Below the pieces are notes generated by a model. The model searched no databases and was not told the DNA's origin. It saw only the letters and a program-made list of their open reading frames with translations. A program made the position numbers and the translations under genes. Below, in pieces: positions 1-64,000 of a DNA stretch of 64,000 bases (position 1 is the stretch's first letter; each line of letters begins with the position of its first letter). The DNA comes from Nageia nagi. Taxonomy: Eukaryota; Plantae; Pinophyta. The DNA is taken from positions 187,860,001-187,924,000 of the forward strand of contig JBITNC010000001.1 in the NCBI GenBank assembly GCA_050084985.1, written 5' to 3'.

Positions 1-501
1 ATATTGGCTAAACCACATGCATTTTTGTTTGTCAAGCCTATACCTAGGTTTCATTGAGTTTTCTTGCTGAATCTGAGTTTCAGCATTAGTTCAAGATGAT
101 TAATGGTTAAGCTTCTAATTACCACCAGATACGGACATACACAACAAACTTTATTTCAAATTCTAATAGAAAATTTACACTCGAAAAGATGATATATATA
201 TCACTTGAAGAAAGATGTTATCCATATCCTTCACACACAACACTTCTAATTCCAATTAGATACTGCCTGAAGTTTTATTCAAACTCAAAGTCATGTCTCT
301 TCGATCTTCTCAGCAATCTTTTCAACACTAGAAATATTTCATTCATTATGTCTGAAAATCTAATTGGTAGTCATGTGTATCCAATTCTGAAATTTTCAAA
401 CTTGTCAATTCCATTCTTAAGACAATGTCGATGAAATGCTTTGATCTACATGGATATACCCTGTTTGAAAGATTATACAAAGGAATTGAGAGAATACAAA
501 C

Positions 502-735
502 CTCTATCGGATATCTACGGAAGGCAGGTTCAAAACGACTTTTGCAGAATGTGTGAAACCATATTGTAAGTATTGGCAGAGCAATAAGTGCAGGTGTCAG
601 CTGGGCCGCTGCTGTTGTACTCAGCAAGCCCAGCAGTAGAACCTGTGATATGACTAAGCCAGCAATTATACGAGAATGAACAAAGGGCCAAAACGCTGCT
701 GCACTTTCATATTCTTGGTTATATACATTAATTAC
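502..735 (-). CDS. OSCA1: OSCA1/CSC1 exon VINVYNQEYESAAAFWPFVH...RFEPAFRRYPIE
   Basis: Within ORF 346..846; tttcag acceptor, gtttgt donor, 234 nt. Confidence 0.95.
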
Positions 736-3700
736 CTGAAACATGAAAACTGTAACTGCTGAGCTTTCAAGAGTTAATTCGCATGGTCCAAGAATGTAAT
801 TACTTGAAAATGAATAACTCAAAAAATATAAGATGCCTTGTAACATTATCTGTGCTCGGACTTAAAGATCTTGATTCCACAGAATATTTAATAGAACTGG
901 ATAAGGGTTATTTATTGCTAGATTTGGCAACTCATATAATCACTTTCATGATATCAACAAGTCACACAGGATTGTTTTTGTGACCTAATAAATGTGAAAG
1001 AAACATTAATTCATAAAGGATTAAAATAAGGTACATAATGAACATTAACAACCCAAAGGAGAAGCCTGATCCAAATTACGGATCTTGTTCAAACATATAT
1101 ATTAATAATGATAATGCACTCTGTCTATTGTTATTATTGTTAATACATGGTTTCAAACTTAACTGAATACTAAAGAGTATTGTTAGATACAGTCATACTC
1201 ATTGAAGTCAAACATCCTTGCTTCAGAACAGATATATAAATAATCCCTAATACGTCTTAAAATTATGATAGATAAGATCATTTTATTAATGTTCATAGAG
1301 GTGGCTTCAAAAGAAGTACACCAATTCATACTAGAGGAAACTAAATTATGCAAGATCTCAGAAGAGAGGGTGGACCCAGACATGGATGAAATCCTCAATA
1401 CATCAAAAGTACCAAAGTGAAGGAATCAACAACCTAGGGGGAGAAGCTCAACCTAGGAGCTAAGATGTCAGCTCTAATTTGTAATGGAATGCAAAGTAGA
1501 AACAAAGCCATCATCATCACCAATTATCTCGACAAAGCAAAAAACAGGATCTAATGAGATTCCTAGGAGAATGACCAAGACCATAGTTATCAGACTTGGA
1601 CTCAGCAAGGTCCCCTCGGGGCTCAGGAAAAAAAACAACTGGACTCGGCAAAAAAAAAATCAAACTCAGCCAAACTTGGCTAGACTTGCCAAAACTCGGT
1701 CAGACTTGCTGTAACTCGGTTAATCATAGGGGACATCGGATCCAACGCCAAAAACTCTCCTACCATCCATTGTCAATGAATCAGTAATGTGTGGTTATTT
1801 GCAACTCTTGGACAAGTGAGGACTGACCAACACCTGACACCAAAGGGAAATAGCCCTAGAAGCCACTATTGTGGGTGGATAAGGTCACACAAAACTAACA
1901 TTGTTGTTCTTTAAGGTTGTAGTCTCTACTGAATATTTATTACTTCTCGTAGAAGGGATTTGGGTGAAAGAATAAAGTAATTGCTCAAATGGTTATCAAT
2001 CTCTCTTGTACCATCCTACATGTAAGAGTGAGAGCTTCTTAAAGGAACAAAGCCAAGCTTTTATGATTTAAAAAGAAGGAAAAGGTGGATAGGGACATTC
2101 TTGAATTTCTATACAAGCAACAATCCTTTCCTTGAGTCTTGTAATAAATAGGACATCTGAAGATGAAATGTTCTTCAATCTCTACCTCGTGAAAAGAGCT
2201 AAGGCAACATACTATATCCTCTCAAGGAATATGGTGGCTTGTCACCATCCACAACTGATGAGGGAAAACTCTTAAGTGACCAAATGAGATCATGTGGTTG
2301 TGTCCAATGTCATTGGCAGCAATCAACAAAAGTGATAATGCCATCCTCAATCCTCATGAAATGCTTCAAAAAGTGATAAAGCCATCCTCAATCCTCATGA
2401 AATACTCCAAAAAGTGATAACACCATCCTCAATCCTCATGAAATGCTCCAAGTATAAGGCATTAAGGTAGAGAGATCCAAGTGACTTGAATATATTACCA
2501 ATATATGTCATCTGACCATATGGTTAATCACCTTTTTACAAAGAAAAAGGCAGAGAGAAGCATTCAAAGAGTGTAACTTAATGGAGGTAGTCATACCAAC
2601 TAACTAAATTAGTGATGGTCTTCGAATACCAGCCTCAATGTTGTCCAAAAGTGCCCATGGAGGATACTAATTCTAAAAAACAAAGAGTTACGTACAAGTA
2701 TCCATTGGCCCAGTATGCAATCCCCTATGGATATAATCTGATGAGGAAGAAAAATAACTCTGAAGAGATGGTCTCAAGATAGAGAGGATGAACTCTAAAC
2801 TTAGATTGAAGAATACGTTGTGGAGCTACTCTCTAACACTTGATCATCCATTGTAGCAAAATAATTTGGACCCTCTCAATACAAGCCCTATCAACACACC
2901 CTAAACTCAAGCTTGTAAATTCATATCGATAATGGATTGTGGTTAATTAATGCAATTGAAGAGGCTCATCTTTGTAGGAATGTCCTAGCAGTATAATTGA
3001 AAAAATTGTTGGTTTGGTATTAAGAGGGAGGCATATCCCTTATAAAGTTGCAACTGTGAAGCTGACTTGAGAAGTGTAAGTTGTGGTTATCTCAATCAAC
3101 TTACCTTTGTAAAGGAATTAAAGCTAGAAACAATATTTTTGGAGATGATGAAGATCATCACCCTAGTCTTAAATCATAAAAGTGAGCAAGAGCATCTGAA
3201 CCTTGAGAATATGACAAAGAAATAAATCTTCAAGCTGTGAAATAAACTATAGCCATCATCAGTAAGAGTGTTTTCACAAATAAATTCTTCAAGTTCATCA
3301 ATGTAGATAAGAGAGTGTGAGAGAAAAATGGTATCCTTGTTTGATTCCAATAGTGCTCTAAACATCCTTTGAAATGCAGATGTCATCTGAAAATGATCAA
3401 CAACTACCTCATGAAGTCTCTTGATAGCAATTATAAAGATCTCTAAGATGCCAATGTCTTGCAGCCTCTGAAATAACATGTTTAGGAACTATGGTAAAGG
3501 CTTTGATAAAGTCTACAGAGTATTAGAAGACCAAAAATTAACCTCCTTAATGAGAGATTTAAGAATACTGAATGTATTATCATAAACATATTTATAGTTA
3601 CATATCATGACAGTCTTGTGTACTAACTGACAGTCACAAGAGACTGGCATAATAACAACCCAACAAGATAAACATGAGCCTCCTATAATTGCACACATGC

Positions 3701-6700
3701 AGCCCATGATATAATAATCCTACCATTTAATAAAACCCTAGATAATTGATAGTAATAGAAGACCAAAATATGGTTGATAGTTTGATGTTCACCCCTAAAA
3801 ACTTGTCATTGATGAGACCATAAAAAGTGCCTAGTGGGTCTGAGACTCTCAATGTAGGCATTGAAATAATCTAAAAGAATGACAACACCCAAAGAGTGTC
3901 AATATCTCCAAGTAGAGATCCCAAGTCACCATCAGAGCATATGACAAACGAAGATGATGCAAGAGTAAAGTAGCAATATGACTATAAAGGTTTCACCAAG
4001 AGAAGGAAGGCCCCTCTGAATTCGAAACACAACCCAAATCATGAACACCGCTTGAAAAGGTCTGAATATATGTGTTTCAAGCCTAAAACTTGAGGCCTAA
4101 TGACAACCACTAACATGTGTGAGGGCTCATTCAAGGCCTTCATGTCTTTGCAAGGAAAAAAAATATTCAAAGGTATAATAGCATGGAATGTACCAAAAGA
4201 ATATTGTATTGCCACATTAAAATTCCAGTAGGCCAAGGACAAGACCACCTTGGAGGAGAGGAGACACAAATCACTGCTCACAATTATAGATCATTGCCCA
4301 CTTGTTATATGTTACTCAGCTATCTCTTGTGCACATGCCTTCTGTAGTTCATCCATCTTAAGTCGCATGAGATCTTCATCCAAACAGATTTCAATGGGGA
4401 GATTAAATAGTTTTGTCTTGGCTGTTAAAGGCCTCATATGTTCCTTGATTGACTGAAACTGAATGAAAAGAGTGCCACAAGGACAATATCCTCAAGATCC
4501 AATGTTTCATGCAAGAAATAACAATGAAAGGATCAAAAGGCTTTGGAAGACCTTGGCGTTGGGCCTGAAGGTTGAACCCTTTGGGGTGGTGTTCCCTTTC
4601 TTCAAGAAATTTTCATTTTTAACATTCCTGTGTTGGATAAGGGTCTATGATTGCTTGTGTTTTATGTTATAGTCATCCTCTTGGAAGCTGAAGATCATTT
4701 ATTTATTGGAGGTGTGTAGGGTCATTCTAGGGTCATGAAGCTGATTCTAAACCTGTGTTATTTTCACTCTAAGTTTAGCCCCAATAGAACTAAAAACCCT
4801 CTTCAGTGCATATGCCATTGTTAGCTAAGGATGCAAATGATCCATACAATGATTGGTAGACATGTTTCAAATGTTGTTTGTAATGTGCATGAGTAGCATA
4901 AATGTAGAAAGAAAGAAGGAAATTTTATTACTTTCTACTAGTAACCAAAGTAGACCAGAGGGACTTGAAAGGATGCAATCAGATAATGAAGTTGTGTGGG
5001 AACCCAAAAATGGCACTAAAAATTAGGCAAAATTTAATGTAAACAACATGTTTCAGGAACATCCAGCAGTCAAAACAGTTAAAAATAGAGTTGGGCCTAA
5101 CCAATGATGCAGTGACGTGTGGTAGAAAAAACAATATCATCATATAGCACTTCCTTGCATATACAGGGAAGATCCATATATCTACAATCTTGGTTATAAG
5201 AGTAAAATGTAACACAAACTTCTAACAATTGAGATTCTTAACAAGAAATATAGAGTCGACTTGAAATTAAGCAAAAGACTATTTTTGGGAAAAGATATGC
5301 AGTAGCCAAACTTAACATGAGACCACACTGCAGAAATTAGACCATGCACTAGGAAATTGATTTTTTTATTAGACTTCACCTCTTCACTATCATAGAATAG
5401 ATGCAAGAGTCTTTCTCAATGATCAATTCCAAGGTTAATTGGGTAATATGCAATATATGGGCTTTCTATGAATTCTATAGTTCATTTCTTCCTTACTAGA
5501 AAACAGAATATGCTAGTATACCATCAAATACAATATCAATTAAACATGTGTAAACAACATATACTACATAATAGCGTTAGAAACTGTTGTACCCGCACAA
5601 CACAACCCAAGATGCAACATTTTGGGGACCCTATTTTTGCAAAGGCCATTTGGCGATAGATAGTTCATTCTGAAGAGTGCAAACATGATATCAGGGAACG
5701 ATTTAAGGCGATCATGCAACGAAGACCCTAAAGAGTATCAGAGATTCCAGCCGCCAGATTTGTAGCCAAGGAGCCAGGATCTGATAGCTATTGACAGAGC
5801 ACGAATTTTTGGCTCTAGAATGAGATCAATAGAGATGGGGCCGTTTTGGTCAATTTTAAGCCCAAAAAGGTGAGCATGACCAAAAGGTGCGTTTTGGTCA
5901 GTTTTGAGCCTAGAAAGTTGGAAAATGGTCAGTTTCATGACAAAGTGCATTTTGGTCAATTTTGAGCCCAAAAGTGGTCAATATGGTAAAAATGTGCATT
6001 TTTGCACGGTTTGAGCTCGAAAAGCTCGAACATGACCAAAAGTGCAAAGTTGAGCTCAAAATGACCAGAAATGCTCAAAAATGCCAAAAATGATTGTTTT
6101 TTCCCAGAAATGTCGAAAATACACACTTTGAGCTCGAAAATAATCGAAAATGCAGAGTTTGAGCTTGGAAGTGTTGAAAAGTGCGTTTTGGTCAAGTTCA
6201 AGCTCGAAAAAGATAGAACTAACCCGGATGATAGGGAATTGATCATAGGTGTTCTGAAACAGCTGATACTACTGAAGGTGGTGGACAAAGGCTATTCACG
6301 GGATGCTGTGAGACAGTTCAATGTGCCAAACTATCTATTTCGAAGCTTTCAGGACTCCCAATTCTAGGGGATGGTGTTCCCAAACAGTGAGGATAGAGTT
6401 TTGTGACAAAGGGAGATGAAGAATACAATTTCAGAAATATTTGGGCTTGGAACTTTTCAGTTCCGACCGAAGGGGCTTCCTAGGGGTGAAATCAAGAGAT
6501 AAGTGTTTTGACTTCCAAGAAATGTGGAGTTGAGTTTAAGCCTAGAAAAATGAGTTTTTTCAAGTAAGTCAAAATGAAAATCTGAGAGAAAGGTGTGATG
6601 CCAAATGACAAATCAAGGCCACTTTGCTCTTGGAAATTTTGAAAAAACTCAAGTTTTGCCCTCCAAAAATCTAGGGGGGAGTTTTCTGACTTTTGGCCCT

Positions 6701-9700
6701 TTTCCATGAATCTTGAAAATGGCCTATTCTTCTCAAAACCTGCGCCTACCTTTTGGGAGGCCCAGATTGATTCAAAAGTGAAATTTTTGAGCTTGGGAGC
6801 ATGGAGATTGCAATTCTACATCAAATTGGTCTTTCAAGTTTTGCAATTTTGACAAGATTTGCTCCCTCAAAAGTGGGAAAAACAACAAAGTGAGCAAAGA
6901 GGAGAAAAGGACAGCCAAAAGAAATGCTTCAAATTTTCCAAAAATCCAAATTCTCAAAATGAAAATCTAACAGAAAGGTGTGATGCCAAATCCAATTTTA
7001 GGCACCTTTGCTCTCGGAATTTTCGGAAAAATACAAAAAATGCCCCCCAAAAAGCTAGGTGCAAGTTTGGCATGTTTTCCCTCACTTCTCCAAAATTTGA
7101 AAATGGCCTATTTCCTCCAAAACCAGTGCCTACCCTTCTTGCACACCAAATTTGCCAAAAATTGAAAATTTTGACCTTCATGAGGTGTAGGAAGGGATTT
7201 CACACAAGTTTGATGATTTGAGTTTTCCAAAAAAATGAGATTGTCTTTCAAAATCATCAAAAATTGATCAGCCAATGCGAGAGCTCCAATATTTTCCAAA
7301 GTTGGCCAAATCAAAAAAGAAGAAAGAGGTAGGGTGGCAAATCCAAAGATGAGCAACTTTGCTCTTGGAATTATTGAAAAAACTCAAGATTTGCACTCCA
7401 AAAAGTTAGGGAGGGATTTACCAAGTTTTGGACCTTTTCAAAACTTTCCCAAACATGCCCAAAACCTTGAAAACCTGCGCCAAGCTTGGGAGCACTCAAA
7501 ATTGGTCAAAAATCAAACTTTTTGATCATAGAAGCATGGGAAATCCACTTTTGCACAAGTTTGATGTTATAAGTTTTTTGAAAAAAGTGGATCTACTCCC
7601 TCAAAATCATGAAAAATGGATCAGCCAATGGGAGAGCTTGAAATTTTTTCCAAATTTTTCAAAATTGCCAAAATAAAAATTGGTAAGAAAGGTAGGGTGG
7701 CAAATCCAACGATGAGCAACTTTGCTATTGGAATTATTGAAAAAACTCAAGATTTGCCCTCCAAAAAGTTAGGGGGGGGATTTACCAAGTTTTGAACCTT
7801 TTCAAAACTTTCCCAAACATGCCCAAAACCTTGAAAACTTGTGCCTAGCATTATGGGGGCTTAAAATTTGTCAAAGGTGAAATTTTTTAGCTTCATGGGG
7901 TGCAAAATTCAATTTTACACCATTTTGGTCTTCCAAGTGCATGATTTGGACAAGAAAAACTCCTCCAATCATGGATTTGCCCTCGAAAATGGAGTAAATC
8001 ACAAAAAAGAAAAAAGAAAAAATAGAAAACTTCAAATGTTCAAAAGTTTGACTCAAGATCCAAAATTTTAGAAATCAATTTTGATGATTGATTTGAGTAC
8101 CCATTTCCCTTGTGTGGTTTGGATCCAAAAAAGTGAAGAAAAACACAAAAGATTCTCAAGATCCAAGATCTAAAGTATGAAAATCTTCAATTTTCCAAAA
8201 AAAAGAAAAAAAAAATTGGAGATCATGTGTAGAATAAGAATTCAAACACTTTGGCTTTTGAAATTTTTGAAAAAAGAGCAAAATTGTGCCAATTATGCCT
8301 AGGCGCTCATTTCCAAGTTTTCCAACCTTTGGCCTTTTTTCTCAACATTGGGTATGAGTAGAAAACTCCAAAAATGCAAAAACACCTTATGGAGCCTCCA
8401 AAATGCCCCGTCATGAAAAAGCTGCAAATCCTCTCAAAACTTCCCAAAAATCTTAAAATCTTGCCCTTCATCCATCCATGAGATCAAAACCACCTTTTAA
8501 AATTTTTCCAAATTTCAAACACCCCTCCCTCTTTTCCAAAAAATCCACTTTTTCGGAAAATTTTCTCGGAATTCCTTGAGAATTTGCCAAAATGACCACA
8601 TCAAAGGCAAATCTAGAATGAAAGAAAGAAGGAGCTCAAAAGATTGATGAACAGATCCAAAATGACGATTTGAAGCTCCAAAGTTTGCCAAATTGATGCA
8701 AACTGCCTCGAAATTCGTGCCAAAGGGCATCAATTTTTGTAAATATTTTATTTTAAGCAAATTTTAGTATTGTTCTCTCACTAAACAACATTGTAATCTC
8801 AATTTAGCATTCAAATTAGCATTTTTATGTTTTTTTTAAGAATTAGAGCAACACTTGAAATTTTGACCTAATTTGCCTATAAATAAGAGGCATGGGGTCT
8901 CATTTTCACCAAAGCTCATTTTGTGAAAGAAGTGAACTTTTGTAAAAGAGGAGCAAATTAATGTATCCTTGCACAACTCTTTCATAAGCTAATACCAAGT
9001 GGTTAAGGTAAAGATCGAGCTTGTTTATCCATTTGTGTTGTTGTGAATTGATTCTTAAGGATTATCATTGTTCGTTTGACACTTTCGCATTCTTCCTTTG
9101 AAAACTCGCAAGTTTTAGGGAAAGTATCATTTCTTTATTTTCCTAAAGTGTTGGAAACCAATCTTTGATAGTTTCTTGGTTCATAGCATGCATGTAGATG
9201 TTTACATCCAAACTAGAGGTTTACATCCAAACTCTTGTCCTTCCCATGTTCTTCCACCATGTCCATTTGATTGCATCGATCTTGCTTGTAGAGTATCGAC
9301 AATCAGTATTCCTTCCTGCTTCTCTTTGGAACAACTCGAAAATAGTTGTCTGTTCGCAAAGTTGGATGAATTGGATGAAATCCCTTAGATGAATTGGATG
9401 AAATCCCTTAGCTGATCCGAAAAAGGATGAACTTTTTAGACGATGCTTTATTGTGGTGATTAGTTTGGTTTTTGACCAAGTATCCGTTTCCGTTTCACAA
9501 GTGTAGTCTCTCACTTTATAGTATTTTACTTATTCTTTCTTTATGCTTTATTTATGCTTTCTTCATGCTTTCAAACCCAAATATAATCGTTAAGTCTCAC
9601 ACAAATATTTCGAATAAACTCTACATCAAATAAAAAACGTTGGTTAACAGACTGCTACCTCTCATTCAAAAAACAAAAGTTTGCATATCCTCCCTTCTTG

Positions 9701-12700
9701 CGAGCATTGTAGTGTTTGTATCTAAAACAAACAAGTGCCACTTATCAATGTTAGCTGCAAGAATACACATAAGAATATCATAATTCAATTTTTCATCTTA
9801 TATTTCTATTTATATCATTGTTTTTGGAATCCTAAATGTACTAAGTTTCTTACATGGATCCCATCTTGCCATGTCCAATCAACCTAAGGCATAGAAAGAG
9901 AAACTATATTCGATGTCACTACATCATCATCCTTGATATCTTTGTCATCACTATATCCACTAGTAGTACAGCTAGGTCCTGCACCTCCCTCATACTCCCT
10001 TACATCCATGGGATCCTCCTCCAAGTACTCTATGGATTGCGTTGTCATAGTCATCCATCACTCTACGTAAGCCTTGATTATCTTTGCAAGTGAATCACAA
10101 TTCGACTTCTCCCATTCTAGGGTCCAAGCAACATAGTAAATAACACCCTCAAAAAGATATCTCTCTGTTGCATATTGAACCACATACAAAACAAAGTCAA
10201 GAATATAAGATTGTGCCTTAAGACTCAAAAAAACATCTCGACAAACTTGTGTTGAACTGGCACCCAACAACTCCTTCAAATCTGACTAAGCTCATGTAAG
10301 CCCTCCTCACAACCAACAAATCCCAAGTATGGTCTTGACATTTCTTGAGCTTCTATGAATTCATCTAACTAACACCTCCAATGCTATGTGCCTTGAGTTT
10401 GTTTTTTGCAATCAAAAGCAACCCACCTAGCCCAAAAGGAAAGTCAATATCAATGACAAAGATGTGAAGAATAGGTGAATGAAGAATGACAATGTGGCTC
10501 CCACAACAAAATCTATAATAATTGAATCTTTCCCTGTTTTGTGGTAAAGACAAAAAGATCATGATATAGTTGTCCCACGATAGTTAGACCCCACACATAG
10601 CACTTTTGTTCTCTAATCATGGCTATGATGATGTACACCATGCCAATAAGAAAACTCTCATATCAACACAGATAAAAAATTATAGAAATTGAATACCTGA
10701 AAATCCTTCAGAAGGACTCAAACATGCACCATCCAAATAACAATCGCACTTCCCATAATTGTATTGCATTGAGCCAATCGAGTATTGTGCTAGCCTTATC
10801 CCCCTTCTTTGATGTCATTGGCTCTGGGAACACTAATCGACCATAGCTGAAGACAATAAACATCCTTCAAAATGATTTTCATCTTTACCATAGGCTAGTG
10901 GAATTTATTTGTATCAATGTTCTAACTCTTAGTCAAAGTAGAGTCACTTGGGCACAATCTAGAACCAAGAGTACCACCCCCAACATCGACAACAAAATCA
11001 CTATCTACAAAGTTTCTATCTCCTCAGCAATCATCTCATATCCACACACATTCTCAATAACTATTATTTACATAATATGGGAAATAATAGAAAATTGATG
11101 CCCTTGATGGAAAAACAGTAAAAAAATCAATAAACAGGCGCAAATTAGAAACGTAATTTTTGGTACATTTCAGGCCCCCTTTGCCATTTTGAGCACTTCA
11201 GGCTATACAACTTATAGACGATGGGTGCTCTAGGGTCCATTGCCGAGAAATCGGACTGATGCCAAATGGGCTCAAAATTTGCCACCAAAGTGTGAGATGC
11301 TAGGGTTGATCCTTTCCACAAAGTAAAAATCAAAACTTTGGAAATAACAACCTAAAAATAGCAAAAGCGCATTCTAAAATCTTAACTAAATCTACAAAAA
11401 ATCATCAGAAAAATCAGCTTACAACATGATCCCTTAGCAATCCTCGTATGAAATCAGCCTTCCTCTCCATTTAGGCGATATTCTTTCAGACCATAAATGT
11501 TGTGACAGAAAGAAAATAAAACTCCCAAATTGTCCACAAAACTCAACAAAATCAGGTATACACACTCTTATCCCTTCTCTATACTCCCTTTGCTCTTTGC
11601 AATTTTCTTCCCATAAAAAAATGGCTATTCCTTTGCATTCTTCCCCTTTTATAGATTTTTCTAGCTTGATATTTTATATTTTTAATTCCTTTTAACTGGT
11701 TTATGAGCTTCAGCATTAACATCCGCAAATCTAGGCATCAATTTCAAAAACAGAGCAAACCATGCGATCTCCAACATATCACAAATACATGATGAAAAAT
11801 TTACTCCAATTCTGGCACAAATCCCAAAATGCCACCATTTTGGGGCCACAGGCCCAAAACGCCAACATTGTTGCACCTAGGCCCCATAATGACAACATTC
11901 TAGCCCCAACGATCTAGAATACCTATATTCTATCTTAAGTCATTTTTGGTAATTTCAACTCGATTTGCATGCAAAATCATAGCAAAACGTTTTATCAATT
12001 ATCTATTTTTTAATTTTTATGCATTATCATTTTTATATTGTACTAATGATTTCAAATTAACATTTTTGTGAAAACGCATTATTGTTTCAAACTTGCAGGA
12101 TTATCAGCCACCAGAACATGATCACATATCGCCCAACACATAGGGAAACTCAGAATTATATAGCAACATTAATATCAGTTTTATCATCTGAATTATTGGC
12201 TTTTAAATTTCTTTTCTAATTTATCAAAAATCATGGATTATCATACTCTGAATTGATCAAGAAGAGCTACTTCCAAGCACAAATATCAGTATTTCATGCG
12301 GTGTAGCAATTTCAGAGGTTATCAGTTTTGCCTCCAACTGTTTGTTTCAAGTTGCCTATTTAGAATAACTCTTCAGAAGCAGCTCAGAATAAAAGGGGCA
12401 ATCAATATCATTTATTTCACTCTTAAAAAAGTGCTCATTTAATATCTCACCTGTCCTTTTCAACCCTTGAAGCAACTCATCCATATCACAGCAAGTTTCA
12501 TCATTGTACGCTTTTTAGAAGTTATTTCTTTTGGATAACATTTTTTTGCAGAATCTTTGTACAGGCAATTTTGTAAGGTTTCATCAAGCTCTTATACCTT
12601 TATATTTTGAGGCAAACTATAGACACTTAAAATTTCATTTCAATTATTTAAAATGATTTTATTTAATTGTTTTACTTGATTTATACAAAATGTCAATTGT

Positions 12701-15700
12701 GAGCCATTTCAGACTATTTTGAAATAACTCAAATGATATCTTCTAATTTAGCATTATCCAAAATTAGATTCTTAAGTGTATATAAAGCAAAAGCAAAAGA
12801 CTCATGTGGGGTATTGGGTCATCTTGAAACAAAGAAACTTCAAATTCCATGAGATAATCCCCTTGGCATTCTCTATTGCTAAATCTTCTGCAAAACTTAT
12901 TATCTTCTTCCAAGCATTTCCCTTAAGTCAAATATGCAGGTAATAAAGTAGAATTTTGCAAGGCAAACACCAAAGTCACCAGCAAGCAATGTAATGCATC
13001 TACTGAAGGTCATTGTGCACCAAAAGTCTGCAAGGCCTAGAACGTGGGCGTTCTGGACCCTACGTCTCAAAACCTGAGAAGGGTATTTTTGCAACTCCAT
13101 CCTAGAATGCAAACAACTTGGTTCCTAAATTAAACTTACCCCAAACCAGTCCTCAAAAACAACTCCAACCCAACATATCACTAATTCATCATTTATTCAC
13201 TCAAGAATGCTAAGATTAATCCCAATTCTATATATGTCTTCTTTGTATCTCCTCTTATAAGTTTGCATGATCCTAATTACTAATAATCTATTTTTAATAC
13301 CATACACATAAATAAATTGTACATATTTTAATATACTGCTCTTTATTTTGTGTCTACACTTACCATTTATATGAAGGACATACATAAAAAAAGATAAGCA
13401 CAGAAACATACTCTATGGAACCGCCAAACATTTTGAATGTGAAGTTCTAGAACACTTTAAGTCATGCTCCCAAAAGTATGATATATTGGTGTACAAATGT
13501 GATGAACCCCTACAAATAAATTGTACATATTTTAATATACAGCTCTTTATTTTGTGTCTACACTTACCATTAATTATGAAGAATAGAACACTTTAAGTCA
13601 TGCTGCCAAAACTATGATATATTAGCATGCAATTGTGATGAACCCCTATAAATAAATTGTACATATTTTAATATACTGCTCTATATTTTGTGTCTACGCT
13701 TACCATTAATTAAGAAGGACACACAAAAAAAGATAAGTGCAGAAACATACTCTATAGGACCGCCAAAGATTTTGAATGTGAAGTTCTAGAACACTTTAAG
13801 TCATGCTGCCACAACTATGATATATTAACATGCAATTGTGATGAACCCCTATAATTGCCTCTTTTTTGCCACAATTTCCCACAAATATTAATTTAGTGAG
13901 TAAATGTTATGGAGATATAAGTTAAGGCATTGTCTAACTAGAGACCAAAATGGCCCCCTTCCATAACTGACGCCCTCGTGCACCTTCTCCGGCATTGATG
14001 GGGTCCATTAGTTTTTCGATAAGTTCCAAACACAATCACATAGTGATTGTGTCACATTTGCTTCATGATTATGACACATTCTCTTCGCAATCATGTCACA
14101 GTTCAAGTCAATCTTAAAAGTTGGAATCAATGGTCATCAACGGTTTTCTAGTCTAGTGGTTATAACATTGGAATCTGAATCCAGCAACCTGAGTTCAAAT
14201 CTACGGCATACCATTTTGAAATAACCACTTCACAATCGTGAGTGATAATATTTTTTCTAGGACCTAGTTTTTTTTTCAACATGTAAGTGACATTTGCGTT
14301 GCAGTTGTGATTGCATGCACAATTGCAAAGAGAATATGCATACACAATCGTGAAGAGAATTTGATTGCATGCTCTACAGGAAAAACAGATGGACCCCACC
14401 AATACGGGCGAAAAGGTGCACGAGAGCTTTACGAAATGCCAAAAGGTATCAGTTACGGAAGGGGGCCATTGTGGTCCCTAGATAGACAATGCCTATAAGT
14501 TAATGTTCAATACTCATCTAGTGCATTTATCCAAAATGAACATAAAAAAGGAATAACAATTGTTTGGCACATATAAGATGGTAGACAACTTACCAATGGA
14601 TTCCTATCTTTTCAAAATTTTGTAAGGACCGTTATCAACAGGATAAAGATGCAATAATGGTTTCAATAATGATTCCATCTTTGCTTGTACCATATTAACT
14701 ACTTATGAAAATGACCAAGTTATGAAGGTGCTGTCTAGAGGAAAACATATGGGTAAGTTCGACAAACTAAATATGAACAGCAAGGTCAGCATAATCTCTG
14801 GCAAAAACTTTGATGCTGATTTGAGTGTCAATGGCTTTAAGAAAACTGACATTGAAAAGGTATATTTATGGTGGTTGATAGATTAGACAAGTTTGATCAC
14901 CTCAAACTTCTGTTTAATCTATATTTATGATCGTGTTAAAAACATGATATATTGAAAGAGCTCAATCGGAAAACAAAAACAAGAACTGGATGTACTAAAA
15001 GCATATAATGGGGAAACAAGAACTCAATGAATATAACTTAGACCCTTCAGGTCATACAGTATCAATCTGTGAAAGAGAAACGTGGTCAATGTTCTCAAAC
15101 TCAGCGAGTTATAACCAAGTCAATAACCAAGGTTAACCCTAGTCAATGAATCGCAATCGCTTCATTAGTTCTTTTTTAAGTTTTGTGAGTCAACCAAGTT
15201 TTTGCGAGTTTTTTATTAGTCATAAATTTGGGGCATGTTTATGCTAGGTCATGAGCTTTTGCTGAGCCTGAGTTTGACTACTTTGGGTCTTACAATCTCT
15301 TAGATTGTTCTCTCCTGCTTCAAAATACCTCTTAAGTCAGGAAAAAGGGTTTGAGATGCTCCATTGATACATTCATTTGCTCAGTAATAACATATTTCAA
15401 ATTCTTGATATGGTGGATTTCAATATAAGATTTCCAACGAGGTTCGAAATACATTGAATGACTGTATGCAATGGTGATTAGCGAAGATCACAAGTACACT
15501 AAATATGTCCAACACATGTTAACCACAAGATCTGAAACGCATTGCAACATTTTTTTTTGAAAAAATCACCAGCTTGATGTAACTTACTAGTTAATGCACC
15601 TAAAGTTTCAGACACTGAAATTCTGCTTAAATCCATAATATGAAATCTAAAAACTGACCAGAATGGCTATGGTTACCAACCTGATGTCGAAAGATAAGAT

Positions 15701-18700
15701 ATGCAAACCCAAAGTAGACTAAAATAAAAGGGAGGAGTATTGGTGTAACAACTGCATATACAAGCCCCAACAAGAAGTATAACTGCAAGGAAGGTAGCGC
15801 CTCTGCAAATCCCACACTGCCTGGATCCATAGCCTTTTCTCTATCTTTTTCAGTCTTCACCAGCAGCATGTTCTTTAAATGAAAAATGATTAATGGTTTT
15901 AACCGTAGGATTTCTCCAGCAATACCAGCCCATCCATCAACCATGATGTAAGTGATAAAGAAAGTTGCTTTCAATGGAATTGTTTTTCCTATCGTTTTGG
16001 GAATACTGCAAAGAATAAGCACTATAGATAATTAAGAAACATTTCAATGTATGATTGAAAAGCAATGAACCAAACACATTAAATTAGGATAGGCATTGAA
16101 TCCCTCTGCTACTGGCCTAGGTGGATATTCAGGCCTTGTTTGTATGTTGTAAGAGGGCTCCAATGTCATCTACATTGTCTGCCTAATTCAAATCCAGTGG
16201 ATTTTTCCCATTTCATTAAGTAATATAAAATTCATGATTACATAGAAAGAAGAAAAAAAAAACATTCAATGTGAACATGCAATGGAATAAAGTGAATCTT
16301 AATTCATGACCCTGTGTCCAAGTTTCAGAAGTTGGAAATTCATTGCAAAAGGAACTAAATATAAAGAACAAAAACAAGTTTGGAAAAATTTGTTGTTATC
16401 TTGTTCTTTCATTTAGAAAACAAGAAGTAAGACTATAAACTTGTTCCGCTAATATATTCACTAATTATAAACCTATTGCCCACTGCTTTGCAATCATTTT
16501 AGAAAAGGTTGCTAAGCAGAAAATATAAGCAGCCTACTGAAGTGGCATCTTTCTGTCCCCAATGTAAATATGTGACCCCTCCAAGCTTGGCTTGAGATAA
16601 ACAACTGTTGGAAAATATAGCTCACAATCATCTTATGAGGAACCATGTTTTTCTGGTAGCCACTATCAATTTTGGATGAAACTAACATTTGCTTGCCTTG
16701 CTAGTCTAGTGAAAGGAACTTCCAATGACTGATGGAGAAGTCTTTTGCCATCAACACAAGTTTAGGATTAGCAGAAGAAGTGTTATCAACCGCAATTCTA
16801 GGATCTGAATCTAACTTATACTGTTATTCTTCCATAAAGAGGATTTTGGCCTTCTTGGTTTGATTTTTCATGACAATCAACAGTATCATGATCAAGCTGT
16901 TTATGTGATGCACATAAGGACTAAGTAAATGGAAGCCACCTCAGACTGTTACTTGTTGGACTTAAAACTTGATGGCAGCCTATAACCAAAAAAACATATT
17001 TTTGAGCAAAGAAGTTTTGTCTAAGTTGAGTTTAAGCTTGGAATCCCTTTGATATGTGTGAACCAAAAACTACAAATAGTTAATCCTTTTTGTTACATTT
17101 TGAACATATTACCCCTCAAATTTGGAGATTTTGTTAGAGCGTTGAAAACTTGAGCACATTGCTGTCTTTTTTGCCTGATAGTAATCAAATTTGCAACAAC
17201 CAACCCAGTAGGAATCCCCTAAATGCTGATGTTTGGATTATTGCCTGACTCTAACCACTTTGAAGGCTTCCCAAATAGTTGTGAATTATCAGTCGGATGT
17301 TGATAGCATCTAAGAACGATACTTTTACCAGTCTAGGACACTTGCTTGATGTGAACTTGAATGAAAGATTACTGAGGTCCTTTTAATTTTGGAATGTTAA
17401 TTAGATGTATTCCAATGCTTCAAATGAACGGGTCAAGTTTCTTTCCATTCAGGGATTCGAGTTTAATAGTAGCAAGGATTTGCCGGTTTTTTTGTTTATG
17501 ATGTATGAAGTATTCTTCAGAGCTCAGAAGTTGCTGGAAAATAGCCATCATGTCCTACATCACCCTGGCCTTCAATTAAATCTGACATTGAACATTGCAG
17601 GTTAAAATCGTTGGTAATGTAGAACCTATTTTGGAATGTTATTAGATGTATTTCAAGGATCCATAATATAAGTCCCATTTTTCACCAATCACGGACCTAC
17701 CAACCCAAATATATTTTTTTCCTCCGAATTGGTTATGATTGCGTTGAATAGAAGCAGAGATTCAATGTTTATTTTGTTCGTAATGTACGAACTACTCTTG
17801 AGAGCTTGTAAGTTGTTGGGAAGTAACCATCGGGCCCTACATCATTCTGGCCTTGAATGTTTTCTGAAATTGATGTTGCAGGTTAAATTGGTTGGCAAGA
17901 TGCGCATGCTACTTTTCTGCGCCTTTTCCACAAGAAGATGGCTGAGGCTGTAAGGTTCCATAGGAATTGGAAGATTCGGGATCCTGCAAAGACACCTTCA
18001 GAAAATTGAGAAGGCTGTGCATCCTGTATGTATGATCCTCTAAAGGAACATTTAAATATGTTTGTGAAAAAGATAGATCCGTAAGAAAACCCTTAAATAA
18101 TATGAAATTAAGTATACAATCCATATCCCTGCAAAATGCCAGCCCAATGGACATTTGCATGGATTGTGACGTTTCCGTAAAAGATATGTCCATGAGTCCT
18201 TTTCACATCTAGATTTCAGACCAAAGCTAGGGTTTTGATTATGTTTGGTATCTGAGTTTATACAGAACACTGTCTTGACTTCCAATTGAAGACAGCATGA
18301 CTTATATGTCTAAAACAAGTTTAGGGTAAACAGAGGAGGTTGGAAGCAGCATGCATTAAAACTCAAGCGTAAGTGGAATGTAAAGTCAAACTTTGAACAG
18401 AAATCGATTAATGAGTGCAAGGTCTCATTTTTAAGCTTTATTGGCACAATTTGGGCAGAGTCAAACCCCAAACAAAAGAACGAAGTTTACCATTTCCACT
18501 GATTACAGAACACTGTACAAGCCTGAAAAATTCAAACACCGCCTTCCCATCTCTCACATTTCTGAAGAACAATGTGTCAAATGTGTCATCACTTCCTTCG
18601 TCCAGCCCAGCTCTTTTGGATCTGTCACCACCATACGAGCATATTTGAAGTCACTCAAATACGATGCATTTAGCATGGGAAACGTACACAGCCAATTAAT

Positions 18701-21700
18701 CGGCCAAAAAGCGGCAAAAACCCCCTTATTCTTTAGATGTGATTTTTTCCACGTTTAATTGAAATTCACGATGAGGTGATTAATCGCTGATTTTTCTGAT
18801 TAATCATTTCTTTTTCGACCTATGTTCTAAGCGACCAATAAACGTTAGTGTGCAATGAAAACCATGCGGGGTGGATTAAACCTAGGATCAAGAAGGCCAA
18901 ATGAGATAGATGTACAAGTCCTAGGAAAAAATGAAAGACATTAATTGACTACGTTTTTTCAATTGATATTTGTAATGAACCTAGCAGTTTCAGTGGTGAT
19001 GCAAAAAAAAAGGAATGGAGAGATGCTATTCAAGGAGAATACAATAAAATCATAAAGAATCACATGTGCATATTGGTTGATTGTCCACTAGGTATGAAAG
19101 CCATTAGTGTCAAATGGGTTTACAGCACAAGTATAAGGAAAAATTTTATCTGGATAAGTATTAGGCATAGTTGGTCACGTAGGGTATTTTCTAAACAACG
19201 GAAAATATTATGAAAATACATTTACCCCATTGTAAAAGGGAACTGCAAAAAAGAGGTAGAACCTACATCAAATAGATATGAAGAGTACTTTCTCAGAAGG
19301 TGACCGGCAAAATAAGTACCTCAAGGTTTTGCAATCGGCAGCAAAGAACATGAGGTATCTCATTCAATGAAGACTTTATATGGTTTACAACGAGCACCTA
19401 AAGCATCATGCTGAATTGACAATTATCTTCACAAAATTACTTTCACATTCAATGACTCAAATGATATCTTATATGTGTTGATCATCTTTTAACAAGAGCA
19501 GAAAGAAGTTATTGGGATGAAAAATATTGGTCGAAACAAGATTAATAGGATTTTCATGTCAGAGCCCAAATAGATCATTTGACTTTTCAAAATATTTTAG
19601 ATATGCAAAAGTAAGCCTTCACTGAAATCTATGGAAGCCAATTTGAATCTTTGAAAAGATGATAAAGGACCATCGATAGATGCAACTAAATACAAACAAT
19701 CCATTAGTAGCGTAAGCTACTTGATGAGAACTAGAATAAATATTGTCTTTGCAGTATGTGTACTTTACCGGTTTATGCAGAAGCCTCAAGAAAGTAATGA
19801 GCTTGTAGAAAAATGAATTTTCAGGTATGTGGAGGGCACCAAAAGTTTTGGTCTAGAGTGTCTGAGAAATAACATATTCAAACTTGTTGATATTCAGATG
19901 CGAATTAGGGAAACAATATTGGTGATTTTCAAATGCAAATTATGAGATCAATATTGATGATAAAGTATCTACCACGATTTTAATCATGCATCCCCAGTCC
20001 AGAATTGTGGACCAGTTTTATTATGTATTTACAATTTCAAAATTGTTCCAACAAATATTTGCACAGATTGTCAAAGTAATATCAAGATACCAAATAATTC
20101 AGTATTTTTGCACAGAGACCAAACACATGGATGTAAAGTATCATTATATCAAGCTGTTGTTTCAAAGAAGGTAGTTGACCTGAGTATTGTCCAAAGAAAA
20201 TGTCTTCACCAAACATCATGATAGAATCAAGTTCAAGAAATTGTGAAGAATGTTTAGTATATGTTCAATATAAAGTTATAGACATTGTATTACAGGGAAG
20301 AAAGTTAATTTTTATAATTTGAAGTATAATTATATCAAGCTGTTGTTTCAAAGAAGGTGGTTGACCCGAGTATTGTCCAAAGAAAATGTCTTCACCAAAC
20401 ATCATGATAGAATCAAGTTCAAGAAATTGTGAAGAATGTTTAGTATATGTTCAATATAAAGTTATAGACATTGTATTACAGGGAAGAAACTTAATTTTTA
20501 TAATTCAATGTATAATCATTAAGGTTCTTGTTGGTAAATTAGTCTTCTGATTTTGCCAGAGTCAGATAGAATCTTTGCCCATTGTCCATTTTATAATCTG
20601 AATGAAAACTAAGATTGGTCAGCAATGTCATTTCCACTTCTAGAGTAGCTTGTTTTGAAGGCTATCATTGGGGGATTGCTATTTAGTGAAAGGTCAAATC
20701 ATTTGGACATTGTGAAAGGTGAGTCACTTGTGTTACCGACACCAACCTTCTAGGTGCTTATTTGGGCAATTGGCCTCCTATTTAAAGAAGCACCTAGTCC
20801 TTATAAGGGCATTGTTCATGTCATTTGTAATTACTCTCAATCTCATTTGTAGATATCGTTTATTTTATATTTCAGGTGTTACATATTTTCTTTTCTTTTT
20901 GTTTGCAATGTGGCAATGGATGGTGTGTGAGTTAAATTGTTAGTTGATTTTCGCATTGTCCTTTCATAAAGTTGAAATACTCTGATCTCATTTGGGCAAT
21001 TCGCCTCCTATTTAAAGAAGCACCTAGTCCTTATAGGGGCGGCGTTCATGTCATTTGTAATTACTCTCAATCTCATTTGTAGATATCATTTATTTTATAT
21101 TTCAGGTGTTACATATTTTCTTTTCTTTTTGTTTGCAATGTGGCAATGGATGGTGTGTGAGTTAAATTGTTAGTTGATTTTCGCATTGTCCTTTCATAAA
21201 GTTGAAATACTCTGATCTCCTCCTAAATTTATCTGCATTTTCTCAAAACAATTATTTGAATGCAACTGGAATAGGGGATCTATGAACATGAAACTCAAAA
21301 GGTATGAGAAAGATCTAGGGAAGCATGTTGCAAAGACAAAAGAATGAGACACTTACTCTGTTGCAGACTGATGGATAAATGTGTTAAGCTGCTCAAATGC
21401 TGTTCCAGTAATTATACTGCCAAGAAACACATTCACCAGAATAAAGTAATAATACTTCCTTGCTGAACTTCTCTCAAGCTCCGACAAGGACACATGACCT
21501 TCAATTTTGGACATGAACATCAAAATTGTTGGAAGAAAAATGAGGAAAAGCTTCAAGGCCAATCCTGGTAGAAATCCTACGATGAATGCCTTTATGACTT
21601 TCCTGCACACATGTTAGAAGGTTATGAAGTATTGCTTGAATGCAAGTAAAATATAGAAAACCCATAGTCATAAAGAAGTTTTACATATAAAAGAAAATAT

Positions 21701-24700
21701 CGGAAATAAGTGATTATAAGATAATAGATGGCTAGAAGGTTATGAATGACTTTATGACTTTCCTGCACACATGTTAGAAGGTCATGAAATTGTTGTGCCT
21801 GCACAACAACCCCAAAACTTTTGCATTTTTGAGGACCCTCATACAATTGAAAAGCAAGGCATGAAAATTTTCTAAGTCAAATGCATGAGTCTTGAAGCAA
21901 AATAAGGAGAAATGTGATAAAATTTGCATATTTTGATGAAAACAAGTCTAAAACAACCTTTTTTTCCTAGGCGCATGTTTTTGAGTGAGTGCTTTTGCAC
22001 TCACCAAAAACGGTGCGCTCAGCCTTACAATACACTTATCATGGTTCACTCCTGCATTTTTGGTGTTTAAATCTGCATTTTCATGTCTAAGTCTGCCCCC
22101 AATCATCGAAAACATGGCATTTTCCTCATTGCATATCATTCTGAGATCAGTTTGGTCATTTTTGAGAAATCTGGCAAGTTTTAGACTTGGGCGCATGGAT
22201 TTGGTATAGTGAAAAAGCACCCTCTTGAAAAGGTGCACCCAAGGGAATGAAGCACTTCCAACACTTAGCATTTTTTTGTGGTTTTTGAGAAAAAAGGTTT
22301 GAGCACTCACCTAAAATGGAGCACCCACCCATTTTTGTGCATAAATTTGGCTAAGTGTCAAAATTTTGGAACGTCCGCTATGAGCTAGACAAGTGTGTTA
22401 CCATGCATTGGGCCTTCATTTCCACCTACCATCATATGACATTTGTCCATATGGGAGCGCAAGCTATAAAAGGGGGGTCAACTTCATTTTGAATACATTT
22501 TGGTCAAATTGCTCTATCTTGTGTTGGGTTTAGCATGCATTAGAAAGAGGCACTCCTTAAAATTGGTGCACCCCATCCTGAAAGACATTTTTAAAGTCAT
22601 TTTTTCTGAAATTTCTTCATCTTGCTTTATTTAAAGGACCATGAAAATTGTGTGCATGTTTCTTGAGGAGTGAAAAAGCACACATATATTTTGGTGCGCC
22701 AACCTCTAGGATGTCCAGATCTAGGACCAAGCACATGTTTTCCAAGGAATGCAAAAGCACACATCTTTTTTAGTGCGCCTAGATTTTGGGAGAGTGATGC
22801 AAGTTATAATTTTGTAAATAATGTTTGACCTCAAGCGCAAGGATTTGGGGGAGTGCAAAAGCACTCATTAAAAACGGTGCACCCAAAATCAAAGGATCAA
22901 TTTTGAAAGGGAAATTTGGCTAAGTTTTAAGATAGTAAAAAACCTAAGCGTGTGGATTGTGAGAAGTGAAAAGGCACTCATCCTAAAAGGTGTCACCTTA
23001 TTTTAGCACATGTATTGGACCTCATTTCTAACCAACCAAAAGGTGACATGTGTAGGGTCCAAAACTATAAATAAAAAGTCATCCCTTGCATTTTTTTACT
23101 TTACTTCATTTAGTTTAAGGTTTCCAAATCGCACCATTTTCAGGCATTTCAAAAGGACTACCCAAAAATAGTGCGCCCTAGAGAAATAAGGGTTTTTGAA
23201 GGCATTTGATATCATTTTGAGCCATTCATTTTTAAGAAGAGGGTAAGCATGATCAAGGAAGACTTTTATTGAAAATTACTTAATTTTTCCTGCATAACTT
23301 GCCCTAATGCATGATTTTTGTATAATGCAAAAGGACTCATCTAAAACGGTGCGCCTAGGTCTGGAGTAAGGAAAATTGTCTGAGTATCCAAAGTCTCAAG
23401 TGCACTTCATACCCCTTTGTTCTTTCATGCACGATAATTGATAAAAATTTGATGCGCAAGAGTTTTGTGTAGTGAAAAGGGACTCATCTAAATTGGTGCA
23501 CCCTAATATGAAGTGATGATCTAGCCATTTAAAGTGAAATTTTTGTGTCCAAGCAAGGATAAAATTGACTAAGTGATGTGTTCCTCTAGTAGGTATCCAA
23601 GCACATGATTTCCAGGCAATGAAAAAGCACCTTTCCAGATTGGTGTGCCCCAGAAAACTTGACCTAAATTTGACTAAGTATTGAGGAGCCAGGAGTGAAA
23701 TATCAAACTTACAGGTGGCACCCAAGAAGTGCACTAAGCATCCACACTCCATGCAACCTCTAGAAAAGTGGATTTTCAATCCATTACTGTAGAACGTTTC
23801 AGTTTCCCTAGCTTGTAAATTTGTGTAATTCCTACTACTCCAACACACATCTAAAATAAATGCGCCTAGCATCATTTGACCTTTTCTGAGTCATTTTTAC
23901 CAGAATTTAGACCTTTTTCTTGTTCATATTTCACATTTTACATAATATACATAAATTTCTAGATGAGTTCCAGGACAACGTTTACCCCATCCAAGTCCAA
24001 GAAGCTTCAAAAATAGTTGTTTGAGAGACATGTAACAGAAGATCAGATGGAGAGGCTTCTTAGAGACGGCCAAATTGAATTTCAAGAGAGACAAAGACCA
24101 GAGCTCCTTGAAGCCAAATTTAAAGGGAGATTCACATTCGTCAGAGACACCGAATGGGGAAACATTGATCCTATCCAAACCATTGCATCCATCATTGACA
24201 TTAGCGAAGAAGACTTGCAAGACAAAATTATCCACTCATGTGGGTTGTTTAATGCTACTATGATGCCTTTTGTTGTTGCTTTTCCTGACTTGTGCTACGA
24301 GGTGGCCAAGTACTGTAGATTAGATAAGAGAATTCTTTTGGATACTGAAGGAAATTTGATCATGGACATCATTTCAGCAAGGATTGAAGCTGATTTCGGG
24401 TGAAGATATGGAGATGAGTATACTAAAGCCCAATCTACGGAGTTCCTTGACAGCACTATTAAGATAAGAGAATGATACCAAGACACTGTCAATATGATGA
24501 TTATCAAGGCATCCGAGACCAAAGGTTAGTTAGTGCTCGTAGAGAAGAATTCATCCCCACAATGTCCAAACTAATCACTCTACTATCTTGGGTCATAAGA
24601 CAAGAGAATGCTACCAAGTACAGGAAGGAGTTCACTAGATTCATCGCCATGATTAGCTTCAAGAGAGCTATACGATGGAGCAAAGTAATCAATGATGCCC

Positions 24701-27700
24701 TGCGCCACCAATTAACTTATTTGGGCTCCTCTAGAAAATTTTATATGAATTTGTACTTAGTATATTTATTATTACATGGTAAATGCATATCAAAAGCACA
24801 TGCAAATGAAAGGCAATTAGAGAAGAAAGGCACCCCAATGTGGAATATTTACCCTAGGTGGTGGTATCATAATAAATTCAGGCATTACTACATGAGGAAT
24901 GATGAGTGGGAGTATGCCATATATAAGGATATCAAAGGAGAAGCAATAGTAAAGAGGATTTTTGATGCAGTTGTTAAGGCTATTAGTGCACATGCAGATT
25001 TCTACTTGCAGTATACTAATCACACCTACATCAGAGTTTATGGCTTTGAAGAGCAACCCCTTCTCCTGCCCAAATATGCTAGCGATAGGCTAATCCTCAT
25101 GGAGTTTGCCAAGCAGTTGTTTTTTTTGAAGGAAAGGGTGTGGAGAAAGAAAGATGCAACAATTAACATGCCATCTCTATTTCAACTTATTTTTTTCAGA
25201 CTTGGGTTGAGGCCAAGAGTATGCGCAAAGAGCTACAACAATATGTCTTCTATAAGGAGGCAGCAGGCAAGAATTACGATCCTAGAGGTGTTATAGCCAA
25301 TTTTTATAACATTGCTTTCCCAAAGACCATATCATTCAAACACAAATATTTGGGAAATGTAGCAAAGTACAAAAACTTGACAGATGAAAATAAGATCAAG
25401 GAGATTGATGCTCTTTTGAGCAAAAACAAGACTCCTCTCAAGACTACAAGTAGAACAACTCAACCTGCAACTCAAGGGACTTGAAGTGTGAAAGAGAGAC
25501 CTAAAGAGGTCCCACTTAGGATCAGAACGTCCCCTCCTATTAGCAATGCACCACCTCCAGTAATGAAGTCTCCCTTGCTCCCTCTTGGGAAAAGACAAGG
25601 AACCATTAACCAACATGCTTCAATGGGTTCCAGCAAAAGCAAAGTAGAAGTTAATGCAGCCAAGACAAGTCAGCAGGTGGTTGATCTTAGGGATGCAAGC
25701 TACAAGGATGTCCCTTTGAGCAAACTTGAACAAGATGTTGTCTACCCTAAGGGTAGTTGTGCTGATGATTCCCCTTTTAGAAGGACCACTCCACATAGAT
25801 CCTCACACCTTTAAGGATGCAAAGAGAAGGTTCCCCCACTACAACCTAGTTCCATTTCATCTTCTTCTTTAGATGAAGAAGATATTGAAGAATCGAGATC
25901 CAAAGATGAAAAAGGCTCCCATGATGAAGAGAGCCATGATGAGGAAGATGATGATGGAGAGGAGAGCTATGATGATGATGCTGATTCTAACACCCATGAT
26001 GATGAGTACCCCATTCAAGAAGAGAACGTAGCCATAGGTGCTTCTACACCTAATGATACAGAAAATGACACCGTCCCACATGAAGATTTAATCGTTGATG
26101 AAGAAAATTGTAATGAAGTTGTCCATATTGTTGGAGTAGAGTGCGCCAAAGAGGTGAGCACTTCTAAGACTCCTGCAAACCACCCAAACAAGTCACCCCC
26201 ATCTTCCCAAAAGACCTTGTCTAAGAGGACTAGCCATGAGAGATCTCCCCAACCCCACAGGAAATTTCTATCATTAGGAGGAAGTGGTGGAGATGAAGAA
26301 GATGAAGGTAAGAAAGAAGAACATAAGAAGAGGATGCAGGATGAGCACCAGAACAAAGAAGTTGTCCTCATTCAAACTACTCTAACAAAAGAAGTCAACA
26401 AAAAGGTGAGAAAAAGTAGGATGTTGGTACAAAGGCTTCCTTTTAAAGCAACCACTGAACATCTTGAGGTTGACTTGGATGCCTACTTAAGAGCTTTGAG
26501 CATGAGCATGAGCATTGCTCATAATGAGGATATTGATCCCTATTTAAGGTTTGAAGATGAAGAAGAGCTCTCTGATGGTGAGAAAGTGAGAAGGGTCGAT
26601 ACTTATGTTTCCACAAACAGAAAGGAGATCTCTATCAACCATTGCTAATCCAAGGAGAAGCACCCTAAGGGACATGAAAAATTGTTTAATTGAGACTTTC
26701 AAGATACCACCAAACTATGCCTATCAGCAAGGAAGCACAATGTTTCACAAAATGCAACTGTAATGGAGCAAGAGGGCTACGAGGCCAAACAAGAGGTAAG
26801 GAGGTTGAAGAAGGAGCTCACTACAAGCAGGAAAACAATAAAAGAATTTCAGGCTATGAGTACAATCCCTGTTGAACTCAAAAGACAAACTTCATTTCAT
26901 CTAGGTTGGGAATTAATGAAGAATTCCCTAAAGAAGTAGATGATGGAGATCATTGAGAAGCTTGCTTCTCAAATTTATGGCCTTATCGAGGAAGGGATTG
27001 AGCTGAGTGAATTGAAAACCCAAATATCCTCCCTCCTTGAATAGTTGGATGGTCATCTCCCCATTGTTACCAACCTACAGCGAATATTTGTTGATAAGCA
27101 TGAGAAGTTGGTCTACCACCATGAATTCATGTACCAACACGACTAGTTCAAGCACAACTTGGACAAGAGTCAAGTGGTGTGCTTAAGGCCAGGTTGCCCC
27201 TGAAAAAGGATGTGGAAAAACAAATGTCTCAGTACATGTATCAATTGAAGTTTCAAGGGGAGAATGGTGATGTAAGTAAAAAGGAATCAATCTTGGTAGA
27301 GGCATATAATTTGATTCAAGAGCATCTTGAGGTCGAATACCTCAATCTTCCAAAAGCGGGCAAGCCCATTCATCACAAGAGGCATATGGTCTTCTGGAGA
27401 TTTCGGAAATAGGTTATATCCCAATAAATCGAGGGCTTTTATAGACAGAATGGCAACATCGTAGGCATACTCTTCAAGGGAGTACAGAAATCCTTGGCTT
27501 TCCTAGAGGAAACCATGGAATCATGCGGCCTCATCAATGAAGAGTGGAACTCCGCGAGTGCTAAATCAAATTTGCCCTAGATTTGATTCGCTTGCAGATT
27601 CTGTCTGCAACATTCTTTCAATTTTTAATGCATATTGTTATGGTTCTTAGACTTATAGTTAATTGATTTGACCAATACAGGGATGAATTTTTTCTCCCAC

Positions 27701-30700
27701 CATATCAAATATGTCAGAATTCATTTATTGCTTATCGGTGCACGAATCCGCTGGTTCATTGTCAGAATTTACTGCATATTTGATTTTATTATGCATTTTT
27801 TAGAGATAGATTAGATGTTTTGTTGGTTGTGGCATTAATGTTCTATCAGTTTTTGAATGCCACTTGCATAGATGTATGCAATTTAGTCTAATTTTGCATA
27901 GATATGTGTGTTGCGTGTGAGTATACCATATCGGATTTTATGCCTTTAGGGCAACGTTGCATTTATTGCAACTACTTTTTGTGACCTACATATATAACAT
28001 TTCGGTTATTTAGAAAGGGATTTTTGCAATTGAAAGAAAGGAATGCTCATGTTGTGTTGTTGAATATATTTTGCAAAGTGGATTTCTTTCTAGAATTGTG
28101 CTTTGAAGAATGTTGTGAATCTTTCATTCGTAGGATCATGCATCCTATCTTGTAAGAATTTTTTGCCAGTTTGAATAGTTTTTGTTGCTTAAGTGCATCC
28201 TCTTTGAAAACTAAGAGTTTTCAGAGGAGAAAGTTGATTATTTTGTGAAGTGGTTTAAATTATTCATTGCATGATTTGCACTTAAGTGTATGTATGGGTA
28301 GGGTACGCCCTTCTGGGCATGACATTGGCACTACAGTGCACAGTGGTGTCGTCAGGCGGAGGCTCCCATAGTCTCTCCGACGTGGCAACCAGTAAGACAT
28401 AGTCCAAATACGCCTATCTGTGCGGTGAAACATGGTCGTGCTCCTAAAGGCTTTTCACCGGGTGAGATCCCCGGATGTGGGCTAACACCCTAGGTACCCA
28501 GCACTCAACCTGAAGGGCAATCGTAATGGACAAATGTCCCCGTAGTAAGGGGAGGAATGAAAGGAGTGGTTGCCTAATAAACATCCATGAAACTCCAAGA
28601 ACCCTGGTAAACCCTAGAGCCTTTACAATGCTAGCTGAGGATAAATCGAGGATAAATGTATGTATTCCAAGGCAAAAAGCTTATCTCTATGTCATTCAAT
28701 TAGAACATATGTATTCACATGTTGGTCATTTCCCTTCATCTTCATTTCGATCGAGTCTTCCATCATAGACCCAACAGCTTCCTCCTATTGTCTAGTAGCA
28801 ACTTGAGCTTTGCTATTTACTACTAGGTTTGATAAGTGAATACAGATTTCTTAAGGAATCCTAGGATGACCTATCGAGACACTGCATCACTAGTGATTGT
28901 TTCATATGCTTATTTTCTCATTCCTATGCATCTATCCCTGCATTTGTGATCTTTCTTTGCTTTCATTCACATTTGTAGTCTTTTCTTGTTTTTAAGTTTA
29001 CAACTCATGAAAAAAGTCAGTCGATGAGCCTCGATTGTATACGGTTGAACAGTATGCATCTTTGACCATTGTGCGTGGGTCCATATTCCATGCGACTGCT
29101 TGGGGTACATAGTACTTTCAAGCGGAAACAAGTACCGTTGTTTCCTCCAAGTTTTATGGATGTTTTGGAAGGAAAGAAAAACATACCAACAGAAGTCTGG
29201 CTAGAATGCAAGTAAAATATAGAAAACCCATATTCCTAAAGAAGCTTTACATATAAAAGCAAATATCAGAAATAAGTGATTTATAAGGTAATAGATGGCA
29301 ATTAACCTGGAATCTAAGAAATTTCAGTTTTTCTTCACTTCTATTTTGAATGAGAAACTTATTTTATATAGCCATTTTAGAAAGTATATTGATCATCTTC
29401 ATATTATGAAGTGAAGCAAGCTCACAATGTAAAGCAAGCATGAAAGTGACAAATAAGGGAGATATGTTTCTTTAACAACACGTAACATACCAGCTCTTAG
29501 GTCTATATTTTTGAACATTTATGTAATATGAACCTACCGCATTTACAAAATGTTCTATACACAAAACCTTTGGGTCATAAAAAATCTTCATATCATGGGA
29601 ACAAAGAATGAAAATTGGCAAACAAAATTCACATTCAATAAGATATTCTAACTTGAAAGCACCATCACTTGAAAATTATATTCAAATGAGAAAAAACATG
29701 CATAAAATTGTAAAACAGAAGAAGCAAGACATAGAAAGAACATTCATAAAATATGTGAAGTATCTGATTTGACATGTTAGCTTACACTTCAATAACTGGT
29801 TTCAGGAAAGGAGCAACCTTCTCTATCCCTTCAATATTAGCTAAAGATTGCACAAATGCAATCGGTATCATGAAGAAGAAAACGAGGAAGAAAACAGCAG
29901 CAGCTATCACCAATCTCCGAACAGTTAGTTCAACAAATGGAATCGCTAGATTGTGCCAATATACATCTCTGGGCTCTGGGGCCCATTCAGTTAACCATAA
30001 CGTAGGATTCCTGCACTGCTGTGTTTGTGCACATACTGCTGCTCCCAAGCGTGACTTAAATGAAACAAATGCCACTGGCATAATAGATTTAGAGTCATTG
30101 AGCACCCTCTCTCTTTCTGCTGCTGCCTGCATTCTCATTCAAAAATAATATCAGAACATCAGCAAAACTATAGTGGTTTAAACTTTATGTCCTTCCCTCT
30201 CTCCAAAGAGACCATGTAATAAAACCTATTATATATCTTTCTGAAGGAAGATGTACACATATTGAAGGTTTTAATGACATGCAGAATTATTCTGAAAATT
30301 TAAGGATAAGAACTGGAAATCCATAGGAACTTTTAGGTTGTTTTTATACTAATAAGTAATAACAGGTGAAATATAAGCATCCGACTTTTAAAGACTATTC
30401 ACAAGGGTGTTCCTCAATGCTTAAGATGGATGTAAATTACAATCACACTACAGAGTACACGTGAAGATATTCCAAAAATAATGTGAGAATAGGAAAAAAG
30501 TACAGAAAGGAAAGGTGTTTTGCAAGTTGAAACCATTTACATAGCCATCAATACGGAACTAACTGTAAAACATAAATTTATCAGACTCAAAAATGACCCC
30601 AAAGTTCGAATTATCAAATCATTTTCATTTGTGACAATATATTTTCTTCAGATCATCCAGTTAACATCCAGTGTCCAAAGCAACCAAGACATGTTACCTA

Positions 30701-33700
30701 TATTTATAGGAAAGGTGCAGTGCCACTCTTATGAACACCGCATTAACATACTAATCATTTCCTTGAAAGGACAAGAGATGTGGCCCCGTGGCAAAAGTGA
30801 AATTGTTCTCATTAATTTATTGAACATTAAAACTCATGCCTTCAAGACAACTAATCAGAAAAAATTGTATTCAAATTATATGATCTGACAGTTGTTTAAG
30901 ATGAATTTATTGATTTTAGTTGGAATAAATTTATTACAGAAGCCTTCACTTACTAATTATATGCATTTGCTTGAATGACTTCCAATTTGATTAAGAGTGA
31001 AATATTCAGAATCTTATTTAATTCATATTCATTCTCAAAAACATCAAGTTTTTCTTGGGATTTCTCCAAAAGATATCTACTTACTTCTTCAGCGGATACA
31101 CCTTCTACATGATCAAATGTCTCCCAAGTGCTTTCTAGCTGCTCCACTATTATAAAGATTGATGGCACTCTTAGCATTTAAGATCAACTTGTTAGTTTAT
31201 CAAACCTTAAACATACTACAAGTGCAAAAAAAGGAATTTTTAGCAAGGAAGTAAGGCATTCAAAAACATTGCATAATATACAAGCAGCATAAGTTATACA
31301 ACAAAAATTATGACCAAAATTTGTTCGTGTGTTACAAAAGTTGCAGCACAACATCATATAGATAACAATATAAATAAGCAGAAGTTCACCAAGAAAATGA
31401 GAACCCATCATATCTGAATAACAAGGGTGAATAGCATTGGTTAGAAGACCCCTATCAAATACAACCAAGAAAAAAATGCAATCTGCCAAAAAAAAGAGTA
31501 TATAGGGCTAATGAATAAACATATGTTCATCAACACTAGTTAAGAATGCACTCTGGAGAGCGGTTAGATTGAGACTAGTCTATATAGCTATTGTTGCAAG
31601 AATGTTTTACAGATATATACTAGGTCCCCCAAGTAGAGATATAGATCTGTCCCAGTTCTAGTTGGTATAGGCATATGTTGTGGCTTCCAAAACACGGTCC
31701 AAATTTTTAGCAAATTTGGGAACCCACAAATTTTGGCAATAAGAAGTCGACCGAGCTGATGATGTCTTGAGATCAAGAGGCATTAGAGAACAAAAATGGT
31801 AGAAATGAACAAATTGAACTTCTAGTAGCAGCAGACAAATTTTCGCTAAATCCCATTCAAGAGTATCCTCTCGAGGAGACAACATCCATGTCCTCTCCAA
31901 GATTTGCGCTAGCCTTCCAAGGACCTCAAATGACCAATGTAGACGATCAAAGAAGCAAAATTGGCTAAGTACCACGCATGGCAACATCTCAGAACCTAGG
32001 CACAAATGTCAAAGGAGACAAGGTTCTTGACTCACTTTGGATCTCCCCAAGTCAATCTCCTCCTCCAAGTGCAAATCCAAACTAAGACAAGGGTGGTGAC
32101 CTCTAGAAGACTTGCGCCAGCACTCCAGACTCTCCAAAAGTAATTTCAGGCGACAAAGAAAAACTTTGGCTAAGTTTGGAGCATTTTCTCCCAAGAGACC
32201 TACACCAAGCTCAAATGCACTATTTCCGATGCACATGCAAGTCAAAACACACATGATGACATCTTCTGGACCTATGTTGGGCTGGCATTCTTTCATTCAA
32301 GCGCAAGTGTCAGATTAGACAAAGCACCATGACCCTCCTTGGACTGCGTCACACCTCCTTCCTTCTTGGCGTAGATCACAATAGAGATAATCGAGTTCAT
32401 GAGTTGACCTTCAAGGGCTTGCATTGGCCTCCTAGGCACTTACCTTAGCGCATACCCACGTCTAGACAACCTCCTTGACTCTCTCCACACTTGCATTGGG
32501 CTCAGACTCTACATCTTTGGTGCAAGTACAACAAGAGACAACCTCCTCGTCCCTCCCTAAGGATGTGCCTATTTCCTAAGATTATCCAACCTCAGGCTTT
32601 GTGCTAGATTCCCTAGAAAATAGATCTCATCTTTGAAGGCACAAATCCCTAAGCCTCCAAAGGATTTTTCCCTAGGAAAACCCTAACGATGTCTATAAAA
32701 AGGGGAAGTTGGCCTTCATTTCTACATGATAAGATTGTTCTCTCCTTTCGAATTCACTAGGGCATCAAGATAGAAACTCCTTGGGATCCTTCTAAAGCTT
32801 GGGATCCTTCTAAATAGAGTCAAGGAAACCTCTCCTCTCCATTTGCAAAGGCATTCAAGACATTATCCAACATCAAGCATCAAATGGCAGAGACAAACTC
32901 TAAGGAGCTGGAGAACGAGGTTAAGCCAAAGAAGCTAATGACTACCAAGGGTGCTTCGTTGAGGAAGAAATTCAGTTTTGATCTTGCAACTTCAATAAGA
33001 GCACTACCCGAAAACCCCAGCCAGAAGATGAAAGATGAGTCCACGGAGACTCACTACGTGAGCAGATTTGTTTTCAAGTTCAATAATATGTTGTCCATCA
33101 CCAAAGTCACCCTGAACAAGGACCCAAAGAAATCTCAAGACTTGGATGCTCATACATTGAAGACTGAAGTTGGTGAAGTTGGGACCAATGGAGCAGAGCG
33201 GATCAAAGACATCACAAGGCTTGCCAAGGAATTGGAAAGCTAAAGGAAGTCGAACCCTGAAGAGGAGGATACACTTCCTAAGCCCCATCGTCCTCAAGAA
33301 GGGATGACCACTCAAGGACAAGAGTCTCCTGAACTAGCAAATGATGAAAACCAAAGGTCAAGTGTTGCAGAGCAAGGAGTAGCAGATGAACTCGTGGATG
33401 CCAATTGATGGAAGTTGTTGCATCTTGGATGCAATGTTTTAATTTTATTTTATTTTATGCATAATTTAGTTATTTCGGATTTCAAACTTTATACATATCT
33501 ATTAAAGCTTTGTGACGGCTAAGGATTTGCTCCCACAAGTGCTAGACTCAATTTGGTGGTGCCATGTGGCATATTTTCATTGGATCATTGATATTTAGGG
33601 TTATTTTAAGCAAATTTGAATTAGACTTAGGGAAACACTTAGGGTTGCCATACAAACACTATAGGTAGCCCTAGAGGGCTCATTTGTTAAGGGATAGAAT

Positions 33701-36700
33701 TTTGGATTTTGGACATGGACATTTGCAATTAGATGAGCAGAGTAATTTGTTCTATCAAACATATGTCTATTGTGAATGCGGCTTGATCTTTTGAATGAAA
33801 TTGAACAACTCCATTTTTACATGACTATGAGCTTTGACATGTAATGTTATCATTGTTGTGTTTTACTTAGACACTTGGAACTTTTTACGTGATTATTCTT
33901 TTGAAGTGTTGAATGTAACGCATAGTTAGTGATTGCCCATGGTACACAACTAAACTTGTGTAATTCTGAAGTGTGTTCTCCTATGAAGTTTAGCATGAGA
34001 ACTTCATTCGCATGTTGATAGTGTCATCCTTGTCATGATCAATACCCCTTTCCCCTTAGACGCTTGCTTCCTCAACTAGACAATTCGTGAGTGTGAGGAT
34101 ATTCCTTCTTCTAGACCATTCACTTTGTTGGCCAGTGTGAAAGGATAGGTGGATGCATGGAACTCATAACAAACCTGGAAGAACTTGGCATTCAAACATT
34201 GTACTCGTCGGTGGAGCTTGATGTAAGAGGGCTGAATTCATATGCCTCAAGCCATCTCCAATCTTCCTTCCTATTTTTCTTTCATTTTTCACTTTCTTTG
34301 TGCAGCTTCTACAACCATTTTTCAGTTTTTGTTCAAGAAACAACCCTTGCAAAGATACTAGACGATCTGAATCCTTGATCAAACAAATCTTATTTAAGGT
34401 TGGTAACAACTTCAAACATCTTAACCACTCTTTGAGCACATCCTGCCTATTCATTAGAGAGATACCTTTGAGGTAACCGGTCCTCATAGCGGAGGAGTGT
34501 AACGCCTTCTCACCTAAGGTGTTGGATTTCTTCTTAGCCTTGCCACTTAGAAGCCCATCAACAAGGAAGGAAAGAAAAACTACCCAACAGGATACTCATA
34601 AGAAAGACAAGTCTAATAAGAAATGGTGAAATGTTGCCAAGATATAAATAGAAATACATTTATAAATATGCATATACAGAGATAATTAGAAAGAAGGGTA
34701 AGAGAAAATATATACGATCATGCATGATATGTTCCAAAGGTTGCGAAGATCACCTATCCAAACCAGAAAAAGCACCAACATAAGAAAAATAAATTCAAAT
34801 TTCATCTCATGAAGATCTTGAACCACTGCAAGTAAGACCTCCCTAGTATGAAGCTTTTAGTCTCCAAAAACCTCCTTGAATAGTCAAGTAAGTGTATTGC
34901 TCCTGCATTAAACTAATGCATATTGTCTCTCTTTGTTGATGTACAATGAAATAGACCAAATGCAAATACACAATCACTTTAAGACATAATAGGAATAGGA
35001 CTGATTTTTTTGTCTTTCATACTTGCTTTTTGTTGAATATAGATGGCAATCACACACAACACTCCACAACAATAGAACACTACAACTTGTATAAGCAAAG
35101 GCACAATCAAAGTATGCTAAACAGATCTCTCATTAAACTTGAGAACACACAAATATCGCTTACACAATAAGACACATCACTGCAGGACCTTGGCTATATG
35201 CAAACAGCTTCAAATCTGGTTGTATAAGGATATTGTGTCTTCTAACAATTGGTCCAAGCCCTAACTCACAGTCCCTTTATTTTTAAGTGCAAATGGGTGT
35301 CCAAAACATTGAATCTTGAAACATGCAATCACAAATATAGACCTTGAATAGATCTGTCCTCAAATGAGTAAATAGTCTTCAGATCTCTCCTCCAACCTCC
35401 ATTAGATTAGATCTAATAGAAACCCCTCTAAAAAATCCTTAGCAAAATACTAAGGTCCAAGAGCATGCAAGCTCTCCAAGTTCTCTACCAAAATCAGCCC
35501 CCACCAAATGACCAGCTCTTCCTCTTATATAGCCTTGGAAGTCTTAATTTAAACCTCCTTGCCTCATAATAGTTACAAATCCTCTCCTATGGCAGTTACA
35601 AAAGCATTAAATAATACCTTGAACTTTGACCTCATAACATTTACTTTTGCCAAAATGGCAGTTACAAATAGTAGAGACATTTAATACTGCCTTATCATCT
35701 CAACCATCAAACTAAAAACGTGGACCAAGTCATTGACATTAATTAATACATTTTTTCTTGTCCCAAAACTATTCTAAATACATAACCAACTCCCTAAACA
35801 CTTATACTAACAATAAAACATCTCAAAACACCTAACCCACCCCTTAGAAGCCCAGAAACACAACAAAACATAACTTAAAATATTTTGGGACATTACATAC
35901 AACCACACATCTCTACACCTAAATCTCATAGGTTGTCTTATGCTCATAATGACAAACCTATATTTCAAGTGAAAACTCTTAGATTTTTCCTCATCATCTA
36001 GTATCAACAAAATTTTATAAATAACGTAAGTGACACTAACTCTTCTTCTCAACATCCTATCAAAACATGCTTGTAGAAGGGATGCATAACAAACTTTCAA
36101 TCAATCCACAAGACCTAACATTGACAATTTGGACCTGGTCAAGCCTGAAATGGAAGATAAGAGGATCAATCGAGATTACTCCTCCCAAAGGATTTTCTTC
36201 TCTTAAAATTCAAATATGAATTTGACATGGAAAAATTTCTCCACCGAGGACCCTGATTTTTTGGAAAGAAAGGTCTCTATTCGAGGAAAAGGAAAATGTA
36301 TCGATCACTCTTATCTCCAAAACTCCCCATTGAATTCTGAAACAGAAACATAATCGCAAGAATTGCAAAATCCATAGGAACCTCAATAGTTGTGGATTCC
36401 ATCACTATAAATAAACCTCAACTTTTAGCAACCAAATTCTATGTCAATGTAGACCTCACCAAAGATCTATCATGGAAAATCATTTTGAAAACCTTAGATG
36501 GAGATCGTGAGTAGAAAATTGAATATGAACATTTAATCCCAAGATGCAACATATGTAAGATAATTGGACATGCAATTCGAGATTGCCCAAATAAGCCAAA
36601 ATATCTTCCCAAAGCAACAACAAGAAGAGCTAGCCATACTCAACAAACAAACCAACAATTAAGCCAAAATATCTCCCCAAAGCAACCACAAACCATACTC

Positions 36701-39700
36701 AACAAACAAACCAACAATTAATTATATAGGTCATAGAACTCACAATAGAGATAGAGGCAAAAAAACACATTTGTAAACTTCAAAACCAAGAATTCATTTG
36801 ACCCATTGACTAAATCAGATCCTGAAGAAGAATCCAATCCACAAGAAGAAAAAGAAAGCAATCTCCTATAAAATAACCTCAATATTGCCAAACAAATCCC
36901 AACACCTTTTGTGCCTACATATATCTTTACACTTGTGCCCACTCCAACGCCTAATTACCCCTCACCCCCCTACCAAGAGCACAATCCCCCATAGGGATGA
37001 GACCACCCCCAACCCAATAAACTCGAATGAAAATCCAAAACAATGAAAGTCACTATGAGCACTCAAAAGCCTGTAGATGTTGGAAAAGGCCCAATTGATA
37101 GACCCTCAGAAGGCAAAATAAGACACCGCAAAACAACAAAACAAATTGCTAATGGAATCAAAAGGATCCTAGACCAAGACGGAGGATTCTTCACAACACG
37201 ATCCATTAAACGATAGATACAACAAAAAGGGAACAACCTGATGTAGACATATACTCTGTTCTTTTTTCTATTTCAATAGGATTTGTTCTTTGTATGGAAT
37301 TACACTAATAGATCCACAAATATTTGACTGTATAAATAGGTTTTCGATCCTGTTCTAGCTAGTACAACACACCCCAAATTTTACCAGATTTGGGGACCCA
37401 CAAAGTTTGACGATGGAGCATACCAAGATTCATTATGGGTGAAATTCAAGAGCGTTAGATGCAAAGTGGAAGCCCATATCTCTCCAAGCATAGGTTTCCC
37501 AAAAGACACCCATCATATCCACCCCCAGGCTTGCGCCAACCTCCCAAGGACTCTAACGAACAAAGTTAGGTCTAGCATTCCAAGAGACACCCATCATATC
37601 CACCCCCAGGCTTGCGCCAACCTCCCAAGGACTCTACTTTAAGGTCTAGCATTCCTTGAAAGTCTCAAGATTGCTTAGGGTCCAACATTCCCTAAGATTA
37701 TCTGAGGACTACCATTACCACTGAGAAGTCATGGAAACCCTCAAGGATTCACTCCACCATTGCTACTGCTAAAATCTCCATCAGGGAGACATTACTGAAG
37801 GTTGAAGACCCATAACTACTACTGAGGAATAGGAAGCCCTAGTTGCTTCCCAATTGAAGAATCATCACCACAACTAGGGCATCACATAAAGGAGCTCACT
37901 TGGAAATCTTGGCATCACCATTTCAGCCCTACGACAAGTCGTCCACCTCATTTTGTGCTCCTATCCGAATCAGAGGATTTTGGGTTGAGATCTAGTCTCC
38001 TTGGCTGAAACATCTCACCTAAGGCATCATTTTGCTCCCAAAGAGGCATGTAAACATTTTTTTACCATTATTAATTCAAGATACATTCTATGGCATTATA
38101 AAATATTATTTTCAAGAGTTTCATCGAGATCTAATGTTTGGCTATTGGACGACGTGTTTTATTGTAAATTTTGAATAGATCTAGCCTTTGCATAATTCAT
38201 CCTATTTTGGAAGCATAATTTAGGGCATTTTGGGTATTTGAAGTGCATGAATAGGCATGAATGGATTTATGGTGATTTATGAGAATTTTTAATAATTTAC
38301 TTAAGCCCCATTTAAACAATTTCGGTTGAGCCCTAGTTCAGCTCATTACATCCTCCCCACTTCTCAGATCCGAAGTAGGAGCCCTAGCCGAATTCTCTCC
38401 TTAGGTTGTTCTCATGCGGATCAATTGCTCCAAAAGATTATTCATTTAGTCCTATCCTCTTTGAATACCCTTCATTGTGTCTTCAAATGCTTTGGCTCTT
38501 CTTTCATCCCTTGAGAGAGGGTTTTCGGATCTCTCTCGCTTCTTATGTCAATCCATGTTTTCAACTATATGGATAAGTATTTGGCCACATAAATTCTCCT
38601 CATAGGCTAGCAAGATATTGGCTTCAATACCACTATAATGATCCAAACTAGGAAAAAGCACAAATTAGTCTCTTAAATTTCAGATTTGCCAAATGATGCC
38701 CTAGTTACCAATTTCATTCACCAAGCCACTTCAAGTTCATACAACTTCATGCATCAACATTTCAGATTTAAACAAATTATGCCCTAATTTTAGATCTGAA
38801 ACAAATACTGAAAAATGCATGCACATGAGCCACAAAAATCAAAATTGAGTATCAATCAACTTCATCCACCATAACAAACAAGTATGAATATCAAATGAGC
38901 AAGTAGGGCACCCTAGAAAGTGTGCGAACCACCTAGGGGCTGAAACAAGTGTATGAAGATACTCAAAAATATGTCCTTGGCTCTCCGAGGCTAGGCGAAC
39001 CACTTGGAAGGCTGAAGAAGGGTGCAAAATGCCTCCTAAAGATGAATCCTCCAATGAATGACCTAGGGGTTTTCATCCCTAATCCCTCCGAAACCAAGGG
39101 GGTTTTCGTCCCCAAGGTCCCCCTTGTAGGTTTTCGTCCATAAGAGGGAAGAAGAAGGTTTATTTCAGCTGCTCCTCAAAGAAGAAGATGATTTGATGTC
39201 GAATAATGCCTTTTCCAACTAGGTGCATCTTCCTTAAATACATGAAAATGCACAACATCATGACATGACCGACCTCCTTGGGACTAAAAACATCATCATT
39301 ATGGCTAACCTGCTCCTCGGATAATAAATGATAAATGACATTATCCTGGCCGACTTGCTCATCATAATCCTTCATTGAAATCATAAAAAACACCACCATG
39401 GTGGGCATCCCATATTGAAACTACAAATTACACATTATTACATCAAAAGATGTGTGACAACGTGAAAAATATCTCAAAAGGCATGTGACAATGCCAAAAG
39501 TATCGAAAAACACTCCTAAGTACTAAAAATCACAAAAAAGAGGGACATCCCACTCCAAGTGGCCCAAGAAAATCATCATAATGCAAAATTGAGTGAGACA
39601 CCAAAAATGGGGTCATTACAATTCCACCCTCCCAAAATTGCTTTTCCTCAAACAATGCCAACGCGATCTAATCATCGCTGAAATCAATGGTGATTCAGGG

Positions 39701-42700
39701 TCCCAAATCAATATCGAATAAGGCCCATCCTAATGACGTTGCATCACTCTAATTGTGAAACCATCATACCAAAGTTGAACTCTCTCCCTTATGATAGCAA
39801 GAGAAATCCATGGTGCAAAAGACGAACGATAAGTCACTAAGAAGATGAATCCTGATGTGTCATGATGAATCCCAATGAACAATGCTCCAATCATGAAGGA
39901 TATGAACCGTTCCAAGAATGGTTTCCCATGGTCGGCTGAAAATTGTCTCCGACTATCCCATGCATGCACTTCCTCTCTCACCAAGCTCCCGCTGAAGAAT
40001 GATACCAATGGAACTCCACGAATAACAAGAACAAATAAGGGTACAAAGGGAGAAGGAAGAATCCCAAGATGAAAGCCACAATGTCCAATGCATCATGATG
40101 TAGTCTCAGGAGTAATGTGGCAACATATGCTAGCTGAAAATGGTCTCCATTCCTTCGTTGGCATTTGAATTTCCACTTGCCAATATATTGCTGAAAGTTG
40201 AAGCTGATGAAACTCCATAGATGATCAACCAAGGGCTTTTGACTTTGCAAAAATAGAAATCAACAAGTGAAAAACAGGATTTGTGTGTGAGCTCCCAAGA
40301 AGTCTCTGAACATTGGCTGCTCTTGAAATAGTGCCAACACTGAACTGGATCAGGTCTGATTTCTTTGAAATCAGGTCTGATTTTGCCCCAAAACTCTGAT
40401 TTACTTTCTTTCCTGAAGCTGCATATTGAAAAGGCTCATCACGGGTTACCCATCGCACAAGGATGGGGCTGAAAAGTAAGAGGAAATCTGATAACATGAA
40501 CTGTTGCAAAAATCAGAAATTAAACTCATGAACTGTTGCAAAAATCAGAAATTAAACTATGTAAAGATTGATCAGGATACTTCCTCATTCTTGAGTTTTG
40601 CCTCTCAACATTTAGTGCATCAAAATCCCAAGTTTCTCCCTTTCCAATGGCTGCCATAGGTCCTACATATGGCGCTGAAAAGGTGAAGCAAATCAAAGCT
40701 GCCACAAAACTCAATGATAAAATAAAGCAAGGGCTGATCCAAGTACTCTCTTATCCTTATGTTTTGTCTCCTAATGTCCCATGCTCCCCAATCTTCATCT
40801 CCTAAGGCTATCTCCATGCAATGGTTGTCACAAACAAGAAGAATCGTGGCACTTCCCACCCCTTATGGAAATCACAAAGATATTTCTCCAATGCAGCGCA
40901 TAATCAAAGTGTACATATCATGGAGTTTTCATAATGACTGGTTGCTGTCCTATCCCAAACTTGATGTATTTTGGGACTGTTACCTCTCAAATTAAATTAA
41001 TGTTACCTAGTTGGCTGAAAACAAGAGGTAGCCCAAACTTGTGTGCCATGTGTTGAGTTCCCCATGCTCCCATCTCCAAATTGGTTATCTCACTTTCAGC
41101 AACCTCCCTCAATTGTTTTTCCCTAGCATCCCCGTGAATGCCAAGACTATGCCAAAATGATAGACTGTTGCCATAATGCATACAAAAATCAGAATTGACT
41201 TCATACCTTTTAATTATGTTTCCATGGCTCAAGAGTCTCTCTTTCAAGGCTGGTCTCCTCTTCATTGCTAGGTGGTACTTGGGAAAATTCAGCTCCATGC
41301 AAGAATAATTTTGATTTGCCTTCAAGATCATGTACCTCAAAATCATTCTCTTCTATAATACTCCTATGTGGCAAGGCATCAACAACTTTTGACTTGAACT
41401 CCTCTTCTTTCACATATTCGTCATTGGACGACAGAGAGCTGAAGTGTCTTTTGAGTCAACAAAGGCTTGTTCCCAAAAAACATTCCAATCTCCAAGTTTA
41501 TTTTCAGGAACCTATTTTTGTAGGCTGCTAACTCATTCAGTGACTCTTTTTTCAAAATTGACCATTCATTAAGTATTATCATGTAGAAGTGCTGATTATG
41601 GCCCTCTTCCATGAATTGCCTCCCAAGGAACTTCATTGAGTTAGCTTTATCAAATGTAGAAGTAAGGAATAAAGTACGGATATGAAATTTGTTTTCGTGC
41701 CTTCCCTTTTTGTTGTACTTTTCCACATTTTGTTGCCATAGCTTGAAGTAAAATTCATTGTGTATGTCTATAGCCAAGAACCAAGGTTCAACAGCTTTAG
41801 ATCCCTGGAATTCTTTACCAAAGGGCTGCACAAAATAGTCTAAAGTGTTGGATCTACTGTATATAACTGCTGCCCAAGCCTGCTGCTCCCAAACTGTTTT
41901 TCCAGCCAACAGTAGATATGTTTTTTTCTATCCAAAAACATAGTTTTAGCAGCCACAAACAAGTTGACACCTTTCTGAAAGACATCTCCCACATGCTGAA
42001 GTCTGTCCTCCAAATCACACAACAAAATGAACTTCAAATCAGCTGATCCTTTGTCAACATGAAGATTTTTGTACTCTATTCCCATTGTAGATGCACAAGA
42101 CGAATGAACTACATCAATTTTGGAATCTTCAAGATGCAATCCTTTGTTCCTACAAGCTTCATCAAGGATGCCCAATTATGCACTAGAGTACTATTGCTAG
42201 GAAACAAACACGATTCATCATACCTCTCAATGATGTCTTCCCCAATATCATCTTTCATGCATAATTCCTGAGACAAATTTTGGTCACAAGGGAGTTCATC
42301 CCTCTTGGGTTTTCATCATATTCCGATGTCCATGCTCCTGGATCCCACAGCTGGCTGCTTTGTTTTGAGGAAGTATGTGTATTTTGCTCCTTATGAGTGG
42401 ATGTCTTTCCAAATAAATCACCCTTCAAGCTATTATTTATAGGTTTTGTTTGGGATTCAAACCTATTTGAAATCTTTCCAAATAAATCATCTCATTGTTA
42501 ATGCTATGCCAAGTTAATGAATTGGTGTCATAAAAATCAGAATTACTTCCATACCTGTTATGGCCATTGCAAGTCTCAAGTGCTCCTTCAAAGCTCATCC
42601 CATGATCAAAATCAGCCTTATGCAATAATAAGTTTGATTTGTCCTCAAGATCAACCTCCTCCATGATGTATCCTAGGTCCCATTGATGTATGGGCTCATC

Positions 42701-45700
42701 AACCAATTTTGATTAGAATTCCTCTTCTTTCTTTCTTTTCCTAGTCGTTCATTCATTATCATTTTGTCTTCAGGAACATCTTCATCCAAATCTGATTTCA
42801 TTTTATCATTGTCTTGTTTTTCTTCAAGCTTGCTTTCTTCATTGATTGCAGGTAGCCATGTGGGTGAAGAACAAGCATGGGAGCTTTCCCTTCCTTGATC
42901 ACATGTGGCAACATGAATTGTTGGTGGTGTTTCTTTTCTCTTCACATTTATTGCCGCTCCAATTCCCATTTACCTTCTTCCCCAAAATCTCTAAAAATAG
43001 TTGAAAAGAAACACCCTTCTTGAATTTTTTGGATCTACCTTGATACTCCAGATAAAGGGCCTCCATCTCCTCCTCCTCACTCCTCAAATCCATCATAGAA
43101 ACCCTAGCCAAATTCTCTCCTTGGGTTGTTTTCATGCAGAGCAATTGCTCCAAACGATTATTCATTCAATCCTATCCTTTTTGAATACCCTTCATTGTGT
43201 CTTCAAATGCTTTGGCTCTTCTTTCATCGCTTGAGAGAGGATTTTTCAGATTTTTCTTGCTTCTTATGTCAATCCATGTTTTCAACTATATGGATGAGTA
43301 TTTGGCCGCATCAAATTCTCCTCATAGGTTGGTAAGATCTTGGCTTTGATACCACTGTAATGATCTAAACTAGGAAAAAGCATGAATTATTCTCTTAAAT
43401 TTCAGATTTTCCAACTGATGCCGTAGTTACCAAGTTCATTCACCAAGCCGCTTCAAGTTCATACAACTTCATGAATCAACATTTCAGATTTAAACAAATT
43501 ATGCCCTAATTTCAGATCTGAAAAAAGTACTGAAAATGGAGCACATATGCCACAAAAATCAGAATTGAGTATCAATCAATTTCATCCACCATAACAAACA
43601 AGTATAAATATCAAATGAGCAAGTAGTGCACCCTAGAAAGTGGACGAACCATGCTGAAACAAGTGTATGAAGATACTCAAAAATATATCCTTGGCTCTCC
43701 AGGGCTAGGCAAACCACTTGGAACACTAAAGAAGGGTGCAAGATGCACCACAATGCCTCCTAAACATGGGTGCTCCACTCCAAGACTCCTCAAATGCGCA
43801 ATCTCGAATGTTGAAGTATTATTGAAGCTCTAGATGAATCCTCGAATGAATGACCTAGGGGTTTTCATCCCTAATCCCTCCAAAACCAAGGGGTTTTTCC
43901 TCAAAGAAGAAGATGATTTGATCTTGAATGATGCCTTTTCCAACTGGGCGCCTCTTCCTTAAATACATGAAAATGCACAACATCATGACATGGCTGACCT
44001 CCTTGGGACTAAAAAATATCATCATTATGGCTGAACTGCTCCTTGGATAATAAATGATAAATGACATTATCCTAGCCTACCTGCTCATTACAATCCTACA
44101 TTGAAATCATAAAAAACACCTCCATGTTGGGTGTCCAATCTTGGGACTACAAATTACGCATTATTACATCAAAAGACATATGACAATATGAAAAATATCT
44201 CAAAAGGCCTATTACGATGCCAAAAGTATCAAAAAACACTCCTATGTACTAAAAATCATAATGCAAAATTTAGTGAGACGCCATAAATGGGGTCACTACA
44301 TTGGGCTTGGGCCACTTCATCATGGCAACATCAATCTCTCCTCCAACCACATGCCCAAGGTAGCTGAAGGATTGCTTGGCAAACTTATTTTTCATATTTC
44401 AACAAATTTCTTCAAAGCTATTAAAACAACCCTTAGACAATGAACATGTTGCCATCTTTTGCTAAAAACCAAGATTTCATCCAAGGATGCCACAAAATCG
44501 TCCAAATATTGACATGATTCAGTAGCCTCATGATAGTGGCTAGTGCAAAGCATAGACGAAATGGTGTTATCAATCATTCATAAAAGCATTGTCTTAATGG
44601 CTATCTTCAAAATGTTAGACACCTAATCCTTGGAGATTATCGTATTTGTAATAGAGTAGTAATATTTAGTAAATATAGTAAATTTGCATGTAGGAGATTA
44701 GTGGAATATTAGAAGTCATAAGGAAGTGCATATGAAGAGTCCATGTGTAATTCAAAGGTAACCCATGAAGGTGAATCCATAAAGTCACTTTGAGATTGTA
44801 TTTATTCTCATCTTGAATCTAATACAATGTTTTTTGCTTGGAGTTAATGGATAAATTCACAACGATTAGAGCTTGTGTTGGAAGACCAAGAATTCTTGAA
44901 GACTAGGAACAATTGATGACCAAGAACTCTTGAAGACCAAGATGTATTGAAGACCAAGAACTCTATTAACTCCATGAATGAAACAAAACTCTACCAATCT
45001 TTTTCCAGAAATCTTTGCTTCTTGTTTTTTCAAACTTTGTATCTTCAAATCAAATTCTGAGACCATATTGTGATACCCATTTTCAAGCTGCTCATTTTGG
45101 TATATTTGATCACATGTTTTAGAGCTTGTATATTCGAAAGAATTGGGCAATATAATGCTTGCCTTTAGTTGTATTAGACATATCAGCCTTGTTTGTTAGA
45201 TTGATAGGAGTCCTTTTTTTTCGAGGAGAATAAATATTAGGTCGAATTTTTTTCTTGCATGTAGGGTTTACGGTGCAATTTTTTTTCCTCTCATTAGTCC
45301 ACCTATTTTGGCTTTAGGGTTTCTTTGAATTGTGTTTGCTTGTTAAAGATTTGCCTAACACCCAAGAAACACCTCGGTACCACTATGCCTATGTGGTGGA
45401 GCCTGTGTTTGAGGTTGTAGACCCTATGTGGACGATCCGTGTTTGACTTCGTAGACCCTGTTGGGATGCTTTTCTTTCCCACGCGGGACACTCTGAATAT
45501 CGCGGGCGGAACTTATGAGATCCCAAGCAATATAGTTGGAAATGCATTACCAATTCCCCCGTTTGAAAAGGACTGTGTACCTCCAAGGCTCTTGTTGAAA
45601 CACCCTGCCAGTGACCCCAACGTTGTGACATTGTAAGGTTTGTTCGCCCAATGTGTTTTCTGAATAGGGATAGAAATAGAAATAAAGTACGGTATTCCTC

Positions 45701-48700
45701 TTTGGAATCAGCCTCAATGGAATGGAATGAGAGATATATAGTCTGTTAACCAACGATGTTTTATTCTTTGATGTATAGAGTTTGTTCGGAGCTTTTGTGT
45801 GTGGACTTAACGATCATATTTGGCATGAAAGCATAAAGAAAGCGTAAAGGTAATACTGTAACGAGGTGAAGGAAAACACCTTGGAGAAAGAAAGAATACT
45901 TGGTCAGATATGAGGTTGAGGTTCACTGACGAGAAAGTCTCTAAGAGTTAATCTCTTCCGGATCGGTTAAGGACTCTTCATCCAATTCATCCAACCTTGC
46001 AAGCAAACAACTTCACATTCGAAATGCTTCAAAGAGGAGCATGGAGGAATGCCAATTGCTGGTTTTCTATGAATAGGACCGATTCAATTGAATGGAAATG
46101 GAAGGTCTCAAAGTGAATGGATCATGGTTTTGGATGAAGGACCTAACAAGATGTCATAGAAGTAGAAACTAACATAGAATACCCAATCCACTTGCATGCT
46201 AAGGACCAAGCAACAAACATAGGTAGGCTTCAAGCACTTTTTAATGTCTTTCAGAGATAACTTCCCTAAAGCCCAAGAGCTTTCAAAGGAATAAAATGAA
46301 AGTACACAAACTCACTATGAGTGCCCTCAAAGAATCAATCCATAGCATCAATATGAAAAGTGTCAAACTCAAGTCTTTGCATTAACCACTTTGTATTTTC
46401 TTTGTAAAAGAATTACATAAAAATTTTCACAATTTTTCTCTTTTTACAAAAAATTTGAACTTCTCAAAATTTTCGTTCCTTGAAAAGTTCCAAACTTTCA
46501 ATCTACATAAAAGTGACCCCATGGGGTCTATTTATAGAATTTCTAGGGTTTCCAAGTGTTGCCCTGATTCTATAAAAAAATATTAAAATATTACATAGTT
46601 GCCTGCTACCACTAAGTCAACTAACTTTTGGTGCTCTACTTGCCAGGCTGACTAATCATGAGAGCAAGGTTAGTCGAGTTTTGGTGCTCAACTTTCCCAG
46701 CTGATTGATTCACAAAATTTTTGAAAGTGACGAAAATTATGGTGCCTGATTTGCAATTTGCACATGTGATGCAATGGTGGCCTCGAAGTTCGTGCCCATG
46801 AAGATTTCTCTGTTCTTGACTCCGGTGTTGAGGATCTCCATTATCCCTTCATTTGCCAACAGATATGTGGTGATGGTCTTTTAAGTCTTCTTCATTTCGC
46901 TGCACCATACTGCCATATTGCTACCATATTTGAGCTATTTGCCAGATTTGAGGACATTAATATCTTTAGTTTCGAGGTAAGTGTTGATCATTAGCTGGAC
47001 CTCATTTATTATTGTGGAATAGTCCCTACTGTGTCCATCTTCCTCGATCAGCCTTAGATCAAATTGGTATTCTGCTTGTTTCTTCATGTCTACTTTGAAA
47101 TTTGTCCGAACTTGGATGAAATCCTGACACTTTGAAACAGCGTAGAACAACCAATCATACTGGTAAAAGAATTGATGACAGTACTCCAGTATTATTGGCG
47201 TGCAAAAAGCTTTCCTTCTTAGCTCATGCATCACCTGGCAATCAATTCACGAATCCTGTCTTGAGCAATGAACGATCCATTGTCTTCAATAAAGAAATTA
47301 GTTATTTCTAGGAATAACTCTTGAATAGCCTCTTTGGTCTCGTTAATCCACTCTTGTTTGACCGCTTGAATCCCGGTATTCAACGAGATCTGCTTCTTGA
47401 TGTCTTCAACTGTCAGGTTAGCAGCTTGGATATCAACAATCAATTTCCTCTTTTCAACCAATTCTCTTTTCAACTCCCTGAGCTCCACCTTTTGTGATGT
47501 GTTCTCCTCTGTCAGCGCTGCAACATTAGAAACTATTGCATGTTGCCTGCCCAAATTTCCAATTGCTTTACATGGCTCTTCTCGTGTTTCCACCACTAAT
47601 GCAAATTCTCCATCGACATTATGATGATGGAATTATCCTTCATCGAGATGTAAGTGGCTACATGCTCAAGTTCATTCTCTGATTCCTGATCAGTTTCAAG
47701 GTCAGCACGGGCTTCGGATAGATGATACGTTCTTAAGTTTTTTAAGAGCGTCGCCATGTCGAAATTGCAACTCGGCCTAGGATTGGCAACTATAGTCACT
47801 TGTCTCTCTAGATTCCCTTGATGTTCTTCCTCTCTCCTTTTCTTCCTCTAGTCTTCATCTTCACTCTCATCCTCTTCATTTCCTCCATCCCCTCCTAATG
47901 AGGAAGCTATTCTGTTGGATGCCGGGGGGTCCTTCTTGAAGCAAGTGGTGGAGGTTTTCTCTGAGGTGGAGGTGTCTTCTTTGGTTGTCAAGGCATGGAA
48001 GCCCATGTAGACGTAGGTCTTGTTGCTTGAATGGGTTCTTCCATGGTAGGAGGACTTATGGCCGGTATCTCTTCGACTAATGAATCTGATTCATCGCCTG
48101 AGATGTAAGGTATTTCAGATATCTGGCCATCTTCTAAGGGATCTCTCAAGAGGTGTCCTTCATCGATCTCATATTCATCCTCGCTGTCACTAAGCAGGAG
48201 AACTAGGGCCAAAATAATATAATTGTCCATCTCGGGATGGACCTTTGGGAGGGACTTCCACCAGCTTTCTTAAGCGTTTGTATGGGTGCGAAGTGCTTCC
48301 AGTCTTTTTAGTGTTTCTTATCTCTTGCAATAATCCTTGTATGCTCTAATCAATAGTTTGCCCTAGTTGAACAATGAGTGTGGCATATTGACCAGATTGC
48401 CCCTATGTCAATCTCACTGAAGGTGAAATTGGTGGCGGTTCACACGAAATCGAGGGATTTTTTTTAAGGATTATCGAAGGATGTATCCTAGCTACTGCAT
48501 TCTCCTCTTGCAAACCTCTTTTCTTCTTCTTATTGGTCATGGTTTGCTTGAGCTTCTCTTTTGCCACCAAGTCCCTGTTTATCTTGCTGATTTGCTCGAT
48601 GTCATCTATATTTCTGTAGCTTTCGAGCTTTCCTAGGGACTTGTGAGGGTAATCGGTTTGCCAGGTTTTCTTATAGAATGCACCGATTACACCTTCAGAA

Positions 48701-51700
48701 TGATAGTACTCTACCGCATGTTCTACTGTGAAGACGTAATATGCCAGCTCCATCTTTATCGTCTTGACTTGATGCCATGATGTGCATCTGTACTCCCCTA
48801 TGCGGATAGGTAATTTGCATGTGGTGGCACCTTTCTTGCACTAAACTTTCTCGTGCAAGTACGAAAAGTGTCTACAAAATTCCATCAAGATGAACCTATC
48901 ACTTGCGTAACAAGGAAGTCTGTAAGGTGGCTCAATTGACCCGTAAACCCTGATATATGTGACATCTGTCTCTTCAAGATAAAAATCTGCATGTCCTCGA
49001 AGAACTTGGATTGCTACTTGTGATATCCTGGTCATATTGACGGTCCCCTTTACCTTGCATATATACGGCACTCGAATCCTTCATTCATCATTTTGAATTC
49101 TTCCCACCGGTTTTCCAACATGAATCTAGGGTAACTCTGCCATACTAGCATTTCTGGATCAAAGAGGTACTTGGTATCTGCTATGGTGGATTTTCTATTC
49201 TTGCCATGTAGAAGCAGAAATACCAAGTAAGAGCTCATGTAGAATCTCTTTGTTTCTACGATTCTAGACAACTGTTGAGCTAAGTAGTCACTGATCACCT
49301 TACTCCATCTAATCCCTTTGCCTCTGTTGATCTGATCTATGAAGCCCACGAACTCCTTTCTAAATCTTTGATCATTTTCTTGTCCTGTGATCCTACACAG
49401 CATACTAATAATGGTCGAGACTGTAGGATAGAAGTCTATCCTTCTGGGTTGACTTAAGGCCTTTGCCTTGTAATCTTTGCACTTGTCAACTAACCAGTCT
49501 TTTATCAAATTCCTCGGCTTGGTCAGGCTATTATACAATCTGATAGACTCTTTCATGGAGAATATGATGCCTTCGTTACTCCATGCAAATGCGCTCTCTA
49601 TTCCTTCCATAGTGAAATCTAGTATATTTGTGCCTTCATTGTTGAGGAGGACTCTCTCCTTTGTGTCGCAATATCTTGCTACCTCAAGGCACAGTTCTGG
49701 GAATGGAGTGGTAAAAGGGATCAAAGAAGCTTCAACGATCCTGCATTGAGCAAGTGCATCGTTGAACAATCGTTTGTGTGGGATCTTGGCCATCTTCTCT
49801 AATGCCTTGACGGGGTCAGTGTTTGCCCAATCTATGTCCCTGATTTGTCCAAGGCCATCTACTAGCACAGTTGTAGGGAAGAGAGCCTTCCCTTGTTTTT
49901 CCAAGATGATTAGACTAATCTTCACGAGCTTCTCCATCTGGAGCTCTTTGTTTTTCTTATCAATGCTCATGATTCAAACCTGTGGAGTACAACAAGGTGT
50001 TAGGAGTGGTATTGGATATCTCTGGAGCGATTTTGGAGCAAAAAGAAATAGTCAAATTTTTTGATTATTTTGGTTTTTTTAGAAGCTGTGTGGATTTTCG
50101 AAAATTTTGAAGTTCGTCGAAAGTGGGAAACAAGTACATGGGGTGTTGGAAAATAAATCTAGGAGGCTTGTGGCCAAGTCTTGGAGAAAACTTTTGAATT
50201 TTCAGGGTCCGAATTAACTCGCTATTTTTTTAGCCCATGTATTCGTTTTTTTGACAGGTTTTTACAGCTTCGAAGCTTGAAAAGATAGGGATGTAAAATG
50301 GGTTTTCAAGCTTTGTTTTTGGGAAGTGAATGATGGAGAATGCTTTCCTATATGGGATCTATCACTTTGGTATTCACTTCGAAGTTTGGATCACTCAAAA
50401 TTTTGGAGGTTTTTGGCCTTGAAAAAGTGTTTTTTGTGTTTTTTCACTTTTTTTCAAAAAGCTTGAAAATGGTGAAAATGGCCAAAAGATAGGGGGGTCC
50501 GAAATTTCGAAAAAATTTTAAAAATGGATTTGATCTAATGGGTGGATAGAGGATGGAATTCTAAAATCCTTGAAAAAGTTTGACAAGGTTTTGACTTATT
50601 TTGGATCTTGTGAGCAATTTTGAAGTTTTGAGCAAGTTTGTGAGGATTTTGCTCAAAAATGGGTGCATGGAGGCTCAAGGAGAATGTTTGTGAAGCAAAT
50701 GAAAGGCTTAGGGGGGAATTTATAGGTTTTTTGTGCCTTTTGCATGCTCCTTAGTGGGTATTTGACCTAAAAAGTGCTCTAGGGGTGCATTTTGCATAGT
50801 TTTTAAGTTTTTGGAGCCTTTAAACACTCCATAAGATTGCAAACCTGCGCCTAACTGTTTGAGGCACTTCCTTGGGTCAAAATGGAAAAATTCAAAGTTT
50901 AAATGTGCCCAAAATCAAATTTTGATGACTTTTGGGGCTTTCTCCTTGCATCTAGGCGCCAATTTTCACTTTTTTGGGTTCTCCAATGGCTTGGAAACCT
51001 ACGCCTGACTTTTTGGAGAGTTTCTAGTGCCTTTCCATTGCTCAAAATTCGAATTTTGTAGCTCTAAATGTGCTCAAAATGGGGTTTTCCATGCAATTGA
51101 CACCTTGGGATCAAATTTTAGTGCATTTTTCACTTATCCCTCCAAGTTAGGCGCCTTTTTCATCCCTATGGAATTAGAAACATTTGCAAACCTTCGCCTA
51201 GCCTTTGGAGGGTCAAAACTTGCTCATTTTCGAATTTTTCAAGACTTAAATGTGCTAGAAATCACATTTTACACCTTGTAGACCCCTCAAACTTGAATTT
51301 TGACTAAAATTTATCAAATTCCTTGATTCTAGGTGCCATTTTTCACTTCAATGGTTTTGGAAACATCTAGAAACTTGCGCCTAGCATTCTAGGGGTCTTT
51401 ACTTGCTCAAAACCAAACATTTCGAGACCTAATGTGGCTTAGAACCATCTTTTCCACTCATTCATGCATTTAGATTTTATTTTTGATGCATTTCCACTTT
51501 TTCTTTACTATCTAGACGCCAAAATGCATCTCTATGGATTTCCCATAGGCTTGAAAAACTGTGCCTAGCCTCAAGGTGCCTTAGACTTGGTCAAAATCGA
51601 AAATTTTGAGTCTTAACTATGATAGAATTCACCTTGTCTCTCCGAATATGCTCTTAGACTTGAATTCTGATACCATTTGTATTTATCTATAAGAAACATG

Positions 51701-54700
51701 CACCATTTTTCCCTCACTTGGATCTTCAATACCTTGGGAAAACGTGCCTGGGACTAAGGCTACTCAAACTTTCATTTTCGAACATTCTGGACTCAATCTG
51801 TGCATTTCTGGCCACTCCTCGCATTTCCAAGCTCAAACTCAACCAAAACACCCTTTCTGGTACCTCCGAGCTCAAACTCTGTATTTTCAATGATTTATGA
51901 GCTCAAAAGGTGCAAAAATGACTATTTCTGCCTTTCTGGGCTCCATCATTTCAAGCATTTCTGGGCTCAAAGTATTCAATTCCGACCATTTTCAGCATTT
52001 TCGAGCCCTTGGTGTGAAAAAACGACTTTTCCGGCATTTTTGAGCATTTCTAGCCATTCTAGGCTCAATTCGTCACTTTCAGTCATTCCGGAGCTTTCCG
52101 AACTCAAATCGTGCAAAATGCACTTTTTTTACCATATTGACCATTTTCAGGCCCAAAAGTGACCAAAACACGCCTTTCTACCTTACTTGCCCCTTTCCAA
52201 TTTTCCAAGGTCAACTTTGACAAAAACGTCCATTTTTGTCATCCTTGTCATTTTCAAAGCACCTGGACTCAAAAGTGACAAAAACAGTCATTTTTGCTAC
52301 TTAGGTACCTTTGCGATTCTATGATGCTAGGCACCTATGAGCTCAATTCCTGAAAAAACTCTTTTTTGTCAACTCTATCAATCTTCCGCTCAAATGCTGT
52401 GAAAACGCGCCTTTTATGCTATGTTAGTCGCTTGGTGAAAAACTCCCTTTTTGGTTGTTGTCCTTATCCAAAAATGTATCCTGCTTGATGTTGCTTGAAA
52501 CCGAATCATGAATGGCCCCTGAACGCACTGAATTGACTTGGTGCCTCTATGGGTATTTGTGTGCACTACTTCATCACTTGGCCGCTTTGACTCTTTTCTC
52601 TAGCCGTCGTATAGTCACCTCCAGGCAATGTCGTCCATTGCCTCCAAAAAAGTAGGATCCCCAAAATGCTACATCTTGGGGTGTGTTGTGCGGGCACAAC
52701 AGACCCTATGTGGACGACCAGTGTCATGTGTTGGACCCCTCTACGTGTTGTTTGACTCCTACCAACCATCGTGGATTATTTGTTAGCCACTGTTTCATCC
52801 AATCACACCTTGCTCATGTACCTTTTGTTGGACCCTACCTTCTATTAGCTCGCTCTCCTCTGCATCTCGTGCCCACTTAAAACCTTTTTGCATGGACTAC
52901 AACCTAACATCCCGTTAGCGATCCTTTTCTCGATCGTGTACCTAACATGATGGAGCCGTATACCAACCCTCCTCTCTGCATTGCCCAACCAACTTGACAA
53001 CACCCTACCAACACGGAGCATTCTATGTGGACCCGCATGCCCTCTAAAACCGTGGTGGACCCCACCAACTCCCTATACCTTCCTTGATTGCCCAATCAGA
53101 CCCACCCAATCAACTACTCAATCAACATTGTGGATGCCTTTGACCCTTTTAAAATTTTTGAAATTCCAAAAATATTTTTGGCCATAATATAGCTCCAATT
53201 TGAACGAAATTTTTTCATTGGACCTAGATTTTTGAAGACTACAAATTGAGAATAGTTTTATTTTTTATGGTGTTTATAAAGACATTTTGTTGGGCAAAAA
53301 CATTTTGTGAAGAAATTTTTTTAAAGAAATATTTGAGTTTGGAAGCTTTGTAAATATGAATTCCCTTGTGAGTATTGTTGGTGTTGTATTGACTAGGAAA
53401 GAAAATTATCCGAAGTGATCTAGAAAGATCAAGCATATTCTTATTTTCAATGTTTTTTGGAAGGATATTTGTGATGGAGATACTATCCCCACCAAAACCA
53501 CTAATGCCAAGGAGCTTGCAATTTGGAAACACAAAAATATTAAGGCATATGCTTTAATTGCCACTTCAGTGAGTGAAAAGGTTAATTGCCACAGTAACTC
53601 CATTGATGATGCATGTAATGCTTTGAAAAAGTTGAAAGATTTGCATGACTCTCATTCTGTATTGGAAGTGATCCAATTATAATAGAAGCTTTTCAAAATA
53701 GAGTTGAAAGACAATGGATCTCATGGCGTTGATTCAGAGATTAGAGCCATTATGCATGACTTAAACTCTATATGTGTGAAGATTGATATTGCTCTTGCAG
53801 CCTTGATCAAGGCTCTCTATCTCACATATTCACATTATCTTGAATCCCTACAAGCAAGTGGAAAATTGATGGCCCTCACTTTTGACACATTGGCAGATAA
53901 GATTGAGAAACGCAAGAAGGCATTTGGAGAAAAGATGAGTGAGTTTATTGTTGATACATTGTGCAATGCTCAAAAGCGGAACAATGTACATGATTCTTCT
54001 CATGGAGAAAGTAGCAATCGTGGTCATAGTAGGAAGAATTTAAGAGGTAGGTGGGGTAGACAAAATCAAGGTGATTGTGGCAAGAAAGACAATCTTCATT
54101 GTGTTCCTTATGACGAAAAAGGGCACGACTCCAGTACTTGTTGGATTCCATGGGAGAAGATAAAAGAAAAAAAGGGAGCATCAAAATGATAAGAGTAAGA
54201 ACTCTGATTCCACTCATTTTGTGATTGTTGAATGCAACACTAGTGTTGACACATTGTTCAATACTTCATTTGCGCCTTGGGAGGTTGCTTGATACTAGTG
54301 CGACATGTCATATGAACTTTCATAAGGATTTTTGGAAGAGATGAATGATAACATTGATGAAGAAATGTACTTTGCTAATAGATCCAATATTAAACTCCTC
54401 AGGTATTGGTACTGTGAGACTCAAATTGTCAGGATTTTTTGATGTACTTCTTCATGATGTTTCCTACCTTCTTAAATTGTGAAGGAACTTATTATCTCTA
54501 GTGCTAATTCCTCAACAATGATATTCCATTCACATGTTTGACGGCAAAGTGGAGATAAGGAAGCCTTCTAAAAACAAAGTTGTGATGACTAGTGGGTAGG
54601 ATGAGCAATTATTAAAGCTTCATGTGTCTTCTACTTGATCCAGGAATTTCGCATATCTCACTCATCAAAAAACAGGTACACTCTCATCAAGTCTCTTATG

Positions 54701-57700
54701 GCATGCAAGATTTGGATATCTCAATTTTGGTGATCTTTGTTTGTTGAAGAAGAATGGTGCTTATGGATTGCCTACCATACCAAGGGAAATAGAACCTTAT
54801 GAAGCATGTGTCCTTGGTAAGCACAACAAGAGACCTTTTGTTGATTCAAAATGGAGAGCATACTTACACTCTGATTTTTGTGGCCTTTTACATGTATTAT
54901 CTGTTTCCTGAAATAAATATGTCATGACACTTATTGATGATTACAACAAGATGTGTTGGGTTTATTTGTTGAAAAATAAGTCTCAAGCATTTGAAAATTT
55001 TAAGCAATTTCATGTTAGCATTGAAAAAGGAAGCACACATTCATATTGGTACACTTCGTTCTGATAATGGTGGTCGATATACTTCAAATGAATTTAAAAA
55101 CCATCTTAGCCAACATGGGATCAAAAATCAAACTATTGTTTCATATAACCCATAGCAAAATGGTGTAGCAGAGAGGATGAACAAGACTCTTTTGAATATG
55201 ACACGTGCTATGTTGTTTTTCAAAAATGTGAAGTTAATGTTTTGGGGTGATGCAATTCAATGTAGCCAAAAGTATGAACATCTATGGAATGTGGTATGGC
55301 CGACTTCCTTCAATTATGCATCTTAGGGCTTTTGGTTCCACTTGTTATGATTTAATACCTAAGGAACAAAAAAACAAACTTGGTGCTAGGAGTCCTAAAT
55401 GCATTTTCTTGGGGTACTTTGGGTTATAAGCTTTATGACCAGGTAAAAAGGGATGTAATTTTTCTTGAATGCTCGAAGAGTGACATGACTGTTGACCGGC
55501 AACTTGATCACCTTGAGAAGTTTAACTGTAGAAAGCATTACATTGAGGCTAATTATGAGATTCCAAATGCTGAAGAAGGGAAAACTATATTGGATCAACA
55601 TTTGGAATCTACATCACTTGTTCTAGTTCCTATAGAACAAGCACCCCCTCCACAACAAGATCTTTCATGTTGATCATATTCAAATGGTCAGTTGGATGAT
55701 GTAATTTAAGGGATTGGTAAGTTGAGTCTTGATGGGAATGTAGCACCTCCCTCAACCCTTGGAGCAACCTAAACCATCATAGAAGATTCCAAAATGGGCC
55801 ACAAAAACACTTTTGAGTGTTCATCCTAATGAAGTTGGGAAGATGGGAACTAGGAGTTCCTTTCAAGCTAGACAAGAAGGTGGAGCAGTAGAAAAGTCAA
55901 AGTGATGTTGAATTTTTCTACTAATTTTGAGCCAACTTCCTTTAAAGAAGCTTTTTCTCATGATGTGTGAAAAGAAGCCATGAAGGAGTATGATGCCCTC
56001 ATCAAGAATGCGACAAGGAAGTTGGTGGATCCCCCATATGGAACCAAACCAATAGGTTGCAAATGGGTTTGTAAAAACAAGTACAAACAATATGGCTCAC
56101 ATGACAAACATAAAGTGAGGCTTGTGGCTAAGGATTTTGCATAGAAGAATGTATTGACTATGATGAAAAATTTGCTTGTAAAGCTAAGTGGGCTACCATT
56201 CGTTTCTTTGTTGGCAATGTTAGCTCAGTATGGGTAGAAAGTTCATCAAATGGATGTAAACACTCCATTCTTGAATGGTGATTGAAAAGAGAATGCGCAT
56301 AAAACAACTAAAAGGCTTTGCAGTGAAGAGTTAAGAATATAGAGTGTGAAAGCTAAAAAGTCCTTGCATGGCCTAAAGCAAGCACCTCACATATGGTATG
56401 AAAAGCTTACCGAGCATCTTTTGAAAATCAATTTTAAGCACTTTAATCTTGATGATGAAACTTTATTTGTCAAGAGAATTAGCAAAATTGTCGCGTATCT
56501 TATGGTGTATGTAGATGATCTTTTGATATCAAGAAACAATGAGACAAGGTTTGGAGAAAAGCTTTGAAATGATAGATATGGGACATCTTCACTATTACTT
56601 GGGTGTTGAAGTGACTCAAACACCAAGTTGTATTTTCATTTTCCAAAGAAAGTACATTGGAAAGTTGTTGAATAAATTTGGCATGGCAAATTGTAATCCT
56701 CTCTCAACTCCAATGGAGCAAAATTTGAAATTGAAATCAACTAAAGGGAACCAATTTGAGGATGCTACAAAATATAAACACCTTGTAGAAAGTCTCATTT
56801 ATCTAACCACAACAAGACCAAAAATTTCATTTGTGGTTGGAATCCTTTCTTGGTGCAAAAATCATGTGTAAGGACATTGGAATGTAGCAAATAGAGTCCT
56901 TTGATATTTCAAGGGAACTCAAGATTTTGGGCTCAAATATTCTAAGATGAGACTTCAAATTGATTAGATATTCAGATTTAGACTTCGATGGAGACAAAGA
57001 GAAACGATTTCTACTTCAAGCTATCTCATAAGTCTTGGATCGATAGCTATATCTTGGAAATCATGAAAGCAATCTTTTTCGACAGATTCCACTACAAAGG
57101 CAGAGTATGTGGCTGTTGCCAATGCAATAGAGGAGATTGTGTGGCTCAGGAAGATACTGGAAGATTTGTTGGAGAAACAAGTGCAACCAACTCCACTTCT
57201 GATTAATAACACTTTTGAAATACAATTAACTAGGAATCCTAAATTTCATGATTGAACAAAGCACATCAACATAGTATCATTTGATTCAACATCATGTAGA
57301 GGTCAAGACAATTCAGTTTAAGCATTGTTCCACTGATGAGCAAACTACAAACATCTTCACCAAAGTGCTTGGGCAAGAAAAGTTCGAGAAGTTCAAAAAG
57401 ACGCTTGGACTTACAAATACCACTTCGGATTAGGGGGGGATTGTTAAACACTTGATCCTTAGGGATTATGGTATTTGTAATAAAGTAGTATTGTTTACTA
57501 AATATAGTAAATTTGTATACAGGAGATTAGTAGAATATTAGGAGTCATAAGGCAATGCATATGAAGAGTCCATGTGTAATTCAAAGGTCACCCATGAAGG
57601 TAAATCCATAGAAACATTTTGATATTGTATTTATTCTCATCTTGAATCTAATACAATGGTTTTTTTCTTGGAGTTAATGGACAAATCCAAGTTGGTGAAA

Positions 57701-60700
57701 TACTTAGTATAGTCAAGTTATTTCTTATTCATGTTGATTCTTTCTCAAGGACCAAAACCATAGATGAACCAGCATCATTCATAAGATTCAAGCAAAAACT
57801 AAAAGGTTTTCTTATTCTTGAGTGCACATTGCAACCATCATCCAAATGTTGTTGTTATGGACTTGAATAATGTTAAAAGAGTTTGCCCCTTACTGCTACA
57901 TCTATTGTAGCCTATATATATCCCTAGTCTTATTCTTGTTACTATCATCTCTCTATCCTGAATTTGTACATCACTATAGATCATGTATATTTGTACCACA
58001 TCATATAATATAGAATATAAAAAAATTGGAACACATTAAAAAAGTGCTGGAAAAGTTAATTGTAAAAAAAAGGAATACAAGGTGGTACATATGTTATATT
58101 TAAAAACATGCAAAAATTAAAAATAAAACAAATGAATGAAACATGTATATAAAGTGTTACTAATTAATCTTTTGTATTCCAGTAGATAAAATGTGTAAGA
58201 CAAGATTGATGTTTCAGATCATACTCTTTGAGCCTTCATCAAAATACAACATTTGAAGTTCATTGTTTAGAAACTACCTATTAAATAGGCTAATGTTGAG
58301 ATGGGTCCTATCACATTATTTTGCAGCCGATCCAATGCCCATGATTGAGGACAAGGTATTCTTTCCATACCAAATGTTATACTTATACCAAATTCTGATT
58401 ACTTTCAGCATTGTAATCAAACAATTCCATGACCATTGCAATCTTGCTTTGCACATAGATTTAAATAGCGCTCTCTTTTTGGCCTCTGTTTCAGTAGATT
58501 TGTGTTCTTGATGTGGGCTGTCCACTTTCCTAGAAGATGCCTCTCTATACGGATCTGATTTTTTTTGCTTGTTTACCTTCATAAGTATAACCATACAACT
58601 CAAACTCTTACCACGCACCAATTTCCATCTCCATTATTTCAAGTAAGTTGCGCCCTTCTGCCCTAGTCCTTCTTAATTCATTTGGGCTTCTTCTAATTGT
58701 GTTGATTTTGACAAGAAATTTTCGTTCCCTAGTGCCTTAGATGACCCAAAGAATCTCAAGTTCATCTAGGAATAGAACGACTTTGTTTGTTCTACTTCTA
58801 CCTATGCTACTCGCATGATGGATTTCATATAAAGATGAGACATTAAACTTTAATGCCAAGATACAATTGCAACAATTTTGGAATAGTTGAAAGTAAAATC
58901 ATGCTATATAATAACAGATTCCAGGTAAAGCAGTCTTGAATAACATTTTCCTTGAATTAGTATTTTGCTAGAAATGAATACCAACAAGCCAGAACCCAGG
59001 TGTTTCCAAATAGGGACACTTGTCCTTTGGACCTTAGGCATGTTTTTATCATTGAATCTTGACAGTTATACACTTCATAATATTAACCATGAAATCATCA
59101 ATCCATTCAATTCACTTGGAAGATCAACAAAATTGGATCACAAGATTGATCCCTCCTTTTTCCATATCTAGTGCCAGCTAATCAAAAGTGAAAAAGAGAA
59201 ATAACTCCACTCCACTCCACTGTGGAAACTTCAACCCAACATACTTACATACAAAAATATTTTGCAATTATTAATTGAAAGTAGATGTTTTATTCAAGAA
59301 ATGCCCAATTTTGAGCAATGATTTAAGGGGAATACACTTCAAGGATATAAACCATGCTATATACCTATTAAAATATTATATGATAGAAAACTACTCTTTG
59401 ATACTACTAATAATGATCATCATCAAAGTAATAATAATAGGAAGAAAAAGATTGTAAATTTGTAACCGTATAAATCATGTGACCCTTAATTCAAACAAAT
59501 ATTTCTTTTTGAATTAATCATCATTGACAATTATCGATCTTGTTACATACAAGTTTTGTAAGAGTGTTTTGCTTAAAGAATTTCTCATTGGAATCCTAAG
59601 ATTCACAAGATTGTTAATAATCATTAGCAACAATGAAGAATGGAGATCAGTTGAACACCCCGTGTGACTAAGTTGAATCTATGAGACTTCCACTATCAAA
59701 ACCCAATTTGAACACATTTTTGTTCAAATCAGAAACCTTGCATAAGAGATTCAAACAAGTGACTCATAATTATCTAATCAAAATTGGAAGTAAAACATCT
59801 TTTTTCTCATTAACATAATATAAATTCTCTAAACAACATCCAAAATTGTTCTCAGGGCCCTAGAAGAACCGGCTTAAAACACCAGAAGATTTAAATGCAA
59901 AGTATTCCGTTGGAAAAATACTCACTTCCTTCGTCAATGAGTCTATCACTGTTGTATAAAAGTCAATAGCATCCACCCTTTCACCCCAAAGGCCAAGAAA
60001 TCCTTTCTGCATGAAAAAATAAACGCCAAAATGTCAATTTGTGCTTAATATTCACCAAGAACAAAGCAATAAGTCTATCACTTTCCCAACCATTCCAAAA
60101 AGATCATATTTTATATTATACAGACTCAAGCCAATGAATATGTTGATTTAATATTACTTTCTAGACATAGAACACAATTGCCTGGAAAGTAGTAATGTAC
60201 TTTTGTTAATGGCCTCTTCTCTGGATGTCTTTCATACTTGTTCTGATTGTAAGCCAGCCAATCTTTCAAGCTCTCCTTCTTCTGTACTATCTTTGCTAGT
60301 TTATTGGCATTGTAAACAACCTACAATAAATTGTGAACAAAACGTGAGGTCTTCTGACATGATATCAATCATATTATTACAAAATCAAATGCACTTGTAC
60401 TCCTAACCCTGAAATGTTAGCACACAAACAATGGTGACAATTTGTGTATCTCTATATGATTTGACACAGTAGTGGTCAACCTTTTATCCTTTGAATGTTT
60501 GGTGTAAATTGTGTAGATGATGTTCTTTTCACATGATCAATTGACCAGCCACTATACTTGTTAGCACAAAAACAATGGTGATAATTTGTGTATTTCTATA
60601 TGGTTTGACACAATAGTGATCAACTTTTTATTGATATCAATTCGTAAAGGAATATTCACGATCTCTGACTAGGATGTTAAAAACTACTACACACAATTCA

Positions 60701-62396
60701 TTCACATTGGCATATTGTTGGAAAATCATACTGATATTCAAAGATAACACGTTTACTTATTTCTAACATTAGACAGAGACTTGTCATTGTACTTTGCTAT
60801 GGAAAGATAAATAAAATATTTTGAGACTATTGTAACCTGATGTGTGAGATAATGATCAGGGTAGTTAACACAGAAGAAGTGTCCAACATGCTCACTGATT
60901 GATTCATCACGATCAGGAGGTACATTTCTGACCATGACCTGCAAAAAATTAGTAAAATCTAAGTAACAGAGTGGTAAGTTTGTATTATTCTCATTTTTTA
61001 ATAGAACCATCTGATAGCCACTGAATTCCATCAACAACCATATAAATGCAGATATGAAAGCTACTGTATCAAATACCTTCTAAAGAACCCTAGTTCTAAG
61101 ATTTAAATGATATGTCATTTTAGCATACTATCTGGTTGCATCTAATGTTCTATTTTCTTATTTTCAATTGCTATAATATCACTAACTTCAGATTTTACTT
61201 TACAGTCAACTGGGACATCTAAACCTGCTATTTTCAGGAATTATGTACCTATTGTCCATCTAGGGAATGTTAGGCATTATGTATTTCTGATCAGTTTCTA
61301 CAACATAATCCATATATGCTGTGATGGAAAATTATGTCTTATTCAATGCCTGCACCACTATCGACAATGACTCTAGGATTCAAGGTTAAGAATTTTCTGA
61401 TAAAGCAAACGATTATTAAATACTTGAAGTAACAAAAAATAAAACAATTGATTGGACATGAATTATCTACCTATTGTCTATCTAGGGAATGCCAGGCATT
61501 ATGTATTTCTGATCAGTTTCTACAACATAATCCATATATGCTGTGATGGAAAATTATGTCGTATTCAATGCCTGCACCACTATCGACAATGACTCTAGGA
61601 TTCAAGGTTAAGAATTTTCTGATAAAGCAAACGATTATTAAATACTTGAAGTAACAAAAAATAAAACAATTGATTGGACATGAATGTACATGGATCCAAT
61701 TGATATGATGACTCGAGACAACAATCTATTTCCCACTACCACACTCATGCACACGTACACAAACATGAAATAAGTAAAAACAGTATAGCTATGCAATCCA
61801 TTCCCAATAATAATTGATCAATTATCTAAGTTGTCAATGATAGGGACAAGCTTCTTATTTTTGCTCTCTGCTATCTATTGGTACTGAATAAAAGATTATT
61901 ATTCTGACAATATCTTTAAGTTTTCTCTACCAATATTTTTAAATCTTCTTGTACCTAGTTGTAAAAGTCAGGTTTCAAGGGGAAAGTTAGACTTATAACA
62001 TGAAAGTTGCAGAGTAATCATTTCATCTGTATAGATTTCAAGAGAAAAGTCATATACAATCAGAAAAGAAAAAAAAACCATTTTACTGACAATATCGATG
62101 GATCATGGATCTTACTGGTATTCTAAAAGTTTTATCATTTATTTGCAATGAGGCCCCTTATTCTCACAAACATACAAGATGATAATGGAACAGAAGAGCT
62201 TTCATTTCACAAAGAAAAAAGCATACGATAATGCATATAATATGTCATTTCTATTCTCACAGTGAATTGATCTGGACGCCGATGTCCTGATGCAAGAAAA
62301 CGCAGCCGCATTGTCGCTATGGTGTCATATTCAACATAAAGCACATAGCATGTCCATATGGCAAATACATATGCCATTACTAGATGGGCCCAATAC
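502..62396 (-). CDS. OSCA1: OSCA1/CSC1-family (ERD4-related) Ca2+-permeable mechanosensitive channel, partial: 8 internal exons joined; gene extends beyond both window ends
   Basis: Exons 62261-62396, 60837-60938, 60201-60320, 59926-60006, 29786-30126, 21357-21602, 15681-16005 and 502-735 join in one open frame through GT-AG introns. Translation has OSCA hallmarks: YWAHLVMAY, RRPDQFTVMVRNVP, VVYNANKL, GFLGLWG, WAPEPRDVYW, KATFFITYIMVDGWAG, VINVYNQEYES. Confidence 0.95.
1750..4700 (-). mobile_element. Mosaic of highly decayed retroelement fragments
   Basis: Scattered motifs only: VVVDHFQM (like Gypsy integrase VVVDRFSKM, ORF 3174..3479), LSLAYWNFN (integrase-like, ORF 4039..4281) and EIEEHFIFRCP (LINE C-terminal zinc-binding-like, ~2150-2185). 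No intact structure; boundaries approximate. Confidence 0.35.
2327..2451. repeat. Three tandem copies of a ~41-bp unit
   Basis: AAAAGTGATAAnnCCATCCTCAATCCTCATGAAAT repeated at ~2328, ~2369 and ~2410. Confidence 0.85.
5585..9667 (+). mobile_element. Giant-LTR-like family, copy 1: no ORF, 3'-truncated
   Basis: Starts TGTTGTACCCGCACAACACAACCCAAGATGCAACATTTTGGGGACCC. Segments ~5830-6200, ~8380-8560 and ~8877-9667 align to the reverse complement of copy 5 (45459-52701). TATA motif CTATAAATA at ~8877. Homology stops at ~9667 and no matching TSD was found. Confidence 0.8.
9670..13120 (-). mobile_element. Decayed Gypsy-like remnants and probable LTR fragment
   Basis: ORF 12900..13112 VQNAHVLGLADFW resembles the Gypsy RT/RNase H linker VRSFLGLASFY; a similar ILDW...EVR motif lies near 10750-10800. 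Boundaries approximate. Confidence 0.35.
13305..13853. repeat. Imperfect tandem triplication
   Basis: AAATAAATTGTACATATTTTAATATACTGCTCT...TGTGTCTAC at ~13310, ~13513 and ~13650; AGAACACTTTAAGTCATGCT...TGTGATGAACCCCTA also occurs three times. Confidence 0.85.
13926..14493. mobile_element. Non-autonomous TIR DNA transposon (MITE), probably Mutator-like
   Basis: ~45-bp TIRs: GGCATTGTCTAACTAGAGACCAAAATGGCCCCCTTCCATAACTGA at the left, near reverse complement at 14449-14493. 10-bp direct flank TATAAGTTAA at 13916-13925 and 14494-14503 (an 8-bp hAT-type reading, ATAAGTTA, is also possible). Confidence 0.85.
15087..15285. mobile_element. Small MITE-like element
   Basis: Imperfect 18-bp TIR CAATGTTCTCAAACTCAG / CTGAGTTTGACTACTTTG with internal GAGTT/CAAGT repeats; flanked only by a 3-bp GGT repeat. 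Confidence 0.5.
15681..16005 (-). CDS. OSCA1: OSCA1/CSC1 exon IPKTIGKTIPLKATFFITYIMVDGWAG...FAYLIFRHQ
   Basis: Within ORF 15627..16022; ttgcag acceptor, gttggt donor, 325 nt. Confidence 0.95.
16500..18400 (-). mobile_element. Decayed L1-like LINE ORF1 remnant with an internal duplication
   Basis: Zinc-knuckle-like CASHKQLDHDTVDC at ~16870-16915; duplicated block ~17385-17625 / ~17627-17890; no intact ORF. Confidence 0.4.
18990..20300 (+). mobile_element. Decayed Ty1/Copia RT-RNase H remnant
   Basis: LVDCPLGMKAISVKWVY (~19073-19123), LYGLQRAPKA (~19376), TKHMDVKYHYI (~20118); many stops and frameshifts. Confidence 0.8.
20145..20510. repeat. Near-perfect tandem duplication, ~185-bp unit
   Basis: TTATATCAAGCTGTTGTTTCAAAGAAGG...TACAGGGAAGAAAnTTAATTTTTATAATT occurs twice. 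Confidence 0.9.
20760..21218. repeat. Near-perfect tandem duplication, ~230-bp unit
   Basis: ATTTGGGCAATTnGCCTCCTATTTAAAGAAGCACC...GAAATACTCTGATCTC occurs twice. Confidence 0.9.
21357..21602 (-). CDS. OSCA1: OSCA1/CSC1 exon KVIKAFIVGFLPGLALKLFL...AFEQLNTFIHQSAT
   Basis: Within ORF 21353..21610; gtgcag acceptor, gtaagt donor, 246 nt. Confidence 0.95.
21960..23880 (+). repeat. Array of at least 9 degenerate ~55-bp motifs with variable spacers
   Basis: Approximate consensus GCGCATGnnTTTTGnnnAGTGMAAAAGCACTCAnnnnAAAnGGTGCGCC at ~21970, 22190, 22650, 22730, 22833, 22947, 23306, 23452 and 23600. Confidence 0.8.
23963..27580 (+). pseudogene. Decayed ~1,200-codon element-encoded gene: conserved N-terminal domain, S/P/T-rich and acidic linker, C-terminal coiled-coil region; resembles plant retrotransposon additional/env-like ORFs
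   Basis: ORFs 24017..24403, 24472..25296, 25221..25484, 25488..25814, 26154..26648 and 27179..27412 are collinear with the ORFs of copy 5, e.g. FPDLCYEVAKYC/FPELCLEVARYC, IRWSKVI, YIRVYG..P..LP.YASDR.ILMEF. ATG at 23963 is in frame with 24017. Confidence 0.8.
29786..30126 (-). CDS. OSCA1: OSCA1/CSC1 exon AAAERERVLND...WAPEPRDVYWHNL...APFLKPVIE(V)
   Basis: Within ORF 29782..30138; atgcag acceptor, gtaagc donor, 341 nt. Confidence 0.95.
31676..34589 (+). mobile_element. Giant-LTR-like family, copy 3 (2.9 kb, divergent subfamily, small ORF)
   Basis: Starts TGTTGTGGCTTCCAAAACAC...TTTGGGAACCC and ends GGAAAGAAAAACTACCCAACA. TSD GCATA/GGATA (one mismatch). TATA-like CTATAAAAAGGGG...TCATTT at ~32693 and CTATAGG...CTCATTT at ~33659. 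Confidence 0.75.
32884..33408 (+). pseudogene. Small element-encoded ORF (MAETNSKELENEVKPKK...), ~170 codons with one internal stop at 33241-33243
   Basis: True ATG ~190 bp after the TATA motif. The frame continues past the TAA into a hydrophilic tail ending ...ELVDAN*. No recognisable domain. Confidence 0.5.
36050..37250 (+). mobile_element. L1-type LINE ORF1 remnant
   Basis: Translates to GP*FFGKKGLY, PKLPIEF*NRNIIARIAKSIG, VDLTKDL and IEYEHLIPRCNICKIIGHAIRDCP (CX2CX4HX4C knuckle), matching the plant L1 ORF1 DUF4283/zf-CCHC_4 layout. Boundaries approximate. Confidence 0.75.
37351..37960 (+). mobile_element. Giant-LTR-like family, copy 4 (5' fragment, closest to copy 3)
   Basis: Starts TGTTCTAGCTAGTACAACACACCCCAAATTTTACCAGATTTGGGGACCCACAAA and contains the duplicated unit CATATCCACCCCCAGGCTTGCGCCAACCTCCCAAGGACTC. 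The 3' end was not found. Confidence 0.6.
38351..44300 (-). mobile_element. Non-autonomous Ty3/Gypsy (chromovirus-like) LTR element, followed by the start of a second tandem unit
   Basis: 5' LTR 43356-44300 and 3' LTR 38634-39620 (TGTAGTGACC / TGTAATGACC starts). tRNA-iMet PBS TGGTATCAAAGC at 43343-43354; PPT GGGAGGGTGGAAT at ~39621-39633. A second PBS (38621-38632) and a copy of the leader (38351-38633, matching ~43070-43355) follow the 3' LTR. Confidence 0.85.
43343..43354 (-). promoter_or_regulatory. Primer-binding site (tRNA-iMet)
   Basis: TGGTATCAAAGC lies 1 bp inside the 5' LTR end. Confidence 0.85.
44392..44577 (-). pseudogene. Gypsy reverse-transcriptase fragment
   Basis: YLDDFVASLDEILVFSKRWQHVHCLRVVL resembles the Gypsy FVxVFFDDILVYS..WEEHL.HL..VL motif. 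Confidence 0.7.
46737..49970 (-). pseudogene. Decayed ~1,080-codon element-encoded gene homologous to 23963-27580
   Basis: ORFs 49050..49970, 48841..49071, 48403..48753, 47988..48230, 47596..47799, 47231..47596 and 46935..47234 are collinear with the copy-2 ORFs along the full length, including LGG.GG.EEDE, a coiled coil and HQFFYQYDW/HEFMYQHD*. Confidence 0.82.
50840..51760. repeat. Six-unit degenerate array, ~155-195-bp period, with inverted GCGCCTAG/CTAGGCGC motif pairs
   Basis: AAACYTGCGCCTAR-like cores at ~50841, 50996, 51189, 51371, 51557 and 51740, alternating with CTAGGCGCC-like cores at ~50952, 51147, 51328 and 51512. Confidence 0.75.
53450..57430 (+). pseudogene. Copia gag-pol pseudogene
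   Basis: Gag KAYALI; GAG-pre-integrase LWHARFGYLNF; integrase SDNGGRYTSNEF and NGVAERMNKTL; RT GCKWV, QMDVN, GLKQAP, YVDDLLI; RNase H STTKAEYVA, KHINI. Many stops and frameshifts. Confidence 0.9.
59926..60006 (-). CDS. OSCA1: OSCA1/CSC1 exon KGFLGLWGERVDAIDFYTTVIDSLTKE
   Basis: Read manually; atgcag acceptor, gtgagt donor, 81 nt. Confidence 0.92.
60201..60320 (-). CDS. OSCA1: OSCA1/CSC1 exon VVYNANKLAKIVQKKESLKDWLAYNQNKYERHPEKRPLTK
   Basis: Read manually; ttgtag acceptor, gtacat donor, 120 nt. Confidence 0.92.
60415..60632. repeat. Intronic direct repeat, ~70 bp twice
   Basis: TGTTAGCACAnAAACAATGGTGAnAATTTGTGTAT...TTTGACACA at ~60415 and ~60558. Confidence 0.8.
60837..60938 (-). CDS. OSCA1: OSCA1/CSC1 exon VMVRNVPPDRDESISEHVGHFFCVNYPDHYLTHQ
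   Basis: Within ORF 60753..61037; ttgcag acceptor, gttaca donor, 102 nt. Confidence 0.93.
61238..61684. repeat. Near-perfect tandem duplication, 222-bp unit
   Basis: GAATTATnTACCTATTGTCnATCTAGGGAATG...ATTGGACATGAAT occurs twice. Confidence 0.9.
62261..62396 (-). CDS. OSCA1: OSCA1/CSC1 exon (R)YWAHLVMAYVFAIWTCYVLYVEYDTIATMRLRFLASGHRRPDQFT
   Basis: Read manually; not in the ORF track. ttgcag acceptor, gtgaga donor, 136 nt (1 nt + 45 codons). Confidence 0.93.
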
Positions 62397-64000
62397 CTGC
62401 AACGCAGTTAAAGATCAAGCAGTTATTCTTGTAAAATAATAATGCTGAAAACTTTCACCAACTAGAATTGAAAATGAAAATATCAAACAATAAGTCTCAT
62501 TCATTGTTGTGTATACTGTATATTTTAGTTTGAGTTATGTCATGTTCCTTTTTCTTCAAAAGATGCTTGCATGAAATTAAATATACGGAAAAATTGCACT
62601 AAATTGCAGACTGCAAAATGTCTGCTAAATCCAATTGGCAAAACTCTCGTATCAAAATGCAGCTGAGAGTTCTGAAGCCCAAAAACTATTGTAAATTACA
62701 TAAGGACTTCCTTGCTGCAAATCATTCAACTCCAGACCCTATCAATTTGAAGAAATAATCACAAGTAGTTTCCAGATGTGTACAACTCACAGAGATGAGC
62801 AAGCATATTTACCATCAAATGTGAACTTCTCCCCATCAAGAAGGTCTAATCCAAATTTTTCTAGGGCAGTTAGTTTATTGGCGCCCAATGTGTGCTACAG
62901 TGAGAACTCTGCCGTCTTTCTCCCACTGAATTAGTTGATTGAAATATTTAGCTATTACTGACGATGAATTGACCTCATTCCTAATTTTAAAATTACCTAC
63001 TTTGAGGCCATGGGGCAAGAAACTATTTCCATGGTTAAAGAAGAAACATATGCAGCAGCGGCAGAAGCACAAGGATCCTCACAAACCACACTAATTAGTC
63101 ATTTGATACATTTTTGTAGTTGTGTTTTGATACATTTTGTAATTTTACATTGCCCTTATTAATATGGAATGTTGCATTTCTGGTTCTTAACATCCTGTTT
63201 GATGTCAATTTTACATTTTCTTGCAGATGTTGATGAAATGTGTCTGTTAAAATATGGTGATGTAAAAGAAAAACTTATGCTGTAATAAAAAAATTTCTGC
63301 TTTTTTTTGCTAAGTTTTTACTGATTCCAAAAATTTTCCAAATCAAAAACTAGCCGACTTCTTCCATAGTCCGAGTATTATAACTGTGGTCTCAATTACC
63401 TAGGGAGAGTTGATCTCATCTACCTAGGCAGAGTATACACAAAAATGACCTAATAGAGTATTATTTGCCCCTTGAAATTCCATTTCCTAAAACTTGACTA
63501 CAATGAAATTCAGTCTCCTTAGACTCAAAGAGATGTGCATGGAAACTATGAGAATTGCAGGAACCTAAATAGCTATTGAAACTTTAAATGCCTCAAATTC
63601 CTATTTTAGGGCCCCAGATTTGGACCTTTTGGCTGCACTGCTCAAATTAAGCTAGATATGAAGCACAGATTGTTGAGGTGGACCTGAAGGTTTTCATATA
63701 ACTATATTTGACTTGCTATCTAATCTGGGTTCTTTTTTGAATAAAACTATACATTTTACGATTCAACTTGGACTTGAGCATCTTAATAACTCAAGAATAA
63801 GAATATTCAACCAAGAGAGCTTCAACATCCATTTAAAAAGCTTTTGTGTTTTTTTAACTTTTGAAGATAAGTTTTCACATAGATGAATATCCTGCATCAA
63901 GTTTTCAAACAACAAGAAGTCACAGGCAAAACATTGTATGATTTAACTTGCCCTTGAGTATCTTATTGACTCATAAATTGAGATGAATAATACAATTATA

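Follow-up and report, generated by a model that had tools for sequence, protein, structure and literature searches.

An unpaired 7.4-kb element with LTR-type ends in a conifer intron carries an accessory gene with a predicted PMD/VANC-like fold and candidate target motifs

Genes encoded in the U3 part of an LTR are known from retroviruses, where MMTV sag and the overlap of HIV nef place an ORF inside the repeat; these animal viral proteins are far shorter than the one described here and unrelated to it. In plants, a comparable system is VANDAL of Arabidopsis, a MULE whose transposon-borne accessory gene encodes VANC (VANC21, PDB 9lnk), a coiled-coil protein with short motifs multiplied as repeats in the non-coding DNA of the element (PMC5735166). 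VANC genes belong to MULE DNA transposons and have been described as dicot-specific (PMC13547354). A PMD-like domain combined with a coiled coil is also found in the extra ORFs (eORFs) of OTA Gypsy retrotransposons (TatIII, Ogre; PMD-A), elements with a 5-bp target site duplication (TSD) that occur in gymnosperms, but these eORFs lie in the internal region, either ahead of gag or in the interval from pol to the 3' LTR (PMC4408406, PMC6317226, PMC5418596). Likewise, the available text of PMC7264820 places every additional ORF in the internal region. Large LTRs with TG...CA ends and repeat arrays are known from Ogre and other non-chromoviruses, at 1.9-6.5 kb (PMC6431247) or up to about 5 kb (PMC6317226), and are non-coding as described there. 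Finally, MAIN, MAIL1 and MAIL2 (PMD-C) are immobile host proteins of the same fold family, which associate with short DNA motifs at gene promoters, one of them palindromic, and counter silencing (10.1101/2024.09.27.615353).

The element studied here, E1 (21791..29191, + strand; 7,401 bp), shares features with each of these plant systems. As in VANDAL, an accessory gene whose product has a predicted similar fold and a likely coiled coil is accompanied by short motifs multiplied in non-coding DNA, whereas the LTR-type ends, 5-bp TSD, conifer host and lack of any transposase match set E1 apart, identity between the E1-family protein and VANC21 is 9%, and the E1 motif consists of two inverted arms with 40 bp between them. 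Unlike the OTA Gypsy eORFs, the E1 ORF is located between both termini of one unpaired unit and has no Pfam PMD match. Compared with the described long LTRs, E1 and its sister E2 are larger (7.2-7.4 kb) and protein-coding. Outside subscription journals, Repbase and the per-element table of PMC6317226, the literature search turned up neither a coding giant LTR nor a VANC-like conifer gene (further literature compared: PMC3485330, PMC13477047, PMC13468544, PMC11963269).

The window (the whole 64-kb stretch of Nageia nagi DNA analysed) is occupied by a large-intron OSCA/CSC1 channel gene (346-61079, - strand; RSN1_7TM and PHM7_cyt matches), whose introns are many kb long and filled with decayed repeats, and E1 sits in one of them. 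The initial annotation gave E1 TGTTG...CAACA ends, a 5-bp TSD, and boundaries confirmed by restoring an interrupted host duplication. TGTTG indeed starts at 21791 and CAACA closes at 29191. The TSD is present but imperfect, matching at 4/5 positions, with GAAAT on the left (21786..21790; one mismatch) and GAAGT on the right (29192..29196); GAAGT also occurs at the matching place of the upstream host copy. Chance alone also yields TGTTG..CAACA pairs flanked by a perfect TSD (9 in the 64-kb window), so ends and TSD by themselves are insufficient as proof of E1. The boundaries are borne out by the host duplication, of which one copy is uninterrupted (21582..21732, + strand; 151 bp) and the other is split by E1: when E1 is removed in silico, the joined flanks match the upstream unit at 140/151 positions. 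Contig depth and loose contig ends agree. Contigs of X3 and X4 (runs of 5 Gb, roughly one half of each being covered) extend over the whole of E1, with a summed depth, which does not equal copy number, of 128-5,068 in bins fully within E1 and 0-7 in two bins fully outside. Loose contig ends fall exactly at 21791 in four X1 contigs, the sole view of the 5' junction, and exactly at 29191 in 14 contigs of X3 and 14 of X4. E1 is real and is one copy of a multi-copy family.

Several observations concern the surrounding DNA. The host duplication split by E1 (21582-21788) overlaps the edge of an OSCA/CSC1 exon (21357-21602), so that the splice acceptor occurs twice, and contigs of 3 kb in both X1 and X2 contain this exon without a difference. 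An X5 contig, which bears another organism label, crosses the right junction of E1 (29156-29235) with 3 differences, and on this evidence the insertion may be common to more than one species; none of the runs is recorded as RNA, and near-identical low-depth pieces in X1 and X2 may be intron RNA or DNA. Elsewhere, 38351-44300 (- strand) holds an unrelated LTR of about 950 bp followed by a Met-type primer binding site (PBS) and then by internal DNA of about 280 bp; this entire block recurs 4.7 kb away at about 88% identity. A decayed Copia remnant (gag_pre-integrs, RVT_2) lies at 54600-56900 (+ strand), and at 20135-21219 and 61238-61685 there are recent tandem duplications in two copies, with units of 186, 230 and 222 bp (95-97% identity).

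Beyond what the initial annotation covered, the analysis added sister copies, a motif array and a likely identity for the protein. The sister element E2 (45459..52701, - strand; 7,243 bp) has a perfect GGGTC TSD, the same 5' hairpin as E1 and a similar 3' end; it lies within a short tandem repeat that runs on at 45390-45458 and 52702-52725, which supports its boundaries. Its ORF (49970-46737, - strand; TATA motifs at 50725 and 46537) is homologous to that of E1 at both ends (36-51%; 28% over 65 aa), and apart from these ORF ends the two elements are alignable only over their initial 49 bp and one short acidic segment. E3 (5585..9668, + strand) is an E2 relative without the ORF, with the 5' part joined to the 3' region and the 3' end missing, and E4 (31676..34589, + strand; 2,914 bp) has similar termini, a 4/5 TSD and a TATA motif at 32693, behind which lies a short ORF (32884-33410, + strand) of about 170 codons, interrupted by one stop, that resembles neither the E1/E2 ORF nor any Pfam family. 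All four are unpaired in the window. The longest related locus is L001, a 5.7-kb metagenome contig colinear with E2, with 758 open codons. It was the single locus from the scan of metagenome contigs; scans of viral contigs (four single proteins as queries) and of genome contigs gave none, and a terminus-pattern match in viral contigs (L002) lay within a phage gene, had no similarity to the window and was set aside as chance. Neither a complete relative nor a family-linked pol emerged from these scans. A 5' motif array, a TATA motif, the ORF, a second TATA motif and a tail of about 1.1 kb form the shared layout, and since a diverged second full copy, E2, is laid out alike, this architecture is a family trait.

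Within E1, the first 18 bp (21791..21808, + strand) are self-complementary and form a hairpin common to E1, E2 and E3; inverted repetition of the termini does not exceed 5 bp. The 3' non-coding region (27581..29191, + strand), a putative R/U5, has a TATA-like motif at about 27990 and terminates in GGAAAGAAAAACATACCAACA. It includes an optional module of about 380-430 bp (28296..28677, + strand; skips span 28252-28712) that is absent from many family copies: joints skipping it are present in contigs of X1, X2, X3 and X4, and one of its bins is the peak depth within E1 in X1. The module folds no better than shuffles (z 0.30), and Rfam gave a single sub-threshold match, put down to chance.

The middle of E1 had been described as one long, lightly decayed ORF of about 1,200 aa. 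Its length stands at 1,206 codons (23963..27580, + strand), but 13 premature stops and 3 frameshifts are more than light decay. Stops in the ORF frame over its four stretches number 4, 0, 7 and 3, counting the terminal stop, whereas the remaining plus frames have 7-81. The gene is dead in the E1 copy. Between E2 and L001, dN is 0.066 and dS 0.56 over 521 codons, a ratio of 0.12 (0.08-0.16) that indicates purifying selection, and judged by this substitution pattern the ORF is an accessory gene kept by selection. Alignments omit P0032 (a tandem repeat of a fragment) as well as P0016 and P0029 (frameshifted).

The encoded protein begins with a conserved domain (24017..25175, + strand) that was modelled on the relative L001 and probably has a PMD/VANC fold, the product being predicted to resemble VANC21 (PDB 9lnk). 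It is followed by an acidic low-complexity linker (25815..26645, + strand; 25% D+E), a charged helical stretch that is likely a coiled coil (26700..27140, + strand; Pfam coiled-coil matches only sub-threshold) and a C-terminal domain (27182..27580, + strand) with a homologue in the E2 product (28% over 65 aa, E 1e-7). Profile searches agree with the reported absence of gag and pol: at E<=0.001, none of 69 stop-free six-frame E1 pieces (at least 45 aa) matched any Pfam family, gag, pol and transposase included, and neither did any of 108 pieces of E1 and E2, whereas 2 of 3 pieces of the Copia remnant, the positive control, did match. The family protein has no match to the Pfam profiles for PMD (PF10536) or DUF1985 (PF09331), a PDB sequence search was negative, and so was Foldseek against PDB and BFVD, with VANC21 absent from the Foldseek list on repeat inspection. 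No homologue of 1,202-3,430 aa was found, in what is a weak test; among 1.84 billion representatives there were 84 distant fragments of the family protein, and the named homologues are Taxus chinensis hypothetical proteins only.

The 5' 2 kb of E1 contains dispersed repeats of about 52 bp, of which family D1 has 7 copies, and GCGCCTA-type words abound in the 5' regions (CGCCTA n=16 in L001 vs 0.3 expected). In E1 these include an array of seven inverted dyads (21967..23652), each with a GCGC core and a spacer of 40 bp, which are candidate binding sites. Dyads number 8 in L001, 7 in E1 and 2 in E2, none in E3, E4 or the three ORFs, and 1 in the 39,874 bp elsewhere. Their spacing was picked after inspecting L001, and within the E1 repeat unit other spacings are equally frequent; what counts is that arm word and spacer recur among subfamilies although the flanking DNA is no longer alignable. 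In L001 (455-1800) the dyads step by 182-184 bp, the last step being 192 bp, and this 183-bp period is close to the nucleosome repeat length. Upstream of the E1 ORF, two TATA boxes are combined with initiator-like motifs (22464..22488 and 23065..23092, + strand; motifs only). The TATA-plus-initiator pattern, which was derived from these very elements, has 8 matches in the window, 7 within the elements and all of them in ORF sense. E2 has one ahead of its ORF and another 1,079 bp ahead of its 3' end, positions consistent with a U3 that carries a gene and has R-U5 behind it.

TG...CA termini are common to E1, E2 and E4, with TSD matches of 4/5, 5/5 and 4/5. The absence of a direct repeat was confirmed for the termini, where the first and last 1,200 bp of E1 give a local score of 16 (shuffles: mean 13.4, max 20), but not for the 5' 2 kb with its dispersed repeats. 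The proposed check for hidden short LTRs was run and none were found. In agreement with the reported lack of a PBS, matches to 11 PBS motifs, which fall short of a full tRNA scan, occur in E1 only inside the ORF. An ordinary LARD or internally deleted LTR element is rejected on these grounds, there being neither terminal direct repeats nor, for the 11 motifs, a PBS near the 5' end; the extra ORF of E1 and E2 lies between both termini of an unpaired unit and not in an internal region. Past the 3' end, the consensus of the 14+14 contigs has no PBS among the matches listed, with an agreement of 0.44 in both runs; this is a weak test, made at consensus level only, and assembly collapse can mask a shared PBS junction. 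In simulations, agreement was 0.42 when the contigs shared nothing, 0.44 when 3/14 did and 0.50 when 5/14 did. Mostly intact elements are therefore unlikely, and sharing by up to about 3/14 or a solo-rich family is compatible with the data. On balance, the E1 family units are somewhat more readily regarded as solo LTRs than as anything else.

Published solo-LTR rates are low in Pinaceae and show no correlation with LTR length (PMC5751070), which speaks for a 7-kb unit that is never paired; in Cupressus the solo rate is 2.8:1 (10.64898/2026.07.23.736688). Such a unit would be an entire mobile element, LTR-less with integrase-type ends, trans-mobilised and with its own accessory gene, the range of 2.9-7.4 kb reflecting internal variants. 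Three of three complete units in 64 kb being unpaired, the two-run 3' junction consensus without a PBS and the 18-bp hairpin that makes up the 5' end would suit this model. We consider it unlikely, given the lack of a longer terminal inverted repeat, a promoter motif whose distance of about 1.1 kb to the 3' end suits U3-R-U5 and the ease with which a PBS junction can hide in collapsed contigs. Moreover, we know of no route to an integrase substrate lacking PBS, PPT and paired LTRs.

It could also be hypothesized that the unit derives from an ordinary LTR-eORF-LTR element with a TatIII/Ogre-like internal PMD ORF, whose inner LTR halves were lost to leave U3-R-ORF-R-U5. An internal PMD eORF is indeed known from gymnosperm Tat lineage III (PMC4408406), the ORF block is missing from E3, and DNA 5' of the ORF faintly resembles the surroundings of the downstream TATA in two of 12 pairings (score 53 in E2 vs shuffle max 45; 54 in E1 vs 50), the other 10 being inside the shuffle range. 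Yet there is no terminal repeat, many contigs span the 5' region into the ORF, and the layout is common to two subfamilies whose synonymous sites are saturated, an outcome not to be had from deletions that occurred independently. This derivation, improbable overall, would at most account for how the giant LTR arose, rather than for a condition of the E1 copy alone.

Altogether, we propose, with slightly less than even confidence, that E1 is a solo remnant of a Gypsy-type LTR of about 7.3 kb whose own protein, predicted to have a PMD/VANC fold, would shield the element from silencing via paired motifs in the same LTR. Integrase would have inserted a complete LTR-internal-LTR element, and LTR-LTR recombination would then have left a single LTR. 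The ORF would be part of U3 and transcribed from the upstream promoter, with the downstream promoter serving as the start of genomic RNA. Through its coiled coil the protein may oligomerize and bind both arms of a dyad, and by analogy with VANC and MAIN/MAIL the bound protein might oppose DNA methylation or Polycomb silencing; solo copies would retain promoter, gene and target sites as one unit.

The chances that the protein is a putative anti-silencer acting on the motifs of its own element are about even. Within a giant coding LTR, it may instead be a transcription activator, an integration tether or a particle helper, with the dyads binding a host factor or positioning nucleosomes. Fold likeness proves no function, the dyad period of L001 is near-nucleosomal, and E1 remains CpG-depleted, its 5' region and ORF having a CpG o/e of 0.24-0.28. 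In addition, retrotransposon PMD-A proteins are without a tested role in the available accounts (PMC4408406, PMC5418596). Against such roles, which seem rather doubtful, both characterised members of the fold, VANC and MAIN/MAIL, act via DNA motifs against silencing (PMC5735166, 10.1101/2024.09.27.615353), and dyads occur in all 3 ORF-bearing copies and in 0/2 ORF-less relatives.

Sequence-specific anti-silencing has so far been described for eudicot MULE transposons only. The E1 family unites a candidate protein with a candidate target, a dyad conserved where its surroundings are beyond alignment, in one unit, and the question is therefore reducible to a direct binding assay. More speculatively, and with the odds against it, conifers may harbour a widespread retrotransposon lineage whose LTRs would be the largest in plants and the first that code for protein. 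Each would be an autonomous anti-silencing cassette, made up of promoter, VANC-like gene and dyad target array, that lasts as solo copies and can maintain the activity of cognate elements in trans. A coding 7-kb LTR, if real, would be one that standard LTR finders miss or mislabel, and its accessory gene would survive the formation of solo LTRs rather than be deleted, which would bear on repeat retention in conifer giga-genomes.
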